A stretch of 64,000 bases of DNA, taken from the NCBI GenBank assembly GCA_027339205.1, contig DAHWOV010000114.1, positions 750 through 64,749 of the forward strand. The letters run 5' to 3'. A model generated the notes under the pieces. That model saw only the letters and a list, made by a program, of their open reading frames with translations, was not told the DNA's origin and ran no database searches. How positions within the stretch are numbered: position 1 is the first letter of the stretch; each line of letters begins with the position of its first letter. This document shows positions 1-64,000 of this stretch, in pieces. The DNA comes from Acidimicrobiaceae bacterium (GTDB taxonomy: Bacteria; Actinomycetota; Acidimicrobiia; Acidimicrobiales; RAAP-2). Made by a program: the position numbers and the translations under genes.

Positions 1-1253
1 ATGCTCCCGCCGACGGCGGCAACCGCCTTGAAGACCGCATCGTCGACCCGCTCGTCGTCGGGGGCGACGCCGGTCACGTTCACGTGGATGTTGCCGTCGC
101 CGACGTGGCCGAAGAGCCACACAGAGGCCGCTGGGGCCACGCCATGCACGATCGAGGGAAGCCGTCCGACCGTCTCGGCGAGGACCTCGTGCGGCAAGGT
201 CACGTCGAGCTTGTGGGGCACGCCGAGCGAGTTGATCGCCTCGGTGTGGCCCTCGCGGTACCCGAAGAGCGCGGCGATGCGCCGGGGGTCGAGGGCGACC
301 GCCGCATCCTCGATGCCGTCGAGCCCGGCAACGGCCTCCGTCAGCTCCCCGGCCGGGTCCGCAGTCCCTGACGCCTCCACGAGCAGGTAGGCCCCGTGCT
401 GCCCGGCGAGCGGGAGCGGTGCGCCGGTCACCTCGCACACGAGCTCCACACCTGCAGGCAGCATCAGCTCCGCCGCAGACAGCGTGGGGAGGCCGCGCCG
501 GAGCGCTTGGGCTGCGGCGACCGCCGACGCGGTGTCCCTCACGCCCAGGATCGCGGCGACCCGGTACGGCGCCGGCGGCACGAGGCGGAGGCGGACGGCG
601 GTCACGATGCCGAGGGTTCCCTCGCTCCCGCACAAGAGGGAGTGCAGGGCGTAGCCGGTGTTGTCCTTCAAGAGGCCGCCGAGGTGCTCGACGACGTCGC
701 CGTTGCCGAGCACCGCCTGGACCCCGAGCAGCTGGGCCCTGGTGTCGCCATAGCGCAGGACCCGGAGCCCCCCCGCGTTGGTGGCGACGTTCCCCCCGAT
801 GGTGGCGCTGTCCCGACCCCCGAGGTCCACCCCGTAGGCCCACCCGGCGTCGCGCGCCGCCACCTGGACGTCGGCCAGCGTCGCTCCGGCCTGGGCGCTC
901 AGCTGGCCCCCCGCCGCATCGACCGGCCCCACCCCCGCCAGCCGACGGAGGCTCACGACCACCTCGCCGTGGAGGGGGACGCCGCCGCCGACCATGCCGG
1001 TGTTGCCGCCCTGGGGCACGATCGCGACACCGCGGTCGCGGCAGAGCGCCACCAGCTCGGCGACCTCCTCCGCCGATCCGGGCCGCACGACCACCGGCGT
1101 CGCGCCCACGAACCGGCCGGTCCAGTCGACCGTGTACGAGGCCACGACGTCGGGCTCGGTGAGGACCTGCGGGTCGCCGACCACGTCTCGGAAGGACCTG
1201 AGCAGCGCCGGGTCGGGCCGCGCGGCAGCCGGAGGGCGGACGGAAGTGGTCAC
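1..1253 (-). CDS. FAD-linked oxidase, GlcD/D-lactate dehydrogenase-like (partial, C-terminus lies beyond the window start)
   Basis: Absent from the supplied ORF track. My own minus-strand translation from GTG at 1253 stays open to position 1. It reads VTTSVRPPAAARPDPALLRSFRDVVGDPQVLTEPDVVASYTVDWTGRF..VVRPGSAEEVAELVALCRDRGVAIVPQGGNTGMVGGGVP..GGRDSATIGGNVATNAGGLRVLRYG..LKDNTGYALHSLLCGSEGTLGIVTAV, which is the FAD-binding domain pattern of GlcD-family oxidases. Confidence 0.75.
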   Translation of the reverse strand, partial: MTTSVRPPAAARPDPALLRSFRDVVGDPQVLTEPDVVASYTVDWTGRFVGATPVVVRPGSAEEVAELVALCRDRGVAIVPQGGNTGMVGGGVPLHGEVVVSLRRLAGVGPVDAAGGQLSAQAGATLADVQVAARDAGWAYGVDLGGRDSATIGGNVATNAGGLRVLRYGDTRAQLLGVQAVLGNGDVVEHLGGLLKDNTGYALHSLLCGSEGTLGIVTAVRLRLVPPAPYRVAAILGVRDTASAVAAAQALRRGLPTLSAAELMLPAGVELVCEVTGAPLPLAGQHGAYLLVEASGTADPAGELTEAVAGLDGIEDAAVALDPRRIAALFGYREGHTEAINSLGVPHKLDVTLPHEVLAETVGRLPSIVHGVAPAASVWLFGHVGDGNIHVNVTGVAPDDERVDDAVFKAVAAVGGS

Positions 1254-1257
1254 CGGG

Positions 1258-1330
1258 AGCCTGGGGTGGGACTTGAACCCACGGCCTGCGCGTTACGAGT
1301 GCGCTGCTCTGCCGACTGAGCTACCCAGGC
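1258..1330 (-). tRNA. tRNA-Thr (anticodon CGT)
   Basis: The minus-strand sequence GCCTGGGTAGCTCAGTCGGCAGAGCAGCGCACTCGTAACGCGCAGGCCGTGGGTTCAAGTCCCACCCCAGGCT folds as a cloverleaf. It has a 7-bp acceptor stem GCCTGGG/CCCAGGC, D arm GCTC/GAGC, anticodon loop CT-CGT-AA and T arm GTGGG-TTCAAGT-CCCAC. CCA is not encoded. Confidence 0.9.
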
Positions 1331-1337
1331 GTTCGCT

Positions 1338-1364
1338 GGTCGGGTCACGGCCTCGGACCCGACC
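1338..1364 (-). terminator. Perfect 9-bp stem-loop between holB and tRNA-Thr (possible terminator or processing hairpin)
   Basis: GGTCGGGTC (1338-1346) pairs with GACCCGACC (1356-1364) around a 9-nt loop. There is no U-tract, so an intrinsic-terminator role is uncertain. Confidence 0.35.
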
Positions 1365-1471
1365 CGCCGGCCGTCGCCGACCCAGCCCCGAGATCGTAGG
1401 CGCGCCCGACGCAGGCCCACAACGCGCCGACCGGGCGCCCCGGGCCCCCACGCCCCCCGGGGCAGCGGAGC

Positions 1472-2584
1472 TCAGGCGTCGAGGCGCGCGAGGCGCACGA
1501 GAAGCGCCTCGAGGAGGAGCGTCTCCTGCGCGTTGCGCCGGAGCCCGGCCGCCGACTCGGTCACGAGCGCCACCGCCGCCCCGTACGCCCTCGCCTCGTC
1601 GGGGCGCCGCAGGGCCGCCCAGCCGGGATCGGGCGCCAGCGAGTCTGCGAGACGGTCGCGGTAGGTGCCGGCAAGGACCCCCAGGCCGATCCGGAGCTCC
1701 TCGGTCCGCCAGCGCCGCTCTTCGCGGTGCTGGCGTTCGAGCACCTCCTTGCGGCCCGGGAGGCCCCGCTCGCCCATGGCCTTGGCGTCCGTCTCGAGGG
1801 CGGCGAGCTCCGCTTCGTGCACGCGACGGAGCGGCGCCAGCGCCCGGTCGGTCGCGGCGAGCAGCTCGCGCGCGAGCGCTCCGGCGACCGCGCCGTGCCC
1901 GTCCAGACGCGACGGGATCGACCGCCACAGCGCGAGGCGGTCGACGAAGCCCGGGTCCTCAGCGAGCAGCCTCGCCCTCTCCACGCTGCCGCCGGCACCT
2001 TCTGCGACGAGCCGCGCCCGCTCCGGGTCCTCCCCGCCTTCGGCGAGCCACGCTGCGATGGTGGCGGTCCCAACGGGCGGGAACGGGATCTCGACGCATC
2101 GGCTCGCGACGGTCGCGAGGTCGGGCGGCACGTCGTCGGCGAGCAGGACGAACACCGTCGCTGCCGGCGGCTCCTCGAGGGTCTTGAGCAGCGCGGGCGC
2201 GGCACGGTCGGCAAGGTGGGCGTCGCCGACGACGAGCACCTGGCGCTGCGCCTGGAGCGGACGCCGCACGGCCAGGGCGCTGAGCCGACGGGCGTCGTCC
2301 ACATCGATCGCGGCGCCGGTCCTCTCGACGACGACCAAGTCGGGATGGACGCCGGCGAGGGCTCGGCGGCAGGTGTCGCACGCGCCGCATCCACCGTCCG
2401 GGCAGAGCAGCGCCGCGGCAAAGCCGCGCACGGCCGCGCGCGGCCCCGAACCGGGCTCGCCGACCAGGAGGTACGCGTGCACCGGGTGACGGGCTGCGGC
2501 GCGCAGAGCGGCCACCGCCCGCTCCTGTCCGACGACCGCGTCGAAGAGCGCGGCGGACGGGCGCTCGTCGGTTGGCGGGCTCAC
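1472..2584 (-). CDS. holB: DNA polymerase III subunit delta prime
   Basis: 370-aa ORF. It has an AAA+ clamp-loader N-terminus (HAYLLVGEPGSGPRAA), the zinc module CPDGGCGACDTCRRALAGVHPDL and an SRC motif (ATVASRCVEIPF). The GTG start overlaps the tmk stop (GTGA at 2581-2584). The topA-tmk-holB order is typical of Actinomycetota. Confidence 0.85.
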   Translation of the reverse strand: MSPPTDERPSAALFDAVVGQERAVAALRAAARHPVHAYLLVGEPGSGPRAAVRGFAAALLCPDGGCGACDTCRRALAGVHPDLVVVERTGAAIDVDDARRLSALAVRRPLQAQRQVLVVGDAHLADRAAPALLKTLEEPPAATVFVLLADDVPPDLATVASRCVEIPFPPVGTATIAAWLAEGGEDPERARLVAEGAGGSVERARLLAEDPGFVDRLALWRSIPSRLDGHGAVAGALARELLAATDRALAPLRRVHEAELAALETDAKAMGERGLPGRKEVLERQHREERRWRTEELRIGLGVLAGTYRDRLADSLAPDPGWAALRRPDEARAYGAAVALVTESAAGLRRNAQETLLLEALLVRLARLDA

Positions 2585-3219
2585 GGCCGGCTCCTCTCCG
2601 CCGAGGCGATCTCGAGGCGCCGGACGACCACGTCACGGAGCGCCGCGGCGACGGCGGCGACGTCACCGTCACCGTCGACGACCACCCAGCGCCGGGGGTC
2701 TTGCGCCGCAAGGGCGAGGTACCCCTCGCGAACCCGCGAGAAGAACTCCTCGTCGAGGCGCTCCAGGCGGTCCGTGGCCACCTGCGCGAGGCGGGCGCGC
2801 GCCACCGGCAGCGGGACGTCGACCACGACGTTGAGGTCGGCCTCGAGCCCGCGCGCAGCCCACGTCACGATCGGGCGCAGCTCGTCAGGTGGCAGGCCGC
2901 GGCCGTAGCCCTGGTAGGCGAGCGTCGATCCCGAGAAGCGGTCGGTCACGACCAGCTGGCCGGCGTCGAGCGCGGGGAGGACCACCTCGGCGACGTGCTG
3001 CGCCCGGTCCGCCGCCACGAGGAGCGCCTCTGACCGCACGTCGGGTGCCGGAGCGCCGGGCTCGAGGAGCAGGCGCCGGATCGCCTGGCCGAGCGCCGTC
3101 GCGCCGGGCTCGAAGGTGAGCGTCGCGCCGAGCGATCGAGCGAGGATCCTCGCCTGCGTCGACTTGCCACTGCCGTCGACCCCCTCCAACGCGACGAGCC
3201 GCCCGCCCCCGAGCGTCAC
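2581..3219 (-). CDS. tmk: dTMP (thymidylate) kinase
   Basis: 212-aa ORF with P-loop LVALEGVDGSGKSTQARILA, a DRF motif (VVTDRFSGSTLAYQG) and a LID-like region. The GTG start overlaps the topA stop. Confidence 0.9.
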   Translation of the reverse strand: MTLGGGRLVALEGVDGSGKSTQARILARSLGATLTFEPGATALGQAIRRLLLEPGAPAPDVRSEALLVAADRAQHVAEVVLPALDAGQLVVTDRFSGSTLAYQGYGRGLPPDELRPIVTWAARGLEADLNVVVDVPLPVARARLAQVATDRLERLDEEFFSRVREGYLALAAQDPRRWVVVDGDGDVAAVAAALRDVVVRRLEIASAERSRP

Positions 3220-6056
3220 CCGCTCGCCGTCTCCTCGGAGCCGCCCTGCGCCGGCCTCCCGCGGGGCTGCTTCTTCGGCGCGGTCTTCTTCGGCGCGGTC
3301 TTCTTCGCCGCGGTCTTCTTCGGCGCGGTCCGCCGGCGCGCCGGCGGGCCGGCTGCCCTGCGGTCCGCAAGCAGCTCCGAGGCGCGCTCGACCGTGATGG
3401 TCATCGGATCGTCGCCCTTGCGCAACGACGCGTTGGTGGTGCCGTCGCTGACGTAGGGGCCGAAGCGGCCCTCGCGCACCACGAGCGGCAGCCCCGTCTC
3501 GGGGTCGGCACCGAGCTCTCGGAGCGGTCCAGATGCCTGCGCGCGGCCTCTGCGGGTTTTCGGCTGGGCGAAGAGGGCGAGCGCGTCTTCCAGCGTCACG
3601 GTGAACAGCTGCTCCTCGGAGAGGAGGCTCCGCGTGTCGCTGCCACGCTTCAGGTAGGGGCCGAAGCGGCCGTTCGCTGCGAGGATCTCCTCGCCGCTCT
3701 CGGGATCGGTCCCAACGGTCCGCGGCAGGCGGAGCAGCTCGAGCGCCTGCTCGAGCGTGAGGGTCGCCGGCGACATCGACTTGAACAGCGACGCGGTCCG
3801 CGGCTTGCCGCCATCGGTGCTGGGGCCGAGCTGTACGTAGGGTCCATACCTCCCCGCCCGCACTTCGACCTCGAGGCCCGTCTCGGGATCGGTCCCGAGC
3901 ACGCGGTCGTTGGACGGCGCGTCGAGGAGCGCCTCCGCCCGATCGATGGTGAGCTCGTCGGGCGCGAGGTCCTCGGGGATCGAGGCACGGTCCTCCCCAC
4001 GCTGGAGGTAGGGACCGTAACGCCCCACCCGGGCGACGACCTGGCGGCCTTCGGCGTCGACGCCGATCGGGATGGAGTTGATCTCCCTCGCGTCGATCGC
4101 ACCGAGATGCTCGGCGACCGCCTCCTTCAGGCCCAGCCGAGCCGTGTCCGTCTCCCCGCCGGGCGCACCGGCGCCGGCCCGCCTGGTGGCGTCGCCGTTC
4201 TCTTCTTGCTTTCCTTTCCTCTCTCCACGCGCCTCGCCGAAGTAGAAGCGGGTGAGCCAGGGAAGCGCCTCCTCCCGCCCGCTCGCGATCTCGTCGAGCT
4301 CGTCTTCCATGGCCGCCGTGAAGCCGTAGTCCACGAGGTCGGGGAAGTAGCGCTCGAGCAGGCCGACGACGGCAAAGGCGGTGAAGCTGGGCACGAGCGC
4401 GGTGCCCTTCTTCCAGACGTACCCCCTGTCGAGGATGGTCGAGATGATGCTCGCGTACGTGGAAGGGCGCCCGACGCCGAGCTCCTCCATGGCTTTGACG
4501 AGCGACGCCTCGGTGTACCGGGCGGGGGGCTGGGTGGCGTGCGGCCCGGCCTCGAGCTCGAGCGCACGCACCCGGTCACCTCGCACGAGGTGCGGCAGGA
4601 CGACCTCACGGTCGGCGAGCTCCGCCTCTGGGTCGTCTTCGCCCTCCACGTACGCCCGGAGAAAGCCCGGAAACGAGATGACCCGCCCGCTCGCGGAGAC
4701 CTCCGCCTCCGAGCCGGCGAGAGCAGCGGCGCTCCCGGGCATCGTCGCAACCATCCTAACCTGCGCGCTCGTCCCGATCGCGTCGACCATCTGGGAGGCG
4801 ACGGTCCGCTTCCAGACGAGCTCGTAGAGACGCAGCTCTTCGCCGTGGAGGCTGTGGGACGCCTCGTCGGGAGTGCGGAAGACGTCGCCGGCCGGCCGGA
4901 TCGCCTCGTGCGCCTCCTGCGCGTTCTTGACCCGGCGCTCATAGCGCCTCGGCTGCGGCGGCACGTACTCGGTCCCGTAGAGGGCGGTCGCCTGGGCGCG
5001 GGCGGCCGCGAGCGCCTCGTCCGAGAGGGTCGTCGAGTCGGTGCGCATGTAGGTGATCCATCCCTGCTCGTAGAGGCGCTGGGCGACCTGCATCGCCCGC
5101 TGCGCGCTGAGCCGGAGCTTGCGCCCGGCCTCCTGCTGGAGCGTCGAGGTCATGAACGGCGCAGCAGGAGATCGGCGGAATGGCCGCTCGCTGACCGCCC
5201 GGACGGTGAAGACCCCTCCGGCGAGCCCCTCGGCGAGCGCTCGGGCCTCCGCCTCGGCGAGGACGCGCACCCGACCCCCCACCTCCCCGTGCTCGTCGAA
5301 GTCCTTTCCCGTGGCGATCGGAGTGCCGTCGAGCGAGACGAGGGTCGCCGCGAACTGCGCCGGCTCGGCTCCGGCGGACTCCTCCCCGCCGTCAGCCGAT
5401 GCCACCGGTGTCGGCGCGAAGGTGCCCTCGACCCCCCACCACGTCGCGGAGCGGAACCGCATACGCGCCCGTTCCCTCTCGACGACCATGCGCGTGGCGA
5501 CGCTCTGCACCCGCCCCGCCGAAAGGCGCGGCATCACCTTGCGCCACAGCACCGGCGAGACCTCGTAACCGTAGAGGCGGTCGAGGATCCGACGGGCTTC
5601 CTGCGCGTCCACCAGCCGGCGGTCGAGCTCGCGCCACTCCTGCACCGCGCGCCGGATCGCCGCGGGGGTGATCTCGTGGAACACCATCCGCTTCACCGGC
5701 ACGTGGGGCGCGAGCACCTCGGTGAGGTGCCATGCGATCGACTCGCCTTCTCGGTCTTCGTCCGTGGCGAGGTAGAGTTCGTCGGCGTCCTTCAGGCGGG
5801 CCTTCAGATTGGCGACCACCGACCGCTTCTCGGGAGAGACGACGTAGAGAGGCTTGAAGCCGTTGTTCACGTCGACTCCGAGGCGAGCCCACTCTTCGGT
5901 CTTGTAGGCGGCGGGCACCTCGTCGGCACCGCGCGGGAGGTCCCGGATGTGGCCGACGGACGACTCGACCACGAACTCGGGTCCGAGCATCCGCGAGATC
6001 GTGCGCGCCTTGGCCGGGGACTCGACGATGACGAGCGCCCTACCCAAGGCGTGCAC
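3216..6056 (-). CDS. topA: DNA topoisomerase I (type IA) with Lys-rich repeat tail
   Basis: 946-aa ORF. It has the Toprim N-terminus LVIVESPAKARTI, DEDREGE, and a catalytic-Tyr region (GWITYMRTDS). The C-terminal domains lack zinc-finger cysteines (repeated GRFGPY/GRYGPY units), and the tail is basic with APKKT repeats. An alternative TTG start at 6047 has better spacing from the GGGAGG Shine-Dalgarno. Confidence 0.95.
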   Translation of the reverse strand: MHALGRALVIVESPAKARTISRMLGPEFVVESSVGHIRDLPRGADEVPAAYKTEEWARLGVDVNNGFKPLYVVSPEKRSVVANLKARLKDADELYLATDEDREGESIAWHLTEVLAPHVPVKRMVFHEITPAAIRRAVQEWRELDRRLVDAQEARRILDRLYGYEVSPVLWRKVMPRLSAGRVQSVATRMVVERERARMRFRSATWWGVEGTFAPTPVASADGGEESAGAEPAQFAATLVSLDGTPIATGKDFDEHGEVGGRVRVLAEAEARALAEGLAGGVFTVRAVSERPFRRSPAAPFMTSTLQQEAGRKLRLSAQRAMQVAQRLYEQGWITYMRTDSTTLSDEALAAARAQATALYGTEYVPPQPRRYERRVKNAQEAHEAIRPAGDVFRTPDEASHSLHGEELRLYELVWKRTVASQMVDAIGTSAQVRMVATMPGSAAALAGSEAEVSASGRVISFPGFLRAYVEGEDDPEAELADREVVLPHLVRGDRVRALELEAGPHATQPPARYTEASLVKAMEELGVGRPSTYASIISTILDRGYVWKKGTALVPSFTAFAVVGLLERYFPDLVDYGFTAAMEDELDEIASGREEALPWLTRFYFGEARGERKGKQEENGDATRRAGAGAPGGETDTARLGLKEAVAEHLGAIDAREINSIPIGVDAEGRQVVARVGRYGPYLQRGEDRASIPEDLAPDELTIDRAEALLDAPSNDRVLGTDPETGLEVEVRAGRYGPYVQLGPSTDGGKPRTASLFKSMSPATLTLEQALELLRLPRTVGTDPESGEEILAANGRFGPYLKRGSDTRSLLSEEQLFTVTLEDALALFAQPKTRRGRAQASGPLRELGADPETGLPLVVREGRFGPYVSDGTTNASLRKGDDPMTITVERASELLADRRAAGPPARRRTAPKKTAAKKTAPKKTAPKKQPRGRPAQGGSEETASG
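3271..3330. repeat. 15-bp x4 tandem repeat encoding the (A/T)APKK tail of TopA
   Basis: TTCTTCGGCGCGGTC is repeated four times head-to-tail with one substitution. On the coding strand it gives KKTAAKKTAPKKTAPKK. Confidence 0.8.
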
Positions 6057-6183
6057 CTCCCTCTCGCGCCCGCTCCACCGAGCTACCTCCCTGGCTCACG
6101 ACGACAGGCCCACGACGACAGGCTCGGGGCTCCTTCGAGGTGCGAGGAAGGCATCGTGACGAGGACCGGGCCGTACGCCCGAG

Positions 6184-8526
<2,343 letters not shown>

Positions 8527-8904
8527 CCTCGCCGTCCTTTCCGACCTACGTCCGTGCTGGGCCGCACGCCCGCGCGTCGAGGGCTGCGACTTGGTTCACG
8601 CCACCGACTTCGCTCAATGCACCTTCTCCGGTTCCACGCTGCCCTGCGCTGCGGGCCACACCTCATCTCGATCTTCTCGGGCTCTTCTCGGCTGGACATC
8701 TCCTCGGCGCCTGCCCGCTGCGTCCGATCGGCTCCTGGCCGCCCGCCGGCACGGGCACCGGCGGTGCCGTGCGGGAGGACGCCCCGAGGTACAGCCCCCG
8801 AGGCGCAGGGGACGATAGCCACCTCCTGGGCCACCGGCAAGAGCCGGGGCAGAGCCCCGCCAAGAGCCACCGGCAAGTGCGGGGCAAGAGCCGGCGGCGA
8901 CCCT

Positions 8905-8933
8905 GGGGCCGCGGCAGGCTCCAGCGCGGCCCC
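8905..8933 (-). terminator. Stem-loop downstream of the APC/OB-fold gene
   Basis: GGGGCCGCG (8905-8913) pairs perfectly with CGCGGCCCC (8925-8933) around an 11-nt loop, about 25 nt after the stop codon at 8958-8960. There is no U-tract. Confidence 0.4.
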
Positions 8934-8957
8934 TCCCACTCGCCTGGCTCGTCCGCC

Positions 8958-11546
8958 TCATCCCGCCTCAGGTGGGACGAGGTCGCCATCGGTGTCCCGT
9001 TGGCCCACCAGCTCGTAGTCGGGGTTCAAGATGGCGAGCTTCCTCCCCCAGGCACCGACCATCCCCTCGGCCACCAGCCTCGCGCCGGGTTCGATCCCCG
9101 GGATCTTGGGGCGACCCTGGAAGACGAGGAGGATGCCGCCGGTCTGGTCGGCCAGGGTCGCTTCGAGATTGGAGGTGCCGGCGCTCGGCTGCACCCTGAC
9201 GGACTTGACGCGACCCGCGACCCTCACGCGCTGGCGCCACTCGACATCGCCGATGGGACGCGAGTCGATCGCCCGCTTCGCCAGTGCCTGGTCCGCATCG
9301 CTGAGCTGGGCCGTGCGGTCGGTCCGCTTCCTCTCGGGCAGCCGGTCCTTTGTGCCTTCCGCCCTCTGCGCTCCTTCTGCCTCTCCTCCCCCCCCTGGGG
9401 CCGCCCGTCGCTCGGGCGATGCCGTCGCAAAGCGTCGCCCGTTGCTCGCTGCGGTGGCGACGGCCTGTGCTGCCATACGCGCCGCCACGTTGCGCCTCGT
9501 CGCGCCGCGGGTCGACGAGCGGTGCAGGTTGTACGGCACGATGGTCGCGCTGACATGTGGCACCTGGCTCACGATGCCGGCGATCTTGTCGGCCGTCCGG
9601 TCGTGGAGGAGCCGCTGCCATCCCCAGACGAAGCCGCGGCGCGGGAGGATGACGGTGCACTCGGTGTCGCCGTCGGACACGGTCTCGGCGACCAGCTCGA
9701 GGGCGGCTCGCCCGAGTCGCCGGTCCGGCACCTCGACGATGTCGAGCGGCAGCCGGGAGAAGCCGAGGCGGCCCCACTCCGCCTCGAGCGCGCGGGTGGC
9801 CCTGCTGTCGATGTCGAAGTGGACCGCGCGCAGCTCGTCAGGCGACAGCGTCCGGGCGTACTGGATCGCCCTCGCCGTCGCCATGTCCAGGCTGTCCACA
9901 AGGACGATCACGGCGTGGTGGCGGAGGATCGGCTCCTGGGCCATCCCGGCCGCGCTCACCTCGAGCTCCTCATCCTCGCGAACGTACTGCCTGTGCATTC
10001 TGATGAGGCCCCAGTACATGAGCGGGCCCACGACGACCACCACCCACGCCCCCTCGAGGAACTTCGCGAAGGCGAAGATGAGCACCACGCTCGCGGTGAG
10101 CACGGCGGCGAAGCCGTTCACCAAGACGCTGCGCCGCCAGTGCGGCCCCCGCTCGCTGAGATGGTGCTTCACCAACCCCGAGCCCGCCATGGCGAACCCC
10201 GTGAACACCCCGATCGCGTACAGGGCCACGAGCGAGTCGACGTTCGCCCGGAACGCCGTGATCAACGCGAGCGACACGACCGCCAGCAGGACGATCCCGC
10301 TCGAGAAGGCGAGCCGGTGACCGCGGCGGGTCAGCTGGCGAGGGAGGAACTGGTCGCCCGCCACGAAGCTCGCCAGGTACGGGAACCCGTTGAAGCTGGT
10401 GTTGCCCCCCGTGTAGAGGATGAGCAGGGTCGCGATCTGCACCACGTAGTACACGACCCCGTGACCTGCGATGTCCTGCACCTCCTGGGAGAGCACGGTG
10501 GGAGACCCCGCGGCATAGGGGACCGCGTGCGTCCAGCGGGCGAGCATGGTGACGCCGAAGACGAGGAAGGCGAGGACCGAGCTCATCGCGACGAGCGTCA
10601 CCCGGGCGTTGCGCGACTCGGGCCGGCGGAAGGCGCTCACGCCGTTGGAGATCGCTTCGAGACCGGTGAGCGACGACCCACCGTTCGCGAACGAGCGCAG
10701 CAACGTGATGAACGCCAGCCCCATCAGCAACCCGCTCCCCGGCGATCCGAAGTGATGGCCGTAAAGGAGGTGATGCGGCGGGATCGGCCGGGGGTGCAGG
10801 TCGCCGAGCGCCGCCTTCACGTAGCCGGCCACGATCACCCCGGCCAGGCTGAGCACGAAGAAGTACGTCGGGAACGCGAAGAACTTTCCGGCTTCCCGGA
10901 TGCCGCGCAGGTTGCCGTAGAGGAGGACCAGCACGACGCCCACGGTGATGGGGACCGTCCAGGGCACCAGGGCGGGCACGGCGCTGGTCAACGCCGCCGT
11001 ACCCGCCGACGTCTGGACCGCGACGGTGACCGTGTAGTCGATGAGGAGAGCGACCGCGGCGACCTGGGCAACCTTGGGACCGAAGTTGTCCCGCGCCACC
11101 ACGTAGGAGCCTCCAGCCTTGGTGTACAGCCGGATCACGTCGAGGTACGAGAGGGTGACGAAGAAGAGGACGCCGAGGATCGCGAGGGTGATCGGCACGA
11201 CGAGCGTGAACGCCGCGAGCCCCACGAAGGGCACCAGCTGGGTGAGCATCTCCTCGGTGCCGTAGGCCGAGGACGAGATGCAGTCCGGCGCGAGCACGCC
11301 CAGCGCGATCGGCCGGCTGAGCCGCTCGCTGCGGAGCTGCTCGGAGACGAGGGGGGGACCGAGCAGCCGGTTCTTCAGGCGGTAACGGAGCGTCTCGGGG
11401 TACGCGGCGCCCGAGTCGACGGGTATGGCCGACGGCCGTGTCATCGACGGTGGCGGAAGCGGTCCCGCGACCGGCAGTCGGGTCGCGTCGGCTCCCTCGT
11501 CGTTGTCGGACATCCTCGCAAGCGTAGAGCTACACCGCCGGGGCAT
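8958..11546 (-). CDS. APC-superfamily permease with cytoplasmic C-terminal domain, fused to a C-terminal OB-fold domain
   Basis: 862-aa ORF. About 12 hydrophobic helices carry APC-type motifs (ISSSAYGTEE, GGSYVVARDNFG, ANGGSSLTGLEAISNG). A soluble domain and a low-complexity linker follow. The last ~110 aa (VEWRQRVRVAGRVKSVRVQPSAGTSNLEATLADQTGGILLVFQGRPKIPGIEPGARLVAEGMVGAWGRKLAILNPDYELV) look like the stand-alone OB-fold proteins found near actinobacterial trkA genes. The start is uncertain (11546 or the ATG at 11513). Confidence 0.8.
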   Translation of the reverse strand: MPRRCSSTLARMSDNDEGADATRLPVAGPLPPPSMTRPSAIPVDSGAAYPETLRYRLKNRLLGPPLVSEQLRSERLSRPIALGVLAPDCISSSAYGTEEMLTQLVPFVGLAAFTLVVPITLAILGVLFFVTLSYLDVIRLYTKAGGSYVVARDNFGPKVAQVAAVALLIDYTVTVAVQTSAGTAALTSAVPALVPWTVPITVGVVLVLLYGNLRGIREAGKFFAFPTYFFVLSLAGVIVAGYVKAALGDLHPRPIPPHHLLYGHHFGSPGSGLLMGLAFITLLRSFANGGSSLTGLEAISNGVSAFRRPESRNARVTLVAMSSVLAFLVFGVTMLARWTHAVPYAAGSPTVLSQEVQDIAGHGVVYYVVQIATLLILYTGGNTSFNGFPYLASFVAGDQFLPRQLTRRGHRLAFSSGIVLLAVVSLALITAFRANVDSLVALYAIGVFTGFAMAGSGLVKHHLSERGPHWRRSVLVNGFAAVLTASVVLIFAFAKFLEGAWVVVVVGPLMYWGLIRMHRQYVREDEELEVSAAGMAQEPILRHHAVIVLVDSLDMATARAIQYARTLSPDELRAVHFDIDSRATRALEAEWGRLGFSRLPLDIVEVPDRRLGRAALELVAETVSDGDTECTVILPRRGFVWGWQRLLHDRTADKIAGIVSQVPHVSATIVPYNLHRSSTRGATRRNVAARMAAQAVATAASNGRRFATASPERRAAPGGGGEAEGAQRAEGTKDRLPERKRTDRTAQLSDADQALAKRAIDSRPIGDVEWRQRVRVAGRVKSVRVQPSAGTSNLEATLADQTGGILLVFQGRPKIPGIEPGARLVAEGMVGAWGRKLAILNPDYELVGQRDTDGDLVPPEAG

Positions 11547-11645
11547 TTCGTGCCGGGCCGCCGGGGGTCACCCGCTCGGCGCGGGTGGCGCGGCCGGCGC
11601 GGGCGGCCTTTACAGCGGGCGGCGCGACGTGTAGCACTTGCCGGA

Positions 11646-12331
11646 TGCACGTCGTGGTGGTCGGCTGCGGACGGGTTGGCTCCGGACTCGCGGTCTCTCT
11701 GACCGCCGAGGGCCACTCGGTCGCGCTCATCGACCGGAACCCGCGCGCGTTCCGGCGCCTCCCCGACGACTGGCCGGGCCAGCGGGTGCACGGATCGGGA
11801 TTCGACCGGGACCACCTCGACGAGGCGGGGGCCAGGCGGGCGGACGCGCTCGCCGCGGTCACGAGCGGCGACAACAGCAACATCCTCACCGTGCGCATCG
11901 CACGGGAGACCTACGGGATCGATCACGTCGTCGCCCGCATCTACGATCCGCGCCGAGCCGAGATCTACCAGCGGCTCGGGATCCCCACCGTCGCGACCGT
12001 CACCTGGACCATCGACCAGGTGCGGCGCCGTCTGCTGCCCGACGTGGTCGCCACCGAGTGGTCCGACCCCTCGGGCAAGGTGCGGCTCATCCAGCGCGAG
12101 CTTCCAGAGGCGTGGGCGGGCCGGCGTCTCGCGGACATCGACCTGCCCGGCGAGATCTCCCTCGTCGCGGTGACCAGAGCGGGCGTGCCGCGCCTCGGCA
12201 CCGACGACCTGATCGGGCAGGAGGGGGACCTCCTCCACATCGCGGTCACCCATCACGCGCTCGAGGAGCTCCAACGGCGCTGCGCTGCGGGGCCCGGCCC
12301 GCTGGGCGAGCCCGAGCGAGCCCGCCGATGA
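11646..12331 (+). CDS. trkA: TrkA-family RCK protein (TrkA-N + TrkA-C), first of pair 1
   Basis: It starts MHVVVVGCGRVGSGLAVSL (GxGxxG Rossmann fold) and has a C-terminal TrkA-C-like segment (LPGEISLVAVTRAGVPRLGTDDLIGQEGDLLHIAV). I chose the ATG at 11646; the longer track ORF from 11585 has an Arg/Ala-rich extension. The stop overlaps the next gene (ATGA). Confidence 0.85.
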
Positions 12332-12993
12332 AGGTCGCCATCGCCGGGGCCGGGAGCGTCGGGACCGCCATCGCCCGGGACCTCCAGGCGAGCGGTCACG
12401 AGGTGCTCGTCCTCGAGCAGGATCCGGAGCTCGCCCAGCAACGCAGCGTCGAGCTGCCCCGGGTGCACTGGATCGCGGCGGACGCCTGCGAGGTCGCCTC
12501 GCTGGACGCAGCAGGGTTCTCGACCGTCGACGTGGTGGTCGCCGCCACGGGCGACGACGAGGACAACCTGGTCGTCTCGTTGCTCGCGAAGCAGGAGTTC
12601 GCGGTGCCGAGGGTCGTCGCGAGGGTCAACAACTCGAAGAACCAGTGGCTGTTCAACCAGAGCTGGGGGGTCGACGTCTACGTCTCCACGCCGCAGCTCC
12701 TCACCGCGCTGGTCGAAGAGGCGGTCTCGGTGGGGTCGCTCGTGCGCCTGCTGCAGTTCCAGGGGGGCACGGCCCATCTCGTCGAGGTGACGCTGGCCGA
12801 GGACTCGCCCGCCGACGGGGTCGCGATCGCCGACCTCGGGGTGCCGCGCGACGCGACCGTTGTCGCGGTCGTCCGGCGCGACCGGCTGGTCGTCCCGCGC
12901 GGCGACACGGTGCTGCAGTCGGGCGACGAGGTGCTCGTGCTCGTGACGAGCGACGTCGAGCAGACAGTCCGGAGCCTCTTCATCGGCACCTGA
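12328..12993 (+). CDS. trkA: TrkA-family RCK protein, second of pair 1
   Basis: MKVAIAGAGSVGTAIARDLQASGHEVLVLEQD, then a TrkA-C segment (HLVEVTLAEDSPADGVAIADLGVPRDATVVAVVRRDRLVVPRGDTVLQSGDEVLVLV). It lies inside the long track ORF 11638-12993, and the ATG at 12328 overlaps the upstream stop. Confidence 0.85.
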   Translation: MKVAIAGAGSVGTAIARDLQASGHEVLVLEQDPELAQQRSVELPRVHWIAADACEVASLDAAGFSTVDVVVAATGDDEDNLVVSLLAKQEFAVPRVVARVNNSKNQWLFNQSWGVDVYVSTPQLLTALVEEAVSVGSLVRLLQFQGGTAHLVEVTLAEDSPADGVAIADLGVPRDATVVAVVRRDRLVVPRGDTVLQSGDEVLVLVTSDVEQTVRSLFIGT

Positions 12994-13020
12994 GGCGGTT
13001 CCTCAGCGTCCGGGGCAGGC

Positions 13021-13959
13021 ATGCGCCCCTTGGCGGTGCACCGAGCTCTCGGCGGCACCACCTACGATTGCCGCGTGAGAGCGGCGTTCTTCGACCTCGA
13101 CAAGACGGTCATCGCCAAGGGCTCGATCCCGGCATTCGGCCGGCCCCTCCGTCGCGGGGGGCTCGTGAACCGCCGTGCCGTGCTGCGCGCGCTGATCGGT
13201 CAGCTGATCTACCTTCACCTCGGTGCGGACGAGAACCGGCTCGCGCGCATCCGCGAGTCGATGCTCACCCTCACCAAGGGATGGCAGCGTGAGCGAGTCC
13301 GCGAGATCGTGCGCGAGACCCTTCTCGAGACCGTCGAGCCCCTCATCTACAACGAGGCGCTCGAGCTGATGGAGGCGCACCACCGCTCGGGCGACCGCGT
13401 GTACCTCGTCTCCGCCTCGCCAGAGGAGCTGGTCGTGCCGCTCGCGGAGCTCCTCGGCGCCGACGGCGCGATCGCCTCCGTCGGCGAGGTCGACGACGAG
13501 GGGCGCTACACGGGGAAGATGGCGTTCTACTCGTCCGGCGAGGGAAAGGCCGAGGCCATCCGAGCCCTCGCCGCGCGCACGGGGCTCGACCTCTCGGCGT
13601 CGTGGGCATACTCGGACTCCGCGACCGACCTCCCGATGCTCGAGACGGTGGGCCACCCTGTGGCGGTCAACCCCGACCGAGCGCTCGCCCGTGCCGCTCG
13701 CGAGCGGGGCTGGGAGGTGCGACAGTTCACCAAGCCCGTACGGCTGCGCAATCGGATGAGCGTGCGGACACCCGTGCTCACCACCGGGCTCGCGCTCATG
13801 GCGGGCGCGGTCGCGTTGTGGTGGCGGAGCAAGCGCCTGGAGGCGAGACGACGCGTCGCAAGGGCGCCGGCGCGCGCGGCACGGGGCGCGGCGCCGGCCA
13901 CGGGGAGATTGGCCGACGCGGCCCGCTGGCGCGGCGTGCGGCCGCGCCACGCGCTCTAG
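13021..13959 (+). CDS. HAD-IB family hydrolase (SerB-like) with C-terminal membrane anchor
   Basis: HAD motif [12 protein letters not shown], motif [12 protein letters not shown], and motifs [25 protein letters not shown]. The C-terminal hydrophobic stretch is [17 protein letters not shown]. Confidence 0.75.
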
Positions 13960-13980
13960 CGAATCAGCGACTCGAAGGGA

Positions 13981-14055
13981 TCAGGCTGACCGAAGGCGGC
14001 GCGCCGCCACGACTCCGAGCGCAACGAGGATGGCGAGGATCAGCAGCTTCTTCAT
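13981..14055 (-). CDS. Possible 24-aa hydrophobic peptide just downstream of the sigma-factor gene
   Basis: [24 protein letters not shown]. The ATG at 14055 is preceded by GGGGTAGGA and lies 22 nt after the sigma gene stop. Very short, so weakly supported. Confidence 0.25.
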
Positions 14056-14077
14056 CGCCGGGATCCTACCCCTGTGG

Positions 14078-15148
14078 TCAGACGGTGAGAAGATCCCTCG
14101 CGCCGGTGTCCGAGGAGGGGTGGCGCAGCTTCGACATCGCCCGGGCCTCGATCTGGCGGATGCGCTCTCGCGTGAGGTTGAAGTGCTCCCCGACCTCCTC
14201 GAGAGTCCTCGGCTCGCCGCGGTCGAGGCCGAAGCGCAGACGGAGGATCTCGCGCTCACGCTCGTCGAGGGGCGAGAGGAGGCGACCGATCTCCTCGGGC
14301 AGGAGGGACACCGCAGCCACTTCGAAGGGTGACTCTGCCGAGCGGTCCTCCACCACGTCGCCGAGCTCTGCGTCGCCGTCCTCCCGCAGCGGCTCGGAAA
14401 GCGAGAGCGGCTCCGCGCGGAACCGCAGCGCCTCCACGAGCTTGTCCTCGGGCATCTCGACTTCCACCCCGAGCTCGGCGAGGGTCGCAGGGCGACCGAG
14501 CTTCAGCTCGAGACGCGCCTGCGCCTTCTGGACGCGCGCGAGCGTGTCGCCCGCATGGACGGGCAGGCGGATCGTCCGTCCGGTGTTGGCGATGCCGCGG
14601 GTGATGGCCTGGCGGATCCACCACGTCGCGTACGTCGAGAACTTGAACCCCTTGCGCCAGTCGAACTTCTCGACTGCGTGCATCAGGCCGAGGTTGCCCT
14701 CCTGGATGAGGTCGAGCAGGGGCAGTCCGGACGCCTGGTACTTCTTGGCGATCGAGACGACCAGGCGGAGATTCGACTGGACGAAGGTCTGCTGCGCCCG
14801 CTCGCCAGTGTTCACCGTCCGGCGCAGCTCGCGCTTCTTGGCCGCAGCGAGCGTCTTGGGCGCCTTGCGCAGCTCCTCTTCGGCCTCGCGACCGGCTTCG
14901 ATGGCCTGCGCCAGGCGGACCTCGTCGTCCTTGGTGAGCAGCGGGTACTGGCCGATGTCGGTCAGGTACAGACGTACGAGGTCCTCGTCGTCACGTTCGA
15001 TGCGTTCCTTCGCCAAAACCCGTCCCGAGCCTTCCCATGTAGTACGTTTGGCACCGTCTGGACGTTCGGTCCCGTGCCGGCCCCGCAAGGACCACGACCT
15101 CTGCGTGGGCGCATGCAGCCGGTGGTCTGATTTTACAGGGGAGGTCAA
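14078..15148 (-). CDS. RNA polymerase sigma-70 family factor, group 1/2 (SigB/HrdB-like)
   Basis: Regions 1.2 to 4.2 are recognisable: [85 protein letters not shown], and [28 protein letters not shown]. The first ~45 codons are unusually AT-rich at third positions, so the true start may be further downstream (for example TTG near 15016). Confidence 0.9.
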
Positions 15149-15172
15149 GAGCCTCCCCGACCCTTCTTTTCC

Positions 15173-15814
15173 TCACCGCGCGAATTCCCCTTCCGACCAG
15201 GGAAGAAGATCCTCTTCGTCACCGCCTTGGAAGGCCAGGTCACCGAGCGCGCGGGTCCATTCGGCAGCCTGCTGCGCCGCCCGCGGCTCGGCAAGGAGCT
15301 CGTCGGCGAGGGCCTGAGCCCGGGCAAGCTCGTCCTGCTCGTCTCGAAGGACGAGCGTCACCGCCCGGATGGCCGGGGAGTCGGCGACCGGGACGAGGCG
15401 CCGTGCGAACCCCCGGTACGAGACGAGGAGGAGCGGCAGCACCACCCTGGAGAGGCCGACGAGGAAGCGGCGGGCGGCGGTCTCGTCGTCCCCCTCGAAC
15501 GCACCGGGGCCGAGGCTCGCCAACATGGGCTCGACCGCTGCGCCCACGGGCTGCGTCAAGCGGTCCGGATCGACGCCGGCGAGCACCGGGAGACGGGCGT
15601 GCCACAGGTCGGCGTGCCACGCGTGCTGCGCGCTCGCTTCGAAGCAGAAGATCCGCGCGCCGTCGGGGACCCCGGGCGCGGCGGCCCACGACCCAGTCAG
15701 CTCGAAGAGCCGCCGCTCGACCCAGCGGTAGGCGCCGTGGCGCACAGCGGCGTCTCTGAGCGCGAGCGCGCCCTGCGCACCGGGGGGTCCGTCGCGCAGC
15801 GTTCGATCCGCCAT
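15173..15814 (-). CDS. Hypothetical protein translationally coupled to nadE
   Basis: I take only the 3' 213 codons of track ORF 15173-16186, starting [39 protein letters not shown]. The ATG at 15814 overlaps the nadE stop (ATGA). Composition is ordinary and helical, unlike the Arg/Pro-rich upstream part of the ORF. I recognise no family. Confidence 0.55.
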
Positions 15815-17604
15815 CAGCCACCCGCCCCGACGGACAGGCCGGGTCGATAGCCGTTGGTGATCGGCATGCGGCGGTCGCGCCCGAAGGCCTTGTTGGTGAT
15901 GCGGACGCCGGGCGCCGTCTGGCGGCGCTTGTACTCGGCGCCGTCGACGAGCCGCACGACACGCTCGACGAGGTCGGGGTCGAACCCGGCCGCCACAAGG
16001 TCGCCAGCCGTACGGTCGTGCTCGACGTAGGCCTCGAGAATCGGGTCGAGCAGCTCGTAGGGGGGCAGGGACTGGTCGTCGCGCTGTGTGGGCCGAAGCT
16101 CCGCCGAGGGAGGCTTCTCGAGCACTGCGCTCGGGACGGGCGGAGGAGCGCCTTGCGCCGCAGCCCGGGCATTGCGGTGCCGGCACAGCTCGTAGACGAG
16201 CGTCTTCGGCACGTCCTTGATCACAGCGAAGCCCCCTGCCGAGTCCCCGTAGAGGGTGGAGTAGCCCGTGGCCATCTCGCTCTTGTTGCCCGTGGCGAGG
16301 ACGATCCAGCCAGTGGCGTTCGAGATGCCCATGAGGATCATCCCGCGGATGCGGGACTGGAGGTTCTCGTCGGTGATCCCGACCGGCGGCGAGCCGAGCG
16401 CGATCTCGAGCTCCTTTGCCATGCTCTGGTGCGCGGGCTCGATCGGCACCACCCGGAAGTCGACGCCGAGCCGCTCCGCAAGGGCCCGAGCGTCGGCGAG
16501 CGACCCCGGGCTCGAGTACCGCGAGGGCATCGCGACCCCGTGGACGTGCCCGGCACCGATCGCATCGGCAGCGACGGTCGCGACGAGCGACGAGTCGACG
16601 CCGCCGGACAGCCCGACGACGGCACCGCGAAAACCGTTCTTGGCGAGATAGTCACGGGTCCCGAGCACGAGCGCCGCATAGACCTCTGCAACGGGGTCGA
16701 GCGGCTCGGGGACCGCCGGGGTGGTCGACAGGGCGCGAGACGCAGGAGGGGTCGTCGAGATCTCGACGACGGGGACCGTGGGCGGAGGTCGCTCGGGCAC
16801 CGGCACCTCGGTGACGACGAGATCCTCTTCGAATTGGACGCCCGCGCCGATGAGCGTGCCATCGGCCGCCAAAGCGAGGCTCCCTCCGTCGAAGACGAGC
16901 TCGTCCTGGCCCCCGACGAGGTTCGTGTACGCGATCGCGACCCCCGCCTCGTGCACTCGCTCGACCAGCATCGCGAGCCGCTCTGCCCGCCGGCCGCGCG
17001 AGTACGGAGAGGCGTTCAGGTTGACCACCAGCTGCGCTCCGGCAGACCCGAGCGCCGCCACCGGTCCCGCGGTCGCCCACGCGTCCTCGCAGATCGACAC
17101 GCCGACCGCCGCGCCGCCCACGAGGTACAGACGGGGAGGCTCGTCGCCGGGCGTGAACCAGCGCTGCTCGTCGAAGACGCTGTAGTTGGGGAGGAGCCGC
17201 TTGCGGTACACGCCGGCGACCTGCCCGTTGACGCAGACGGCCGCCGCGTTGGCCAAACGGGGGCGTTCCGTGCAGGGGGGTCCCTCGCTCGTCTCGGCAC
17301 CGGTCGACGACTCCCCGACCCTGGCGCCCGAGGGCTCCGGGAGGCGCTGGACGAAGCCGACGAACGCGGCACACCCGCGCGTCGCCTTTGCGACCTCGTC
17401 GAGCGCCGCTTCGTTGTCAGCGACGAAGCCGCCCTTCAACAAGAGGTCCTCGGGCGGGTACCCGGTGATCGCCAGCTCGGGAAAGACGCAGAGCTGCGCT
17501 CCTGCGGCCTCGGCGCGTCCGAGAGCGGCGAGGATCCGCGCGACGTTGCCCTCGAGGTCGCCGACGGCCAGGTCGAGCTGGGCCATCGCGACCCGGAGCA
17601 ACAT
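15814..17604 (-). CDS. nadE: Glutamine-dependent NAD+ synthetase
   Basis: 596-aa ORF. The N-terminal CN-hydrolase domain (LCVFPELAITGYPPEDL, GVSICEDAW) precedes a C-terminal NAD synthetase domain with the PP-loop GLSGGVDSSLVA. Confidence 0.95.
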   Translation of the reverse strand: MLLRVAMAQLDLAVGDLEGNVARILAALGRAEAAGAQLCVFPELAITGYPPEDLLLKGGFVADNEAALDEVAKATRGCAAFVGFVQRLPEPSGARVGESSTGAETSEGPPCTERPRLANAAAVCVNGQVAGVYRKRLLPNYSVFDEQRWFTPGDEPPRLYLVGGAAVGVSICEDAWATAGPVAALGSAGAQLVVNLNASPYSRGRRAERLAMLVERVHEAGVAIAYTNLVGGQDELVFDGGSLALAADGTLIGAGVQFEEDLVVTEVPVPERPPPTVPVVEISTTPPASRALSTTPAVPEPLDPVAEVYAALVLGTRDYLAKNGFRGAVVGLSGGVDSSLVATVAADAIGAGHVHGVAMPSRYSSPGSLADARALAERLGVDFRVVPIEPAHQSMAKELEIALGSPPVGITDENLQSRIRGMILMGISNATGWIVLATGNKSEMATGYSTLYGDSAGGFAVIKDVPKTLVYELCRHRNARAAAQGAPPPVPSAVLEKPPSAELRPTQRDDQSLPPYELLDPILEAYVEHDRTAGDLVAAGFDPDLVERVVRLVDGAEYKRRQTAPGVRITNKAFGRDRRMPITNGYRPGLSVGAGG

Positions 17605-17690
17605 GCCGCCAGCCTACGGTCCGACCCCGGGCGGTCCTTGCGCGACGGCGGTCGGCGCGGCGTCGAACGGGCCGCCTGCCGCTCGCCGGG

Positions 17691-17711
17691 CGTTCACACG
17701 CTGTTCACACG
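17691..17711. promoter_or_regulatory. Direct repeat GTTCACACGC-T-GTTCACACGC in the nadE/glnII divergent region (candidate GlnR box)
   Basis: It reads as TTCAC-n6-TTCAC with 11-bp periodicity, about 90 nt upstream of the glnII start. This resembles the gTnAc-n6-GaAAc GlnR operator pattern I recall from Streptomyces. A GlnR-like regulator is encoded 2.5 kb downstream. Confidence 0.35.
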
Positions 17712-17797
17712 CAGGACATCGTCCCGCCACCAACCCGCGGTCTAATGGGACGGGCGGAAGACGGCTCGATCGGGCGGCACGAAAGGACGGCAGCGGC

Positions 17798-18814
17798 GTG
17801 GGCTACCAGGCTGAGTACATCTGGATCGACGGCACCGTGCCGTCGCCCCTGGTACGGAGCAAGACCAAGATCATCGGCACCGGGAAGAAGCCGGGCGTCT
17901 GGGGTTTCGACGGATCCAGCACGAACCAGGCGACCGGCGACAACTCGGACTGCGTCCTCCAACCGGTGCTCACCTGCCCCGATCCCCTGAGGGGCGGGGA
18001 CAGCGTCCTCGTGATGTGCGAGGTGCGAACTGTCGACATGGCACCGCATCCCACCAACACCCGCCATGCCTGCGTCGAGACCACCGAGCGCTATGCGTCG
18101 CACGAGCCATGGTTCGGCTTCGAGCAGGAGTACACGTTCTTGCAGAACGGCCGTCCGCTCGGGTGGCCGGCGACAGGTTTCCCGGCTCCGCAAGGGCCGT
18201 ACTACTGCGGCGTCGGCGGCGACAAGATGCCCGGGCGCGAGATCGTCGAGCGCCACACGGCGGCCATGCTCCGTGCCGGGCTTGCGATCGAGGGCACCAA
18301 CGCAGAGGTGATGATGGGGCAGTGGGAGTTCCAGATCGGGATCCTCCCCGCGCCCGAGTGCGGCGACCAGCTGTGGACCGCGAGGTGGCTCCTGTTCCGG
18401 ATCGCCGAGGACTTCGGGGTGTGGGCGACGCTCGAGCCCAAGCCCATCCTGGGTGACTGGAACGGCGCCGGCTGCCACACGAACTTCTCGACCAAGGAGA
18501 TGCGTTCGGAGAACGGCTGGGACGCGATCATCGGCGCCTGCGAGGCGCTGGGCAAGAACGTAGACGAGCACGTCGAGAACTACGGTTTCGGGATCGAGAT
18601 GCGCCTGACCGGTCACCACGAGACGCAGCACTACTCGAAGTTCAGCTACGGGGTCTCCGATCGCGGTGCGTCGATCCGCATCCCCTGGCAGGTCGCAAAG
18701 GAGCGGCGCGGCTACATCGAGGACCGGCGACCCAATGCGAACATGGACCCATACGTGGTGAGCCGCCTCCTGATTGACACGGTGTGCGGCGCCGCAGAGG
18801 GCGACCGGCGCTGA
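17798..18814 (+). CDS. glnII: Glutamine synthetase type II (eukaryote-like)
   Basis: GTG at 17798 is preceded by GAAAGGA. The translation GYQAEYIWIDG..WGFDGSSTNQA..PWFGFEQEYT..GPYYCGVG..GTNAEVMMGQWEFQIG..KPILGDWNGAGCHTNFS..SIRIP is the classical GSII pattern. The 5' part of track ORF 17186-18814 is antisense to nadE, so I rejected it. Confidence 0.9.
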   Translation: MGYQAEYIWIDGTVPSPLVRSKTKIIGTGKKPGVWGFDGSSTNQATGDNSDCVLQPVLTCPDPLRGGDSVLVMCEVRTVDMAPHPTNTRHACVETTERYASHEPWFGFEQEYTFLQNGRPLGWPATGFPAPQGPYYCGVGGDKMPGREIVERHTAAMLRAGLAIEGTNAEVMMGQWEFQIGILPAPECGDQLWTARWLLFRIAEDFGVWATLEPKPILGDWNGAGCHTNFSTKEMRSENGWDAIIGACEALGKNVDEHVENYGFGIEMRLTGHHETQHYSKFSYGVSDRGASIRIPWQVAKERRGYIEDRRPNANMDPYVVSRLLIDTVCGAAEGDRR

Positions 18815-18823
18815 GGGCAGCGC

Positions 18824-20182
18824 ATGAGGCGCAGCGAGGAGCCGCACGTGCAGGGCCAGCGTGACTACGTGCTGCGGACGGTCGAAGAGCGCAAGATCCG
18901 CTTCGTCCAGCTGTGGTTCACCGACGTGCTCGGGACGTCCAAGGCGTTCAGCATCCCCCCTGCGGAGCTCGAGAACGCACTCGACGAGGGGATGACGTTC
19001 GACGGCTCGTCGATCGACGGCTTCTCACGTGTCCAGGAGTCCGACGTCCTCGCGCGCCCGGACCCCAAGACCTTCCAGGTGCTCCCCTGGCACGGGCACG
19101 ACGAGGCCGTTGCCGCGGTCTACTGCGACATCCTCAACCTCGACGGCACGCCATTCGAGGGCTGCCCGCGCCACGCCCTGCGCCGCTCCCTCGAGCAGGC
19201 GCGTCGGGCGGGGTACACGTTCTTCGTCGCGCCGGAGGTCGAATTCTTCTACTTCGCGGACGCCGACCCGTCGAGGGGACCGCGTCCGCTCGACGCCGGC
19301 TCCTACTTCGACCTCTCGGTCGACGATCGCACGACCGAGGTGCGCCGCCGGACCGTCCTGCGGCTCGAGGAGATGGGCATCCCTGTCGAGCACGCACAGC
19401 ACGAGGACGCGCCTTCCCAGCACGAGATCGACCTCCGCTACACCGACGCGCTCACGATGGCCGACACGGTGATGACCGTCCGGCTCGTGGTGAGGGAGAC
19501 GGCCCGCCACGAAGGCCTCCACGCGAGCTTCATGCCCAAACCCCTGGCCGGCATGCAGGGCTCGGGAATGCATACCCACCTCTCCTTGTGGAGGGGCGAG
19601 CACAACGCCTTCGCGGACCATTCGGACCCCTACGGCCTCTCCGACACCGCCAAGCGCTTCATCGCCGGGCTCCTCCACCACGCCAGGGAGATCACCGCGG
19701 TCACCAACCAGTGGGTGAACTCCTACAAGCGGCTGGTCAGCGGGTACGAAGCGCCGGTGCACATCGGCTGGGCCCGCAACAATCGCTCGGCATTGGTCCG
19801 GGTGCCGGTCGTCAAGCGAGGGAACGAGGAGTCCACCCGGGTCGAATACCGGGCCCCCGACTCCGCCTGCAACCCGTACCTGGCCTTCGCGGTCGTGCTC
19901 GCGGCGGGGCTCCAGGGCATCGAGCACGACTACGAGCTGCCGGGGGAGGTCGCCGGCAATCTCTTCGACCTCTCGGAGCACGACCTGCGCGCGCTGGGGA
20001 TCCGGCCCCTCCCCGGCTCGCTCAAGGAGGCCGTGGACGAGATGGCGGAGTCCAAGCTCCTCGTCGACACCCTCGGAGAGCACGTCTTCGAGTGGTTCAT
20101 CCGGAACAAGCGCGCCGAGTGGAGCGATTACAACGTCGCGGTCACCCAGTTCGAGCTCGACCGCTACCTGCCGACCTTGTGA
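18824..20182 (+). CDS. glnA: Glutamine synthetase type I
   Basis: 452-aa ORF with IRFVQLWFTDVLG, FDGSSIDGF, FFVAPEVEFFYF, HEDAPSQHEIDLRY, SFMPKPLAGMQGSGMHTHLSLW, NRSALVRVP and EYRAPDSACNPYLAF. It starts 9 nt after glnII. Confidence 0.9.
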   Translation: MRRSEEPHVQGQRDYVLRTVEERKIRFVQLWFTDVLGTSKAFSIPPAELENALDEGMTFDGSSIDGFSRVQESDVLARPDPKTFQVLPWHGHDEAVAAVYCDILNLDGTPFEGCPRHALRRSLEQARRAGYTFFVAPEVEFFYFADADPSRGPRPLDAGSYFDLSVDDRTTEVRRRTVLRLEEMGIPVEHAQHEDAPSQHEIDLRYTDALTMADTVMTVRLVVRETARHEGLHASFMPKPLAGMQGSGMHTHLSLWRGEHNAFADHSDPYGLSDTAKRFIAGLLHHAREITAVTNQWVNSYKRLVSGYEAPVHIGWARNNRSALVRVPVVKRGNEESTRVEYRAPDSACNPYLAFAVVLAAGLQGIEHDYELPGEVAGNLFDLSEHDLRALGIRPLPGSLKEAVDEMAESKLLVDTLGEHVFEWFIRNKRAEWSDYNVAVTQFELDRYLPTL

Positions 20183-20206
20183 GAGGGGGTGGGGAGCGCC
20201 GCGGGT

Positions 20207-20233
20207 CCCAGTGAGCGAACCGCGCTCACTGGG
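20207..20233 (+). terminator. 11-bp perfect stem-loop after glnA
   Basis: CCCAGTGAGCG (20207-20217) pairs with CGCTCACTGGG (20223-20233) around a 5-nt loop, 25 nt after the glnA stop and 18 nt before the regulator start. It could be a terminator or an attenuator. There is no U-tract. Confidence 0.45.
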
Positions 20234-20250
20234 CCCGGTAAGCGGGCCCG

Positions 20251-20988
20251 GTGAGCGCGGTTCTTGGGGCGGCAAGACTGGCAACCGTGGACCCGCTCGT
20301 CTGCTTCCCTGAACCGGTCCCAGCGGTCGTCGCCGCGGCCTTGCGCGAAGTCGGGCTTGGCTTCCGCGCGACCTCGGCCCCCGAGAGCGCCGACGCTCTC
20401 GAGAAGACGGCCACCAAGGACGGGTGGGCGGGTGCCGTCGTGAGCGCCGCCGACGACCTGTCGCGGGCGATCACCTTCTGCCGCCACCTCCGGCGCAGGG
20501 AGGACCCGGTGAGCCCGCTCCTCCTCGTGATCGCCGAGGACCAGCTCCGCGAGCTGCAGCTGCGCGACGACCTCTTCGACGACTTCTGCGTCCTGCCTTC
20601 GAGGGCGGCGGAGCTCGCCGCGAGGATCGAGCACCTGCTCTGGAGGACGGGACGCGCGGCCGCGCCGGACGTCATCGAGCACGGTCCGCTCGTGCTCAAC
20701 CTCGAGACCTACCAGGCCGCCGTCGCCGGACGCGTGCTCGACCTCACGTACATGGAGTACGAGCTGCTCCGCTTCCTCGCAGCGCGGCCCGGCAAGGTCT
20801 TCACCCGAGAGACCCTCCTCAATCGGGTGTGGGGGTACGAGTACTACGGCGGGGCGCGCACGGTCGACGTCCACGTTCGGCGGCTGCGTGCGAAGCTCGG
20901 GGAAGAGCACGCCCACCTGATCCAGACCGTTCGCTCGGTGGGATACCGGTTCGGCCAGCCCGCATGGTCGCCGATGCCGGGCGCTTGA
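20251..20988 (+). CDS. glnR: GlnR-like orphan OmpR-family regulator with degenerate receiver domain
   Basis: The C-terminal winged helix GRVLDLTYMEYELLRFLAARPGKVFTRETLLNRVWGYEYYGGARTVDVHVRRLRAKLGEEHAHLIQTVRSVGYRF closely matches my recollection of Streptomyces GlnR. The N-terminal receiver-like half lacks the DD acidic pocket and the conserved Lys (DDFCVLP). No cognate kinase gene is adjacent, and it follows glnII-glnA directly. Confidence 0.65.
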   Translation: MSAVLGAARLATVDPLVCFPEPVPAVVAAALREVGLGFRATSAPESADALEKTATKDGWAGAVVSAADDLSRAITFCRHLRRREDPVSPLLLVIAEDQLRELQLRDDLFDDFCVLPSRAAELAARIEHLLWRTGRAAAPDVIEHGPLVLNLETYQAAVAGRVLDLTYMEYELLRFLAARPGKVFTRETLLNRVWGYEYYGGARTVDVHVRRLRAKLGEEHAHLIQTVRSVGYRFGQPAWSPMPGA

Positions 20989-21058
20989 GCACCGGGCACG
21001 TCAGGCACCGGGCACGTCAGGCGCCGGGCGCTTGAGCGCCGGCGCCGGGCGCTTGAGC
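20976..21058. repeat. Array of 15-16-bp GC-rich tandem units spanning the regulator stop codon and 3' region
   Basis: The order is GCCGGGCGCTTGAGC (20976), ACCGGGCACGTCAGGC x2 (20991, 21007), then GCCGGGCGCTTGAGC at 21023 and 21044. GGCGCCGG..CCGGCGCC segments can pair as hairpins. The regulator's TGA lies inside the first unit. Confidence 0.6.
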
Positions 21059-21114
21059 GCCAGCGCCGCGACCGCTTGGCGCGCACCCTCTTGGCACAAT
21101 GACCCAGGGCGCTC

Positions 21115-21150
21115 GAGGACTGAGAGGACCGAGAGGACTGAGAGGACCGA
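21115..21150 (+). repeat. GAGGAC(T/C)GA x4 (18 bp x2) tandem repeat ending 1 nt before a start codon
   Basis: GAGGACTGA GAGGACCGA GAGGACTGA GAGGACCGA, then C, then ATG (21152). Each unit contains a GAGGA Shine-Dalgarno core. Confidence 0.6.
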
Positions 21151-21151
21151 C

Positions 21152-21973
21152 ATGGGCAAGACCCGCTTCGACTGGTCGGTTCTGCCGGCCGGTCTCCGCC
21201 ACCAGCTGGCAGAGGATCTCGGCATCCCTGGCGACGACCTCGCCCGGGTGCTCACGGCGAACGTGGGTGAAGAACCGACCGAAGAGTTCGTGAAGGACGC
21301 GTGGCCGGCGCTGCGCGACCGGTGGATCGCAAAGGACTCTTCCGTGCGCCGCTCGGTCGTCTCGGCGCTACGGGCTCGGGGGCTCGGCGACACCTCGATC
21401 ACCGGCAGCTCCGCCAGAGCGCAGGTCGACTACCTCCGTTCGTGTCGCAACTCGCCGGCCCTGCGCTCGATCGTGCTCTCCCACCTCCTCGCGCTCCACC
21501 GGGAGATCGCAGAGGGTCCGGGCAGCTCCGACGAGCTCCGCTCGCAGGTGAAGGAGGTGCTGCGCCAGGTGCTCGGCGTCCACGAGGTCTCGGTGGACAC
21601 CGACGGCGACATCCCCATACCTTCGAAGGCAAGCCTCACCTACGTACGCGTCTTCGAGGACGCACCGATCGTGCGCGTCTTCTCGCCGATCCTGTGGGGG
21701 TTCGGCCGGCCGGCGGACATCGGAGAGACGGTCAACGAGATCAACTTGCACACCAACTGGGTGAAGGCCGTGTGGGAGAACGACGCGGTCGTGCTCTTCT
21801 CCGACGTGGTCGGAGACCCGCTGGCCGAGTCGCAGCTGGCCGCGGCCGTCCAGTCAGTCGTCCGCCGGGCCGACGAGATGGGGCCCGCGCTCCAGCAGCG
21901 GTACGGCGGGAAGACCGCGGTGGGCGCGCCGCTCCCTCCCCGCCAGCAGCCCGCGATCGGCGGCTACTTGTAG
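21152..21973 (+). CDS. Hypothetical protein with C-terminal YbjN/T3SS-chaperone-like domain
   Basis: I chose the ATG at 21152 (MGKTRFDWSVLPAGLRHQLAEDLG), because the upstream part of the track ORF runs through the repeat arrays. The C-terminal half (LTYVRVFEDAPIVRVFSPILWGFGRPADIGETVNEINLHTNWVKAVWENDAVVLFSDV) resembles YbjN-type putative sensory/chaperone domains. This assignment is from memory only. Confidence 0.55.
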   Translation: MGKTRFDWSVLPAGLRHQLAEDLGIPGDDLARVLTANVGEEPTEEFVKDAWPALRDRWIAKDSSVRRSVVSALRARGLGDTSITGSSARAQVDYLRSCRNSPALRSIVLSHLLALHREIAEGPGSSDELRSQVKEVLRQVLGVHEVSVDTDGDIPIPSKASLTYVRVFEDAPIVRVFSPILWGFGRPADIGETVNEINLHTNWVKAVWENDAVVLFSDVVGDPLAESQLAAAVQSVVRRADEMGPALQQRYGGKTAVGAPLPPRQQPAIGGYL

Positions 21974-21989
21974 CCGTCGCGGCGCGCGC

Positions 21990-22421
21990 TCAGCCCTGCG
22001 GTCTGTAGGCCCACGCCTCGACCTCGACACGCGCGCCCATGGGGAGCGACGCGACGCCGATCGCCGAGCGTGAGGGTCGGGGCTCCGGCCACGTCTGCAC
22101 CCAGATCTCGTTCAAGAGCGCGAACTCCGACATGTCCACGAGGAAGACGGTCGTCTTCACCACGTCCGCGAGCGTCGCACCCTCTTGCGCGAGCACGCTC
22201 GCGAGGTTGGCAAGTGCCTGGCGGAGCTGGCCCGCGGTCCCCCCCTCGACGAGCTCCGGCGGGCCCTCTGGGCTCGGTGCCGCGCCGATCTGGCCGGAAG
22301 TGATCACCCACTCTCCCACGCGGACCACCGGTCGGTACGGGCCGACGGGCCTGCCGCCGGGCGCCTGCCCTGCTGTGGGCGCGCTCAACGCGCGCTCCGC
22401 TCTGCTCGGCGGGTCGGCCAC
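21990..22421 (-). CDS. ridA: RidA/YjgF family reactive-intermediate deaminase
   Basis: PVGPYRPVVRVGEWVITSGQIG..ANLASVLAQEGATLADVVKTTVFLVDMSEFALLNEIW..PSRSAIGVASLPMGARVEVEAWAY is the typical RidA fold pattern. The start is uncertain, because 37 nt overlap the upstream gene if 22421 is used. Confidence 0.85.
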   Translation of the reverse strand: MADPPSRAERALSAPTAGQAPGGRPVGPYRPVVRVGEWVITSGQIGAAPSPEGPPELVEGGTAGQLRQALANLASVLAQEGATLADVVKTTVFLVDMSEFALLNEIWVQTWPEPRPSRSAIGVASLPMGARVEVEAWAYRPQG

Positions 22422-24019
22422 TCCGGCACGAGCCCGTCAGTGATCCACGCGGCCGCGGCGGTCGCCGCGAACACGGCGTCGGAGCCGTTCACGGGCCATC
22501 GGTCCTCTCTGTGCATGGTGACGTCCACCCAGGGAGTGTCGCGCGCGGACAGCACGCCGTACGAGCGGATCGTGAGGTCCTGGACCTCGCCTGCCTCGTC
22601 GACCGAGATCCCCTCGCTGCGGACCCAGCCGAGCGCCTGGTGCACGGCGCCCAGGCAGAACGAGCGCAGCACCACCTCGTCGAGCACCTCGCCGGCCCAG
22701 ACCTCGACGTGCACAGGACCCTGTGGGCTCACCGCCACGCGGGCACGACCCCCGCCGGGAGCGGTCACCTCCACCGGCGTGCCCGGCGCCGCGCAGGCGT
22801 CCTTCAGAAGGCCGAGCACGGCCGTCGCGACCAGCACCTCGGCCCATCCGGCACCTCGCAGGTCGGGCGAGACGGGCGGTCCGAGCACGTCGACCGGCTC
22901 CACGACGAGCCCGGGCGAGAGCGCGCTGACGCGCGCGACGTAGTCGTCGAAGCCAACCGCGTGGGGCGTCCGGGCGACGCGCAGCAGGCCGGACCCGTCC
23001 GCGCGCAACGCCAGGGCCACCGGCGGTCGCTTGGGGCCGCGACGGGCGACGTCCTCGCGCGACCAGACGACGCGGACCGGCTCGCCGCGCTCGTCGGCCA
23101 GCTGCCGGGCAGTGGCCGCGACGGGCGACCGGCGCTTCCCCCCGAAGGCCCCGCCGTTTGCGAGCGGGGTGGCGGGGCGGCCGCCGGGTACGCACCACGA
23201 GGCGTCCGGCTCGAGGTAGGCGGGCTCGACCCACGTGGTGCGCAGCACGAGCGACCAGTCGCCGTCCGGCACGGCAACCGGGTGGCGCAGCGGGACGGGG
23301 GAGTTGCGCCCCTGGACCTTCCCAGACGCGCGGCGCGCCTCGACGAGGTCGGCCCCGAAGGCGGGCGTGCCGTCAGCACGAAGAGCGGCCACCACCGCGG
23401 TGCGCGGCGCAGTGTCCTCGGCGAAGCCCGCGTGACCCAGGACCGTCTCGCGCGTCGAGCTCTGGTAGGACGGTCCTTCGAGCTGGGCCCGCCAGGAGGC
23501 GAGCAGCCGGTCGCGGACCGCGGCGGTCGCCAGCACGTGAGGGGTCGTCGGGCCGACGGGGACCGCGAGGACCGCCCCGGCCGCCTCGACGATGGACTGC
23601 CAACCCGTGCACCGGCACAGGTGCGCTGCGAGGGAAGCCCGGATCCTGGCCTCGTCGATCCGCGCGCCGCGTCCCAAGTGCGATTCGAGGGCCGCCAGCC
23701 GGAGCACGATCCCGGGGGTGCAGAAGCCGCACTGGCTCGCCCCCGCCGCGACAAAGGCGTCCGCCCATCTGCGGGAGCGCTCCTCGGACATGCCCTCGGT
23801 CGTCGTCACCTCGCGGCCGCTCACCCGCCGCACCGGCGTCACGCACGACACGCGCGGCGCGCCGTCGATCCAGACCGTGCAGCAGCCGCACTGGCCCTGC
23901 GGGCTGCAGCCGTCCTTGGGGGAGCGGACGCCGAGCCTCTCTCGGAGCGCGTCGAGGAGCGACACCGACTCGTCGTCGACGAGCACCGAGCGCCCATCGA
24001 CGCGGAAGGCGACGCTCAT
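22385..24019 (-). CDS. Fusion protein: CoxS-type [2Fe-2S] domains + shortened xanthine-dehydrogenase-family molybdopterin-binding-like region
   Basis: The N-terminus has both Fe-S motifs of molybdo-hydroxylase small subunits (GCSPQGQCGCCTV and QCGFCTPGIV..CRCTGWQSI). The remaining ~390 aa keep XDH large-subunit landmarks (TTWVEPAYLEPDASW, GGAFGGKRR, VVWSREDV) but are about half the usual length. No FAD subunit is nearby. Confidence 0.7.
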   Translation of the reverse strand: MSVAFRVDGRSVLVDDESVSLLDALRERLGVRSPKDGCSPQGQCGCCTVWIDGAPRVSCVTPVRRVSGREVTTTEGMSEERSRRWADAFVAAGASQCGFCTPGIVLRLAALESHLGRGARIDEARIRASLAAHLCRCTGWQSIVEAAGAVLAVPVGPTTPHVLATAAVRDRLLASWRAQLEGPSYQSSTRETVLGHAGFAEDTAPRTAVVAALRADGTPAFGADLVEARRASGKVQGRNSPVPLRHPVAVPDGDWSLVLRTTWVEPAYLEPDASWCVPGGRPATPLANGGAFGGKRRSPVAATARQLADERGEPVRVVWSREDVARRGPKRPPVALALRADGSGLLRVARTPHAVGFDDYVARVSALSPGLVVEPVDVLGPPVSPDLRGAGWAEVLVATAVLGLLKDACAAPGTPVEVTAPGGGRARVAVSPQGPVHVEVWAGEVLDEVVLRSFCLGAVHQALGWVRSEGISVDEAGEVQDLTIRSYGVLSARDTPWVDVTMHREDRWPVNGSDAVFAATAAAAWITDGLVPEWPTRRAERSAR

Positions 24020-24095
24020 CGGCGTCGACCCGTTCTCGGTCGTGCGAGTGGGCGCTTGGCGACCCTGGGGACCCGGTGCCCGGCAGGCTCGTCGA

Positions 24096-24464
24096 TCAGC
24101 TGAAGGACGAGCCGCACCCGCAGGTGCGGGTGGCGTTGGGGTTGGTGATGTGGAACCCGGCGCCTTGGAGCCCGTCGGAGTAGTCCAAGGTGGCGCCCGT
24201 GAGCAGCTCCGCGCTGGTGGGGTCGACCACGACCTTCACGCCTCCGAACTCGCGGACGACGTCGTCTCCGTCCTGCTCGGAGTCGAAGAACATCTCGTAG
24301 CTGTAGCCGGAGCAGCCGCCGGGCTTCACGGCGACGCGCAAGGCGAGCTCGCCGGCGCCTCCCTCCTCTGCGAGGAGCTGCGCGACCTTGGCCGACGCGC
24401 TCTCGGTCAGCGTGACGGGGTCGGGCTTCTTGCCGATGCTCACCGACGTCGTCATCGTCGTCAC
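24096..24464 (-). CDS. erpA: HesB/IscA/ErpA-type Fe-S cluster insertion protein
   Basis: 122-aa ORF with LRVAVKPGGCSGYSYEMFFD and the C-terminal signature NPNATRTCGCGSSF. Confidence 0.9.
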   Translation of the reverse strand: MTTMTTSVSIGKKPDPVTLTESASAKVAQLLAEEGGAGELALRVAVKPGGCSGYSYEMFFDSEQDGDDVVREFGGVKVVVDPTSAELLTGATLDYSDGLQGAGFHITNPNATRTCGCGSSFS

Positions 24465-24617
24465 GGTTGCCTCCTTGGGCAGCTCACAGGATACGGCGTC
24501 GCCATGTTACCGGGGCAGTCGCTCGGAGGGCACCGCGAGCCCGAAAGGAGGCTCCTGCCGAGGTGGTGCCGCGCGGCGGTCGGAGGGCTCCGGGAGCGGG
24601 GCCAGTAGGCTTCGGTC

Positions 24618-25844
24618 GTGTCAGCGGCAGGCGGACCCCCCAGCGAAGCAGAGGTCTTGGAGCGCCTGCGGGCCGTCGTGGACCCAGAGCTCGGCGACGA
24701 CATCGTCGACCTCGGCATGGTCCGCGCCGTCAGCGTGTCCGAGTCCGGGGACGTCCGCGTGGCGATCGCCCTCACGATCGCGCGTTGCCCGCTGCGTGCC
24801 CAGATCGAGCGGGACGTCCAAGGACGCGTCGAGGCGATCCCCGGGGTGCGCTCGGTGGAGCTGTCGACCGCCCAGATGGACGCCGCCGAGCGCGCTGCGG
24901 TGATGGCGCGGGCCCGGTGGAAGGCGCGTGAGCACGCGCCGGCCACGGCGGTGCCGCCCCGTGCCAGGGTGCTGGCGATCGCCTCGGGAAAGGGCGGGGT
25001 CGGCAAGTCGTCCGTCACGGTCAACCTCGCCGCTGCGCTCGCCCGGCGCGGGCTCACGATCGGGCTGCTGGACGCGGACATCGGCGGGTTCTCGGTCCCC
25101 CGCCTCCTCGGGATGGAGGGCCGCCTCGAGGCCCGCCAGGGCAAGATGGTCCCGCTGGAGCGGCTCGTCGGGGACGGCGTGCTGCGGGTGCTGTCGATGG
25201 GCTTCCTCGCCGAGGAGGACCGCGCGGTCATGTGGCGCGGCCTGCTGCTCAACCGCGCCGTGGAGCAATTCCTCCAGGATGCCCACTGGGGGGACCTCGA
25301 CTATCTCCTGGTCGACCTGCCCCCAGGAACCGGTGACGTCCAGATGGGCTTGGCCCGCATGTTGCCCCGCACCGAGATGCTCATCGTCACGACGCCGCCG
25401 CTCGCTGCCCAGCGCGTCGCTGCCCGAGCCGCGGACATGGCACGCCGGGGCTACCTGCGAGTTGCGGGGGTCGTCGAGAACATGAGCGACTTCACCTGCG
25501 AGCACGGGACCACGTACGCGCTCTTCGGCTCGGGAGGAGGGACGCGGCTCGCAGCGGAGCTCGGCGTACCGCTCGTCGGGACTATCCCGCTCCACCCCGA
25601 CATCGCCCGGGCAGGCGACACCGGGGAGCCGGTGGCCCTGGGCGAGGGCCAGCTCGCCCTCGTCTTTGCCGGCCTGGCCAGGGCGGTCGCAGACGACATC
25701 GCTCCGATCGTCGAGACCTCGGGCTGCACGGCGCGGCTCCTCGCTGCCGTCGCGGACGCCGCGGGCACGCCCGCAGGGCGGCGGGCGCGCGGCCCGGGCG
25801 GTCAGCCGGCGGGCACCCCGGTCGAGGCGACCGCCGAGCGGTAG
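24618..25844 (+). CDS. Mrp/ApbC/NBP35-family Fe-S cluster carrier ATPase with N-terminal DUF59 domain
   Basis: The DUF59-like N-terminus (VVDPELGDDIVDLGMVRAVSV) is followed by the deviant Walker A IASGKGGVGKSSVTVNLA, then DLPPGTGD. The typical CxxC region is replaced by SDFTCEHGTTYALFGSGGG. Confidence 0.9.
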   Translation: MSAAGGPPSEAEVLERLRAVVDPELGDDIVDLGMVRAVSVSESGDVRVAIALTIARCPLRAQIERDVQGRVEAIPGVRSVELSTAQMDAAERAAVMARARWKAREHAPATAVPPRARVLAIASGKGGVGKSSVTVNLAAALARRGLTIGLLDADIGGFSVPRLLGMEGRLEARQGKMVPLERLVGDGVLRVLSMGFLAEEDRAVMWRGLLLNRAVEQFLQDAHWGDLDYLLVDLPPGTGDVQMGLARMLPRTEMLIVTTPPLAAQRVAARAADMARRGYLRVAGVVENMSDFTCEHGTTYALFGSGGGTRLAAELGVPLVGTIPLHPDIARAGDTGEPVALGEGQLALVFAGLARAVADDIAPIVETSGCTARLLAAVADAAGTPAGRRARGPGGQPAGTPVEATAER

Positions 25845-26710
25845 GTCGGGACGGAGGTCCCCTCGACCTCGAGAGCCCGACCCTCGTCGGCGAGCTTGCG
25901 CAGGTGCGCCCACAAGGACAGGCGGGCGATCGGGAACCGGGACGCGTCGACGTCCTCGTAGACGGAGGGCACAAGCTCGTCCAAGGTCGCAGAGCCTGCG
26001 TCGTCGAGCGCTCGTATGACGCGCGCTTCTCGTGCGAGGCGGTGCGCGATCACCGTCTCGACCACCTTGTGGGGTTCGCCGAGCAGGCGACCGTGGCCCG
26101 GGGCGATCGCCTCGGGCAGGGGATCGAGCCCGAGCACGCGTCGCAGGCTGTCGAGGTACCGGGCCATGTCGCCGTCGGGGGGCGCGACGACGACGGTCAC
26201 CCGGTCCATGATGTGGTCGCCGGAGAGGAGGATGCGGGGCTCCTCGAGGAGCCAGCACAAGTGGTCGCTCGAGTGCCCGGGGGTGTAGAGGGCCTGCATC
26301 CGGAACGAGCCGGCGTCGAGCACGAAGCCGTCGCGCGCCTCGACGTCCGGGACGAATCCCGGGCGGGCGGCGAACCCGACGACCGCCGCGCCCGCCAGCG
26401 CCGCCAGGCGTGTGGCACCGGGTGCGTGGTCGGCGTGGGCGTGGGTGACGACCACCCAGCGGATCCGGTCACCGGCCGTCGCGGCCGCTTCGAGCAGCCG
26501 GCCGAGGTGCACGGGGTCGTCGGGACCCGGGTCGACCACCGCAACGTCGCCGGCGCCGACGAGATAGGTGTTGGTCCCTGGGCCGGTCATGACGCCCGGG
26601 TTGGGCGCGGTGAGGCGTCGCAGCCCGGGAGCGAGCGCGACGACCCGACCGGGTGCCGGCTCGGGACCCGTTCCGGTGTCCGGCATCGGTGGGGGAGCCG
26701 CCTCAGCCAT
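25802..26710 (-). CDS. MBL-fold metallo-hydrolase
   Basis: The ATG at 26710 (MAEAAPPPMPD) begins the plausible part. It has GTNTYLVG, the zinc motif VVVTHAHADHAPG, and YTPGHSSDHL. The 5' remainder of track ORF 25802-27565 is an out-of-frame read through the NUDIX gene, so I rejected it. Confidence 0.8.
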   Translation of the reverse strand: MAEAAPPPMPDTGTGPEPAPGRVVALAPGLRRLTAPNPGVMTGPGTNTYLVGAGDVAVVDPGPDDPVHLGRLLEAAATAGDRIRWVVVTHAHADHAPGATRLAALAGAAVVGFAARPGFVPDVEARDGFVLDAGSFRMQALYTPGHSSDHLCWLLEEPRILLSGDHIMDRVTVVVAPPDGDMARYLDSLRRVLGLDPLPEAIAPGHGRLLGEPHKVVETVIAHRLAREARVIRALDDAGSATLDELVPSVYEDVDASRFPIARLSLWAHLRKLADEGRALEVEGTSVPTYRSAVASTGVPAG

Positions 26711-27647
26711 GGCCCGTCGCGGGTCGACGCGGCCCGCCCGCGGCCGAGCCTCCGGGCTCGCCGTAGCCGGGCTCGCCGTAGCCGGGCTCGCCGGGAAGGA
26801 GCAGCCGCGCCCCGCTCCCGTGCCCCACCATTCGCGGGAGGATGGTGGGGACCGCCCTCGGCGAAGACGCCGCGGCGAGGAGCTCGGGCGCAGTCGCGAA
26901 CCGGCCGATCGCTTGGAGGTTCTTGATCGTGGGCAGGATGAGCTCCATCTGCCCCGCCCTGTGCCGCTCCAGCGCCTCCGCCGGCCGGACCCAGACGTCG
27001 GAGATGGTCTCGCCGGCATCGTGTGCGGGCGTTTGCCCCTCGGGCGCGACGGCGACGAAGAAGCGGGTGTCGTACCGGCGGGGGGACCCCTCTGGGGTGA
27101 TCCAGTGCGCGAAGTAGTGGAGCGAGTCGATCGAGAGCGCCAGCCGCTCCGTCTCCAAGATGTCGAGGAACGAGCGCGTGCCCGAGTTGAGTGCGGCACG
27201 GTGGCGTGCGAACCGCTCCGCGACCCCGGTGTCGGCGAACGAGACGGGGCAGCCGCCGGCGCTCGAAGCGAGGAGCAGCCCGGCCTCTTCGAAGCACTCC
27301 CGGATCGCGGCGACCCAGTAGGCGAGCCCACCGGATCCGACCCCGAGCATGGTGCTCGCGGCCTCGTCGGAACGATCTCGGAAGAGCCGCTCGGCCCTGG
27401 GACCACGATCTGCGGCGTCCACCGCGCCGCCGGGGAAGACGTACGCGCCGCCCACGAAGTCCGCCTGCAGGCTCCGGCGTAGCATGAGGACCTCGAGAGG
27501 TGCGCTCGGGTGCGGGCCGTCTCGGACCACCATGACGGTGGCCGCAGGCGTAGGCGACTTCCCAAGAGGTGCTGTCTCCTTCGACGTCACCGTCTCTTGC
27601 CGATGAGCCTCTCGCCGATGAGCCTCTTGCCGATGAGCCTCCCTCAC
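26703..27647 (-). CDS. NUDIX hydrolase with repeat-expanded termini
   Basis: The Nudix box is GGAVDAADR..AAIRECFEEAGLLLA. GTG at 27647 has a strong AAGGAG 5 nt upstream, so the N-terminal EAHR(Q/R) x3 repeat is probably translated. The C-terminus carries GEPGY x2-3 (15-bp repeat at 26754-26795). It overlaps the MBL gene start by 8 nt. Confidence 0.8.
   Translation of the reverse strand: MREAHRQEAHRREAHRQETVTSKETAPLGKSPTPAATVMVVRDGPHPSAPLEVLMLRRSLQADFVGGAYVFPGGAVDAADRGPRAERLFRDRSDEAASTMLGVGSGGLAYWVAAIRECFEEAGLLLASSAGGCPVSFADTGVAERFARHRAALNSGTRSFLDILETERLALSIDSLHYFAHWITPEGSPRRYDTRFFVAVAPEGQTPAHDAGETISDVWVRPAEALERHRAGQMELILPTIKNLQAIGRFATAPELLAAASSPRAVPTILPRMVGHGSGARLLLPGEPGYGEPGYGEPGGSAAGGPRRPATGHG
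27594..27638. repeat. 15-bp x3 tandem repeat at the 5' end of the NUDIX gene
   Basis: CTCTTGCCGATGAGC / CTCTCGCCGATGAGC / CTCTTGCCGATGAGC. On the minus strand it encodes EAHRQ-EAHRR-EAHRQ. Confidence 0.7.
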
Positions 27648-27859
27648 GGCTTCTCCTTCGCCTCGTCGCCCTCCCGGGCCACGTCGGCCGAGGATACCGG
27701 TGGCCCGGTCCTCTCAGGCCCGAATGCCACCGGCCTCCGGGCCTGGTCTACGCTGGGCAGGACGCGGTGGCCCGTGCGTCCGTGGGGGGCGCCGCCCCCG
27801 GCCGTGCGGGTCGGAGCCGCGCGCCTCTCACAGCACTCGATCAAGGAAGCTCCAGCACA

Positions 27860-28945
27860 ATGGCGGACAGTGCAAGTGACAAGCCCCGGCCCAACGCTGC
27901 AGACAAGGAGCGCAGCCGGCAGCTGAGCCGCCCGGTGAGCGGCAAGGAGGCAGCGAGGACGTCCACGGGCGGCGGTCGCCGAGCGCCACAGGGCCGGCCG
28001 CGCCAGGGGGCCCAGGGGAACGGACGTGGCCCGGCGCCGCGCCAGGCCGCCCGCACGGCCCCACCGCGGTCCGCCGGCCGTCGCCCGCCGGCGCGCCGGC
28101 CGGTGCGCCCGGCGCGCTCCCGCCAGAACATCTTCATCTGGGGTGCGATCGCGCTCGTCGTCATCATCGTGGGCGTGATCGTCGCGGTCAGCCAGACCTC
28201 CTCGAAGACAACGAAGGGGATCACGTACCACTCGACGCCGGTCCCGGCGACCGTGCTGCACGAGATCACCCACGTCCCCACCGCCTCGTACAACGCGGTC
28301 GGTACCGGCATCGCAGGCGCGATCAGCCCGCCCCGGGTCACAAGCGGGCAGAAGTTGCTCAAGATCAACGGCAAACCCGCCATGTTCTCGGTTCTCGGAG
28401 AGTTCTGCCCCTACTGCGCGGCGGAACGCTGGGCGATCATCACCTCGCTGTCGCGCTTCGGCTCCTTCACCGGGCTCAAGACCATGCAGTCCTCGCCTGT
28501 CGACGTCTATCCGCGTACCCAGACGTTCACCTTCCGCAGCGCGAAATACACGAGCCCGTACCTCAGTGCGGATCTTCTGGAGCTCTACGGTCAGGACAAG
28601 GCGACAGGCAGGCACCCGGTCCTCACGAGGCCCACCAAGGCCGAGCTCGCGATCATGCAGAAGTACGACACGTCGGGCACAACACGATCCGGCACGATCC
28701 CGTTCACCGACATCGGGAACAAGGTCTTCTTCGCGGGGGCGAGCTACAACCCCAACCCGCTGCAGGGGCTCTCGCGGGCAGCCATCGCGGCGTCGCTCAA
28801 GAACCCCAAGAGCCCGATCACCAAGCTGATCCTCGGCACCTCCAACTACATGTCCGCTGCCATCTGCAACATCGACGGAGGGAAGCCCGGCGCGGTGTGC
28901 TCGAGCCCCGGGGTGAAGGACGCCGCGAAGGCGCTGAAGCTGTGA
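27860..28945 (+). CDS. Membrane-anchored CPYC thioredoxin-fold-like protein (DUF929-like), paralogue A
   Basis: The ATG at 27860 opens a basic low-complexity N-terminus, then one TM helix (IFIWGAIALVVIIVGVIVAV). The extracytoplasmic domain has FSVLGEFCPYCAAERWAIITSLSRFGSF and a C-terminal Cys pair AAICNIDGGKPGAVCSSPGV. The DUF929 name is from memory. Confidence 0.75.
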   Translation: MADSASDKPRPNAADKERSRQLSRPVSGKEAARTSTGGGRRAPQGRPRQGAQGNGRGPAPRQAARTAPPRSAGRRPPARRPVRPARSRQNIFIWGAIALVVIIVGVIVAVSQTSSKTTKGITYHSTPVPATVLHEITHVPTASYNAVGTGIAGAISPPRVTSGQKLLKINGKPAMFSVLGEFCPYCAAERWAIITSLSRFGSFTGLKTMQSSPVDVYPRTQTFTFRSAKYTSPYLSADLLELYGQDKATGRHPVLTRPTKAELAIMQKYDTSGTTRSGTIPFTDIGNKVFFAGASYNPNPLQGLSRAAIAASLKNPKSPITKLILGTSNYMSAAICNIDGGKPGAVCSSPGVKDAAKALKL

Positions 28946-28992
28946 GCACATGACGACGACCCCGAGCATGTGAGCACGACCATGAGCACGAC

Positions 28993-29637
28993 GTGAGCAC
29001 CACCCCTACGAGATCCAGGCCCACGAGGCCGCCCACCCGCATCACGCGGCGCGAACGGGCAGAGATGCAGTCCCGATCGGCGCGGGCCCGGCAGGAGGCG
29101 CCCCCGAGCACCCTCGCGCGTGCGGTGCGCTTCTGGAAGAAGCCCGACCCCGACACGAACGCCGTGCTCGAGCCTCCCCGCTGGCGCCCCTACGCCGCGT
29201 TCGCGCTCACGCTCATCGGCTTCGGGGTGTCGAGCTACCTCACGGCGGCCCACTTCTCGGGCGCGAAGCTCGCGTGCTCCGACAGCGGCATCGTGAACTG
29301 CGAGGCTGTCACGACGAGCGCGCAGTCCTACTTCCTCGGCGTGCCAGTCGCCCTGTGGGGCCTCCTCTACTACGCGGCGATGGGCGCGCTCAACCTCCCG
29401 GCCGCGTGGCGCTCGGCGGACCGGCGCATCCACGCGCTCCGGCTCGCCATGGGCGCCCTCGGCATCTGCTTCGTCCTCTACCTCGTCTCCGCTGAGCTCT
29501 TGATCATCAAGAACATCTGCCTGTGGTGCACCGGGGTGCACGTCGTCACGTTCCTGCTCTTCGTCCTGCTCGTGACCACCGTTCCCCAGATGCTCGGTTG
29601 GGGCGCGACAGGCGCGGCACAGGACTGGACAGGCTGA
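28993..29637 (+). CDS. Vitamin K epoxide reductase (VKOR) family protein
   Basis: Four predicted TM helices. The loop Cys pair is CSDSGIVNC followed by SAQSYFLGVPVALWGLLYY, and the active-site CxxC (NICLWCTGVH) sits in the last helix. The start could be GTG 28993 or ATG 29064. Confidence 0.8.
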   Translation: MSTTPTRSRPTRPPTRITRRERAEMQSRSARARQEAPPSTLARAVRFWKKPDPDTNAVLEPPRWRPYAAFALTLIGFGVSSYLTAAHFSGAKLACSDSGIVNCEAVTTSAQSYFLGVPVALWGLLYYAAMGALNLPAAWRSADRRIHALRLAMGALGICFVLYLVSAELLIIKNICLWCTGVHVVTFLLFVLLVTTVPQMLGWGATGAAQDWTG

Positions 29638-29683
29638 TCGGCGCTCGCCCGAGCCGCTTCGTTCCCGAGCTGCATCGTCGGAG

Positions 29684-30613
29684 ATGACGACCAACGACCC
29701 CGTTGCCGGCGGCGCACCGCCGGCTCCTCCCGTAGATCCCGACGCTGCGGTGCGCCGCCCCGCGACGTCGCTCCTCACGTGGGGGACGGTTGCGCTCGTC
29801 CTCGTGATCGTGGTGGTGCTCGTGGTGATCAAGCTCACCGGCACCCCGGCGGTCTCGACACCCTCGGCCGCCGTCACCCCGTCGCCGGCACCGCCTGGCG
29901 TCGTGAAGGCCGTCACCGAGATCCCGCCCTCCGTGTACGACGCCGTCGGGGTCAGGTCGTCCGAGGCGGCCCTGATCCCGCCGGTCCTCCTCCACGGGCA
30001 ACCTGCGCTCACCGTCGACGGCAAGCCCGAGGTGGTCTTCGTCGGCGACGAGTTCTGCCCGTACTGCGCTGCCCAACGGTGGGCGCTCGTCGCCGCGCTT
30101 TCGCGCTTCGGCAGCTTCGGCGACACCCTCTACGCCACGCAGTCCGGCTCGAACGAGGCGTTCCCGGGCACGCCCACCTTCACCTTCGACGGCACCCGCT
30201 ACCGGTCCAAGTACCTCGCCGTGACCCTCGTCGAGCGCTACGGCGACCAGAAGAACGCTGCGGGCACGGCGTACGCGCCACTGGAGCACCCCAACTCGAC
30301 GGTGAGGGCGTTGCTCGCCAAGTACGACCACGCCACGGGAGGCTCGCCGGGCGGGGTCGTCCCGTTCGTCGACGTCGCCAACAAGGCGATCGTGGCAGGG
30401 GGGCAGTTCTCCCCCTCCGTCCTCCAGCAACTGAGCGCGAACGAGATCGCCTCGGGCCTGACCGACGCCAGGGACCCCGCAACCCAGGCGATCGTCGCCT
30501 CGGCGAATTACCTCACCGCGGCCATCTGCGAAGCTGACGGGCAGGTGCCGGCGCGAGTGTGCTCCAGCCCCGGGGTGGGCGCGGCTGCGCACGCCCTCGG
30601 CATCACACCCTGA
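29684..30613 (+). CDS. Membrane-anchored CPYC thioredoxin-fold-like protein (DUF929-like), paralogue B
   Basis: Same architecture as 27860-28945: TM helix LLTWGTVALVLVIVVVLVVI, VFVGDEFCPYCAAQRWALVAALSRFGSFG, and the C-terminal AAICEADGQVPARVCSSPGV. Confidence 0.75.
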   Translation: MTTNDPVAGGAPPAPPVDPDAAVRRPATSLLTWGTVALVLVIVVVLVVIKLTGTPAVSTPSAAVTPSPAPPGVVKAVTEIPPSVYDAVGVRSSEAALIPPVLLHGQPALTVDGKPEVVFVGDEFCPYCAAQRWALVAALSRFGSFGDTLYATQSGSNEAFPGTPTFTFDGTRYRSKYLAVTLVERYGDQKNAAGTAYAPLEHPNSTVRALLAKYDHATGGSPGGVVPFVDVANKAIVAGGQFSPSVLQQLSANEIASGLTDARDPATQAIVASANYLTAAICEADGQVPARVCSSPGVGAAAHALGITP

Positions 30614-30676
30614 CCGCCGGGCCGGGGTCCGTTCGAGTCGGGGTCTACGCGGGTCGAGTTCCGCCCGGGTCGGGGT

Positions 30677-30934
30677 CTACCCGGCACGAGGCTCCAAGAG
30701 CTGCTTTCGCTCCATCTCGTTGAGCCCGCCCCAGATGCCATGCAGCTCCCGGATCCTGATGGCGTAGTCCAGGCACTCCTCCCGCACGATGCACCCGGCA
30801 CAGATCTCCTTCGCCCGGGCCTCGCGCTCGAGCCGCTCGTCCTTGCGCTCGGCGTGCTCCGGCGGGAAGAAGGCCGTCGACTGAGGTCCCCTGCAAGCCG
30901 CCTTGGCCTGCCACGCCTCTCCTGCGCTCCGCAT
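30677..30934 (-). CDS. whiB: WhiB-family (Wbl) Fe-S transcription factor
   Basis: 85 aa from the ATG at 30934: WQAKAACRG..FFP..ICAGCIVREECLDYAIRIRELHGIWGGLNEMERKQL. It has four Cys and the GIWGG turn. It is divergent from an ArsA-like pair, as whiB4 (Rv3681c) is from Rv3679/Rv3680 in M. tuberculosis, from memory. Confidence 0.9.
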   Translation of the reverse strand: MRSAGEAWQAKAACRGPQSTAFFPPEHAERKDERLEREARAKEICAGCIVREECLDYAIRIRELHGIWGGLNEMERKQLLEPRAG

Positions 30935-31067
30935 CGCCACTGCTCCGCCCCCTTCACGTGCGCTGACAACAGTACCGTCGGGTTGCAACTGCAAACAAGG
31001 GCGCTGAGCAGGGCTTTGTGTGACAACTTGCCTCGCGCGCGCTCGGCCGCAGCTACGCTCGCCCGAG

Positions 31068-32069
31068 ATGGACGTCGCTGCGTGGTGCACCCAGAGCCGT
31101 GTGTGGGTCGTCGCGGGCAAAGGCGGCGTGGGAAAGACCACCGTCAGCGCGATCCTCGCAGCGACCGCTGCGGCGGCCGGCCTGTCCGTCCTCGTGATCG
31201 AGCTCGAGGGCAAGCACGGCCTCGGTGCCACCTTCGGGCGCAACGGCCCGGTCGGCTACCAGGCGGTGACGCTGCGGGGTCCGGGGCCCAAGGATGCGCC
31301 GTCCGAGGGCAAGCCCGGCCCGGGCGGGATCTGGGCCAGGCGCCTCACCCCCGATGACGCCCTCCTCGAGTACCTGGCGGACCACGGCCTCCAGCGGGTG
31401 TCCCGGCGGCTCGTGTCGACCGGCGTGCTCGACGTGGTCGCCACCGCGATCCCCGGCATTCGCGACGTCCTCGTGCTCGGCAAGGTGAAGCAGCTCGAGC
31501 GTGGCGGCGTCGCCGACATCGTGATCCTCGACGCGCCAGCGACCGGCCACGCGGTGACCTTCCTCACCTCGGCGAGCGGCCTGCTCGACGCGGCGCGCGG
31601 TGGTCCGGTTCGCCATCAGGCGGCCGAGGTCGTGGACCTGCTGCGCGACCCGACGCGCTGCCGGGTCCTGCCCGTCACGCTCCCCGAGGAGATGCCGGTC
31701 AGCGAGACCGTGGAGTCCGCGCGGGTGCTGCGGGACCGGGTGGGGATCCACTTCGGTGCGGTGGTGGTGAACTGCTACGAGGACGGTCCCGCCGAGCTCG
31801 AGGTGCCCGCAGCCGACGCGGCCCGGGACGCGGGCGTGACGCTCGATGCGCCGACGCTCGAGATGCTCGAGGCGGCGCGCACCTTCCGGCTCGAGCGGAT
31901 CCACCTCGTCGAAGAGCAGGTCGAACGCCTTGGCTGCGAGCTCCCCCTCCCCCAGCTCCGTGTGCCGAGGCTCTCCGTGCCGGCGATCGGGCCCGCCGAG
32001 CTCGACCGCCTCGCCAGCGAGCTGGCGGGCGCGATCGAAGCGCTCCCCGCGCCTTCGGACGCCCCATGA
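31068..32069 (+). CDS. ArsA/Get3-like ATPase (Rv3679-like)
   Basis: The ATG at 31068 starts MDVAAWCTQSRVWVVAGKGGVGKTTVSAILAA (deviant Walker A), with DAPATGH as the switch motif. The stop overlaps the next gene (ATGA). Confidence 0.85.
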   Translation: MDVAAWCTQSRVWVVAGKGGVGKTTVSAILAATAAAAGLSVLVIELEGKHGLGATFGRNGPVGYQAVTLRGPGPKDAPSEGKPGPGGIWARRLTPDDALLEYLADHGLQRVSRRLVSTGVLDVVATAIPGIRDVLVLGKVKQLERGGVADIVILDAPATGHAVTFLTSASGLLDAARGGPVRHQAAEVVDLLRDPTRCRVLPVTLPEEMPVSETVESARVLRDRVGIHFGAVVVNCYEDGPAELEVPAADAARDAGVTLDAPTLEMLEAARTFRLERIHLVEEQVERLGCELPLPQLRVPRLSVPAIGPAELDRLASELAGAIEALPAPSDAP

Positions 32070-33370
32070 GCGTCACACCTTCGGCCGAGCCGGGCGCTCC
32101 CGGCGCGGGCGGCGACGAGAGCGGCGGCCCCGACGTGCCTCCCGACATGCCTCTCGAAGCTGACGTGAGGCCGGGCCCAGGCCCCGCGGGCCGAGGCACC
32201 GCGGACCGGGGCCCCGGGAACGGGGACCTCGGGAACGGGGACCTCGGGGACGGGGACCTCGGGGACGTCGTCGAGCAGCGGAGCGTCGTGGTCTGCTGCG
32301 GACCCGGAGGGGTCGGGAAGACCACCGTGTCGGCGAGCTTCGCCCTGGAGGCGGCACGCCGCGGGCGGCGCGCGTGCGTGGTGACTGTGGATCCGGCGCG
32401 GCGCTTGGCCGACGCCATGGGCATCGAGTCGCTGCACAACGAACCCGTCGAGGTGGTCGGGGACTGGCCGGGCACGCTCCACGCGGTGATGCTCGATGCC
32501 AAGAGCACCTTCGACGAGCTGGTTGAGCGCTACTCGCGCACAGCCGATCAGGCGGCAGCGATCAAGGCGAACCGCATCTATCAGAACATGACCGGGGCCC
32601 TGTCGGGCACCCAGGAGTACATGGCCATGGAGAAGCTCTACGAGCTCGTGGGCTCCGGCGACTTCGACGTGGTGATCGTCGACACTCCGCCGACGCGCAA
32701 CGCGCTGGACCTTCTCGACGCGCCCAGACGTTTGACCCAGTTCCTGGAGAACCGCCTGTTCCGCGCCCTGATGGCGCCGACGCGCCTGTCGCTCAAGGCG
32801 CTCAACGTCGCCACGCAGGCGCTGCTGCGGACGATCTCACGAGTTGCCGGCGCGGAGATCGTCCAAGACGCCGTCGCCTTCTTCCAGGCATTCCAGGGGA
32901 TGGAGGTCGGCTTCGACGAACGGGCGCGCGCGGTGCGCGAACTGCTCGCGGACCCGCGGACCGCCTACGTGGTGGTCACCTCCCCGCGCGCCGACGCGGT
33001 GGAAGAGGCGCGGTACTTCATTTCGCGCCTTGACGAGCGCGGCGCTCGCACGGCTGCACTGGTCGTGAACCGCATCCATCCGCGGTTCGGCCCCGGCGAG
33101 GTGAAGCTGGCGGCCGCGTTCGAGGGGACTGCGCTCGCTGCGCTCGCTCGCAACGCGCGGGAGCTCGACGAGACCGCCGACGAGGAAGAGCGGTCCTTCG
33201 CTGGGCTTGCTGCGGCGACCGCGCCGGCCCCCCTCGGACGCATCCCGCTGCTCGGGACCGACGTCCACGACGTGGGTGGGCTCGTCGCCGTCGCCGATGC
33301 GCTGTTCTGCGACGGCGGACCAGACCATCCCGCCGACCCGCCGGCGGGCTACGCCGGGGCTGTCGGGTAG
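32066..33370 (+). CDS. ArsA/Get3-like ATPase (Rv3680-like) with repeat-bearing N-terminus
   Basis: VVVCCGPGGVGKTTVSASFAL, VTVDPARRLA, and VVIVDTPPTRNALDLL. The N-terminal extension contains GNGDL-GNGDL-GDGDL. Confidence 0.85.
   Translation: MSVTPSAEPGAPGAGGDESGGPDVPPDMPLEADVRPGPGPAGRGTADRGPGNGDLGNGDLGDGDLGDVVEQRSVVVCCGPGGVGKTTVSASFALEAARRGRRACVVTVDPARRLADAMGIESLHNEPVEVVGDWPGTLHAVMLDAKSTFDELVERYSRTADQAAAIKANRIYQNMTGALSGTQEYMAMEKLYELVGSGDFDVVIVDTPPTRNALDLLDAPRRLTQFLENRLFRALMAPTRLSLKALNVATQALLRTISRVAGAEIVQDAVAFFQAFQGMEVGFDERARAVRELLADPRTAYVVVTSPRADAVEEARYFISRLDERGARTAALVVNRIHPRFGPGEVKLAAAFEGTALAALARNARELDETADEEERSFAGLAAATAPAPLGRIPLLGTDVHDVGGLVAVADALFCDGGPDHPADPPAGYAGAVG
32216..32266. repeat. 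15-bp x3.4 tandem repeat encoding G(N/D)GDL units
   Basis: GGGAACGGGGACCTC x2, then GGGGACGGGGACCTC, then GGGGAC. Confidence 0.75.
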
Positions 33371-33379
33371 TCTCCGGGC

Positions 33380-33832
33380 GTGGCCCGGATCCTCGTCGCG
33401 AGCGACGCGCCGAGCGTGCGGCGAGAGCTGGCGTCCTTCACCGCGTCACCCGCCGTCGAAGTGCTCGAGGCCTCCTCCGGCCCCGACGTCGCCCGGATGG
33501 TGCTCGACGACCCTCCCGACCTCGTGGTCGTCGACATGCAGATGGGCAACATGGGCGGGATGGCCGTCTGCCTCGACCTGCGGCTCGAAGAGTCGTACCG
33601 TGACGTCCCGCACGTGCCGGTGCTGATGCTGCTCGACCGGCGTCCCGACGTCTTCCTCGCTCGCCGTTCGGGCGCCGAGGGATGGCTCGTGAAGCCGCTC
33701 GACCCCATCCGCGTCCGGCGTGCGACGCGCACGCTCCTCGAGGGCGGCACCTACCACGACGAGTCGTACCAGCCGGTGCCCGTGCTCGTCGGCTCCACGC
33801 AGCCGTCGCTACCCGGCACCAGCGGCGACTGA
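33380..33832 (+). CDS. Single-domain response regulator (CheY-like receiver)
   Basis: MARILVASDAPSVRREL..PDLVVVDMQMGNMGGMAV..VPVLMLLDRR..GAEGWLVKPLDP is the receiver fold, with a putative phospho-Asp in VVVDMQM and the conserved Lys in LVKP. There is no output domain. Confidence 0.8.
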   Translation: MARILVASDAPSVRRELASFTASPAVEVLEASSGPDVARMVLDDPPDLVVVDMQMGNMGGMAVCLDLRLEESYRDVPHVPVLMLLDRRPDVFLARRSGAEGWLVKPLDPIRVRRATRTLLEGGTYHDESYQPVPVLVGSTQPSLPGTSGD

Positions 33833-33841
33833 TCGCCGGCC

Positions 33842-35059
33842 GTGGCGCGCCGCCGCGCCAACCGCCCGCCACCAGACGGCGAGACGTCTTCTCGCGCGCG
33901 CAGCCGTCTGCCGTGGCGGCGCGGCGCCGCGGAGGGCAGAGGGCGCCGCTCGAAGGAGGACGCGGCGTACGAGCACTCGGACGCCGCAGAGCAGGAGCGG
34001 GTGATCGTCGAAGCTCTCGCAGACCTGCGCGACAGGGACGTGCGGGAGGTGATGACGCCGCGCACCGACGTGGTCGCGCTGACCATCCCGGTCTCCGCCG
34101 AGGATGTGGCGAACGCGGTACGAGAGTCGGGCCACAGCGCCTACCCCGTCGTGAACGGCGGGCTCGACGACGTGGTCGGCGTGCTCTACGTCAACGATCT
34201 GTTCCGTACCCGCCGCTGGCGCGGGGGCTTGTTCGGGCCGACCGGCGACCGCGCGCAAGAAGAGCTGCCCCTCGTCCCCGCGGGCCTGCCCTCGCCCGCA
34301 GCGACGGGTGCGTCCACCGACCATGCGGCGCCGCAGCGCCCCTCGGCGCCGCAGCCCCCCTCGGCGCCGCAGCGCCCTTCTCCTGCGAAGACCGCCGAGG
34401 GGCGTGAGCCCGCCGGCCTCTCGTCGATCGAGATCTCCCGACGGGTACGCCAGGCCTACGTCATCCCGGAGTCACGGCCCATCCTCGCCGCGCTCGTCGA
34501 GATGCGGCGACACCGGCGCGGGTTCGCGGTCGTCGTCGACGAGTACGGCGGCGTCTCGGGGGTGCTCACGGTCAAAGATCTCCTCGAGCCGATCGTCGGC
34601 GAGCTTCACGACGAGCTCGACGTCGACGAGGGACCGTCCATCGTCCGCATCGACAGCAACCGGTGGCTCGTCGACGGCCAGACCAACGTGGACGAGGTCC
34701 GCGAGCGACTCGACATCGACGTGCCGGAGGGCGAGTACGTGACGCTCGGTGGCTTCATCCTCGACGCGCTCGGGCACATCCCCCAGGAAGGGGAGACCGT
34801 ACGGGTGGACGGCTGGGAGCTCACGGTGCACGAGATGGACAAGCGCCGCATCGCGGGAGTGCTCGTTCGGCGCTCGGGCGACTCGGCCGCTGCCCCTGTC
34901 CGCGTCGCCCCGGAGCCGCAGGGGGCTGCACCTGCGAGCACAACGGCCCCGGACGACGAGCGGACCGGGAGCGGAACGCTGCAGGGAAGCGGGCAGGAGG
35001 AAGAACGCTCGTCCGGCACGAGCGCTGGACCCGGCAAAGGGCGCGGGGGGCCGGGATAG
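33842..35059 (+). CDS. CBS-pair + CorC/HlyC domain protein (CorC-like, no membrane domain)
   Basis: VREVMTPRTDVVAL..AYPVV..VVGVLYVNDL is CBS1. A ~70-aa low-complexity insert follows, then CBS2 (GFAVVVDEYGGVSGVLTVKDLLEPIVGEL) and the CorC_HlyC domain (WLVDGQTNVDEV..EGEYVTLGGFILDALGHIPQEGETV). The start is uncertain. Confidence 0.75.
   Translation: MARRRANRPPPDGETSSRARSRLPWRRGAAEGRGRRSKEDAAYEHSDAAEQERVIVEALADLRDRDVREVMTPRTDVVALTIPVSAEDVANAVRESGHSAYPVVNGGLDDVVGVLYVNDLFRTRRWRGGLFGPTGDRAQEELPLVPAGLPSPAATGASTDHAAPQRPSAPQPPSAPQRPSPAKTAEGREPAGLSSIEISRRVRQAYVIPESRPILAALVEMRRHRRGFAVVVDEYGGVSGVLTVKDLLEPIVGELHDELDVDEGPSIVRIDSNRWLVDGQTNVDEVRERLDIDVPEGEYVTLGGFILDALGHIPQEGETVRVDGWELTVHEMDKRRIAGVLVRRSGDSAAAPVRVAPEPQGAAPASTTAPDDERTGSGTLQGSGQEEERSSGTSAGPGKGRGGPG
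34328..34381. repeat. 18-bp x3 tandem repeat encoding APQ(R/P)PS inside the CorC-like insert
   Basis: GCGCCGCAGCGCCCCTCG / GCGCCGCAGCCCCCCTCG / GCGCCGCAGCGCCCTTCT. Confidence 0.75.
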
Positions 35060-35095
35060 TAGTCTGTTCGCCTGCCGGGCATCGTCCCCCGGCGA

Positions 35096-35173
35096 CGGGC
35101 TGTGGCGCAGTTTGGTTAGCGCGCTGCGTTCGGGACGCAGAGGTCCCCGGTTCAAATCCGGGCAGCCCGACCA
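35096..35173 (+). tRNA. tRNA-Pro (anticodon CGG), CCA encoded
   Basis: CGGGCTGTGGCGCAGTTTGGTTAGCGCGCTGCGTTCGGGACGCAGAGGTCCCCGGTTCAAATCCGGGCAGCCCGACCA. It has acceptor CGGGCTG/CAGCCCG, D arm GCGC/GCGC, anticodon stem CTGCG/CGCAG with loop TT-CGG-GA, and T arm CCCGG-TTCAAAT-CCGGG. Confidence 0.9.
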
Positions 35174-35290
35174 CATTCTTTCTTTCTGTTCAACGGCTCT
35201 ACCGGCCTTGCGACCGGTTCGCTTGCTCAGGGCCGTCGCGACCCTGTCGCGGGTGCTGCGGCGTCCGAACCCGCCCGCGAAGCTCGCTCC

Positions 35291-35500
35291 GAGGGTGCCG
35301 GCAGGCGGCTCGCCGCCTACCAGGAGCGCCACGCCCCCTACCGGGTCCTGACCGTCGCCGCCCACCTGGCAACCAAGCTGGCCGCCCTGCTGGACCGGCC
35401 CGACAGCCTCCCGGGCCGCAAGGACCGAGTCGAGATCCTCGCCCTGCTCTCCGACCCGGCGACGGCGTCGACCCCGCAGGTCGTGACGGACACCTCGGCC
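35291..35500 (+). pseudogene. Possible remnant of a nucleotidyltransferase (MNT/AbiEii-like) C-terminus
   Basis: One frame is open but has no start codon. It reads ..RLAAYQERHAPYRVLTVAAHLATKLAALLDRPDSLPGRKDRVEILALLSDP. This resembles the xxLxxxKLxAxxxRxxxKDxxDIxxL C-terminal helix pair of MNT-type nucleotidyltransferases. The fragment is short and directly follows tRNA-Pro. Confidence 0.2.
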
Positions 35501-35615
35501 CTCACCGGCGACGAGCGTCGCGCCTCAGCCTTCGCCGCGCAGGACGGCCCGGCTGCCGGCATTACCGGCACTCGTGCGCTGGTCCGCCCCGGCGCGCTGG
35601 TGCGACACTCGACTG

Positions 35616-38117
<2,502 letters not shown>

Positions 38118-38126
<9 letters not shown>

Positions 38127-38143
38127 CGAGAAGAGATGACGAG
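38118..38143. repeat. Perfect 13-bp x2 duplication at the ATPase/phosphoketolase junction
   Basis: AAGAGATGACGAG AAGAGATGACGAG. The first copy supplies the overlapping ATPase stop and the candidate xfp start (ATGA, 38123-38126). Confidence 0.8.
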
Positions 38144-40540
38144 AAGGGAGCCACGGGCACGATGAGCGCACTTCCGAGCAACGAGGGACCCCTGGCGCCG
38201 GACCAGCTGGCGGCGATGGACGCCTGGTGGCGGTGCGCCAACTACCTGGCGCTCGGCCAGACCTACCTGATGGAAAACCCGCTGCTCGAAGAGCCGCTCA
38301 CGCCCGAGATGATCAAGCCGACCCTCCTCGGGCACTGGGGCTCCGCGCCGGGGATGAACTTCATCTACGTCCACCTGAACCGGCTGATCACCACGTTCGA
38401 CCTGGACATGATCTACATCGCCGGGCCTGGCCACTGCGGCCACTCGATGATCGCCGGCGCCTATCTCGACGGCACCTACAGCGAGGTGTACCCGAGCGTC
38501 TCGCTCGACAAGGGGGGGCTGGCGCGCCTGTTCCGCCAGTTCTCCTTCCCTCGCGGAGTGCCGAGCCACGTGGCGCCCGAGACCCCCGGCTCCATCCACG
38601 AGGGTGGCGAGCTCGGCTACAGCCTGCTGCACGCGACGGGAGCGGTGTTCGACAACCCCGGGCTCGTCGTGGGCGCGATCGTCAGCGACGGGGAGTTCGA
38701 GACCGGCCCGCTGGCCGCCAGCTGGCACTCCAACAAGTTCCTCGACCCGACCAGAGACGGTGCAGTGCTGCCGATCCTCCACCTCGACGGGTACAAGATC
38801 GCGCTGCCCACCGTTCCGGCACGGCTCGAACCCGGGGAGCTCGACGAGCTGCTCCACGGCGCGGGCTGGGAGCCGGTGACCGTCGCGGGCGACGATCCGT
38901 TGGTCATGCACCAGCAGATGGCCGCCGCGCTCGACCACGCGGTGTCCGAGATCCGCTCGATCCAGGCACGCTGGCGCGCCGGCGAGGCGAAGGGGCGTCC
39001 GCGTTGGCCGATGGTGGTGCTGGCCTCCCCGGCAGGCTGGACCGCGCCCAAGACCGTCGACGGCCTCCCTGCCGAGGGGACCTGGCGCTGTCATCTCACC
39101 CCGCTCGAGCGGCCGCGGACCGACCCCGACCAGCTCGCCCAGCTCGAGACCTGGCTCCGCAGCTACCGCCCTGAGGAGCTCTTCGACGAGGCCGGCGCTC
39201 CCGTCCCCGAGATCCGGGCGCTCGCCCCCAGAGGCGCTGCCAGGATGAGCGCCAACCTGCACGCCAACGGCGGCACCCTCGCCCGAGAGCTCTTGCTCCC
39301 CGACATCGATCCCTACGGCGTCGCCGTCCCTTCACCGGGGAGCGTCGACGCCGAGGCCACCCGAGTCCTCTCGGCCTGGCTGCGCGACGTGCTCTCGGGC
39401 AACCCGGACCGGTTCCGGGTCTTCGGTCCCGACGAGACCTCCTCCAACCGCCTGAGCCACCTCTTCGAGGTCACCGACCACGAGTTCATGGGGGAGATCC
39501 GACCCACCGACGAGTCCCTCTCCCCGCACGGCCGGGTGATGGACGTGCTGAGCGAGCATCTCTGCCAGGGCTGGCTCGAGGGCTACCTGCTCACCGGGCG
39601 CCACGGCCTCCTCAACACCTACGAGGCGTTCGCCCACGTGATCGACTCGATGTTCAACCAGCACGCCAAGTGGATCTCCAAGTGCAAGGAGATCCCGTGG
39701 CGCCGACCCATCCCGTCACTCAATTACCTCCTCACCTCCCACGTGTGGCGCCAGGACCACAACGGCTTCACGCACCAGGACCCGGGGTTCTTGGACGTGA
39801 TGGTGAACAAGAAAGCCGAGGTCATCCGCATCTACCTCCCCCCCGACGCCAACTGCCTGCTCGCCGTGGCCGCGCACTGCCTGGCGTCGCGAGACCGCGT
39901 GAACGCGATCGTGGCCGACAAGCAGGCAGCACCGGTGTGGCTCGACATCGACGCCGCACAGCGGCACTGCTCGAGCGGCATCGGGATGTTCGAGTGGGCG
40001 AGCAACGACGACGGCGGGGAGCCGGACGTGGTCATGGCCTGCGCGGGCGACGTCCCCACGCTCGAGACCTTGGCGGCGGTGGACCTGTGCCGGCAGCGTT
40101 TCGGCGACCTCAAGATCCGCGTCGTCAACGTGGTCGACCTCATGGTCCTCGAGCCTCCCGGCGAGCACCCGCACGCGCTCAGCGACCAGGACTTCGACGA
40201 CCTGTTCACGAGGGACAAGCCGGTCGTCTTCGCCTTCCACGGCTACCCGTGGCTGATCCACCGGCTCACCTACCGGCGCACCAACCACGACAACATCCAC
40301 GTCCGCGGCTACAAGGAGGAGGGCAGCGTGACCACCCCGTTCGACATGGCCGTCGCCAACGACCTCGACCGCTTCCACCTTGTCGCCGACGTCGCCGAGC
40401 GCGTGCCGAAGCTCGCCCCGCACGCGGCGTCGACCAAGCAGTGGCGTCGCGACAAGCTCGCCGAGCACGAGCGCTACATCGTCGCCACCGGCGAGGACCT
40501 GCCCGAGGTGCGCAACTGGCGCTGGGGCGGGTCGAAGTGA
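38123..40540 (+). CDS. xfp: Xylulose-5-phosphate/fructose-6-phosphate phosphoketolase
   Basis: 805-aa ORF with [62 protein letters not shown] and the [14 protein letters not shown] signatures. The start may instead be the ATG at 38162. Confidence 0.95.
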
Positions 40541-40680
40541 CCGCCGAGGGCATCAACAGGGCGGCCCGCGCGGAGCACGCCTGAGGTCCGACCGGCAGGG
40601 GCTTCGCGTCATGGCATGCTCGCGGCCCGAGAGCCTGGACGACGAGCCGACTGCGTCCGCCGGCCGCGCTCGGAGGCCCG

Positions 40681-41688
40681 ATGATCGTGTTTGCGCTCGG
40701 CGTGGCAGGTGCGCTGGCCCTGGCCGCGCTACTCGGCGTCAGCGACGCCCCCAATGCCACGGCCGCGCTGCTCGCCGCGCGCACCGGGTCCTATCCCGCC
40801 GTGGCTGCGTGGTCCCTCGCCTGGCACGTCGCCGGCGGGCTCCTTGCCGGCGTGGCGGTGGCACGCACGGTCGCCGGGATCGTGCACGTCGGGTCAGAGG
40901 CGATCGTCCCGGTGATGGCAGCGGCCAGCCTCGCAGCTGTCGGCTTCACCTGGGCGACCACCCGCAGCGGCCTGCCGACCAGCGCGAGCGTGGGGCTCGT
41001 CGGAGGGCTCGCAGGTGCCGGGTTGGCAGCCGGCGGCGCAAGGGACGTGCAATGGGGCGGGCTCGCAGGGGTCCGGCCCATCGGCGTGCTCGGCGTGCTG
41101 ATCGGCATCCTCTTGGCGCCGCTGCTCGCAGCAGCCGCGGCGGGGATCGTGGACCAGCTCGCCCGCCGGATGGCCTTCCGCCTTCCGCGGTCGGCCAGGC
41201 GGCAGCTGCACGGGGGACTGTGGGTGGCCTCGGCGGCCGTCGCCGTCGCCGACGGGACGAACGACGGGCAGAAGGCGATGGGCGTCCTCGCCTTGGTCGT
41301 CTCCGGCTCGGGATCGCTCGCTGGCGCCGGTGGCGTCGCGCCGTGGGAGCGGGTGTCGTGCGCGCTCATCCTGGGTGCCTTCACCGTGATCGGAGGACGC
41401 AGGGTGGTCGCACGCGTCGCGCACGGCCTGGCGCGCGGAGGGGCGGTCGACGACCTCGCAGCGCAGCTCGCGTCGGCTGGCGTCATCCTGGCGGCCGCCG
41501 CTGTCGGGCTGCCGCTCTCCACCTCCACCGTGGTCACCTCGGGGATGGTCGGAGCAGGGGTGTCCGGGCGACGCCGGCACGTGCGCTGGGCCGGCGTAGC
41601 CCGCATCTTCGTGGTCTGGGCACTGACGGTGCCGGCATGCGCCGTCATCGGGGCCGGCGCGTTCGAGGTGCTCCGGAGGATCCCGTGA
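40681..41688 (+). CDS. PiT-family inorganic phosphate transporter (short, ~335 aa type)
   Basis: Polytopic ORF. The two halves each carry the PiT-like signature (GVSDAPNATAALLAA and VADGTNDGQKAMGVL). Confidence 0.85.
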   Translation: MIVFALGVAGALALAALLGVSDAPNATAALLAARTGSYPAVAAWSLAWHVAGGLLAGVAVARTVAGIVHVGSEAIVPVMAAASLAAVGFTWATTRSGLPTSASVGLVGGLAGAGLAAGGARDVQWGGLAGVRPIGVLGVLIGILLAPLLAAAAAGIVDQLARRMAFRLPRSARRQLHGGLWVASAAVAVADGTNDGQKAMGVLALVVSGSGSLAGAGGVAPWERVSCALILGAFTVIGGRRVVARVAHGLARGGAVDDLAAQLASAGVILAAAAVGLPLSTSTVVTSGMVGAGVSGRRRHVRWAGVARIFVVWALTVPACAVIGAGAFEVLRRIP

Positions 41689-42320
41689 GCGCGAAGCAGG
41701 GGCGGCACCACAGGTTCCGGCGGATCTTCCTGGAGGCGGCGCCCGACGTCGTCGGGCTGCTCGTGGCGCAGGGCGAGATCAGCACGGCGGCCACCGCCGC
41801 GTTCCTCGAGTGGTCCGAGGGGGGCGGGGACGGCGGTGCAACCCTCACGACACTCGAGCACCGGGCGGACGAGGCACGCCGGACGCTCCTGGCCGCGCTG
41901 CGCTCAGCGCTCGCAACCCCGATCGACCAGGAAGACCTCTACATCCTCTCGGAGCGATGCGACCGGGTCGTGAACGCGGTCCGGGACATCGCCGTCGAGG
42001 CCGAGGCGCTCGCGTGGAAGCCCGACCAGCATGCTGCGCTGATGGCCGGACATCTCCACGCCGGCATGATGGCGCTGGTGGACGGGTTCGCGAACCTCCG
42101 CCACGACTTCGACAAGGCGGGGGTCGCCGCCGATCGGGCGAGGGCACAGGCCCGGACGGTGGTGCGGCGGTACCGGGACGCCATCGCCGACGTCTACCTG
42201 TCGGAGGACCTCCAGGCGGCCGTGATCGGCCGCGAGCTCTACCGGCCGTACGCACGGGCGGCGGACCGCCTGGAGGCGGTCGCGGACCGCCTGTGGTACG
42301 TGGTGCTCGCCGACGTCTGA
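41685..42320 (+). CDS. DUF47/PhoU-like phosphate-transport regulator
   Basis: GTG at 41685 overlaps the pit stop (GTGA). The helical 211-aa protein has LEHRADEARRTLLAAL..PIDQEDLYILSERCDRVVNAV..LYRPYARAADRLEAVADRLWYVVL, typical of the YkaA/DUF47 partners of short PiT transporters. Confidence 0.8.
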   Translation: MSAKQGRHHRFRRIFLEAAPDVVGLLVAQGEISTAATAAFLEWSEGGGDGGATLTTLEHRADEARRTLLAALRSALATPIDQEDLYILSERCDRVVNAVRDIAVEAEALAWKPDQHAALMAGHLHAGMMALVDGFANLRHDFDKAGVAADRARAQARTVVRRYRDAIADVYLSEDLQAAVIGRELYRPYARAADRLEAVADRLWYVVLADV

Positions 42321-42449
42321 GCGGCGTGCTCGCCGGCTCCTGAGCGGCGTGCTCGCCGGCTTCCACCTTCGCCTTGGCCGCCCCACCTCCCGCGCGTTCG
42401 CGGGCTTTCGGCCCTGGCCGGACGACCGTGTCGGGATCCACACTGCGGT

Positions 42450-45365
42450 GTGGGGATCGGCACGGGCACCGGCACCGGGAGTGGCACGGGCACCGGCACC
42501 GGGATCGGCACGGGCACCGACGAGGAATGGCGCGCGACCGGGCGCACATCAGGCCCGGCGCGCTCCCTCACGTCTCTCGGCGCCGATGAGGCCCTCGCCG
42601 CCCTCGACAGCTCGCGCCGTGGGCTCACGCAAGACGCGGTCGCCGCGCGCCGGGCCACCTCGGGTCGCAACGTGCTGCCTCCGCCGCCGCGCCGGCCGGT
42701 GCTCGCAGAGATCGCGGCCCAGTTCACCAACATGTTCGCCGTCATCCTGGTGGTGGCAGCGGGGCTCACCTTCCTCACCTACCTGCTCTCCACCCCGCGC
42801 GACCCGGCCAACCTCGAGCTCACGTTCGGGATCCTGGCCGTCGTGGTGCTCAACGCGGCGATCGGCTTCGCCCAGGAGCACGCGGCGGAGCGAACGGCCG
42901 AGACGCTCCAGAGCATGCTGCCCCACACCGCCCGGGCGCTGCGCGCCGGACAGCTCACCGAGCTGGGGGTCGACGAGCTGGTCCCCGGCGACCTGGTGGT
43001 GCTCGAAGCCGGCGACGCCGTGCCGGCCGACGGCCGGGTCGTCGAAGCCCACGAGCTGGCCGTCGACATGGCCGCGCTCACCGGGGAGAGCCAGCCGGTC
43101 AGCCGGACCGACCAGCCGGTGGAGCCCGGCACGGCGCCGCTCGACGCCCGCAACTGCGTGTTCATGGGCACCTCGGTCGTGCGCGGCTCCGCCAAGGCCG
43201 CCGTCTTCGCCACCGGGACCGCCACCGAGATCGGCCGCGTCTACCGGCTGACCGCCGAGCAGCCCCCCGAGCCGAGCCCGCTCCAGCGCCAGGTCGCCGA
43301 CATGGCCCGGCGGGTGGCCGCGATCGCCATCGCCGTGGGCGCCCTCGTCTTCGCCCTGCGCATCCTCACCGGCAACGCCGCGGTCGACTCCTTCGTCTTC
43401 GCCCTGGCGGTGATGGTGGCACTCGTGCCCGAGGGGCTCCCTGCCACCCTCTCGGTCTCCCTCGCCGTCGGGGTGCGGCGCATGGCGGCGCGCCAGGCGC
43501 TCATCAAGCGGCTCGCCGCCGTGGAGGCACTCGGATCCACGACGGTGATCTGCACCGACAAGACCGGCACCCTCACCAAGGCGGAGATGACCACCCAGCA
43601 GGTCTACGCCTCGGGCCACGTCCACCGCGTGAGCGGGGTGGGCTACGAGCCGGTCGGTCGAGTGGAGGATCCCGAGCCGATCCTCGGGGTGCTCCGTGCC
43701 GGTGCGCTGTGCACCGACGCGCGCATCTTGCCGCCGTCGGGTCGGGAGGACTGGCGGGTGCTCGGCGACACCACCGAGGGAGCCATCGTGGTGGCGGCCA
43801 TGAAGGCGGGCCTCGACCTCGATGCCGAGTCCGCGCTGACGCCGCGCGTCGGCGTCTTCCCCTTCGACCCGGACCGCAAGCTCATGACCACGCTGCACCG
43901 GACCCCCGACGGGGTCGTGGCCCACGTGAAGGGGTCCCCGCAGGCCGTGCTCGAGCGCTCCGTCTCTGCCGAGTGGGACGGGCGGACCGTGCCGCTCGAC
44001 GACGGGCTGCGCCGGCAGATCGCCGCGGCCAACGACGCGATGGCCCACCAGGGGCTGCGGGTCCTCGCCGTCGCCGACAAGGCGCTGCGCGACGCGAAGG
44101 CGGCCCAGGACGACGCCGAGTCGGGTCTCAGCTTCCTCGGGCTGATCGGGATGGCCGACCCGCCGCGACCCGAGGTCAGCGCGGCGGTCGAGGCCTGCCA
44201 CCGTGCGGGGATCGCGATCATCATGGTCACCGGCGACTACGGGCTCACCGCCGAGACGGTGGCCCGCCGGGTGGGCATCATCGCTGCTGGGCCGGCCCGG
44301 GTGGTCACCGGGGCCGAGCTGGACGCGATGGACGACGACTCCCTGTCGTCGTTGCTCGGCGGGGGCGAGCAGCTGATCTTCGCCCGGGTGCGCCCCGAGC
44401 ACAAGATGCGCATCGTCTCGGCGCTCGAGAGCCGGGGCGAGGTCGTGGCCGTCACCGGCGACGGGGTCAACGACGCGCCCGCGCTGAAGAGGGCGAGCGT
44501 CGGCGTGGCCATGGGACGCAGCGGCACCGACGTGGCACGGGCGGCGGCGGTGATGGTCCTGCTAGACGACTCCTTCGCCTCGATCGCCGCGGCCGTCGAG
44601 CTCGGGCGGTCCGTCTACCAGAACATCCGCCACATGCTCGCCTACATCTTCAGCCACAACCTCGCAGAGCTGGCACCGATCCTCGTCGCCGTCTTCGTCG
44701 GCTTCCCCTTGGTGCCGATCAACGCGCTCCAGGTGCTCTCGATCGACCTCGGCTCCGACGTGCTCCCGGGCATGGCACTGGGCATCGAACGGCCCGAGCC
44801 CGGCACCATGGACCGTCCGCCACGCCCCACCACCGAGCACCTCTTCTCCTGGGAGGTGGTGCGCAGGTTCCTGTTCCTCGGGACGATCGAGTCGGCCGGC
44901 GTCGTCTTCGCCTTCTTCTGGCGGATCCATTCCGCCCACCTGCCCTACTCGGCGTTCACCTCGTCGAACCCCACCTACCGGGAGGCCCTCACCATGACCC
45001 AGGTCGGCATCATCATCAGCCAGTTCTTCAACATGTTCGCCGTGCGCAGCGACCGCCAGAGCGTCCTTCGGATCGGGCTGCTCTCGAACCGGCCCCTCCT
45101 CGGCGCGGCCGTCGTCGACGTGGTCATCGCGGTGGCCGTCAGCTACGTCCCGGCCCTCCAGGCGCTCTTCCACACCGCTCCCCTCCGGCTCTCGGACTGG
45201 CTGGTCCTGACCGGCTTCGGTGCGCTGCTCCTCCTCGCCGACGAGGCGCGCAAGGCGTCGCACCGCCGTACCGGGAGGCGCCGCTGCGTCTCCGGGCACT
45301 CCGGCGGGGGCCCGCCCACCGCCCCGAGCCGCTCCACCGCCCTCGCACACGACCTGGAGGCCTGA
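42450..45365 (+). CDS. P-type ATPase, P2 family, with Na,K/H,K-like M5/M6 residues
   Basis: LTGESQPV, ICTDKTGTLTKAEMT, MVTGDYGLTA, VTGDGVNDAPALKRASVGVAMG. M4 is VPEGLPATLSV, M5 is YIFSHNLAELAP and M6 is LSIDLGSDVLPGMALG. The N-terminus begins with a (GT)n repeat (GIGTGTGTGSGTGTGTGIGTGT). The stop overlaps the trkA start (TGATG). Confidence 0.85.
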   Translation: MGIGTGTGTGSGTGTGTGIGTGTDEEWRATGRTSGPARSLTSLGADEALAALDSSRRGLTQDAVAARRATSGRNVLPPPPRRPVLAEIAAQFTNMFAVILVVAAGLTFLTYLLSTPRDPANLELTFGILAVVVLNAAIGFAQEHAAERTAETLQSMLPHTARALRAGQLTELGVDELVPGDLVVLEAGDAVPADGRVVEAHELAVDMAALTGESQPVSRTDQPVEPGTAPLDARNCVFMGTSVVRGSAKAAVFATGTATEIGRVYRLTAEQPPEPSPLQRQVADMARRVAAIAIAVGALVFALRILTGNAAVDSFVFALAVMVALVPEGLPATLSVSLAVGVRRMAARQALIKRLAAVEALGSTTVICTDKTGTLTKAEMTTQQVYASGHVHRVSGVGYEPVGRVEDPEPILGVLRAGALCTDARILPPSGREDWRVLGDTTEGAIVVAAMKAGLDLDAESALTPRVGVFPFDPDRKLMTTLHRTPDGVVAHVKGSPQAVLERSVSAEWDGRTVPLDDGLRRQIAAANDAMAHQGLRVLAVADKALRDAKAAQDDAESGLSFLGLIGMADPPRPEVSAAVEACHRAGIAIIMVTGDYGLTAETVARRVGIIAAGPARVVTGAELDAMDDDSLSSLLGGGEQLIFARVRPEHKMRIVSALESRGEVVAVTGDGVNDAPALKRASVGVAMGRSGTDVARAAAVMVLLDDSFASIAAAVELGRSVYQNIRHMLAYIFSHNLAELAPILVAVFVGFPLVPINALQVLSIDLGSDVLPGMALGIERPEPGTMDRPPRPTTEHLFSWEVVRRFLFLGTIESAGVVFAFFWRIHSAHLPYSAFTSSNPTYREALTMTQVGIIISQFFNMFAVRSDRQSVLRIGLLSNRPLLGAAVVDVVIAVAVSYVPALQALFHTAPLRLSDWLVLTGFGALLLLADEARKASHRRTGRRRCVSGHSGGGPPTAPSRSTALAHDLEA

Positions 45366-46024
45366 TGCACCTGGTGATCATCGGCTGCGGCCGGACCGGC
45401 TCCACCCTCGCCGCCCGCTTCGACAGCGAGGGCGACAGCGTCTCGGTGGTCGACGACGATCCACAGTCGCGCCGCAGGCTCCCTGACGAGTTCGGGGGCG
45501 AGTTCATCGAGGGCGACGGGCTCGATCGCCAGGTCCTCGAGGCCGCGGGCATCGAGGACGCCGAGGCGCTGATCGCGGTCAGCTCCAGCGACGCCACGAA
45601 CGTCGTCGTCGCCCGTGCGGCGCGTGACCTCTTCCACGTCCCCCACGTCGTCGGGCGCATCGACGACCCCGCCCGTGCCCAATTTGGGGTCGACCTCGGG
45701 CTCACCATGATCGCCACGGTGCGCACCACGGTGGACCGGGTGCACCGGATGCTCCGCCACCCCCGCCTCGAGCCCGAGCGCACCTTCGGCAACGGCGAGA
45801 CGCTGCTCGTACGCGCACCGGTCCCCGACTACCTGGCCGGGAGGAAGGTGGCCGAGCTCGACGTGCCCGGAGAGATCCAGGCGGTCGAGGTCAGCAGGGG
45901 CGGGCACTCCACGATCCCCGCCGGCACCGCGACCCTCCAGACCGGCGACGTCGTGAGCTTCGTCGTGGCCGCCGCCTCGCTCGGGCGGCTCCGCTCGTTC
46001 CTCGGAGGGAGGTGGCCGCAATGA
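45365..46024 (+). CDS. trkA: TrkA-family RCK protein, first of pair 2
   Basis: MHLVIIGCGRTGSTLAARF (GxGxxG) and a TrkA-C segment (LLVRAPVPDYLAGRKVAELDVPGEIQAVEVSRGGHSTIPAGTATLQTGDVVSFVV). It lies within long track ORF 43709-46024. The ATG shares its A with the ATPase TGA. Confidence 0.85.
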   Translation: MHLVIIGCGRTGSTLAARFDSEGDSVSVVDDDPQSRRRLPDEFGGEFIEGDGLDRQVLEAAGIEDAEALIAVSSSDATNVVVARAARDLFHVPHVVGRIDDPARAQFGVDLGLTMIATVRTTVDRVHRMLRHPRLEPERTFGNGETLLVRAPVPDYLAGRKVAELDVPGEIQAVEVSRGGHSTIPAGTATLQTGDVVSFVVAAASLGRLRSFLGGRWPQ

Positions 46025-46716
46025 ACATCGTGGTGGCCGGCGCAGGCACGGTGGGCACGCAGGTCGCCGTCGCCCTGGTCGACGCCGGCAACACCGTGAC
46101 CCTGGTCGACCTCGATCCCGGACGCGCCGCGCAGCTGGCCGGCCGGGGCCTGGGCGTCGTCGTCGGCGACGCCGCCGTCGCCGCGACCCTCGAGGAGGCG
46201 GGAGGGCTCCGCGCGGACGTGCTCGTGGCGTGCACCGGTCAGGACCCCGAGAACCTCGTCATCTCGCTGCTCGCACGCCGGCGCCTCGAGTTCCCCCGCG
46301 TCGTCGCCCGGGTGAAGGACGAGCGCCACCGCTGGCTCTTCGACGAGACGTGGGGGGTCGACGCCGCCATCTCGTCGGCGGGGTCACTGGTGCACCTCAT
46401 CGAGGAAGCCACCGGATCGGCTCGCACCGTCCGCCTGGCCGATCTGTCGGCCGTCGGCCTGGTCCTCGTAGAGGCCACGGTCGGCGCGACGTCGGCAGCC
46501 CGGGGGCGCCTGGTCACGGATCTCGGGCTCGACCGCCACGACCTCGCGGCCGCGGTCATCCGCCACGGCAGGTCGATCCCGACGACCGCCGCCCGCCAGC
46601 TGCGGGTGGGAGACAGGGTGCTCGTGATCACGCGCCCGGGAGGCGAAGACGGCGTCCAGCGCGTCTTCTACCCCGACGACGCGGGAACGCCGGGTGCCAG
46701 TGACGCCCCTTCGTGA
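46021..46716 (+). CDS. trkA: TrkA-family RCK protein, second of pair 2
   Basis: MNIVVAGAGTVGTQVAVALVDAGNTVTLVD and a TrkA-C segment (VLVEATVGATSAARGRLVTDLGLDRHDLAAAVIRHGRSIPTTAARQLRVGDRVLVI). The ATG at 46021 overlaps the upstream stop (ATGA). Confidence 0.85.
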   Translation: MNIVVAGAGTVGTQVAVALVDAGNTVTLVDLDPGRAAQLAGRGLGVVVGDAAVAATLEEAGGLRADVLVACTGQDPENLVISLLARRRLEFPRVVARVKDERHRWLFDETWGVDAAISSAGSLVHLIEEATGSARTVRLADLSAVGLVLVEATVGATSAARGRLVTDLGLDRHDLAAAVIRHGRSIPTTAARQLRVGDRVLVITRPGGEDGVQRVFYPDDAGTPGASDAPS

Positions 46717-46746
46717 CGCCCCTTCGTGACGCCCCTTCGTGACGGG
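46701..46746. repeat. 13-bp x3.5 tandem repeat TGACGCCCCTTCG at the end of trkA
   Basis: Copies start at 46701, 46714 and 46727, with a partial copy at 46740. Because 13 is not a multiple of 3, the TGAs fall in all three frames. The trkA stop is the TGA of copy 2. Confidence 0.8.
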
Positions 46747-46794
46747 AGCTGCCGACACGACGTCCTCCGCGTCGGCGAGCGTCCGACTCCTGCG

Positions 46795-48777
46795 CTACGG
46801 CTGCAACGCGACCGGATGCTCGGTCAGACGGCGAACCGCCCAGGGAAGCGCGACCGACGCGGCGGTCGCTCCGGCGGCGTTGCCCAGGGCGATCCCCCAG
46901 CCGACCGGCCCCATGGGGGTGCAGCCGAAGAACTGGCTCACCACGGGCGTCTGGACGATCGCCACGAGGACCCCGGCCGACGCGGCCGTCGACGCGAGCA
47001 CGAGCGGGCTCGTTCTCCCGACGACCGCCGTCTGCCCGAGCTGCGTGCCGACCAGCCCGACGAGCGCGACGGTGCCGGCCCGCCTCGAGCTCCCGGTCGG
47101 CAGTGCCATCAGCCACGCGCCGAAGGCGCCAGCCGACGTCGCGGCGGCGCGAAGGGCGACCTGGCGGGCGAGCGCGCCGCCGAGCGAGGCGTCGGGCCCC
47201 TCGTGGAGGAGCTCCTCGGGGGTGCGCCCCGGCGGCGCTCGCAGGGCGATCGTCATCGCAGGCATCATGTCGGTAAGGAGGTTCACCAAGAGGAGCTGGC
47301 GCGCCCCGAGCGGGGACGCACCGGAGATGGCCGTCGAACCGAGCACGAAGCCAATCTCGCCCAGGTTCCCCCCGACGAGGATCGCGAGCGCGTCCCGGAC
47401 TGACGCCCACATCGCCCGCCCTTCGACGATCGCGTCCGTGATCGTCTCGATGCGATCGTCGAGGACGACCAGGTCCGCCGCTGCCCGCGCAGCCGGAGAC
47501 CCGTGCCCACCGAGCGCGATGCCGGTGTCGGCAAGCCGGATCGCCGGCGCGTCGTTGGCGCCGTCACCAGTCATGGCGACCGTGCGCCCGACGCGCTGGT
47601 AGGCGCGCACGATCCGCATTTTCTGCTCGGGCGTGACGCGGGCGAAGACGGTCGCACCGGCGACTGCGGCGTCGAGGAGATCGTCGTCCCAGGCGTCGAT
47701 GTCCGCCCCGGTGATGACGTCTGCGCCGTTGAGGATGTCCAGTTCCTCGGCGATGCTCGCCGCGGTCGAGGGATGGTCGCCGGTGATCATCACGACGGAG
47801 ACGCCCGCCGCCCGAAGGCTCGCCACGGAGGCCGCCGCCGTCGGGCGCACCCCGTCGGCCAGTCCGAGGAAGCCGAGCAGCTCCATGCCGGCGATGCGCT
47901 CGTCACCCAAGGCCGCGCTGAGAGAGGCCGGCCGCTCCGCGACGGCGAGGACCCGCAGGCCCTGGCCTGCCAAGTGCTCCACCTGCGCGTCGAGGTACGC
48001 CCGGACGCGCCGGCCGAGCGCCACGGGGCCGTCGGGCGACCTCCACGTGGTGCAGCGGGGCAGCACGACCTCCGGGGCGCCCTTCACCGAGACCCGCGGC
48101 CCGACGGCGCTGTCGCCCACGACGGCGTGGTATCCCCGGGAGGGCTCGAACGCCAGCTCGCCGAGGAGGGTCCAGCCGCCGAGGCCGTCTTGCGCCTGCA
48201 CCCCGGCGGCCTGCGCGCCCTCGACGACCGCTCGATCGGTGGCGTGGGGAAGGTCGCCCTCGGTGTCCGACACCGGACTGGCTCGCAACGCCGCCGCGAG
48301 GACGTACTCGCACCGGGGGGCGAGCTCTGTGAGCTTCTGCACCTGGACGCCGTCCGACACGCTCTGCAGCGCGATCCTGCCGGCGGTGAGCGTGCCCGTC
48401 TTGTCGAAGCACAAGACCTCCACCCGGCCGAGCGCCTCGATCGTCCGCGGGTTGCGGACCAGCACACCGCGGCGGGCAAGTCGTCGGGCCGCCGCCAGCT
48501 GGGCCACGGTGGCCAGCAGCGGAAGGCCCTCGGGCACCGCTGCGACGGTGAGGCTCACCCCTGAGGTCACCGCGACGCGTGGCGAGCGTCCCCGCAGCAG
48601 GCCGAGGCCGACGACGGCAGCGCCGCTGGCGACTGACGCGGGGACGGTCACCTTCATGAGCGAGCTCAGCCGTGCCTCCACCCCGCTCGGCGGCGGCTCG
48701 GGCGCGCCGGCGAGGGTCCGGCCGACCTCGGTCTCGTCCCCCACGGCGACCACGACTCCGAGGGCGCTCCCGGTCAT
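46795..48777 (-). CDS. C-terminal (catalytic) fragment of a giant CtpH/CtpI-like P-type ATPase
   Basis: AVPEGLPLLATV, CFDKTGTLTAGR, MITGDHPSTA, MTGDGANDAPAIRLADTGIALG, NLLTDMMPAM. Similarity to the A-domain consensus (GSVVMTGSALGVVVAVGDETEVG) begins upstream of the first plausible ATG (48777). It therefore looks like the continuation of 48777-51260 in another frame. Confidence 0.75.
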   Translation of the reverse strand: MTGSALGVVVAVGDETEVGRTLAGAPEPPPSGVEARLSSLMKVTVPASVASGAAVVGLGLLRGRSPRVAVTSGVSLTVAAVPEGLPLLATVAQLAAARRLARRGVLVRNPRTIEALGRVEVLCFDKTGTLTAGRIALQSVSDGVQVQKLTELAPRCEYVLAAALRASPVSDTEGDLPHATDRAVVEGAQAAGVQAQDGLGGWTLLGELAFEPSRGYHAVVGDSAVGPRVSVKGAPEVVLPRCTTWRSPDGPVALGRRVRAYLDAQVEHLAGQGLRVLAVAERPASLSAALGDERIAGMELLGFLGLADGVRPTAAASVASLRAAGVSVVMITGDHPSTAASIAEELDILNGADVITGADIDAWDDDLLDAAVAGATVFARVTPEQKMRIVRAYQRVGRTVAMTGDGANDAPAIRLADTGIALGGHGSPAARAAADLVVLDDRIETITDAIVEGRAMWASVRDALAILVGGNLGEIGFVLGSTAISGASPLGARQLLLVNLLTDMMPAMTIALRAPPGRTPEELLHEGPDASLGGALARQVALRAAATSAGAFGAWLMALPTGSSRRAGTVALVGLVGTQLGQTAVVGRTSPLVLASTAASAGVLVAIVQTPVVSQFFGCTPMGPVGWGIALGNAAGATAASVALPWAVRRLTEHPVALQP

Positions 48778-51260
48778 CACGACCGAACCTCGTAGGCCAT
48801 GCAGCTGCGATCGGCCAGCGTTCGGCCCTCGACGGCCTGGCTCTGCTTGGCCACGGGCAGCGACTCCCCGGTCAGGGCTGACTCGTCGATCTCGCACCCG
48901 GCGGTCTCGATCAGGCGGCAGTCCGCCGGGACCACGTCGCCGGCTTTCAGCTCGCAGAGGTCACCCGGGACGAGCTCGGACCGTTCCCTGGGCAGGACCC
49001 GGCCTCCTCGGCGGACATCGACCAGCACCGTCGTCGCCTGCAGCAGCTTGGCGATCGAGACGTCGGCGCGCACGCGCTGGACCCCGCCGATCAGCGCGTT
49101 GGCCGCGGTGGCACCTGCCACCAGCGCGGCGTCGGTCACCGAGCCCACGGCGGCCGCCATACCGGCGCCGACCAGCATCACCGGGGTCAGCGGGTTCGCG
49201 AGCTCGGCGACGACCGCGCGGCCGAAGCCCGTCCGGGCGGGGGCCGCGGGCGCCGTCGTCCCGTGCCGGCGCGCGGCTTCGGCGATCGCCAGCCCCCGGC
49301 GAGTCGTGCCCAGCGCCCGCAAGACTGCGTCAGGGCTCATGGCGTGCCACGCCACCTCGGCGACCGGCATCGCGGCGGGCCGCCGCCCGACGGAAGCCGC
49401 TGCTGCCGTTCCTGCCGCCTGCGCGGCCAGGGATGCGACGTTGACCGGCACCGCCGCCCGCCGGGAGGCGCTCGAGAGCGGGCCGAGCATGGACCACGTC
49501 GCGCCCGCCGCGAACCCTGCCGCCGAGAGCCCGACGCTCCACCGGCTGGCCGAACGCGCCGCCGCCAGCGACTCGACGACCAGGTGCGCCTGGGCCAGGC
49601 TCGGGGACGTCACGAGCGAGGCACCCCACGGAGGGTGCGGCCCGCGGCCGTCGACGCCGACCCCGACGTCCGCCGCGCGCAGGGCGCCGTGGGCCGGGCC
49701 CCCCGACACCAGGAGCACGCCGAGGCCCTCGGCCTGCAGCGACCGCACCGACCTTGCGAGCAGCGTCCCGCCGGCGACCACCTCGTGGGCTCCGATCCGC
49801 TCCCCGAGCCCGCTCGCCTTCCCCGCGAGGACGAGGCGGAGCCCCAGGCGTCGCACCGCGTCGGCGAGCGGCTGGGCCAAAGGGTCGATCTCGGGCTCGA
49901 GGTCCACGACGCCGGCGAGGCGGCCCGACTCCACAATGCCCAGCGCGCGACGCCCGACCCGGCCGCCGGCCGGGACCCCCGAGGCGGCCGGGAGCTCCTC
50001 GGCGACCGCCTCGAGCGTCCCGAGCGCCCACCGTCCGCGCCGGACGAGGCGGTCGGGGGCGGTGGGGTCGAAGAGCGCGCGCGCCTTGTCGGTCGTCGTG
50101 GCGGCGTCGTGGCCGTCCAACACCCTCACGCGGCGAACCACCATCCGACCGGACCGCAGGACGGCGGCGTCGAGCACGACCGCATCGATGCGGTCGAGCC
50201 GGCGCAGCGCGGTCCTGTCGAGCACGACGACGTCACGGGACGCCAGCTCGCGCCCGAGGCGCGCGGCGAACGCCTCGCGCCCGTGACGGGCAGCTTTGGG
50301 GACCCCTGCGGTGACGACCCCGCCGGCGAGCCGAGGGCTCCTCGTGGCAGCGAGCACCGCGCCCACGCCCGCGACGCTGACGGCGGCGGCCGCGTCGGCG
50401 TAGGACTCGACGGGACCGGACCTGAGCGGCCGGGTACGCGGGGGCGGGGCCACCGCACGCACGGGCTCGGCGTCGGGCGAGTCGCAGAGGTCCCCCTCCC
50501 GGCGCTCCCACGCACGGCGGTGCGCCTGCAGCTCGCCGAGCTGGTTCGCCCGGTGCGCCATGTCGGCCACGAGGGCGAGCGGTCCCTGCGAGAGGGACTG
50601 GGCGAAGGCGCTCGCGACCCCGAGCCCGAGGTCGGTGAGCGCGACGCCGATGTGGTGCTCGAGGAGCCCTCGAACCCTCGGCTCGTTCTCGACCAGCGCG
50701 ACGAGCGAGCCGAGCTCGACGGGGAAGGGGGCCGCGCGCAGGACCTGGCCGAAGACGCTCCCGCCCAGCGCGACCACGTCGGCACCGATCGCCACGGCCT
50801 GACGGCGCAGGGGTTCGACGTCCCCGGGATGTTCGGGACGCTCGCGGGGGAAGCGCTCCTCTTGGACCTCGTGCGCCTCCTCGACGCCTTCGACGACGTC
50901 GACGAGGTCGTCGACCGACGGACCGTCAGGATCGAAGGCCACCACGACGCGTCCGGTGAGGGCGTTGACCTGCGCCCACTGCACGCCTTCGGCGGCGTGC
51001 AGTGCCCGCTCCACGTCACGAGCGAGCGCCTCCGTGCCGGCGCGGTGGACGCCGCGCACCTCGATGTGCGCCTTGCCGCTGCCCGCCCACACCCTGCGGC
51101 GGCGGCGTCCCGAGCCCAGCGCGGCGCCGAGCACCGCACCGGGTGCCGCCGCGCCGGCACGCAGGAGCGCGATCGGGTTCCTCACCACCTCGATGCCGCC
51201 CGCCGGGAGCGACGCGGCGCGCTCAAGTGCGACGATGCCGGGCGATTGCCACGCCCACAC
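48777..51260 (-). CDS. N-terminal fragment of the giant P-type ATPase: HMA-like domain + degenerate pseudo-ATPase module + start of the true ATPase
   Basis: HIEVRGVHRAGTEALARDVERALHAAEGVQWAQVNALTGRVVVAF has the HMA fold pattern but no CxxC. VVLDAAVLRSG stands in place of DKTGTLT, and LLVSGGPAHGALRAADVGVGV in place of TGDGxNDxPAL. The true pump begins with GLAIAEAARRHG..ELVPGDLCELKAGDVVPADCRL..DESALTGESLPV and stops at TGA 48779-48777, in the middle of the A-domain. Confidence 0.75.
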   Translation of the reverse strand: MWAWQSPGIVALERAASLPAGGIEVVRNPIALLRAGAAAPGAVLGAALGSGRRRRRVWAGSGKAHIEVRGVHRAGTEALARDVERALHAAEGVQWAQVNALTGRVVVAFDPDGPSVDDLVDVVEGVEEAHEVQEERFPRERPEHPGDVEPLRRQAVAIGADVVALGGSVFGQVLRAAPFPVELGSLVALVENEPRVRGLLEHHIGVALTDLGLGVASAFAQSLSQGPLALVADMAHRANQLGELQAHRRAWERREGDLCDSPDAEPVRAVAPPPRTRPLRSGPVESYADAAAAVSVAGVGAVLAATRSPRLAGGVVTAGVPKAARHGREAFAARLGRELASRDVVVLDRTALRRLDRIDAVVLDAAVLRSGRMVVRRVRVLDGHDAATTTDKARALFDPTAPDRLVRRGRWALGTLEAVAEELPAASGVPAGGRVGRRALGIVESGRLAGVVDLEPEIDPLAQPLADAVRRLGLRLVLAGKASGLGERIGAHEVVAGGTLLARSVRSLQAEGLGVLLVSGGPAHGALRAADVGVGVDGRGPHPPWGASLVTSPSLAQAHLVVESLAAARSASRWSVGLSAAGFAAGATWSMLGPLSSASRRAAVPVNVASLAAQAAGTAAAASVGRRPAAMPVAEVAWHAMSPDAVLRALGTTRRGLAIAEAARRHGTTAPAAPARTGFGRAVVAELANPLTPVMLVGAGMAAAVGSVTDAALVAGATAANALIGGVQRVRADVSIAKLLQATTVLVDVRRGGRVLPRERSELVPGDLCELKAGDVVPADCRLIETAGCEIDESALTGESLPVAKQSQAVEGRTLADRSCMAYEVRS

Positions 51261-51459
51261 CGACGAGCACGGCCACGGGCAGGTCGACCACGCCGAGGAC
51301 GACCGCCGCGCCGAGTCCGGCGTAGAAGCCGCGGGTCACCGTCGGCTCGCACAGGCGCGCATGGACGAGCGGCACGACGAACCGGTCCGCCTCGACCTGC
51401 ACGGCCGGCGAGGTCTGGAACCGCGGGCTCCCCGCGGCTCCACGTGCGCTCATGGACAT
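51223..51459 (-). CDS. Possible small membrane protein upstream of the giant ATPase
   Basis: The ATG at 51459 is preceded by GGGAG at 6 nt. The 78-aa product ends in a hydrophobic helix (FYAGLGAAVVLGVVDLPVAVLVGVGVAIA) and overlaps the ATPase start by 38 nt. From memory, small membrane ORFs also precede ctpH/ctpI in M. tuberculosis. Confidence 0.35.
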   Translation of the reverse strand: MSMSARGAAGSPRFQTSPAVQVEADRFVVPLVHARLCEPTVTRGFYAGLGAAVVLGVVDLPVAVLVGVGVAIARHRRT

Positions 51460-51620
51460 GTCCGCTCCCGTCGCTTCAACCAGGTCATCGTATTCCCGAT
51501 CCCCGTGAGGCTGGCGGCGGGCCGCCTCCACGCCCAGGTCGGTAGTCTTGGTAGGCCAGATGCCCACCACGCGCCCATCCGTGACGGCCTTGCGTGGCCA
51601 GCCCGCCGAGGGAGGCTGAC

Positions 51621-52322
51621 GTGGCCACGGACATGCTGTTCTCGAAGGACGCCTACCTGCGTGAGGTCCAGGCCGTCGTCACCCGCGTCGAGGGCAACCG
51701 GGTGGTGCTCGACCGCACGGTCTTCTACCCGACCGGCGGCGGCCAACCGCACGACACCGGCACGCTCGGCGGTGCCCGCGTGGTCGACGTGACGAAGGAG
51801 GGCGACGACGTCTGGCACGCGCTCGAAGGGCCGGTGCCCGAGCTCGGCGCTGCCGTCGCGGGGCACCTCGACTGGGAGCGGCGCTACGCGCTCATGAGGA
51901 CCCACACCGCGCTGCACGTGCTGTCGGGGGTCATCTGGCACGAGTGGGGCAAGGCCGTCACCGGGGGGAACATGGAGCCGCTCGTCGCCCGCATGGACTT
52001 CGAGTTCGACCCGCTCCCCGAGGGCTTCGGCGCGACCGTCGAGGCCCGCGTCAACCAGGAGCTCGCCGCGGCGCGTCCCATCGAGGTCCGCTTCCTTGCG
52101 CGCGACGCCGCCCTCGCGGACGAGGACCTGATCAGGACCAAGGTCAACCTGGTGCCCGAGGCGGTGAGGGAGCTGCGCGTCGTGGACATCGTCGGGCTCG
52201 ACAAGCAGGCGGACGGGGGCACCCACGTCCGGCGCACCGACGAGGTCGGGCGGATCCGCGTCGTGAAGACCGAGTCGAAGGGCAGAGCGAACAAGCGCAT
52301 CCGCATCGCGGTGCTCGACTGA
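51621..52322 (+). CDS. AlaX-type tRNA editing-domain protein (Ser-tRNA(Ala) deacylase-like, COG2872-like)
   Basis: KDAYLREVQAVVTRVEGNRVVLDRTVFYPTGGGQPHDTG, the HxxxH zinc motif MRTHTALHVLSG, and a C-terminal LDKQADGGTHVRRTDEVGRIRVV that reads DGGTH where I expect CGGTH. GTG at 51621 follows GAGGGAGG; alternative starts are 51594 and 51633. The stop overlaps the selB start (TGATG). Confidence 0.8.
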   Translation: MATDMLFSKDAYLREVQAVVTRVEGNRVVLDRTVFYPTGGGQPHDTGTLGGARVVDVTKEGDDVWHALEGPVPELGAAVAGHLDWERRYALMRTHTALHVLSGVIWHEWGKAVTGGNMEPLVARMDFEFDPLPEGFGATVEARVNQELAAARPIEVRFLARDAALADEDLIRTKVNLVPEAVRELRVVDIVGLDKQADGGTHVRRTDEVGRIRVVKTESKGRANKRIRIAVLD

Positions 52323-54319
52323 TGGCACGGGAGGCCGCGAGGGGCGCCGCGGGCGTCGGGGACGGTGCAGACCCGCCGCCGTCGCGCGTGGTGGTCACCG
52401 CAGGCCACGTGGACCACGGGAAGTCGACGCTCGTCGAGTGGCTGACCGGGACCCACCCCGACCGGTTGGAGGAAGAGCGGCGTCGGGGCCTGACCATCGA
52501 CCTCGGGTTCGCCTCGACCGTCCTCCCCTCGGGCATCGAGGCGGGCATCGTCGACGTCCCCGGGCACGTCCGCTTCCTGAAGAACATGGTCGCGGGGGTC
52601 GGGGCGGTGGACGCCTGCCTGTTCGTGGTGGCGGCGACCGAGGGATGGAAGCCGCAGACCGAGGACCACCTGCGCATCCTCGAGGTGGTCGGCGTACGCC
52701 ACGGCGTCGTGGCGCTCACGCACGCCGGGACGGCCGGCCCCGAGCGGCTCGACGAGGCGCGCGCCGACGTGCGAGCCCGCGTGGCGGGGACCTTCCTCGA
52801 GGGGGCGCCGGTGGCGGCCGTGGACGTCCCCGCGGGCCTCGGGCTGGACGGGCCCGGGGGCCTGCGCGCAGCCCTCGACGCGATGGTCGCGTCCCTGCCC
52901 GCGGCACCCGACCGCGGGCGGCCGCGCCTGTGGATCGACCGCTCGTTCGCGATCCGCGGAGCCGGGGCGGTGGTCACCGGCACGCTCGCGGGCGGGAGGA
53001 TCGCGCTCGGCGACCACCTCGAGGTCGTCTCGTCCGCGTCCGCCCTCCCGGTGCCTGTCCGCGTCCGGGGACTGGAGAGCTACGGCAGACGCCTCCGCTC
53101 GGCCGAGCCGGGGCGGCGCCTCGCAGTCAACCTGGCCGGCGTGGACCACCGCGGCACCGCCCGGGGCGCCGCCTTGGTGCGGGCTCGGCAATGGCACCGA
53201 TGCAGCGTGGCGGACGCCGAGCTGGCGACGGCCCCCGCGCTCAGCCACCCGGTGTCCGCACGCGGCGCGTACCTCGCCCACCTCGGGACGGGGGAGCAGG
53301 CCGTGCGCCTCCGGGTCCTCGGGCGCGAGAGCGAGATCGCGCCCGGCACGCGCAAGGCGGTGCGGTTGTGGCTCAGCGCGCCGCTCCCGCTCGCGCCCGG
53401 CGACAAGTTCGTGCTCCGCGACGCGGGACGAAACGAGGTCGTCGGCGGGGGCACGCTGCTCGACGTCGCCCCCGTGCTCCCCGCCTCGCGGGCCGAGCCG
53501 AGCTGGTCGGTCGCCCGGGTGGTCGCAGAGCGCGGCTGGGTGGAGGCGGACGAGCTCGAGCGGCTGACCGGCAGGGCGGCCACCCCGACGCTCGGGCGCT
53601 GGGTGGTCGACCCCGAAGCCCTCGAGCGTGCCCGTGCGGCGGTCGCCGCGCGCGTGCGCGCGGCGGGGGCGTCGGGACTCGACCTGTCCGTCCTCGACGA
53701 ACGAGAGAGAGCCGTCGTGGCGATGCTCGACGGGCTCACCGTGTCCCACGGCATCGTGCGAGCGGCACCTGTGCGAGCAGCGCTCGTGCGAGCAGCGCCT
53801 GTGCCGACCCGTGCCCCGGCCGGTCCCTCGGGCGGTCCCTCGGGCGGTGCGTCGGCCTCGGGGTCGGGCCTTGGGTCGGCGCCGGCGGGGACTGCGGGAG
53901 GCGGCCTCGACGACGGCGCGGCAGCCGACGCCGACTTGCTCGACCACCCTTACCTCACCGCGCTGCGCGCCTCGCCGTTCGACCCGCCCCCTCCGACCGG
54001 CGTCGCGCGCAACGACCTCCGCCGCCTCGTCCGCAGCGGTCTCGTCGTCGAGACGAACGGCCTGTGGTTCGCGGCGAGCGCGCTCGAGGAGGCAGCGTCG
54101 CGCGTCTCGGCCTTGCTCGCCCGGGCGCCGGGCGGCATCCGCGTGGCCGACGTCCGCGACGCGCTCGGCGCGTCGCGCCGCACGGTGCTCCCACTGCTCG
54201 CGCACCTCGACGCGACGGGGGTCACCCGGCGCGACGGCGACCTGCGCACGCCCGGCCCCAAGCTGCCCCCGCCTCCCGGCGCGGCGGGGATCGACCCATG
54301 CACAAGGAGTGCCCCATGA
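52322..54319 (+). CDS. selB: Selenocysteine-specific translation elongation factor
   Basis: G-domain VVVTAGHVDHGKSTLVEWLTG, DRLEEERRRGLTIDLGF, VDVPGHVRFLKNM. EF-Tu-like domains II/III and C-terminal winged-helix repeats follow (LRRLVRSGLVVE, VLPLLAHLDATGVTRR). It is followed by selD and selA. It lies within track ORF 51944-54319. Confidence 0.9.
   Translation: MAREAARGAAGVGDGADPPPSRVVVTAGHVDHGKSTLVEWLTGTHPDRLEEERRRGLTIDLGFASTVLPSGIEAGIVDVPGHVRFLKNMVAGVGAVDACLFVVAATEGWKPQTEDHLRILEVVGVRHGVVALTHAGTAGPERLDEARADVRARVAGTFLEGAPVAAVDVPAGLGLDGPGGLRAALDAMVASLPAAPDRGRPRLWIDRSFAIRGAGAVVTGTLAGGRIALGDHLEVVSSASALPVPVRVRGLESYGRRLRSAEPGRRLAVNLAGVDHRGTARGAALVRARQWHRCSVADAELATAPALSHPVSARGAYLAHLGTGEQAVRLRVLGRESEIAPGTRKAVRLWLSAPLPLAPGDKFVLRDAGRNEVVGGGTLLDVAPVLPASRAEPSWSVARVVAERGWVEADELERLTGRAATPTLGRWVVDPEALERARAAVAARVRAAGASGLDLSVLDERERAVVAMLDGLTVSHGIVRAAPVRAALVRAAPVPTRAPAGPSGGPSGGASASGSGLGSAPAGTAGGGLDDGAAADADLLDHPYLTALRASPFDPPPPTGVARNDLRRLVRSGLVVETNGLWFAASALEEAASRVSALLARAPGGIRVADVRDALGASRRTVLPLLAHLDATGVTRRDGDLRTPGPKLPPPPGAAGIDPCTRSAP
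53756..53800. repeat. 15-bp x3 tandem repeat inside selB (VRAAP units), followed by 12-bp x2 (GPSG)
   Basis: GTGCGAGCGGCACCT / GTGCGAGCAGCGCTC / GTGCGAGCAGCGCCT, then GGTCCCTCGGGC x2 at 53822-53845. Together they encode IVRAAPVRAALVRAAPVPTRAPAGPSGGPSGGAS. Confidence 0.75.
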
Positions 54320-55344
54320 CCCAGCACGACGCCGCCACGACTGCGACCTCCTTCGACCTCACCGAGTGGACCACCTGCGGGGGCTGCGCGGCCAAGTGGG
54401 GCGCGGGACCGCTCGACCTGTTGCTCGCGACGCTCGCTTCCCGCCCCGGCGACGGGTCGCTCCTAGTCGGGCTCGACTCGTTCGACGACGCAGCCGTCCT
54501 CGCGCTCACCGAGGACCTCGCGCTCGTGTCGACGACGGACTTCTTCCCGCCGATGGTCGCCGACCCCGCCGACTACGGCGCCATCGCCGCCGCCAACGCG
54601 TGCAGCGACGTGTTCGCGATGGGGGGCAGCGTGGTGCTCGCGCTCAACATCGCGGCCTTTCCCGAGCACCTTCCCCACGAGGTGATCGACGCCATCGTCT
54701 CTTCCGCCGCGGCCGTCGTCGCCGAGGCGGGGGGCGTGGTCGCCGGGGGCCACACGATCCGCTCCCAGGAGCCGATCTTCGGCCTCGCGGTCCAAGGTCT
54801 GGTGCACCCCGCACGGATCCTCACCAAGCGCGCCGCCCACCCCGGCCAGGCGGTGGTCCTCTCCAAGCGGCTCGGCACCGGGATCGTCCTCCAGGACGGC
54901 ACCGACGAGGAGCGGCGGGCGACGGTGGCGGGCATGCGCCGGCTCAACAAGGAGGCGTCTTCGACCTTGCAAGCACTCGGTGCTGCCGTCGGCGCAGTGA
55001 CCGACGTGACGGGGTTCGGCCTCCTCGGGCACGGCTGGGAGGTGGCGGAGCGCTCGGGGGTGTCGCTCGTCCTCGAGGCCGACAGGCTCCCGCTCTACCC
55101 CGGCGCGCTCGATGCCGCCCGGCGCGGGGTGCGCACCGGCGGCGACCGCCGCAACCGCGACCACCTCGAAGGACGCGTCAGGTCGTCGGTCACAGCGGCG
55201 CGGGAAGCGCTGGCCTTCGACCCGCAGACCTCCGGTGGGCTGCTCGCGACGGTGGACCGCGACGTGCTGGCGGAGCTCACCGGCCGCGGGTTCGTGGCCA
55301 TCGGGACGGTGGAAGCGGGCCCTGCCGAGGTGCTGCTCACGTGA
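54316..55344 (+). CDS. selD: Selenide, water dikinase (selenophosphate synthetase), Cys-type
   Basis: The ATG at 54316 follows AAGGAG and overlaps the selB stop (ATGA). TTCGGCAAKWG is the catalytic Cys-x-x-Lys, with no in-frame TGA. It also has STTDFFPPMVADPADYGAIAAANACSDVFAMGG and AGGHTI. It is the 3' part of track ORF 52438-55344. Confidence 0.9.
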   Translation: MTQHDAATTATSFDLTEWTTCGGCAAKWGAGPLDLLLATLASRPGDGSLLVGLDSFDDAAVLALTEDLALVSTTDFFPPMVADPADYGAIAAANACSDVFAMGGSVVLALNIAAFPEHLPHEVIDAIVSSAAAVVAEAGGVVAGGHTIRSQEPIFGLAVQGLVHPARILTKRAAHPGQAVVLSKRLGTGIVLQDGTDEERRATVAGMRRLNKEASSTLQALGAAVGAVTDVTGFGLLGHGWEVAERSGVSLVLEADRLPLYPGALDAARRGVRTGGDRRNRDHLEGRVRSSVTAAREALAFDPQTSGGLLATVDRDVLAELTGRGFVAIGTVEAGPAEVLLT

Positions 55345-56714
55345 CGACCCCGACCGGAGGCGGCGGCGCGGCCGGGAGGTTCGACGGCGACGGCCGGCGG
55401 GGTGGCGCGGACGGCCGAAGCGGGAGCGGGGCGAGGTCCTCCGCACGCCCGCCGTCCGTCGACGCCCTGGCTCGGTCGATGGCGCCGAGCGGCCTCCCCC
55501 ACCCCGTGCTCGTCGACGCGGCGCGCGACGCGATCGCTGCAGGCGAGCCCACGAGCGCAGCCACACGCGTGGAGCGGTTCGCGGCGACGCTCCTTCGCCC
55601 CGTGATCAACGCCACCGGCGTCCTCCTCCACACCAACCTGGGGCGCGCGCCGGTGTCGGTCGCGCGCGGCGGTGAGCCTGCCCGGTTCGCCAACGTGGAG
55701 CTCGACCTCGAGACGGGACGCCGGGGGTCGAGGAGCGACCACGCCGCGCGGCTGCTCGCGCTCGCCGCGGGCGCAGAGGCCGCGCTCGTCGTGAACAACG
55801 GCGCGTCCGCGCTGCTGCTCGCGCTCAGCGCGCTGGCGGCGGGCACGAGGGTGCCGGTGAGCCGGGGCGAGCTCGTGGAGATCGGTGGCGGCTTCCGGAT
55901 CCCCGAGGTGCTCGCCGCCTCCGGAGCGACCCTCGTCGAGGTGGGGACGACCAACCGGACCCGTCTCGCCGACTACCGCGACGTCGTCACCGCTGCGGAC
56001 GGGGCGGTGGGCCTCGTCCTGAAGGTGCACCGGTCCAACTACCAGATGGTGGGCTTCACCCATGAGGTCGCCGTACGCGAGCTCGCGACGCTCGGGGTGC
56101 CGGTGGTCTTCGACATCGGATCGGGGCTCTTGGACGAGTCGACTCCGTGGCTCCGAGGGGGCCCGCCACCGTGGTTGCGCGGGGAGCCGGCGGCCCGGCA
56201 GGCGCTCGAGCAGGGTGCGGCGCTCGTGACGTTCTCGGGCGACAAGCTGCTCGGCGGGCCTCAGGCAGGCGTGATCGCCGGACGTCGCGAGCTCGTGCAG
56301 GCGTGCGCGCGCCACCCGCTCGCCCGCGCGCTCCGACCCGGGGGCCTCGTGCTCGAGGTGCTCCAGCAGACCGCCCTCGCCTATCTGCGCCGGGAGGGGG
56401 ACTACATCGCCTTCTGGCGGATGGCGCAGGTGCCCGTCGACGAGCTGCTCACACGCGCCCACGCGCTCGGGGTGGGCGAGGTGGTGCGCTGCTGCTCGGT
56501 CCCGGGCGGCGGCACGCTCCCGGGCCTCGAGCTCGACTCCGCGGGCATCGCGCTGGACGGTGACCGGACCGCAGCGCTCCGCCGGGCCGACGTCCCCGTC
56601 GTGGCACGGGTCCACCAGGGGCGAACGGTCTGCGACCTGCGCACGGTCGACCCGGCCGACGACCGCCTCGTCGCCCAAGCTGCAGCGGCAGCGCTCGGAG
56701 GCACCGGTCGGTAG
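55341..56714 (+). CDS. selA: L-seryl-tRNA(Sec) selenium transferase
   Basis: GTG at 55341 overlaps the selD stop (GTGA). INATGVLLHTNLGRAP, NNGASALLLAL, GELVEIGGGFRIPEV, the PLP-Lys region LVLKVHRSNYQMVGF, and TFSGDKLLGGPQAGVI. It is the 3' part of track ORF 53628-56714. Confidence 0.9.
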   Translation: MTTPTGGGGAAGRFDGDGRRGGADGRSGSGARSSARPPSVDALARSMAPSGLPHPVLVDAARDAIAAGEPTSAATRVERFAATLLRPVINATGVLLHTNLGRAPVSVARGGEPARFANVELDLETGRRGSRSDHAARLLALAAGAEAALVVNNGASALLLALSALAAGTRVPVSRGELVEIGGGFRIPEVLAASGATLVEVGTTNRTRLADYRDVVTAADGAVGLVLKVHRSNYQMVGFTHEVAVRELATLGVPVVFDIGSGLLDESTPWLRGGPPPWLRGEPAARQALEQGAALVTFSGDKLLGGPQAGVIAGRRELVQACARHPLARALRPGGLVLEVLQQTALAYLRREGDYIAFWRMAQVPVDELLTRAHALGVGEVVRCCSVPGGGTLPGLELDSAGIALDGDRTAALRRADVPVVARVHQGRTVCDLRTVDPADDRLVAQAAAAALGGTGR

Positions 56715-56755
56715 CCGGACCGCCTGCAGCCGGTGAGCCCAGGGGGGCGGGAAAG

Positions 56756-56797
56756 CGGGGGTCCGGGGGCGGGGTCCGGGGGCGGGGTCCGGGGGGC
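56756..56797 (+). repeat. G-rich 13-bp x3 tandem repeat (CGGGGTCCGGGGG) between convergent selA and parA-like genes
   Basis: Six consecutive G4-G6 runs are separated by 1-3 nt on the plus strand, which is a canonical G-quadruplex-forming pattern. It starts 42 nt after the selA stop. Confidence 0.7.
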
Positions 56798-56805
56798 GCG
56801 GCGAG

Positions 56806-57390
56806 TCAACGCCCCCGGCGCCGCAGGAGACGCCGGAGGACGTCGTCGTAGACCTCGATCCCCTCACGGCTCAGCCGGGCTTCAGGGCCACTCGCGATCG
56901 AGACGCGCTCGGGCACAACCGCCCAGATCGGGACCTGCTCGGCCTCCCACCAGGCGAGGGCCTGGGCGAGGTCGTTGGTGCCGAGCCTGGCCGCACAGAC
57001 GACGACCCCGTAGGGGATCTTCGACGGCACCATCTCGAGGGTCGCCACGACGCGCGAGAACTCGACGCCTCCCGCACGGGTCGGGATCACCACCGCGTCG
57101 GCACGCTCGATCGCCGCCCGGACGATCCGCTCGTCGCCAGGGGGGGTGTCGACCACTGCGAGCCCGTCGTGGCGCTCCATCGCGCGGGTGACCGTCCGCT
57201 CGGACGGCGCCTCGACGAGCTCGACCCCTTCGATCGGGCGCGCCTCGAGCCACTCGGCGGACGACGCCTGACGGTCGGCGTCGACGAGCAGGACCGGGTC
57301 CAAGCCGCGCTCGACGGCTGATGCGGCAAGGTAGACGGCGGTGGTGGTCTTGCCCACCCCACCTTTCACATTGCTCACGACGATGTTCAC
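56806..57390 (-). CDS. Small ParA/MinD-family ATPase (orphan)
   Basis: MNIVVSNVKGGVGKTTTAVYLAASA (deviant Walker A), LLVDADRQASS, VVDTPPG. At 194 aa it has the size of a plasmid-type ParA. No ParB-like or centromere-binding partner gene is adjacent. Confidence 0.8.
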   Translation of the reverse strand: MNIVVSNVKGGVGKTTTAVYLAASAVERGLDPVLLVDADRQASSAEWLEARPIEGVELVEAPSERTVTRAMERHDGLAVVDTPPGDERIVRAAIERADAVVIPTRAGGVEFSRVVATLEMVPSKIPYGVVVCAARLGTNDLAQALAWWEAEQVPIWAVVPERVSIASGPEARLSREGIEVYDDVLRRLLRRRGR

Positions 57391-57471
57391 GACCGGACCT
57401 GCTGGCGTAGGGACGGTGGCGAGTCTGCCGCGCGCCGCGGGACCCGTCCAGCCGGGGCGGGAGCCGGATCA

Positions 57472-57512
57472 CGTCGAGCTCGGGCAGCGTCGAGCTCGGG
57501 TAGCGTCCCGCT
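57472..57512 (+). promoter_or_regulatory. 16-bp x2 direct repeat plus TAGCGT -10-like hexamer positioned for a leaderless transcript of the LLM gene
   Basis: GTCGAGCTCGGGCAGC / GTCGAGCTCGGGTAGC. TAGCGT (57501-57506, TANNNT) ends exactly 6 nt before GTG 57513, and no Shine-Dalgarno is present. Confidence 0.3.
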
Positions 57513-58418
57513 GTGCGCTTCAGCATCTGGCCCACCACGTCGCAGTCCTGGGACGATTTCCACGAGGCGGCCGCCCACGCCGGGCGGACCGGGTGGGACG
57601 GCGTCTGGGCGGCGGACCATTTCATGCCCGCCTCGCCGCCCGTCGACCGGCCGATGCTCGAGTGCTTCACGGTGCTCTCGGCGGTCGCGGCGCTGGTGCC
57701 ACGGGTGCGGATCGGCTCGCTCGTCGCGGGCAACACCTATCGCCACCCTGCGGTCCTCGCCAACATGGTGGCGACCCTCGACCATGTGAGCGGCGGAAGG
57801 GTCGTCCTCGGCCTGGGTGCGGGATGGCAGGAGAACGAGCATGCCGCCTACGGCATCGAGTTCTCCGACGTGCCCGGGAGGCTTGCCCGCCTGGACGAGG
57901 CGTGCGCGGTGATGCGCCACCTCCTCGGCCACGAGACGAGGAGCGACTTCCAAGGGCGCTTCTACTCCCTCGCCGGCGCACCGGCCGAGCCCAAGCCGCT
58001 CCAGGCGCGCCTGCCGATCCTCATCGGCGGCGGCGGCGAGAAGGTGACGCTGCGGATCGCCGCGCGCTGGGCCGACGAGTGGAACACGTGGGGCAGGCCC
58101 GAGGTGCTCGCCGCCAAGGGGGCGGTCCTCGAGCGCCACTGCGAGTCCATCGGTCGGGATCCCGCAGAGATCTCCCGCTCCGCGCAGGTGCTCATCGAGC
58201 TTCCCGGCGACGCCAGTGAGCCGGGCACGCTCATGCCGCACCGTCGTGCCTATCCGAGCGTGTCAGGAGGTGTCGCGGAGATCCAAGATCTCCTCCATGC
58301 GTACGAGCAGGCGAAGGTCACCGAATTCGTGATGCCCGACTGGAACCTGGGAACGGGTCAGCGGCGCCAAGAGGCGATGGACCTGTTCATCGAGGAGGTG
58401 GCAGCGCCCTTCCGGTGA
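57513..58418 (+). CDS. Luciferase-like monooxygenase (LLM) family, probably F420-dependent oxidoreductase
   Basis: MRFSIWPTTSQSWDDFHEAAAHAGRTGWDGVWAADHFMP, VAGNTYRHPAVLANMVATLDHVSGGRVVLGLGAGWQENEH and LPILIGGGGEKVTLRIAARWADEWN are typical of the F420-dependent LLM subgroup. Confidence 0.85.
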   Translation: MRFSIWPTTSQSWDDFHEAAAHAGRTGWDGVWAADHFMPASPPVDRPMLECFTVLSAVAALVPRVRIGSLVAGNTYRHPAVLANMVATLDHVSGGRVVLGLGAGWQENEHAAYGIEFSDVPGRLARLDEACAVMRHLLGHETRSDFQGRFYSLAGAPAEPKPLQARLPILIGGGGEKVTLRIAARWADEWNTWGRPEVLAAKGAVLERHCESIGRDPAEISRSAQVLIELPGDASEPGTLMPHRRAYPSVSGGVAEIQDLLHAYEQAKVTEFVMPDWNLGTGQRRQEAMDLFIEEVAAPFR

Positions 58419-58521
58419 CGCTGACCGGCAAGGGGTCAACGACAGGCGGTCAACGCCAGAGGCGCCGGAAGCACCCCGGCCCTGCACGAGCCGACGCGAC
58501 GAGAGCGCCGCTCGCTCGAGC

Positions 58522-59877
58522 TCAGCGTGCGAGCGCCCCCATGGGGTCCCACGCCGGAAGGACGATCGGGTCCTGCTCGAGCGCCGTGCGTAGCTCGTCG
58601 CCCAGGAGCTCCCTCCTCGCGGAGATCTCGAAGACGTACTCGTCGAACCACGAGTCGTTCATGGTGTAGAACCCGTCCTTGCCCTTGTCGCTCCCCCAGC
58701 TGTTCTCGACGCGCCAGCGTCGCGGGTGGCCGTCGGCGAGGTCCACGCCGGTGAAAAGCATCGCGTGGGTCATCTGCGTCTCGTGGTAGAGGAGCCGGTT
58801 CGCCTTGTCGAGCGCGAACGGGGTGTCGTAGAGGGCAGCGAGGTCGAAGAGGCGTGCGTCCCAGATCCCGTAGTCGTTGCTCATCATCTTGCTGACGTCG
58901 CAGCCGAACCAGACCGGCTCGCCAGCCTCGAGGACCCTTGCCGCGATCGACTTCATGAGCGGCATCTCGACGTTGAGGTACGTGACCGGCGGGGCCCCCA
59001 CCACGTTGCCCAGGTACTCGACGGTGAACGTGCGTCCCATGGGGCTCGTCGGCCTCGGGTCATGGACGAGGCAGACGTACTCGGGGAGCGGGAGGTCGAC
59101 GTAGCGGCTGGCGAACTCCTGCGGGGTGATCTCGCCGTCCCTGTGGAAGTTCCGGTCCGAGTCGATCCACTGCCAGTCGAAACGCTCCGGCGGCGTGCCC
59201 AGGTGCATGCACAGCACCCGGTGGACGACGGCCAGGAGCTCGGCCTTCTCAGCTCGAGCGTCGTCCACCGAGCGTGTGCACGCCTCGCGCAGCGTCTTGG
59301 CGCCTTGGCGCATGACGTAGCGGAGCACCGAGTTCATCCGGCTCGTGTTGGAGGAGCTCTGCGTCTCCGGCATGAACGCCTTGGGGACGACCCCGTGCTT
59401 CTCCACGAGCGCGACGAACATGTTCCACTGACCGCCGTCGTTGGCCGCCGCGTCGAGGAGGAACGCGACGGTGCGGTCGTCGACCTCCCGAGCGGCGGTC
59501 TCGATGATCGCCTCGAAGAAGTAGTTCGCCCGCTCGAGCTTGTCCCAGAACATCGTGAAGTTCTGGGAGAATTCGAAGTCCTTCAGCCCCATCTTCTTCA
59601 TGGCTCCGACGCGGAGCAGGTTCAGCCCGGCAAACAGCCAGCAGCGCCCGCTTCGCTCCTGGTTGGTGACCTTCCAGTCGTCGAGCGAGATCGACAGCGC
59701 ATGGCCGGTGGTGTTGACGATGTCGCGGTTGACCGCGACCTCGTCGAGGCCGACCTTGGTGATGGCGTTCTGGGCCAGGCGGTAAACGGGGTTCGATACG
59801 AACTCCTTTCGGAGTAGCTCCAGCTCTTCGGCGTCGAGCGTCGGTTGCATCACGACCCCTTCCCTTGTCCCGGGCAT
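58522..59877 (-). CDS. pepC: Aminopeptidase C / bleomycin hydrolase (C1 peptidase family)
   Basis: 451-aa ORF with the catalytic Cys region VTNQERSGRCWLFAGLNLLR and the His region THAMLFTGVD..WRVENSWG. Confidence 0.9.
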   Translation of the reverse strand: MPGTREGVVMQPTLDAEELELLRKEFVSNPVYRLAQNAITKVGLDEVAVNRDIVNTTGHALSISLDDWKVTNQERSGRCWLFAGLNLLRVGAMKKMGLKDFEFSQNFTMFWDKLERANYFFEAIIETAAREVDDRTVAFLLDAAANDGGQWNMFVALVEKHGVVPKAFMPETQSSSNTSRMNSVLRYVMRQGAKTLREACTRSVDDARAEKAELLAVVHRVLCMHLGTPPERFDWQWIDSDRNFHRDGEITPQEFASRYVDLPLPEYVCLVHDPRPTSPMGRTFTVEYLGNVVGAPPVTYLNVEMPLMKSIAARVLEAGEPVWFGCDVSKMMSNDYGIWDARLFDLAALYDTPFALDKANRLLYHETQMTHAMLFTGVDLADGHPRRWRVENSWGSDKGKDGFYTMNDSWFDEYVFEISARRELLGDELRTALEQDPIVLPAWDPMGALAR

Positions 59878-60129
59878 CTGTTCGGTTGACCACTATGCAT
59901 CGACCCTCCACCTCTCCTCCAGTCCGGACGCCGCTCAGCACGGGCGGCCCCCGACCCATGATCCGCGCCTCGCCAGCTCCGGCCACGCCGGCGTCAAGGG
60001 TCCTTCGGTCCCTACGGGACCTCGGGCTCGCCCGCCGAACACGCCCCGACCCCCGCCCCCGCCGAACCCCCCCCGAACCACACCCCCACCGAACGCGCCC
60101 GTCCAATCCCCACCCACCCCCTTGGTACG

Positions 60130-61941
60130 GTGAGAGCCATGTCTTCGCTGCGCCGGCGATGGCGCGCGTCTTCGTACGCATCGCTCTACCGACTCCGTAC
60201 GTTCGTCCGGCCGTATCGCGCCCAAGTGGTCGTCATGCTCGTCTGCGCAGCCCTCGCCACCGCGGCCAGCACGGTGGTCCCCCTCATCTTGGAGGCCGTG
60301 ATCGACGGGCCGATCCAGCGTCACGACCGAAGCGCGCTCGTACCGATGTTCTTCCTTGCGCTGAGCCTCGGCATCCTCGAGGCGGCCCTCATCTTCGGAC
60401 GGCGCCAGGTGCAGTCGGTCGCCATCCAAAAGGTCGAACGCCAGATGCGCGACGACCTGTACTCACGGCTCCAGCGGCTCCCCGTCGAGTTCCATGACCA
60501 TTGGCAGACCGGCCAGCTGCTCTCTCGCGCCACGAGCGACCTCGGCACGATCCGGCGGTTCCTCGGCTTCGGGGCGATCTTCCTCGTCGTGGACTCGCTG
60601 CAGTACGGCGTCGTCATGGCCCTGCTCTTTGCGACCTACGTGCCGCTCGGCATCGTGGCGTTCGTCACGACGCTTCCTGTGATCTGGCTCGCCAAGGCGT
60701 TCGGCGGGCGCTACTCGCGCATCTCTCGGCGCGTCCAGGACCAGCAGGGGGATCTGGCGACGCTCGCCGAGGAGGCGGCCTCGGGGATGCGCGTCGTGAA
60801 GGCGTTCGGGAGAGCGCCGCTGATGCAGGAGAGGTACGGGTCTGCGGGGCGCACGCTCAGGAGCTCGAGCATCGAACTGGTGAAGATGCGGGGCCGCTTC
60901 TGGGGATGGCTCACGCTCGTACCGAACATCTCGATGGCGGCAGCAGTGCTGATCGGCGGGCTCGCGGTCGCGCACGGGTCGCTCTCGCTCGGGGCGCTCG
61001 TGGCGTTCACCACGCTGCTGTTCCTCCTGCAGTTCCCGATCATCGACCTTGGCTGGATCCTCTCGATGGCCCAGCAGGCGGGGACGGCCGCCGACAGGGT
61101 GGTCGAGATCTTCGACGCAGCGGTCACGGTCGACGACCGCCCCGGCGCGGTGTCGTTGGCACGAGCGACAGGACGGCTCAGCTTCGAGACAGTCGGCTTC
61201 ACCTACCCCTCGAGTGATCGAGCGGTCCTGCACGACGTGAACCTCACGATCGAGCCGGGAGAGACGGTCGCCGTCGTCGGCCTCACCGGTTCGGGCAAGA
61301 GCACGCTGGCCAGCCTCCCCAGCCGTCTCTACGACGTCACGAGGGGACGGATCGCGCTCGACGGCAGGGACATACGCGACATCACGCTGGACTCGTTGCG
61401 CACGCACGTGGCAGTCGCGTTCGAAGACCCGGTGCTGTTCTCGATGAGCGTGCGCGAGAACCTCGTTCTCGGGTGCCCGGACGCAAGTGACGACGAGATC
61501 GCCGCCGCCCTCGAGCTCGCGCAAGCCGACTTCGTCCACGATCTTCCCTGGGGGCTCGACACGAGGATCGGGGAGCAGGGGATGTCGATCTCGGGTGGGC
61601 AGCGTCAGCGCCTCGCGCTTGCACGCGCTGTCATCGCCAAGCCGTCCGTGCTCGTGCTCGACGACCCCTTGTCCGCCCTCGACGTCGAGACCGAAGCCCT
61701 GGTCGAGAAGGCGCTCGCGCAAGTGCTCCGGCACACGACGGCTCTCGTGGTCGTGCACCGGCCGTCCACGGTGGCGCTCGCCGACCGGGTGGCGCTGCTC
61801 CGAGACGGCACCCTCGTCGCCGTCGGCACGCACCACGAGCTGATGGAGCTCCCCGAGTACGCCATGGTGCTCTCCGCAGGCCCCACCCCCGGCCCCGCGG
61901 TCCCCACCCCCCACGCATCCAGCCGAGCGGCGACGCTGTGA
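60130..61941 (+). CDS. ABC exporter, fused permease/ATPase (heterodimer subunit 1)
   Basis: Six-TM exporter domain, Walker A GLTGSGKST, signature ISGGQRQRLALARA and Walker B VLVLDDPLSALD. The start is GTG 60130 or ATG 60139. Confidence 0.9.
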   Translation: MRAMSSLRRRWRASSYASLYRLRTFVRPYRAQVVVMLVCAALATAASTVVPLILEAVIDGPIQRHDRSALVPMFFLALSLGILEAALIFGRRQVQSVAIQKVERQMRDDLYSRLQRLPVEFHDHWQTGQLLSRATSDLGTIRRFLGFGAIFLVVDSLQYGVVMALLFATYVPLGIVAFVTTLPVIWLAKAFGGRYSRISRRVQDQQGDLATLAEEAASGMRVVKAFGRAPLMQERYGSAGRTLRSSSIELVKMRGRFWGWLTLVPNISMAAAVLIGGLAVAHGSLSLGALVAFTTLLFLLQFPIIDLGWILSMAQQAGTAADRVVEIFDAAVTVDDRPGAVSLARATGRLSFETVGFTYPSSDRAVLHDVNLTIEPGETVAVVGLTGSGKSTLASLPSRLYDVTRGRIALDGRDIRDITLDSLRTHVAVAFEDPVLFSMSVRENLVLGCPDASDDEIAAALELAQADFVHDLPWGLDTRIGEQGMSISGGQRQRLALARAVIAKPSVLVLDDPLSALDVETEALVEKALAQVLRHTTALVVVHRPSTVALADRVALLRDGTLVAVGTHHELMELPEYAMVLSAGPTPGPAVPTPHASSRAATL

Positions 61942-63764
61942 CCACCGACGCATGGCGGGGCATCGCGGCCGAAGAGGTCGAGGACGTCCCGGCTGCGTGG
62001 ACCGCGCTGCTCAGGACGCGCACGCGCCATCTGATCGGCTCGCTCGCGCGGCCCCACCGTCGGGCGCTGGTCCTCGTGGGCCTCGCGATCGTGCTCTCGA
62101 ACGCCGCAGCGACCGCGATCCCCTATCTCGTCGGCCTCGGCATCGACCGGGGCGTCTCGGGCGCGCGCGTCCACGACTACCTGCCGATCGAGGTCATCAC
62201 CGCGGCGATCCTCGTGTGCGGCGTGATCCAGGCGCTCATGTACCGGGTCTTCGTGGCGGGGTCCGGTCGGATCGGTCAAGAGATCGTGCTGGAGCTGAGG
62301 AACCGGGTCTTCGCGCACTTCCAGCGGCTCAGCCTGGCGTTCCACGAGAAGTACACGACGGGTCGGATGATCGCTCGGCTCACCTCGGACTTCGACTCGA
62401 TCAACGAGATGTTCAACCTCGGTCTCGACACCTTGTTGAACGCGGTCCTCTCGATCGTCGGGGTCGGGGTGATCCTGCTCGTCCTCGACCTGCCGCTGGG
62501 CCTCGTGTGCCTGACCGGGTTCATCCCGCTCTTCTTGTTGTCCCGCTGGTACCAACGTGAGTCGACCGCTGCCTACCGAGTCGGTCGCAACGCGATGGCG
62601 CTGGTCATCGTCCAGTTCACCGAGTCGCTCCGGGGAATCCGAGCCGTCCAGGCGTTCCGCAGGCAACGGCGCAACGACGAGGTGTTCGGCCAGCTCTCTG
62701 AGGGATACCGGGCGGCGATGAGCAAGTCCTTCAAGCTGCTGGGCATCTACTGGCCGGGCATCATCATCGTCGGCAACATCACCACCGCCGCGGTCCTGCT
62801 CTACGGAGGATGGCGCGTCATCGACGGCGAGATGGAGGTGGGGATCCTCGCGTCCTTCGTGCTCTACCTCCAGCGCTTCTTCCAGCCGCTCGCCGAGGTG
62901 AGCCAGTTCTACGACTCCTTCCAGGCGGCAGCGGCGGGGTTCGAGAAGCTCGCCGGGGTCCTCGACGAAGAGCCCGACGTGCCGATGGTCACGACCTGCG
63001 CGCCGCTGCCGGCAGGAGGACTGCGCGGAGAGGTGAAGTTCGAGGACGTCACGTTCCGCTACCGCTCGGGCAAGGTGATCCTGGATCACTTCGACCTGCA
63101 CGTCCCGGCCGGTCAGACGGTCGCGCTGCTCGGTGAGACGGGTGCGGGGAAGAGCACGATCGCGCGCCTGCTCGCGCGCTTCTACGATCCGGTCGAAGGC
63201 ACCGTGTCGGTGGACGGGATCTCGCTGCGCGACTTCGACCAGCGCACCTTGCGCCGGGCCGTGGCGATGGTGACCCAGGAGAGCTTCGTCTTCTCGGGGA
63301 CCATCGCGGACAACATCGCGTTCGGCTCCCCCGATGCGACCTACGACGACGTGGTCGCTGCGGGCAAAGCCGTCGGCGTCGAGTCCTTCGTCCACGCGCT
63401 CGGCGACGGCTACTCGAGCGACGTCGGCAAGGCGGGCTCCCGGCTCTCGGCAGGACAGCGCCAACTCGTGGCGCTCGCACGCGCGTTCCTTGCGAACCCC
63501 GCCGTGCTCATCCTCGACGAGGCCAGCAGCTCCCTCGACGCGCCGATGGAACGCCTGGTCCAGTCGGCGCTCAAGACCGTGCTCGCCGGACGCACCTCGC
63601 TGATCATCGCCCACCGCCTCTCGACCGTGGACATCGCCGATCGCGTCCTCGTGCTCGACGCGGGCCACATCGTCGAAGACGGCGCCCCCGCCGAACTGCT
63701 CGCGTCGGGCTCCGGACACTACGCGAGCCTCCATGCGGCGTGGAACGAGAGCCTCGACCGGTAG
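61938..63764 (+). CDS. ABC exporter, fused permease/ATPase (heterodimer subunit 2)
   Basis: GTG at 61938 overlaps the upstream stop (GTGA). Walker A GETGAGKST, signature LSAGQRQLVALARA, Walker B VLILDEASSSLD and H-loop IIAHRL. Confidence 0.9.
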   Translation: MTTDAWRGIAAEEVEDVPAAWTALLRTRTRHLIGSLARPHRRALVLVGLAIVLSNAAATAIPYLVGLGIDRGVSGARVHDYLPIEVITAAILVCGVIQALMYRVFVAGSGRIGQEIVLELRNRVFAHFQRLSLAFHEKYTTGRMIARLTSDFDSINEMFNLGLDTLLNAVLSIVGVGVILLVLDLPLGLVCLTGFIPLFLLSRWYQRESTAAYRVGRNAMALVIVQFTESLRGIRAVQAFRRQRRNDEVFGQLSEGYRAAMSKSFKLLGIYWPGIIIVGNITTAAVLLYGGWRVIDGEMEVGILASFVLYLQRFFQPLAEVSQFYDSFQAAAAGFEKLAGVLDEEPDVPMVTTCAPLPAGGLRGEVKFEDVTFRYRSGKVILDHFDLHVPAGQTVALLGETGAGKSTIARLLARFYDPVEGTVSVDGISLRDFDQRTLRRAVAMVTQESFVFSGTIADNIAFGSPDATYDDVVAAGKAVGVESFVHALGDGYSSDVGKAGSRLSAGQRQLVALARAFLANPAVLILDEASSSLDAPMERLVQSALKTVLAGRTSLIIAHRLSTVDIADRVLVLDAGHIVEDGAPAELLASGSGHYASLHAAWNESLDR

Positions 63765-63950
63765 CGCTGGACACCGCGCGCCAGCGCCGCACACGACAAA
63801 GCCTCGGAAAGGATCCGAGCCTGCGCCCCCCCCATCGGCGCGGCGGCCCCGCCCCCGCGATCCTTCGCGCTCGGTGGCGGAGCATGCGTGAGCACGTACG
63901 CCGGAGCACGTCCGCCACCTCCTTGGGCGACCGCAGGGATTCGGTCAAAG

Positions 63951-64000
63951 TCACAGCGCGCTGAGAACGAGCTTGTCGTTGCCGCGTGTGATGTGCACGA
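63951..64000 (-). CDS. Possible 3' end of a minus-strand gene running off the window
   Basis: Reverse translation gives ..VHITRGNDKLVLSAL-stop (TGA at 63953-63951). Only 16 codons are visible and no family can be assigned. Confidence 0.15.
   Translation of the reverse strand, partial: VHITRGNDKLVLSAL

What the first reader, a model, noticed from the sequence alone, without database searches (positions are those of the whole stretch)
27860..30613. VKOR flanked by two membrane-anchored CPYC proteins: candidate uncharacterised disulfide-bond module
**Seen in the sequence.** Two paralogues (27860-28945 and 29684-30613) share one architecture:
- a cytoplasmic basic tail;
- a single TM helix;
- an extracytoplasmic domain with F-C-P-Y-C-A-A-(E/Q)-R-W-A;
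- a conserved C-terminal AAIC-x9-VCSSPGV pair.

Between them lies a VKOR with the loop pair C-x7-C and the active-site CLWC.

**Established knowledge.** VKOR substitutes for DsbB in Actinomycetota and reoxidises a DsbA-like partner.

**Inference.** The DUF929-like proteins are the VKOR partners or substrates here, a DsbA analogue with a glutaredoxin-like CPYC motif. To my knowledge this family has no experimentally assigned function.
Basis: partly seen in the sequence, partly recalled or inferred. Interest (0 to 1): 0.6.

Follow-up and report, generated by a model that had tools for sequence, protein, structure and literature searches.

The report
DUF929 thioredoxin-like partners flanking VKOR
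An uncultured Acidimicrobiales bacterium has a conserved three-gene operon in which the membrane enzyme VKOR is flanked by two surface-anchored proteins of the unstudied DUF929 family, which very probably replace the missing DsbA and put disulfide bonds into exported proteins.

Summary
**Observation:** confirmed. Three same-strand genes, 46-47 nt apart, encode DUF929 (27860-28945), VKOR (28993-29637) and DUF929 (29684-30613).

**Interpretation:** supported by comparative evidence.
- **Gene order.** Of 80 related loci, 37 are DUF929-VKOR-DUF929, 32 are DUF929-VKOR and 11 hold DUF929 alone. Nine of ten DUF929-alone genomes carry VKOR elsewhere, usually with its own upstream DUF929.
- **Actinomycetota (401 genomes).** All 16 DUF929 genomes have VKOR (background 23%), adjacent in 15.
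- **Replacement of DsbA.** Only 1 of those 15 has a classical DsbA-like Thioredoxin_4 protein, against 58 of 77 other VKOR genomes. There, Thioredoxin_4 occupies the same slot upstream of VKOR.
- **Own genome.** It has no exported DsbA and no CcdA/DsbD.
- **Chloroflexota.** The association recurs (52/62 against 90/189).
- **Structure.** A confident AlphaFold model (pLDDT 92) has thioredoxin-fold element order, with CPYC at the start of helix 1 and an invariant proline before strand 3. It has a beta-rich insert instead of DsbA's helical cap. Nothing in the PDB matches significantly.

**Limits:** function is inferred, not shown. I found no experimental paper on DUF929. This scan has already noted the same pair in at least 67 other genomes.

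**Verdict:** a new variant of the DsbA-VKOR system.

The parts
27860..28945 (+). Upstream DUF929 gene (P0001, 361 aa). It has a 90-aa Arg-rich cytoplasmic tail, one TM helix and an extracytoplasmic thioredoxin-like domain. This is the 'core' copy found upstream of VKOR in every pair.
   Evidence: Pfam PF06053 E 4.9e-22. It falls in the single 'upstream' clade of 70 sequences (support 96/90). CP[YF]C is kept in 69/69 upstream copies.
28130..28186 (+). Single TM helix of P0001 (residues 91-109, IFIWGAIALVVIIVGVIVA)
   Evidence: Kyte-Doolittle 19-mer mean 3.07. The N-side has 23 K/R against 5 D/E, which predicts N-in/C-out.
28406..28417 (+). CPYC active-site motif of P0001 (C183, C186)
   Evidence: Read from the translation; positions
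28865..28900 (+). C-terminal Cys pair of P0001 (C336-x10-C347), presumed structural disulfide
   Evidence: Both columns are Cys in 119/119 aligned DUF929 sequences
28946..28992 (+). 47-nt spacer between DUF929 and VKOR. It holds four copies of TGAGCAC (the first reusing the DUF929 stop codon at 28943-28945) and two mini-ORFs. No terminator was found.
   Evidence: Close relatives have only 5-12 nt here, followed by ATGAGC...
28993..29637 (+). VKOR (P0002, 214 aa). It has an Arg-rich N-tail and the VKOR core, with no fused thioredoxin domain.
   Evidence: Pfam PF07884 E 9.6e-27. It aligns to the Synechococcus VKOR structure 4nv2/4nv5 (E 7e-4). It is the only VKOR in the genome.
29275..29301 (+). 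VKOR loop cysteine pair C95-x7-C103, the shuttle pair that would take electrons from the partner
   Evidence: It aligns with the loop Cys region of Synechococcus VKOR
29518..29529 (+). VKOR active site C176-L-W-C179 at the start of the last TM helix
   Evidence: It aligns with CMYC of Synechococcus VKOR
29638..29683 (+). 46-nt spacer between VKOR and the downstream DUF929; no terminator-like site
29684..30613 (+). Downstream DUF929 gene (P0003, 309 aa). It has a short tail, one TM helix (residues 31-49, nt 29774-29830) and a thioredoxin-like domain. This is the accessory copy.
   Evidence: Pfam PF06053 E 6.6e-22. AlphaFold models: pLDDT 86 for the full protein and 91.7 for the domain. It falls in a small 'downstream' clade separate from the main downstream clade.
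30056..30067 (+). CPYC active-site motif of P0003 (C125, C128), at the N-terminus of model helix 126-139
   Evidence: One of nine sequences of this clade has SPYS instead.
30527..30562 (+). C-terminal Cys pair of P0003 (C282-x10-C293) in the C-terminal helical region
   Evidence: Invariant in 119/119 sequences. The helices 265-284 and 290-293 that carry them are modelled at high confidence.

Best explanation
The three genes form one operon for making disulfide bonds outside the cytoplasmic membrane.

**Proposed mechanism.**
- VKOR uses a membrane quinone (presumably menaquinone) to form a disulfide at its CLWC site.
- It passes that disulfide through its loop pair C95/C103 to the CPYC site of a membrane-tethered DUF929 protein.
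- DUF929 then oxidises cysteine pairs in exported proteins, which is the role DsbA or MdbA plays elsewhere.
- Electrons flow back: substrate, then DUF929, then the VKOR loop cysteines, then CLWC, then quinone.

**Roles of the two copies.**
- The upstream copy is the obligatory partner.
- The downstream copy is an accessory paralogue. It is most likely a second oxidase with a different substrate range.

**Shown here.**
- Family memberships and motifs.
- A single TM helix in each DUF929 protein.
- A confident thioredoxin-like model.
- Conserved adjacency and co-occurrence with VKOR.
- A distribution complementary to classical DsbA.

**Inferred.**
- The direction of electron flow.
- The oxidase role.
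- The quinone.
- The role of the second copy.
For: **Gene order.**
- Of 80 related loci, 37 are D-V-D, 32 are D-V and 11 are D alone. None is V-D only.
- Close relatives have only 5-12 nt between the DUF929 stop and the VKOR start.

**The 'alone' copies.**
- They sit at the same syntenic site.
- Nine of ten such genomes have VKOR elsewhere.
- In six of them that VKOR has its own upstream DUF929.

**Co-occurrence.**
- Actinomycetota: 16/16 DUF929 genomes have VKOR against 77/385 others (Fisher 2.4e-11), adjacent in 15/16.
- Chloroflexota: 52/62 against 90/189 (Fisher 2.3e-7), adjacent in at least 29.

**Displacement of DsbA.**
- Strong Thioredoxin_4 matches occur in 1/15 genomes with a DUF929-VKOR pair, against 58/77 VKOR genomes without DUF929 (Fisher 7.5e-7).
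- In at least 23 genomes Thioredoxin_4 lies directly upstream of VKOR on the same strand, the same slot as DUF929.

**Own genome.**
- It has no PF13462 match.
- Its only PF01323 hit is a cytoplasmic single-Cys CPFA protein.
- It has no CcdA/DsbD.
- Both DUF929 genes and the only VKOR lie in this operon.

**Structure.**
- The model has strand-CPYC-helix, then an invariant Pro227, strand 3, strand 4 and a helix (pLDDT 91.7).
- CP[YF]C is kept in 69/69 upstream copies. The C-terminal Cys pair is kept in 119/119.

**Exported proteome.**
- In a crude home-made screen, exported or anchored candidates favour even Cys counts (35:15) over cytoplasmic ones (506:583). Fisher 8.5e-4.

**VKOR.**
- All four catalytic cysteines align with the solved Synechococcus enzyme.
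Against: - No experiment exists on any DUF929 protein.
- Foldseek finds no significant structural relative. The best hit is E 0.31 with TM 0.3-0.46.
- A profile comparison with actinobacterial Thioredoxin_4 matches only 19 columns around CxxC, with probability 6.8%. The DsbA likeness therefore rests on fold topology and genomic context, not on detectable homology to DsbA.
- The co-occurrence statistics are not corrected for phylogeny. Eight of the 16 actinobacterial genomes belong to one family.
- The genome is a 91%-complete MAG, so the absence of DsbA or CcdA is not proof.
- Ten of 62 Chloroflexota genomes with DUF929 lack VKOR, so DUF929 can work with something else.
- No DUF929-VKOR fusion was seen among the ten longest of the top 150 representatives. 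One apparent fusion looks like a frameshift.
- I had no model coordinates, so I could not check CPYC/Pro227 or C282/C293 proximity.
Confidence: 0.75

Rival explanations
1. Division of labour. The upstream DUF929 is the DsbA-like oxidase recycled by VKOR. The downstream DUF929 is not an oxidase but a disulfide isomerase, a reductase or a redox-independent holdase for exported proteins, comparable to DsbC or DsbG.
For: - Upstream and downstream copies form separate clades that are conserved over long times.
- Only downstream-type copies have lost active-site cysteines: SPYS, SPYC and NPFC in P0011, P0026, P0031 and P0078, and 2 of 39. A non-redox role must therefore be possible.
- Half of the loci do without the downstream copy.
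Against: - No CcdA/DsbD-type reductant supplier is detectable in the genome, so an isomerase would have no known electron source.
- CPxC is retained in about 95% of downstream copies.
- The residue before the conserved Pro is hydrophobic, not the Thr typical of DsbC/DsbG-type proteins (the comparison rests on my own knowledge).
Confidence: 0.25
2. A dedicated system rather than general oxidative folding. The DUF929-VKOR module would serve one specific client or process, such as maturation of a respiratory complex or copper/metal handling. It would be comparable to TlpA, ScsC or CcsX-type thioredoxin-like proteins.
For: - Foldseek's weak hits include TlpA and ScsC beside DsbA.
- The locus lies among Fe-S assembly genes and next to WhiB.
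- Some genomes carry DUF929 without VKOR.
Against: - Dedicated thioredoxin-like proteins of that kind are reductants fed by CcdA/DsbD, which is absent here.
- VKOR is an oxidant generator.
- DUF929 is complementary in distribution to the general oxidase family Thioredoxin_4 and takes its operon slot.
- The exported proteome shows an even-Cys bias, so some general oxidase is expected, and no other candidate was found.
- The neighbouring genes are housekeeping genes on other strands or in other operons.
Confidence: 0.1
3. DUF929 proteins are merely abundant substrates of VKOR-dependent oxidation, or VKOR stabilising subunits, with no catalytic thiol-disulfide role of their own.
For: - They carry an invariant, probably structural, C-x10-C pair that itself needs an oxidase.
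- A few copies lack the CxxC.
Against: - CPxC sits at the N-terminus of helix 1 of a thioredoxin-like fold, with an invariant Pro at the cis-Pro position. This is the hallmark of a catalytic site.
- The motif is kept in 69/69 upstream copies.
- VKOR enzymes are not known to oxidise general substrates directly without a thioredoxin-like mediator (established knowledge, for example PMC4555120 and PMC11208910 as read).
Confidence: 0.05

Closest known systems
Actinobacterial DsbA-like oxidase plus VKOR (M. tuberculosis Rv2969c/Rv2968c; MdbA/VKOR of Actinomyces and Corynebacterium; Pfam Thioredoxin_4 PF13462 + VKOR PF07884)
   Same: - A membrane-anchored, extracytoplasmic thioredoxin-fold protein with a CPxC site is encoded directly upstream of a stand-alone VKOR on the same strand.
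- I saw this operon layout in at least 23 sampled Actinomycetota genomes.
- Some of these classical proteins even use CPYC.
   Different: - DUF929 is not detectably homologous to Thioredoxin_4 beyond 19 columns around CxxC.
- Its insertion between strand 2 and helix 2 is beta-rich rather than DsbA's alpha-helical cap.
- It adds a C-terminal helical extension with an invariant Cys pair.
- Here there are two paralogues flanking VKOR.
E. coli DsbA-DsbB
   Same: The logic is the same. A quinone-linked membrane enzyme reoxidises a thioredoxin-fold CPxC protein, which oxidises exported proteins.
   Different: - DsbB is unrelated in sequence to VKOR.
- DsbA is soluble and periplasmic with a helical cap.
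- No DsbA was found in this genome.
- I did not search for DsbB.
Synechococcus VKOR-thioredoxin fusion (PDB 4nv2/4nv5)
   Same: The VKOR core has a loop Cys pair and a CxxC, and aligns with P0002. A thioredoxin-like partner is tethered at the membrane next to VKOR.
   Different: - There the partner is fused to VKOR's C-terminus through a fifth TM helix.
- Here the partners are separate single-pass proteins of another family.
- No DUF929-VKOR fusion was found.
Pfam DUF929 (PF06053), defined on Sulfolobus proteins and assigned to the thioredoxin-like clan by Pawlowski et al. 2010 (PMC3091736)
   Same: Both outer proteins are clear members. The Sulfolobus acidocaldarius control genome has both DUF929 and VKOR.
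   Different: The family has no assigned function. The link to VKOR and the replacement of DsbA are not in any paper I could find.

Membership tests
DUF929 (PF06053) | Match to the Pfam model above the gathering score | tested here: met
   79.0 and 78.6 bits against a cut-off of 24.6, covering profile positions 10-205
VKOR (PF07884) | Match to the Pfam model above the gathering score | tested here: met
   94.2 bits against a cut-off of 27.5
VKOR (PF07884) | Four conserved cysteines: a loop pair plus CxxC at the start of the last core TM helix | tested here: met
   C95/C103 and C176/C179 align with the Synechococcus VKOR structure 4nv2
VKOR (PF07884) | Quinone-dependent disulfide generation | not testable with these tools
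   Needs a biochemical assay or E. coli dsbB complementation
Thioredoxin-fold thiol-disulfide oxidoreductase | Strand-helix-strand ... strand-strand-helix order with CxxC at the N-terminus of helix 1 | tested here: met
   In the AlphaFold model (pLDDT 91.7, pTM 0.91), strand 114-121 is followed by C125-P-Y-C128 at the start of helix 126-139
Thioredoxin-fold thiol-disulfide oxidoreductase | Conserved (cis-)proline loop before strand 3, facing the CxxC | tested here: inconclusive
   Pro227 is invariant and directly precedes strand 228-231. I could not check the cis conformation or the distance to CPYC because no coordinates were available.
Thioredoxin-fold thiol-disulfide oxidoreductase | Significant structural similarity to solved thioredoxin-fold proteins | tested here: inconclusive
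   Foldseek's best E is 0.31 (DsbA 7luj), with TM 0.3-0.46. Nearly all hits are thioredoxin-fold proteins but none is significant. Published HHpred p is 1.5e-4 to thioredoxin 1fo5 (PMC3091736).
DsbA / Thioredoxin_4 family (PF01323, PF13462) | Sequence membership in the DsbA families | tested here: not met
   No PF01323 or PF13462 hit on P0001 or P0003. hhalign against actinobacterial Thioredoxin_4 gives 19 columns and probability 6.8%.
DsbA / Thioredoxin_4 family (PF01323, PF13462) | Alpha-helical cap domain inserted in the thioredoxin fold | tested here: not met
   The insertion (residues about 154-204) is modelled as four or five beta strands
DsbA-like function (works like DsbA) | Extracytoplasmic location of the CxxC domain | tested here: met
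   Single TM helix. The N-side has 23 K/R against 5 D/E in P0001, and an RR pair in P0003. Family members occur in an archaeal secretome (PMC8345856). This is a prediction, not an experiment on this protein.
DsbA-like function (works like DsbA) | Genomic coupling to a disulfide-generating membrane enzyme, and absence of another DsbA | tested here: met
DsbA-like function (works like DsbA) | Oxidising redox potential, reoxidation by VKOR, oxidation of substrates | not testable with these tools
   Needs biochemistry or complementation

The most novel reading that the evidence does not exclude
DUF929 is a structurally distinct, so far unrecognised class of primary disulfide donor. It would have displaced DsbA in situ, in the same operon slot upstream of VKOR, in Acidimicrobiia, many Chloroflexota and (according to unchecked earlier notes of this scan) Dormibacterota and several archaeal lineages.

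Standard DsbA-based surveys would then have wrongly scored these organisms as 'VKOR without a partner'. In the three-gene form, the second paralogue would be a specialised helper that can even work without its catalytic cysteines and without any CcdA-type reductant.
Probability: 0.35. Interest if true: 0.65.

Novelty: new variant of a known kind. Interest (0 to 1): 0.5.

Why it matters
- **Surveys miss it.** Surveys of oxidative protein folding look for DsbA with DsbB or VKOR, using the DsbA Pfam models (for example PMC12453122). Lineages that have VKOR but no DsbA then look incomplete.
- **A candidate for the gap.** If DUF929 is the missing disulfide donor, it fills that gap. The family is sizeable: about 2,800 clusters at 50% identity. 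It occurs in bacteria and in the archaea where the family was defined.
- **A new scaffold.** It would add a third scaffold to the known disulfide donors, with a beta-rich insert and a disulfide-stapled helical tail.
- **Easy to test.** The claim can be tested by standard complementation of E. coli laboratory dsb mutants.
- **Not a new principle.** A thioredoxin-like protein next to VKOR is what a specialist would expect to be its partner. The same pair has already been flagged many times in this scan.

Tried and rejected
1. **Sequence searches against the PDB.** Searches with P0003 and with the family profile gave nothing significant. No member of the family has a solved structure.
2. **Foldseek.** I searched the full-length model and then the soluble-domain model. 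There were no significant hits. The second prediction raised model confidence but not the match statistics.
3. **hhalign against Thioredoxin_4.** I compared the DUF929 profile with a small actinobacterial Thioredoxin_4 alignment. Only the strand 1-CxxC stretch aligned. I therefore do not file DUF929 under DsbA.
4. **Search for DUF929-VKOR fusions.**
   - The ten longest of the top 150 representatives carry no VKOR domain. One has AhpC/TSA and one has zinc ribbons.
   - A 486-aa Chloroflexota ORF holding both domains loses the DUF929 reading after 'IPWMDLANRA'. It is most likely a frameshift, not a fusion.
5. **Promoter and terminator scan.** The operon gave no hits either way, which is uninformative in a 72% G+C genome.
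6. **Glutaredoxin-like reading of CPYC.** Rejected, because the same tetrad occurs in classical exported DsbA-like proteins of the phylum.
7. **NCBIfam.** It has no model for the DUF929 proteins.
8. **A wasted call.** One call to the fetch of an annotated region was an error.


Full report
**What is there.**
- The window is contig C18 of a 2.5-Mb, 91%-complete MAG.
- The closest homologues of its proteins are named Acidimicrobiales.
- On the + strand lie three ORFs separated by 47 and 46 nt, with no terminator-like site between them:
  - 27860-28945 (P0001, 361 aa);
  - 28993-29637 (P0002, 214 aa);
  - 29684-30613 (P0003, 309 aa).
- Pfam assigns P0001 and P0003 to DUF929/PF06053 (E 4.9e-22 and 6.6e-22). 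It assigns P0002 to VKOR/PF07884 (E 9.6e-27).
- NCBIfam has no model for the DUF929 proteins.
- The two DUF929 proteins are 42% identical over 241 residues.
- These are the only DUF929 genes and the only VKOR gene in the genome.

**Topology.**
- Each DUF929 protein has one strongly hydrophobic segment.
- In P0001 it follows a 90-residue tail with 23 K/R against 5 D/E. By the positive-inside rule the tail is cytoplasmic and the CPYC domain is outside.
- P0003 has only a short tail. Its RR pair just before the helix is nearly invariant in the family alignment.
- All four cysteines of each protein lie in the outside domain.
- P0002 aligns with the solved Synechococcus VKOR (4nv2/4nv5, E 7e-4). 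C95/C103 match the loop pair and C176/C179 match the CxxC.
- DUF929 proteins were detected in the experimental secretome of Picrophilus torridus (PMC8345856).

**Fold.**
- With a 33-sequence alignment, AlphaFold2 gave mean pLDDT 86 for full-length P0003. It gave pLDDT 91.7 and pTM 0.91 for residues 65-309.
- The element order is:
  1. strand 114-121;
  2. CPYC (125-128) at the N-terminus of helix 126-139;
  3. strand 150-153;
  4. a beta-rich insertion (strands at 164-167, 179-184, 186-190 and 197-199);
  5. helix 205-214;
  6. invariant Pro227;
  7. strands 228-231 and 235-238;
  8. C-terminal helices carrying C282 and C293.
- This is the thioredoxin-fold order, with CxxC and the proline loop in the canonical places.
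- Foldseek against the PDB found nothing significant. The best hit was E 0.31 (Burkholderia DsbA), with TM-scores of 0.3-0.46.
- Almost all listed Foldseek hits are thioredoxin-fold proteins: DsbA, TlpA, ScsC, TrxP and GST-omega.
- Sequence and profile searches of the PDB found nothing.
- A profile comparison with actinobacterial Thioredoxin_4 proteins aligned only 19 columns around CxxC.
- DUF929 is therefore a very divergent thioredoxin-like family without a solved structure. Its clan assignment was published in 2010 (PMC3091736).
- I had no coordinates, so I could not measure the geometry.

**Gene neighbourhood.**
- A scan of one genome per species returned 80 loci. Nearly all are from Acidimicrobiales MAGs.
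- 37 have DUF929-VKOR-DUF929, 32 have DUF929-VKOR and 11 have DUF929 alone (one is cut by a contig end). VKOR followed only by DUF929 never occurs.
- In close relatives the upstream DUF929 stop and the VKOR start are 5-12 nt apart.
- The 'alone' loci are syntenic with the window: Mrp/ApbC, MBL-fold, Nudix, [DUF929], WhiB, two ArsA-like ATPases.
- Nine of ten such genomes have VKOR elsewhere.
- In six of them that VKOR has its own upstream DUF929.
- The DUF929-to-VKOR pair is thus the constant core.

**The two paralogues.**
- In a maximum-likelihood tree of 119 DUF929 domains, all 70 upstream copies form one clade (support 96/90).
- Downstream copies fall into a deep clade of 30 and a smaller clade that includes the window's P0003.
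- CP[YF]C is kept in 69/69 upstream copies, 29/30 of the deep downstream clade and 8/9 of the smaller one.
- The C-terminal Cys pair is kept in 119/119.
- Active-site loss (SPYS, SPYC, NPFC) occurs only among relatives of the downstream copy.

**Co-occurrence and displacement of DsbA.**

| Sample | DUF929 genomes | VKOR genomes | DUF929 genomes with VKOR | Other genomes with VKOR | Fisher p | Adjacent pairs |
|---|---|---|---|---|---|---|
| Actinomycetota, 401 genomes | 16 | 93 | 16/16 | 77/385 | 2.4e-11 | 15/16, DUF929 about 100 bp upstream on the same strand |
| Chloroflexota, 251 genomes | 62 | 142 | 52/62 | 90/189 | 2.3e-7 | at least 29 genomes |

- Strong Thioredoxin_4 matches (the family of mycobacterial DsbA and MdbA) occur in only 1 of the 15 actinobacterial genomes with a DUF929-VKOR pair. 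They occur in 58 of the 77 VKOR genomes without DUF929 (Fisher 7.5e-7).
- In at least 23 of the latter, the Thioredoxin_4 gene lies directly upstream of VKOR on the same strand. This is exactly the slot DUF929 occupies.
- These tests are not corrected for shared ancestry.

**Own genome.**
- It has no Thioredoxin_4 match.
- Its single PF01323 match is a protein with one Cys (CPFA) and no signal or TM segment.
- It has no CcdA/DsbD match.
- I ran a crude home-made screen using GC3-based gene calls and a heuristic for signal or anchor sequences.
  - 61 exported or anchored candidates were found.
  - Among those with cysteines, 35 had even and 15 had odd counts.
  - Cytoplasmic candidates had 506 even and 583 odd (Fisher 8.5e-4).
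  - An even-count bias is the expected signature of an organism that makes extracytoplasmic disulfides.

**Interpretation.**
- The best reading is that DUF929 is the thioredoxin-fold disulfide donor recycled by VKOR, functionally a DsbA/MdbA analogue.
- The upstream copy is the obligatory partner and the downstream copy an accessory paralogue.
- I hold this at about 0.75.
- The rivals are:
  - a DsbC-like or chaperone role for the second copy (about 0.25, compatible with the main reading for the first copy);
  - a dedicated rather than general system (about 0.1);
  - mere substrates (about 0.05).
- CPYC is not evidence for a glutaredoxin link, because classical exported DsbA-like proteins of this phylum also use CPYC, CPAC and CPVC.

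**Known or new.**
- The held literature has three papers that mention DUF929, and none assigns a function.
- Recent Dsb surveys search with DsbA models only (PMC12453122).
- The family has about 2,841 clusters at 50% identity.
- Within this scan the pair is not new. 83 earlier notes in at least 67 genomes describe DUF929 with VKOR, including archaeal and Dormibacterota cases. Those are unchecked AI notes and I did not use them as evidence.
- I rate the finding as a new variant of a known kind: a DsbA-VKOR-type module with a different thioredoxin-fold scaffold, here in a duplicated, flanking form.
- Interest is moderate. The inference is robust and easy to test, but the mechanism is what a specialist would expect.

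Noticed in passing
L112 (G206:C47:7886-8377), and rows marked '1 TGA' (G373, G245, G384, G271, G232, G127, G362, G395, G284, G071, G351, G219, G041, G258, G329, G193, G154): - Many DsbA-like Thioredoxin_4 genes in the sampled Actinomycetota carry exactly one in-frame TGA. Most of these genomes belong to the family labelled f24.
- In L112 the TGA sits at the first cysteine position of the active site (…VEYADYQ-TGA-PFCGQF…, that is U-P-F-C).
- This suggests selenocysteine-containing DsbA-like oxidases.
- I did not check for SECIS elements or sel genes.
   Followed up: partly
window 28943-28999: - The spacer between the upstream DUF929 and VKOR holds four copies of TGAGCAC and two mini-ORFs (ATG…TGA).
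- The stop of the last mini-ORF overlaps the VKOR GTG start (GTGA).
- Close relatives have only 5-12 nt here, followed by ATGAGC.
- This looks like a small local duplication of the VKOR start region.
   Followed up: partly
window 24096-33370; L041: - The synteny Fe-S (HesB) / Mrp-ApbC / MBL-fold / Nudix / [DUF929-VKOR cassette] / WhiB / two ArsA-like ATPases is conserved.
- Some Acidimicrobiales keep only a single DUF929 at this site and have their DUF929-VKOR pair elsewhere.
- The redox-sensing WhiB gene (30677-31000, minus strand) is the constant downstream neighbour.
   Followed up: partly
P0011, P0026, P0031, P0078 (metagenomic homologues of P0003): Relatives of the downstream copy have degenerate active sites: SPYS, SPYS, SPYC and NPFC. 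They keep the rest of the domain and the C-terminal Cys pair, which suggests a redox-independent role for some accessory copies.
   Followed up: partly
L123 (G474:C4:229500-232300), minus-strand ORF 651-2111: - A 486-aa Chloroflexota ORF contains the N-terminal half of DUF929 followed by a complete VKOR.
- The DUF929 reading degenerates after 'IPWMDLANRA'.
- It is therefore probably a frameshift or pseudogene rather than a true fusion.
   Followed up: partly
P0161 and P0170 (representative-library hits): Two multidomain DUF929 proteins were seen. One has an N-terminal AhpC/TSA (peroxiredoxin-like) domain. The other has cytoplasmic double zinc ribbons before the TM helix.
   Followed up: no
window 27860-28129 and 28993-29190: Both the upstream DUF929 and VKOR begin with long, Arg/Pro/Gly-rich, probably disordered cytoplasmic tails (90 and about 65 residues). 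The downstream DUF929 lacks one. The role is unknown.
   Followed up: no

Follow-up and report, generated by a model that had tools for sequence, protein, structure and literature searches.

A P2-type ATPase gene linked to a pair of TrkA-type genes across bacterial phyla suggests RCK control of an ATP-driven pump

RCK proteins are known as regulators of K+ channels and antiporters, and the question raised by the locus described here is whether they might also control an ATP-driven pump. In the window, that is, the whole 64-kb stretch of DNA that was analysed, the gene for a P2-type ATPase of 971 aa (42450-45365, + strand, GTG start), assigned from Pfam, NCBIfam, PDB comparison and a clade alignment, is followed on the same strand by genes for two proteins with TrkA_N and TrkA_C domains (Pfam), RCK1 (45365-46024, 219 aa) and RCK2 (46021-46716, 231 aa). 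The pump stop overlaps the RCK1 start in gccTGATGcac (45363-45367), with a Shine-Dalgarno sequence, GGAGG, at 45356-45360, 4 nt 5' of that start; the RCK1 stop overlaps the RCK2 start in gcaATGAac (46021-46024), 5' of which GGAGGGAGG lies at 46004-46012. The GTG at 42450 is the sole in-frame pump start that retains the N-terminal domain; a 24-nt tandem repeat encodes the first ~22 residues, and the nearest homologues are 933 aa long. Upstream, also on the + strand, are genes for a PiT phosphate transporter of the PHO4 family (40681-41688; PF01384, E 1e-42) and for its usual companion, a DUF47/PhoU_div protein (41685-42320; PF01865, 29.5 bits with a cut-off of 24.4), the TGA stop of the former and the GTG start of the latter sharing bases in cccGTGAgc. 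GC3 is 0.88-0.95 across all five ORFs. In all, the window contains four genes for P-type ATPases and two pairs of TrkA genes. All coordinates and overlaps reported in an earlier sequence-only reading were recovered, including a gap of about 130 nt between the DUF47/PhoU_div and pump genes, which measures 129 nt. The stretch 42450-46716 is a self-contained three-gene operon.

The pump carries all P2 domains in Pfam (Cation_ATPase_N, E1-E2_ATPase, Cation_ATPase, Hydrolase and Cation_ATPase_C) and, with the motifs TGES211, DKTGT370 and TGDGVND669, is predicted to be a catalytically competent P-type ATPase. Its ion-site residues are E328 in M4; Y732, S735, H736, N737 and E740 in M5; D766, S769 and D770 in M6; and Q858 and N861 in M8. 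The strings picked out earlier, VPEGLPAT in M4, YIFSHNLAELAP in M5 and LSIDLGSDVLP in M6, are indeed present, and a clade alignment finds them invariant or near-invariant in 18 relatives. The clade-invariant E328, N737, E740, D766 and D770, aligned to ATP12A, correspond to the P2C ion-site residues E327, N776, E779, D804 and D808 (pig alpha1 numbering). Like the alpha subunits of Na,K/H,K-ATPases (P2C), the pump has M4 VPEGL, M5 Y...(S/T)xN..E, M6 IDLG(S/T)D and an M8 Gln, and the best PDB matches of its M5-M6 segment are ATP12A (H,K-ATPase) and Na,K-ATPase. Ca-type pumps in the same alignment mostly have LWxNxxTD in M6, the Asn...Thr-Asp of Ca2+ pumps being N796, T799 and D800 of SERCA1a; the earlier remark that M6 shows the Asp-x-x-x-Asp of Na,K/H,K-ATPases and no NxxTD thus holds. 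We suggest that this single-subunit pump has cation sites with the architecture of sites I and II in Na,K/H,K-ATPases. Unlike P2C alpha subunits, however, it has a short M7-M8 loop and an M7-M10 region resembling SPCA1/LMCA1, and it carries His736 at the position of S775 (Lys in H,K-ATPases) and Asn861 at that of D926, a Na+ site III residue, two replacements that leave its stoichiometry, and even its ion, uncertain. The SYGQ/E beta-assembly motif of the M7-M8 loop was found neither in the window pump nor in any of the 88 prokaryotic pump sequences checked. Prokaryotic Na,K-ATPase alpha-like sequences without the beta motif form a large family that has already been noted, and a Na,K-like ion site is common to that family rather than peculiar to the window pump (PMC9609216).

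Both RCK proteins retain GxGxxG and an acidic residue after beta2, as in TrkA/KtrA: the Rossmann motif of RCK1 is GCGRTG, with G7, G9, R10, G12 and D30 invariant, and that of RCK2 is GAGTVG...D30. This nucleotide-binding kind probably differs from the Ca2+-sensing RCK kind of MthK/BK. With only 25% identity, the two proteins form separate paralogue groups in a neighbor-joining tree built without support values, and each is the counterpart of one half of full-length TrkA, the halves here being made as two separate gene products. TrkA is the best NCBIfam match of both, and Vibrio TrkA the best PDB match (90 bits for RCK1, 70 for RCK2), with a weak match to the RCK of KefC. A precedent for a heteromeric assembly is given by TM1088A and TM1088B of Thermotoga maritima, two different adjacent RCK gene products that form one octameric ring (PMC4380455). 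Both are among the PDB matches of RCK1 and RCK2; unlike the present pair, in which each protein has TrkA_N and TrkA_C, TM1088A has no C-lobe, and the T. maritima ring presumably serves a Trk transporter.

The three genes occur together far beyond the window. We found 30 modules, always in the order pump-RCK1-RCK2, in at least five bacterial phyla: Actinomycetota (the Streptomyces sp. NBC_01210 chromosome, S. fungicidicus p1, Streptosporangiaceae, Acidimicrobiia, Thermoleophilia and Nitriliruptoraceae), Bacillota (two Thermoanaerobacterium species, Thermacetogeniaceae and Eubacteriales), Chloroflexota, Geomonas and Rokubacteria. Streptomyces and Thermoanaerobacterium are among the cultured hosts. 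The median spacing between pump and RCK1 is -1 nt, with overlap in 20 of 30 modules and overlap or at most 40 nt in 28 of 30; RCK1 and RCK2 overlap or lie within 40 nt in 26 of 28. Within the pump's own clade, a trkA pair adjoins the pump at eight loci, and the single exception (68% identical) has lost the pair and kept a decayed RCK1 start; the neighbourhood check proposed in the sequence-only reading thus came out in its favour, the link reaching four other phyla as well. At two loci the whole unit is present as a tandem duplication, with one RCK pair per pump. The flanking genes differ in every lineage, even where the pump is 93% identical to that of the window, which indicates that only the three genes travel together; apparently the operon has been inherited, and also relocated, as one unit. 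Placement downstream of PiT/DUF47, to which attention had been drawn, is therefore true of the window but incidental: it is lost at 93% pump identity, both genes fall outside the conserved module, and PiT is missing from the flanks of the 29 other modules except for one own-clade locus, where it is downstream and inverted. K+-related genes recur among the neighbours: one locus has a regulator and a kinase of the DUF4118 (KdpD) type, another has kdpA, and an H+-PPase is found in two lineages. In Streptomyces the module is surrounded by Usp, nitroreductase, Hsp20 and GAF-kinase genes, a setting that may point to a function in dormancy or hypoxia.

The linkage is also specific. RCK pairs occurred only with pumps bearing M6 IDLG(S/T)D/E, in 19 of the 62 that had at least 700 nt of readable downstream sequence, and beside none of the 20 Ca-type LWxNxxTD pumps. 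Most sampled members of the Na,K-like prokaryotic family stand without a pair: 43 had none adjacent, including all of the Bathyarchaeia, Nitrospira/proteobacterial and cyanobacterial groups. Conversely, all seven top RCK1-profile matches that were looked up sit after a Na,K-like pump. Linked pumps share a signature, R425, P429, N528, D529, E602 and R607, the last four of which lie in the N and P domains. At least three of these four are present in 18 of 19 linked but 3 of 62 unlinked pumps (Fisher p = 5e-14, for columns picked on the same sample and with phylogeny ignored), and all four in each of the seven pumps found independently via RCK1. Pairwise identities within RCK1 and within RCK2 correlate with pairwise pump identities (r = 0.80 and 0.84, Mantel p = 2e-4). 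At the ion site, RCK-linked pumps vary, Thermoanaerobacterium having Leu for N776 and Glu for D808. A pump-RCK fusion protein was not found among the best 150 representatives.

The second TrkA pair of the window, which the earlier reading did not mention, consists of an RCK1-type protein (11645-12331, + strand, 228 aa; 40% identical to the pump-linked RCK1) and an RCK2-type protein (12328-12993, + strand, 221 aa; 39% identical to the pump-linked RCK2), whose genes overlap by ATGA and are divergent from that of an APC-family permease (AA_permease_2; 8961-11567, - strand). This group (8961-12993) lies 33 kb upstream of the pump locus. As in the pump-linked pair, an RCK1-type gene is followed by an overlapping RCK2-type gene, but the neighbour is a permease in place of the pump. 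The same layout is seen in Nonomuraea and in Streptomyces sp. BHT-5-2, in the latter with DUF3159 after the pair, and there is no pump at these housekeeping loci, which are probably equivalent to ceoB/ceoC of Mycobacterium tuberculosis. Matches to the Nonomuraea pair reach 235-243 bits for the window's housekeeping pair but just 105-138 bits for the pump-linked pair. The housekeeping members nest within the RCK1 and RCK2 groups (neighbor-joining tree without support values), and RCK1 positions 93 and 142, P and G in the pump-linked proteins, are D/E and P in the housekeeping ones. Since a housekeeping pair is present in the same window, the pump-linked pair is an extra, paralogous one.

It could be argued that this adjacency has no functional meaning, as TrkA pairs and P-type ATPases are common in Actinomycetota and the window alone has several of each, so that the gene for a cation pump may come to lie beside TrkA genes of the organism by chance. 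This is hardly credible: the neighbourhood survey refutes it, with 30 modules of one order and near-zero spacing in unrelated neighbourhoods and phyla, the reverse lookup of RCK1 matches leading to a pump every time, and the link being restricted to one pump type. A more serious possibility, though still an unlikely one, is that the genes are co-transcribed while their products do not interact, the RCK pair gating a K+ transporter encoded elsewhere, whether a channel of the Trk/Ktr type or some other, for example for the joint production of Na+ extrusion and K+ uptake. Both RCK proteins do match TrkA best, the housekeeping proteins, which are their nearest paralogues, function with no pump beside them, and the 64 kb visible are only part of a genome in which TrkH or KtrB may lie elsewhere. 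However, the pump stop-start overlap is preserved across five phyla, the unit is duplicated with one pair per pump, and pump N/P-domain residues follow the presence of the pair; moreover, a separate housekeeping pair is already in the genome. As the sequence-only reading had it, no TrkH, KtrB or Kef was found in the sizeable ORFs scanned across the 64-kb window. Neither TrkH nor KtrB was seen among 96 neighbouring ORFs at 16 module loci (Pfam census, best 25 of 137 families), nor in 10 neighbour ORFs with at least four predicted TM segments and 10 other large ORFs scanned singly.

Alternatively, the pump might be of the PMR1/LMCA1 kind and export Ca2+ (or Mn2+), with the RCK pair as its regulator. 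Public annotations of the source ('Ca2+-transporting ATPase', 'P-type Ca2+ transporter type 2C') say as much, M7-M10 can be aligned over its whole length with SPCA1 and LMCA1 but not with Na,K-ATPase, and the best full-length matches, which count against the reading we prefer, are to the PMR1-type profile TIGR01522 (605.8 bits) and to the SPCA1 and LMCA1 structures (483 and 480 bits). Yet the PMR1-type score is below its curated cut-off of 798.3, and the pump in fact falls under every P2 equivalog cut-off in NCBIfam, including those of SERCA-type TIGR01116 (557.7 < 703.4) and P2C/IIC TIGR01106 (523 < 946.1). In M6, the sampled Ca2+ pumps all carry Asn at the position of Asp766 and mostly Thr at that of Ser769; M5 reads Y..SHN..E, as in P2C; no sampled Ca-type pump adjoins an RCK pair; and both RCK proteins are of the nucleotide-binding kind. 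We therefore regard a Ca2+ exporter as improbable. The placement check proposed in that earlier reading was likewise favourable, with M5-M6 nearest to H,K/Na,K-ATPases and the P2C Asp...Asp in M6, and the original pump-RCK interpretation is, at the level of sequence, supported.

We thus lean, if only slightly, towards a monovalent-cation pump that has no beta subunit, probably handles K+ and is controlled by an RCK1/RCK2 assembly that binds nucleotides; recurrence of the module in at least five phyla suggests that RCK proteins may control an ATP-driven pump. As to mechanism, a monovalent cation is the most likely substrate, and our preferred guess is that K+ is taken up and exchanged for H+ or Na+. 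A hetero-oligomer of RCK1 and RCK2 would bind adenine or nicotinamide nucleotides, and possibly c-di-AMP via the TrkA_C lobes; it would dock on the cytoplasmic N and P domains of the pump and toggle transport by the energy or K+ status of the cell, by analogy with the TrkA and KtrA rings that gate TrkH and KtrB. This specific picture, a hetero-oligomeric nucleotide sensor docking on the N/P domains of a beta-less prokaryotic Na,K-ATPase relative, is tentative, and we give it somewhat less than an even chance. It should be noted that RCK rings gate dimeric channel-like proteins, which counts against a P-type ATPase as the partner of a ring.

The module resembles TrkAH/KtrAB in that soluble TrkA_N + TrkA_C proteins with an intact nucleotide-binding motif are encoded with a presumed membrane partner, but that partner is a primary active pump, a P-type ATPase, and not a channel-like TrkH/KtrB protein. 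RCK domains also regulate transporters other than channels, as in the antiporters KefC, KhtTU and CpaA; these, however, belong to the CPA family and carry out secondary transport. The P-type K+ pump known from bacteria, KdpFABC, is, as proposed for the present module, an ATP-driven K+ system needing post-translational shut-off, and kdp genes or a KdpD-type kinase adjoin the module at some loci. In Kdp, K+ passes via the channel-like KdpA and the P1A ATPase KdpB, under regulation by KdpD-dependent serine phosphorylation (PMC7535926, PMC11018627), whereas the present P2 pump has canonical ion sites of its own and putative RCK partners. In the literature searched, we found no report of a primary pump with an RCK regulator and, in full text, no description of the pump-RCK1-RCK2 arrangement, in keeping with the earlier impression of novelty.

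If the proposed docking and gating are true, the module would provide the first example of a primary ion pump gated by RCK proteins, and bacteria would have a third class of ATP-dependent K+ transport. With a conserved RCK pair dedicated to a P-type ATPase, primary pumps would be added to the K+ channels and some antiporters of which RCK domains are the standard regulators, and RCK control would join regulatory peptides, autoinhibitory tails and phosphorylation as a means of P-type ATPase regulation. The pump is a member of a little-studied prokaryotic group that is sister to the animal Na,K/H,K-ATPases, and a simple bacterial pump whose regulator is defined would serve well as a model of how Na,K-type sites evolved. 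By extension, actinobacterial split-TrkA pairs may be modular regulators of non-TrkH partners, a P2 pump in one case and an APC-type permease in the other, and paralogy with the housekeeping pair offers a testable idea on TrkH-less 'Trk' pairs in Actinomycetota. It would also explain the mycobacterial 'Trk' system, for which only two TrkA proteins are named, that of M. tuberculosis being described as 'consisting of two TrkA proteins' (PMC13163235).

Five genes run on the forward strand in this part of the window, which has a G+C content of 72%: pit (40681-41688, PF01384), a DUF47/PhoU_div gene (41685-42320), a P2-type ATPase of 971 aa (the pump, 42450-45365), and two TrkA-type proteins, RCK1 (45365-46024) and RCK2 (46021-46716), each with a TrkA_N and a TrkA_C domain. 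The GC3 of all five (0.88-0.95) lies in the range expected for real genes of this genome. The junctions named in the sequence-only reading can all be read in the sequence (GTGA for pit/DUF47, TGATG for pump/RCK1 and ATGA for RCK1/RCK2), and a Shine-Dalgarno-like GGAGG stands 5' of the start of both RCK1 and RCK2. The pump has a complete set of catalytic motifs, and the public annotation of an identical copy assigns it to an Actinomycetota metagenome-assembled genome. Its GTG start at 42450 is the only one that retains the N-terminal domain; a 24-nt tandem repeat makes up codons 1 to about 22, and the closest homologues are 38 aa shorter. No promoters or terminators were detected in a scan of 40300-47300, which the 72% G+C makes uninformative. 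A candidate DosR/OsdR-like box (GGGCTTTCGGCCC), seen by eye about 55 nt 5' of the pump start, was dropped, as its half-site spacing is one base under the consensus.

The same triplet turned up in 30 modules from Actinomycetota and other phyla, bearing out the expectation that relatives of the pump lie beside trkA pairs. Loci of relatives were obtained by contig scan with one genome per species, and the 80 loci are a sample whose fractions are not population estimates. Among the matches listed, 19 pumps in 17 loci, the window included, have an RCK1-type gene directly 3' of them and an RCK2-type gene next in line (linked pumps). Their hosts include Thermoleophilia and Nitriliruptoraceae within Actinomycetota and, in other phyla, Bacillota (Thermoanaerobacterium, Thermacetogeniaceae and Eubacteriales), Anaerolineales, Geomonas and Rokubacteria. 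Among these matches, every one of the 19 linked pumps belongs to the Na,K-like type, and an RCK pair accompanies none of the 20 Ca-type pumps. Close relatives at 93, 74 and 70% identity to the pump all have the pump-RCK1-RCK2 triplet, and so does Streptomyces fungicidicus plasmid p1 (L095), where the annotation reads only 'cation-transporting P-type ATPase' and 'TrkA family potassium uptake protein'; in public annotation the module genes are unrelated generic entries. Across the 30 modules the median pump-to-RCK1 distance is -1 nt, with 20 of 30 overlapping and 28 of 30 at 40 nt or less, and the distance from RCK1 to RCK2 is 40 nt or less in 26 of 28. A reverse test queried 5.8 billion proteins with a profile built from the RCK1 proteins of 16 pump-linked pairs. 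Every one of the seven matches whose contig was inspected sits directly 3' of a P2 ATPase and 5' of RCK2; the hosts are Streptomyces sp. NBC_01210 (chromosome CP108549.1), Thermoanaerobacterium thermosaccharolyticum (CP117247.1), a Phototrophicaceae MAG and four more MAGs. The linked pumps fall into two large groups in a neighbour-joining tree, which like all our trees carries no support values, and among the pumps sampled the Bathyarchaeia, Nitrospira/proteobacterial and cyanobacterial groups are without the pair.

Two Eubacteriales MAGs have the complete three-gene unit twice in tandem, with one pair per pump (locus L008, 3767-12161; locus L014, 7962-16408). The ion-site motifs of the two L008 pumps differ (YFQTSNVAEMIP / IDLLTDQVP versus YIFTSNMPELIP / IDLGTDMLP), which suggests that specificity diverged after the duplication. 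One locus, L002, holds the sole close relative without the RCK pair. At 2729-2790 of L002 the TGATG is kept at the pump stop and is followed by a 16-codon ORF, MLVVSCKTGPVTTSMW (MLVVSCKTGPV...), that resembles the start of RCK1; this suggests a decayed RCK1 start and a recent deletion of the pair.

The pump scores under the curated cut-off of each NCBIfam P2 equivalog (PMR1-type 606 < 798, SERCA-type 558 < 703, IIC 523 < 946), and its scores against solved structures are nearly equal for SPCA1 (483 bits), LMCA1 (480) and Na,K-ATPase (464). When the M5-M10 segment is taken alone, the best matches are the non-gastric H,K-ATPase and Na,K-ATPases, to which M5 aligns as AYIFSHNLAELAP / AYTLTKNIAELCP and M6 as LSIDLGSDVLP (window pump) / LFIDLGTDIIP. 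This alignment and the motif table agree with the Na,K-like ion site described in the sequence-only reading, an observation that is not new by itself because alpha-like sequences that lack the beta motif have been recorded from prokaryotes before (PMC9609216). The Na,K-like motif set (VPEGLLPT; Y..(S/T)(S/H)N..E; IDLG(S/T)D; Q..N) marks a family of 65 of the 85 prokaryotic P2 pumps sampled, separate from the 20 Ca-type pumps with LWxNxxTD. Eleven positions, E328, Y732, S735, H736, N737, E740, D766, S769, D770, Q858 and N861, are invariant across 18 relatives at 64-93% identity, and the window pump has no SYGQ/E beta-assembly motif. In pig Na,K-ATPase numbering, the S775 position is His in the window pump and Lys in H,K-ATPases, and the D926 position (Na+ site III) is Asn in the window pump. 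A Na,K-like subgroup (L009, L013, L074 and L084) reads YIFAH(L/A)TPE in M5 and IDLGTE in M6, with Leu or Ala at the Asn776 position and Glu at the Asp808 position, and is predicted to have a different ion site; three of its four members are RCK-linked (L009, L013 and L084) and L074 is unlinked. The linked Thermoanaerobacterium pumps have Leu at the N776 position and Glu at the D808 position.

RCK1 and RCK2, which share only about 25-30% identity, form two clean paralogue groups with constant gene order. The best solved-structure match of both is Vibrio TrkA, followed by the two-subunit TM1088A/B ring. GxGxxG and the acidic residue after beta2 are kept in both, and G7, G9, R10, G12 and D30 are invariant in RCK1. 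Pairwise identities of the RCK proteins follow those of the pumps (r = 0.80 for RCK1 and 0.84 for RCK2; Mantel p = 2e-4), a correlation to which shared species history contributes. The 150 top-ranking RCK1 relatives, out of 8172 representatives, include no pump-RCK fusion, and the long proteins are double-RCK TrkA-like proteins.

Seven alignment columns (425, 429, 499, 528, 529, 602 and 607) separate the 19 linked pumps from 43 Na,K-like pumps that are unlinked. Judged by position relative to KGSPQ and MVTGD, every one of these columns maps to the cytoplasmic N or P domain; the membrane part and the C-terminal tail contain none. Three or more of the residues N528, D529, E602 and R607 are present in 18 of 19 linked versus 3 of 62 unlinked pumps (Fisher p = 5e-14, from the same sample as the choice of columns and with phylogeny ignored), and the complete N-D-E-R set is present in all seven pumps reached independently via RCK1. 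These four residues are the best available hint as to where the RCK proteins might act on the pump. L002 was considered as a natural experiment and found unconvincing: its signature changes are only E602Q and N528D, and N528D is also found in L004.

The genes that flank the module differ in each lineage. The relative whose pump is 93% identical has an Hsp20 gene and a hypothetical gene upstream in place of PiT/DUF47; outside the window PiT/DUF47 was met only at L003, downstream and inverted, and was rejected as a component of the system. In a census of 96 neighbouring ORFs from 16 linked loci, TrkH or KtrB was not among the top 25 of 137 Pfam families, nor was either found in the ORFs scanned individually, which were all 10 with at least four predicted TM segments and 10 other large ones. 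Two-component systems recur as neighbours, once as a DUF4118 (KdpD-type) kinase and an OmpR-type regulator directly upstream. In the Thermoleophilia locus L005 (384-14820) the module is grouped with a CPA-type Na+/H+ exchanger, kdpA, a possible kdpB fragment that matches P-type ATPases weakly, and an APC permease that carries a fused Usp domain; the locus looks like a dense K+ homeostasis cluster. A membrane H+-pyrophosphatase lies directly downstream of RCK2 in two lineages, Thermoanaerobacterium and an unrelated MAG (L009; L083-L085, 8574-10709; L092, 7415-9406). In Streptomyces (L081, NBC_01210; L095, p1) the neighbours are multiple Usp genes, nitroreductase, Hsp20, BON/CBS, Pyridox_ox_2, Rv1733c-like, NAPRTase and GAF-GAF-HisKA_3 kinase genes, a set that resembles the mycobacterial DosR dormancy regulon and hints at expression of the module in hypoxia or dormancy.

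The window holds a second split-TrkA pair, here called the housekeeping pair: an RCK1-type gene (11645-12331), divergent from an APC-family permease (8961-11567, reverse strand), and an RCK2-type gene (12328-12993) joined to it by an ATGA overlap. The H+-pyrophosphatase of the window (6187-8595, reverse strand) adjoins this permease and pair, not the module. A search of a plasmid collection showed that Nonomuraea gerenzanensis (L096) and Streptomyces sp. BHT-5-2 (L097) share this permease/TrkA-pair layout: their RCK1-like genes, 38-39% identical, are each followed by an RCK2-like gene and without a pump, with an APC-family permease adjoining on the opposite strand. DUF3159 and KdpD genes lie downstream in L097. 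The layout is probably that of ceoB/ceoC in Mycobacterium tuberculosis. The 'Trk' of that species is described as two TrkA proteins (PMC13163235). The housekeeping proteins match their Nonomuraea counterparts at 235-243 bits, against only 105-138 bits for the pump-linked pair, and the two pairs of the window are 40% (RCK1-type) and 39% (RCK2-type) identical. As this genome has both, the pair beside the pump is a paralogous extra one. The housekeeping proteins are nested within the RCK1 and RCK2 groups of the unsupported neighbour-joining tree, and therefore the two kinds belong to one split-TrkA family. P93 and G142 of RCK1 are conserved in all 24 pump-linked proteins and differ in the three housekeeping ones. 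The APC permease may be the membrane partner of the TrkH-less housekeeping pair.

The stretch 35574-40540 encodes a plasma-membrane-type H+-ATPase of type IIIA (TIGR01647, 622 bits, slightly over the 615.5 cut-off), whose stop overlaps the start of a phosphoketolase (38123-40540) by 4 nt; a proton pump and a central-carbon enzyme make an unusual pair. At 46795-51260 on the reverse strand, convergent with RCK2 across a 78-nt gap, a P-type ATPase of about 1500 aa lies in two frames (48777-51260 and 46795-48897) that overlap by about 120 nt, with an N-terminal extension of about 640 aa that has a weak HMA match; its profile match breaks cleanly within the A domain, and it is either a pseudogene with a frameshift or the product of an assembly error. 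The window is rich in short tandem repeats of 13-27 nt in 2-4 copies, with 22 rows in 64 kb (for example 38112-38146, 42303-42361, 42453-42519 and 46700-46744). Some fall exactly on gene ends, namely the H+-ATPase/phosphoketolase junction, the DUF47 stop, the pump 5' end, where the repeat encodes a Gly/Thr-rich GIGTGTGT..., and the RCK2 stop, which is spanned by a perfect 13-nt array of 3.5 copies. A change in copy number of the 13-nt and 23-nt arrays would shift reading frames, and the pattern could be true hypervariability or an artefact of assembly or polishing.

Pump, RCK1 and RCK2 form a conserved three-gene unit that is mobile among neighbourhoods and occurs with one pump family only, with a dedicated RCK pair and co-varying pump residues. 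We are highly confident that it is a conserved functional operon. We propose that RCK1 and RCK2 bind the pump and, by analogy with TrkA and KtrA, would convey nucleotide status, perhaps c-di-AMP status, to it, and that the pump would transport a monovalent cation, with K+ import against H+ or Na+ as the likeliest case. This proposal on the substrate draws on sites I and II, which are P2C-like, on neighbours related to K+ and on the bias of RCK regulators towards K+; however, site residues vary among linked pumps, as the Leu and Glu of Thermoanaerobacterium illustrate, and the overall similarity of the pump is equally high to Ca2+ pumps. A Ca2+ or Mn2+ pump seems to us improbable.

The full model, in which the RCK pair regulates a monovalent-cation pump, is one we favour, if only slightly. 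Many relatives of the pump operate without the pair, and the partners that RCK rings are known to gate are dimeric channel-like proteins. The pair and the pump might instead be co-regulated without contact, which we think unlikely. In the full-text literature searched, whose coverage excludes most subscription journals, we came across no P-type ATPase reported to have an RCK/TrkA protein as its partner, and an earlier description is possible. RCK regulators, P2 pumps and prokaryotic Na,K-like sequences are all known; what appears to be new is their conserved coupling.

Follow-up and report, generated by a model that had tools for sequence, protein, structure and literature searches.

An alaX-like gene lying directly in front of genes of the selenocysteine (Sec) pathway raises the question of whether an editing enzyme has been drawn into that pathway or has simply come to be its neighbor. 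AlaX enzymes are expected to act on tRNA(Ala) mischarged with Ser or Gly. The answer depends on what the protein is, how widely the gene pairing is found, and how the locus is likely to be expressed.

Four overlapping genes

In the window, meaning the whole 64-kb stretch of DNA that was analyzed, four plus-strand genes can be read directly as a chain joined by stop/start overlaps. The first, alaX (51621..52322, 233 aa), is predicted to encode a free-standing aminoacyl-tRNA deacylase of the AlaX-M type in an Asp variant, as family profiles, PDB matches, and the AF2 fold indicate. Its TGA (52320-22) shares one base with the ATG (52322-24) of selB in a TGATG overlap at 52320-52324. The selB gene (52322..54319), for a selenocysteine-specific elongation factor of 665 aa, meets selD (54316..55344; selenide, water dikinase, 342 aa) at an ATGA (54316-54319) made of the selD ATG and the selB TGA; selD in turn meets selA (55341..56714; L-seryl-tRNA(Sec) selenium transferase, 457 aa) at a GTGA (55341-55344) made of the selA GTG and the selD TGA. 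On a contig with 99.92% identity to the window (L114/L120), the gene call at ENA lists these four products too, at the same lengths and with the same GTG start for alaX. Between the window and the recorded contig there is a difference of one base. Beyond the operon, a convergent gene on the minus strand (56806..57390) encodes a ParA/CbiA-like ATPase.

SelD, of the Cys type (TCGGCAAK), scores 322.2 bits against TIGR00476 (cutoff 125), and SelA scores 377.9 bits against TIGR00474 (cutoff 267.9) and 308 bits against Pfam SelA, so that both exceed their equivalog cutoffs. SelB lies just under the cutoff of TIGR00475 (236.2 bits against 242.25); its matches to the Pfam domains GTP_EFTU, Beta-barrel_SelB (30.9 bits, cutoff 27), and SelB-wing_3 (49.4 bits, cutoff 23.2) are all above cutoff, and both the GTPase and the C-terminal winged-helix SECIS-binding domains are present. 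Variation in SelB is found in an N-terminal extension and in an internal segment at about 53761-53918, where the alignment of relatives has a gap (53760-53920), and the stretch PPSRVV(V/A)TAGHVDHGK upstream of the G domain is kept in relatives. An alternative selB start, a GTG just before VVVTAGH, was rejected because all relatives keep the preceding PPSR at the protein level.

Direct reading, family profiles, and the ENA gene call agree with the four gene identities and three overlaps of the preliminary description. Because co-directional overlaps of 1-4 nt are common in high-GC actinobacteria, the chaining of four genes is by itself unremarkable. Canonical sel clusters (selAB of E. coli, selA-selB in related contigs, and selA-selB-selD-selC in L096) are likewise tightly packed and co-directional and encode the same three proteins, each of which has a normal family score here, and the window cluster differs from them in its order selB-selD-selA, in the alaX gene and short upstream open reading frame (uORF) in front, and in the lack of selC within 64 kb. 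Searches of the window with ARAGORN and Rfam found no tRNA-Sec gene, and a scan of it gave no convincing candidate for a selenoprotein gene with an in-frame TGA; either could be encoded outside the window. The idea that the 16 kb upstream of alaX form a mobile island was also rejected: a search turned up no direct repeat of the tRNA-Pro 3' end, and there is no integrase among the called genes.

Aspartate in the editing site of AlaX

The alaX product matches the NCBIfam AlaXM profile NF040865 over positions 1-233 of 234 with 266.7 bits, below the equivalog cutoff of 300, and also matches Pfam tRNA_SAD, the C-terminal part of tRNA-synt_2c, and the AlaX-M structures 9iuw and 2e1b (E about 1e-32). 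Its AF2 model (pLDDT 92.6) gives TM-scores of 0.93-0.94 against the barrel plus editing domain of AlaRS (query-length normalized) and, against AlaX-M, of 0.83-0.84 by query length and 0.90-0.92 by target length. Like the AlaX-M proteins of Pyrococcus horikoshii and P. furiosus (2e1b, 9iuw), it is a full-length protein with an N-terminal beta-barrel and an AlaRS-type editing domain, no C-Ala domain, and both the HxxxH and GGQP motifs; unlike them, it is bacterial, scores under the NCBIfam equivalog cutoff, and has Asp in place of the CXGXH Cys.

The first metal motif, HTALH (residues 95-99, 51903-51917), is invariant in homologues. The second, where AlaX-M is expected to have CXGXH, reads DGGTH (52212-52226), and its D198 (52212-14) aligns with the Cys of 2e1b, 9iuw, 2zze, 2ztg, and 3kew, among which are Pyrococcus AlaX-M and archaeal AlaRS. 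Alignment to the Cys-type proteins has upheld the earlier remark that Asp replaces Cys here. Among the PDB matches there is no solved structure of an Asp-type member, and the relatives that have a structure carry CGGTH.

DGGTH, first taken to suggest an altered active site, does not set this locus apart. Asp is present in all 120 close homologues, in 119/119 of the best-scoring matches to a profile made from distant Asp-type members (the named ones being Chloroflexota), and in one archaeal member from Thermoplasmatales. DGGTH is, as these alignments indicate, a trait of a large AlaX-M subfamily that takes in at least Acidimicrobiia, Chloroflexota, and a Thermoplasmatales archaeon; since Asp is subfamily-wide, the change from Cys is unrelated to selenocysteine.

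The subfamily is, at the level of its motifs, at odds with the published description of CXGXH as invariant, and mutagenesis has shown the Cys of that motif to be crucial for editing (PMC12003907). Loss of a catalytic Cys could mean that the Asp-type protein is inactive or serves another substrate and does not deacylate Ser- or Gly-tRNA(Ala), a reading to which the score under the AlaXM cutoff also lends something. We regard it as improbable. The residues D198 and H202, the two His of HxxxH, and the GGQP motif do not vary among the members from Acidimicrobiia and Chloroflexota, which indicates a maintained active site; AlaX-M and the editing module of AlaRS have essentially the same fold as the one predicted here; Asp is common as a zinc ligand; and some Asp-type Chloroflexota members carry the NCBI name AlaXM.

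Linkage of alaX and sel genes in Acidimicrobiia

This genome is not alone in having the adjacency: the neighborhood check that the preliminary description called for turned up nine further contigs (L001-L004, L060, L081, L082, L116, and L117). Neighboring genes were taken from tblastn anchors together with the collection's gene calls, GC3-based callers having mis-called overlapping genes in this DNA of 75% GC; synteny was assessed by stringent blastn, tblastx being swamped by low-complexity high-GC matches. The TGATG junction of alaX and selB is kept in L001, L003, and L004, becomes GTGA in L002, and in L116 is a one-base overlap according to the gene call.

Adjacency in at least ten contigs, with a stop/start overlap in most, is what might be expected if AlaX had been recruited to the Sec pathway, to hydrolyze unconverted Ser-tRNA(Sec) for quality control or for tuning of the SelA substrate pool, or else to protect tRNA(Ala) at high serine flux, and if stoichiometric co-expression had been selected. 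Such functional coupling is nevertheless very unlikely, in part because the linkage is confined to one Acidimicrobiia subclade from whichever side it is viewed. Among assessable Acidimicrobiia alaX loci, selB-selD-selA lies downstream in 5 of 70 and the remaining 65 have no sel neighbor; among assessable related selB loci, alaX is upstream in 2 of 24 and missing from 22, selA standing directly upstream of selB in 21/24, which is the usual order. Among the loci assessed, the adjacency was not found to recur in phylogenetically separate lineages or to go along with the Sec trait.

The proteins themselves point the same way. Seven linked AlaX proteins are monophyletic and nested, with normal branch lengths, in the Acidimicrobiia AlaX tree, and linked and unlinked orthologues differ at just two positions, N107H and I185L, both conservative, with all motif residues invariant; no specializing substitutions are seen. 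The tree and the substitutions tell against a divergent paralogue, and the protein that had been proposed as a paralogue specialized for Ser-tRNA(Sec) is better described as the ordinary orthologue of a lineage in which 65/70 loci are unlinked. L009 and L063 fall inside the linked group or next to it and have no sel genes adjoining alaX. In L060 and L117 the overlap itself is absent, and a GC-rich spacer of roughly 180-230 nt with inverted repeats lies between the alaX stop and the selB start; in L117, genes for an AsnC-type regulator and a Dabb protein precede alaX.

Also counting against coupling, unrelated downstream genes are conserved to an equal degree. The linked loci have in common a block alaX-selB-selD-selA-parA-like-LLM oxidoreductase, to which the ParA/CbiA-like ATPase gene of the window belongs; the parA-like gene comes right after selA and is followed by the luciferase-like (LLM) oxidoreductase gene in L001, L003, L004, L060, L082, L116, and L117, and the synteny reaches across parA-like, 84-aa, LLM, and PepC genes. 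Co-conservation of such genes with the linkage argues for plain synteny. Set against pure synteny, the adjacency has persisted, in most contigs with its coupling, while the AlaX proteins of linked contigs have diverged to 72-87% identity, a pattern consistent with weak selection for co-expression.

Likely expression of the locus and the proposed selenocysteine connection

The stop of alaX and the start of selB share a base, which leaves no space for a terminator between them, and the single transcription unit suggested earlier is likely on the strength of the chained overlaps. A scan for terminator-like sites at 51000-57500 found none, and one for consensus promoters near alaX found nothing, both being of E. 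coli type and not informative for this phylum. In L060 there are two terminator-like sites, both on the minus strand, and the terminator scans gave no others.

A GGGAGG at 51610-15 forms the ribosome-binding site of the alaX GTG at 51621, AAGGAG at 54304-09 that of selD, and GAGGTG that of selA; direct reading of the sequence upstream of the selB start in the window revealed no recognizable Shine-Dalgarno sequence. That gap might be taken to mean, as might the long inverted-repeat spacers of L060 and L117 with their hint of an ancestral independent sel promoter, that transcription of the sel genes begins chiefly at a promoter within alaX or at its end and that the overlap has no regulatory meaning. 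Separate expression of this kind seems unlikely: a shared stop/start base, leaving no terminator room, occurs in the window and four relatives; translational coupling itself predicts a selB without a Shine-Dalgarno sequence, which agrees with coupled re-initiation; and consensus scans detected no promoter in either spacer, scans of the E. coli type being uninformative for this phylum.

Conservation points to a leader in front of alaX. A candidate -10 hexamer, TAGTCT (51543..51548, plus strand), is suggested by the presence of TAGTGT or TAGTCT, within differing flanks, 11-12 nt 5' of the short-ORF ATG in L002, L003, L004, L081/L116, and L082. It would be followed by a putatively translated ORF of 19 codons, MPTTRPSVTALRGQPAEGG (51560..51619, plus strand), whose TGA ends 1 nt 5' of the alaX GTG. 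In the window and in L001-L004, L082, L075, and L116, a stop codon adjoins the alaX start or overlaps it (as TGA-N-GTG; in L116 as GTGA), and an in-frame ATG 61-83 nt 5' of that start opens an ORF of 19-28 codons in the window, L002, L003, L004, L082, and L116; the peptides are not conserved in sequence, but the ORFs differ in length by multiples of three.

This leader with its conserved short uORF, gained by the core clade as its own, is a point in favor of recruitment to the Sec pathway, as is the finding that human AlaX (AARSD1) hydrolyzes Ser-tRNA(Sec) in vitro and that AlaX enzymes have relaxed tRNA specificity (PMC11260482). A literature search found no described biochemical connection of AlaX with the Sec pathway other than this human activity. 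A link of this kind, which the preliminary description did not know of, is not entirely new. By analogy, an interaction of the window protein with Ser-tRNA(Sec) is not impossible. Both are AlaX-family enzymes; the human one, however, is an AlaX-L enzyme that has a C-Ala domain and the canonical Cys, its action on Ser-tRNA(Sec) reflects general Ser specificity and relaxed tRNA choice, and its gene is not linked to Sec genes. Destruction of the substrate of SelA would, moreover, be counter-productive unless regulated. The most specific form of the idea, in which the Asp-type AlaX of the subclade has been co-opted as a checkpoint that clears Ser-tRNA(Sec) escaping SelA, is made 1:1 with SelB through TGATG, and is controlled by the clade-specific leader uORF, is extremely unlikely. 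Were the proposed link between AlaX and selenocysteine real, the Sec pathway would for the first time have an editing factor of its own.

Probably, then, a housekeeping, trans-editing AlaX is co-transcribed and translationally coupled with a complete but rearranged sel cluster through lineage-specific synteny and is no dedicated selenocysteine proofreader. The sel cluster would have come to sit downstream of a resident alaX in the ancestor of the subclade, and the core group would later have lost the spacer between alaX and selB. A single mRNA may start from a promoter just 5' of alaX, with TAGTCT (51543-48) as its candidate -10 element, and run through the 19-codon uORF; ribosomes may terminate and re-initiate at TGATG in passing from alaX to selB, and selD and selA would be translated from their own Shine-Dalgarno sites. 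AlaX would retain its general editing role, the Asp at its metal/active site being a trait of the whole subfamily.

The original interpretation of this locus is thus partly supported. The linkage, most likely a matter of inherited gene order, ought not to be carried forward as if it were a functional association. More useful is the by-product, a large AlaX-M subfamily with Asp in place of a supposedly invariant, catalytically crucial, oxidation-sensitive CXGXH Cys. Recent work argues that zinc in AlaRS-type editing sites serves to protect that Cys against reactive oxygen species (PMC12003907), and a natural Cys-free editing site would offer a direct test case for the zinc-shield model: whether it binds zinc, whether it is active, and whether it is intrinsically peroxide-proof.

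The overlapping alaX-sel gene chain

Direct reading of the window confirms the three stop/start overlaps that the preliminary description had reported along alaX (51621-52322), selB (52322-54319), selD (54316-55344) and selA (55341-56714); the recorded gene calls on the near-identical contig L114/L120 give the same four products (233, 665, 342 and 457 aa). The A of the alaX stop codon TGA (52320-52322) is the first base of the selB ATG (52322-52324); ATGA (54316-54319) is common to the end of selB and the start of selD, and GTGA (55341-55344) to the end of selD and the start of selA. Shine-Dalgarno-like sequences lie 5-7 nt before the alaX, selD and selA starts. None was found upstream of the selB start in the window, the usual signature of re-initiation coupling, and a simple terminator scan of 51000-57500 returned no terminator-like site. 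On this layout, alaX-selB-selD-selA is a probable single operon.

SelA and SelD score above their NCBIfam equivalog cutoffs; SelB falls marginally short (236.2, cutoff 242.25), but the beta-barrel and winged-helix Pfam domains specific to SelB are present. Its N-terminal extension (52322-52390) is hypervariable and of low complexity, with a 21-nt repeat (ARATSVG) present five times in frame at 8705-8840 of L001, a linked locus (one with alaX directly upstream of sel genes), and its internal Ala/Gly/Pro-rich insertion (about 53761-53918) is variable and unalignable between relatives. ARAGORN and Rfam detected no tRNA-Sec in the 64-kb window or the linked loci; in the more distant relative L096/L097 selA-selB-selD is followed by tRNA-Sec, L096 having a complete selA-selB-selD-selC cluster (tRNA-Sec, 4342-4437).

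Distribution and history of the linkage

The G+C content of the window is about 75%, and the closest homologues of its genes belong to Acidimicrobiia/Acidimicrobiales metagenome-assembled genomes; the relatives compared are metagenome-assembled or metagenomic contigs throughout. Adjacency of alaX and sel genes recurs in related contigs, yet it is rare when counted from either side. Taking one genome per species gave 80 Acidimicrobiia loci whose alaX orthologues encode proteins sharing 65-82% identity with that of the window; among the 70 assessable (at least 1.5 kb of downstream sequence), only 5 have selB-selD-selA downstream (L001-L004, L060). Two further linked loci (L116, L117) and two unlinked loci came from exact-protein look-ups; in the unlinked pair, hypothetical/NIL genes follow alaX in one and a helicase in the other. 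Starting instead from selB, a scan of metagenomes yielded 28 contigs with SelB relatives, 24 with enough upstream sequence to assess. Only two of these, L081 and L082, have alaX upstream of selB, and these two are the closest full-length SelB relatives (73-74% identity); the usual selA-selB order, with selA directly upstream, is found in 21/24.

A neighbour-joining tree built from 82 AlaX sequences groups seven linked proteins into a single clade that nests within the Acidimicrobiia tree; the unlinked L009 is its sister, and the next branch pairs the linked L060 with the unlinked L063. Consistent differences between linked and unlinked proteins are limited to N107H and I185L, both conservative and both with residues also found in unlinked sequences, and motif residues are invariant across the two groups; there is therefore no sign of the specialised paralogue suggested earlier. 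The proposal that the linked protein proofreads Ser-tRNA(Sec) lacks comparative support but may be biochemically feasible: the human AlaX enzyme has a general Ser specificity that in vitro extends to hydrolysis of Ser-tRNA(Sec), an activity whose in vivo relevance its authors leave open (PMC11260482). No published account of alaX being genomically associated with sel genes turned up in a literature search.

Genes unrelated to selenocysteine insertion are kept downstream of selA wherever a linked locus extends far enough. Seven of these loci have a convergent ParA/CbiA-like ATPase gene there (L002 lacks it) and seven an LLM (luciferase-like) oxidoreductase gene; the 84-aa ORF is found in two, and PepC follows in two. 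The side upstream of alaX varies. The alaX and selB reading frames are separated by about 180 nt in L060 and about 226 nt in L117, and both spacers are GC-rich and contain inverted repeats. L117 has two genes ahead of alaX in the same orientation (4977-6004), one for an AsnC-type regulator and then one of the Dabb (stress-responsive alpha-beta barrel) type, the latter overlapping the start of alaX; there, alaX does not lead its transcription unit. The simplest account of the linkage has two steps: a sel cluster would have come to sit downstream of a resident alaX in the ancestor of the subclade, and in the core group the alaX-selB spacer would then have shrunk to TGATG.

In L085, L098 and L106, with selA-selB in canonical order, a tRNA-Pro(CGG) gene lies about 2.2-2.4 kb downstream of selB; in L002, L081, L082 and L116, with alaX-selB-selD-selA, it lies 1.5-1.9 kb upstream of alaX. 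Its presence near the sel cluster in both arrangements hints that rearrangement took place in situ around a conserved tRNA-Pro neighbourhood. In the window, the interval from tRNA-Pro(CGG) (35096-35173) to alaX, just 1.5-1.9 kb in those four linked contigs, is 16.4 kb (35174-51540) and encodes three P-type cation ATPases, an XFP phosphoketolase, PHO4, a PhoU-like protein and two TrkA proteins; an integrase and a tRNA-end direct repeat were sought in this segment and neither was found. Contig L114/L120, with its own independent gene calls, is 99.92% identical to the window. Relative to L114, the window lacks one C at about 48788, so that a gene for a 1488-aa P-type ATPase is broken into two overlapping minus-strand ORFs (48777-51260 and 46795-48780), and the window has a 13-nt insertion at 46700-46712; these differences could be frameshift, strain variation or assembly error.

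Proposed promoter and leader of alaX

Upstream of alaX, the core linked clade conserves a hexamer, TAGTGT or TAGTCT (TAGTCT at 51543-51548 in the window), at equivalent positions in L002, L003, L004, L081/L116 and L082. An ATG 11-12 nt past it opens an ORF of 19-28 codons (51560-51619 in the window) that ends either right against the start of alaX (TGA-N-GTG) or overlapping it (GTGA). Frame and length class are kept although the peptide varies, and this putative leader uORF is an addition specific to the sel-linked core clade. A divergent 115-aa ORF without a family match (51223-51570, minus strand), which overlaps the ATPase gene start and the proposed promoter/uORF region, may be spurious.

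Among unlinked orthologues (L005-L080), 42/73 have a -10-like element (CAGAAT/CAGACT/ACAAT) between -30 and +8 of the alaX start, the commonest position being 6-7 nt ahead of the start codon; AGAAT is found near the start in 18 unlinked loci and in none of the upstream background. This is how leaderless actinobacterial genes look, and it points to alaX usually being transcribed without a leader in Acidimicrobiia. Both patterns, linked and unlinked, place a promoter just upstream of alaX, supporting its earlier reading as first annotated cistron.

An Asp-type AlaX subfamily

The alaX product matches NCBIfam AlaXM end to end (266.7 bits, under the equivalog cutoff of 300) and also hits structures of Pyrococcus AlaX-M (E about 1e-32). 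Its AlphaFold2 model (mean pLDDT 92.6) superimposes on the archaeal AlaRS beta-barrel and editing module with TM 0.93-0.94, and on AlaX-M with 0.83-0.84 by query length or 0.90-0.92 by target length. The first motif, HTALH, is present; the second reads DGGTH (52212-52226), its Asp aligning with Cys in every solved relative, including bacterial 3kew. The altered second motif noticed in the preliminary description is thus real, but it is not peculiar to this locus, since 120/120 closest homologues share DGGTH.

More widely, of 111 near-full-length proteins, each representing one 50%-identity cluster and sharing 36-68% identity with the query, about 83 have Asp and about 14 have Cys at the aligned column. 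A profile built from distant Asp-type members retrieved 119 proteins, all with QADGGTH; matches bearing an organism name are all Chloroflexota/Anaerolineae, several named AlaXM by NCBI. A protein from a Thermoplasmatales archaeon belongs to an Asp-type cluster at 38% identity. D198, H95, H99 and H202 are invariant. By these alignments, Asp for Cys is a trait of an AlaX subfamily, and the change is therefore unrelated to selenocysteine.

Our literature search found no paper describing an Asp form of AlaX. HXXXH/CXGXH has been stated to be invariant in all AlaRS-type editing domains, with the Cys crucial and zinc serving to shield it from oxidation (PMC12003907). The Asp-type subfamily conflicts with each of these statements: the invariance of CXGXH, the crucial Cys and the zinc shield.
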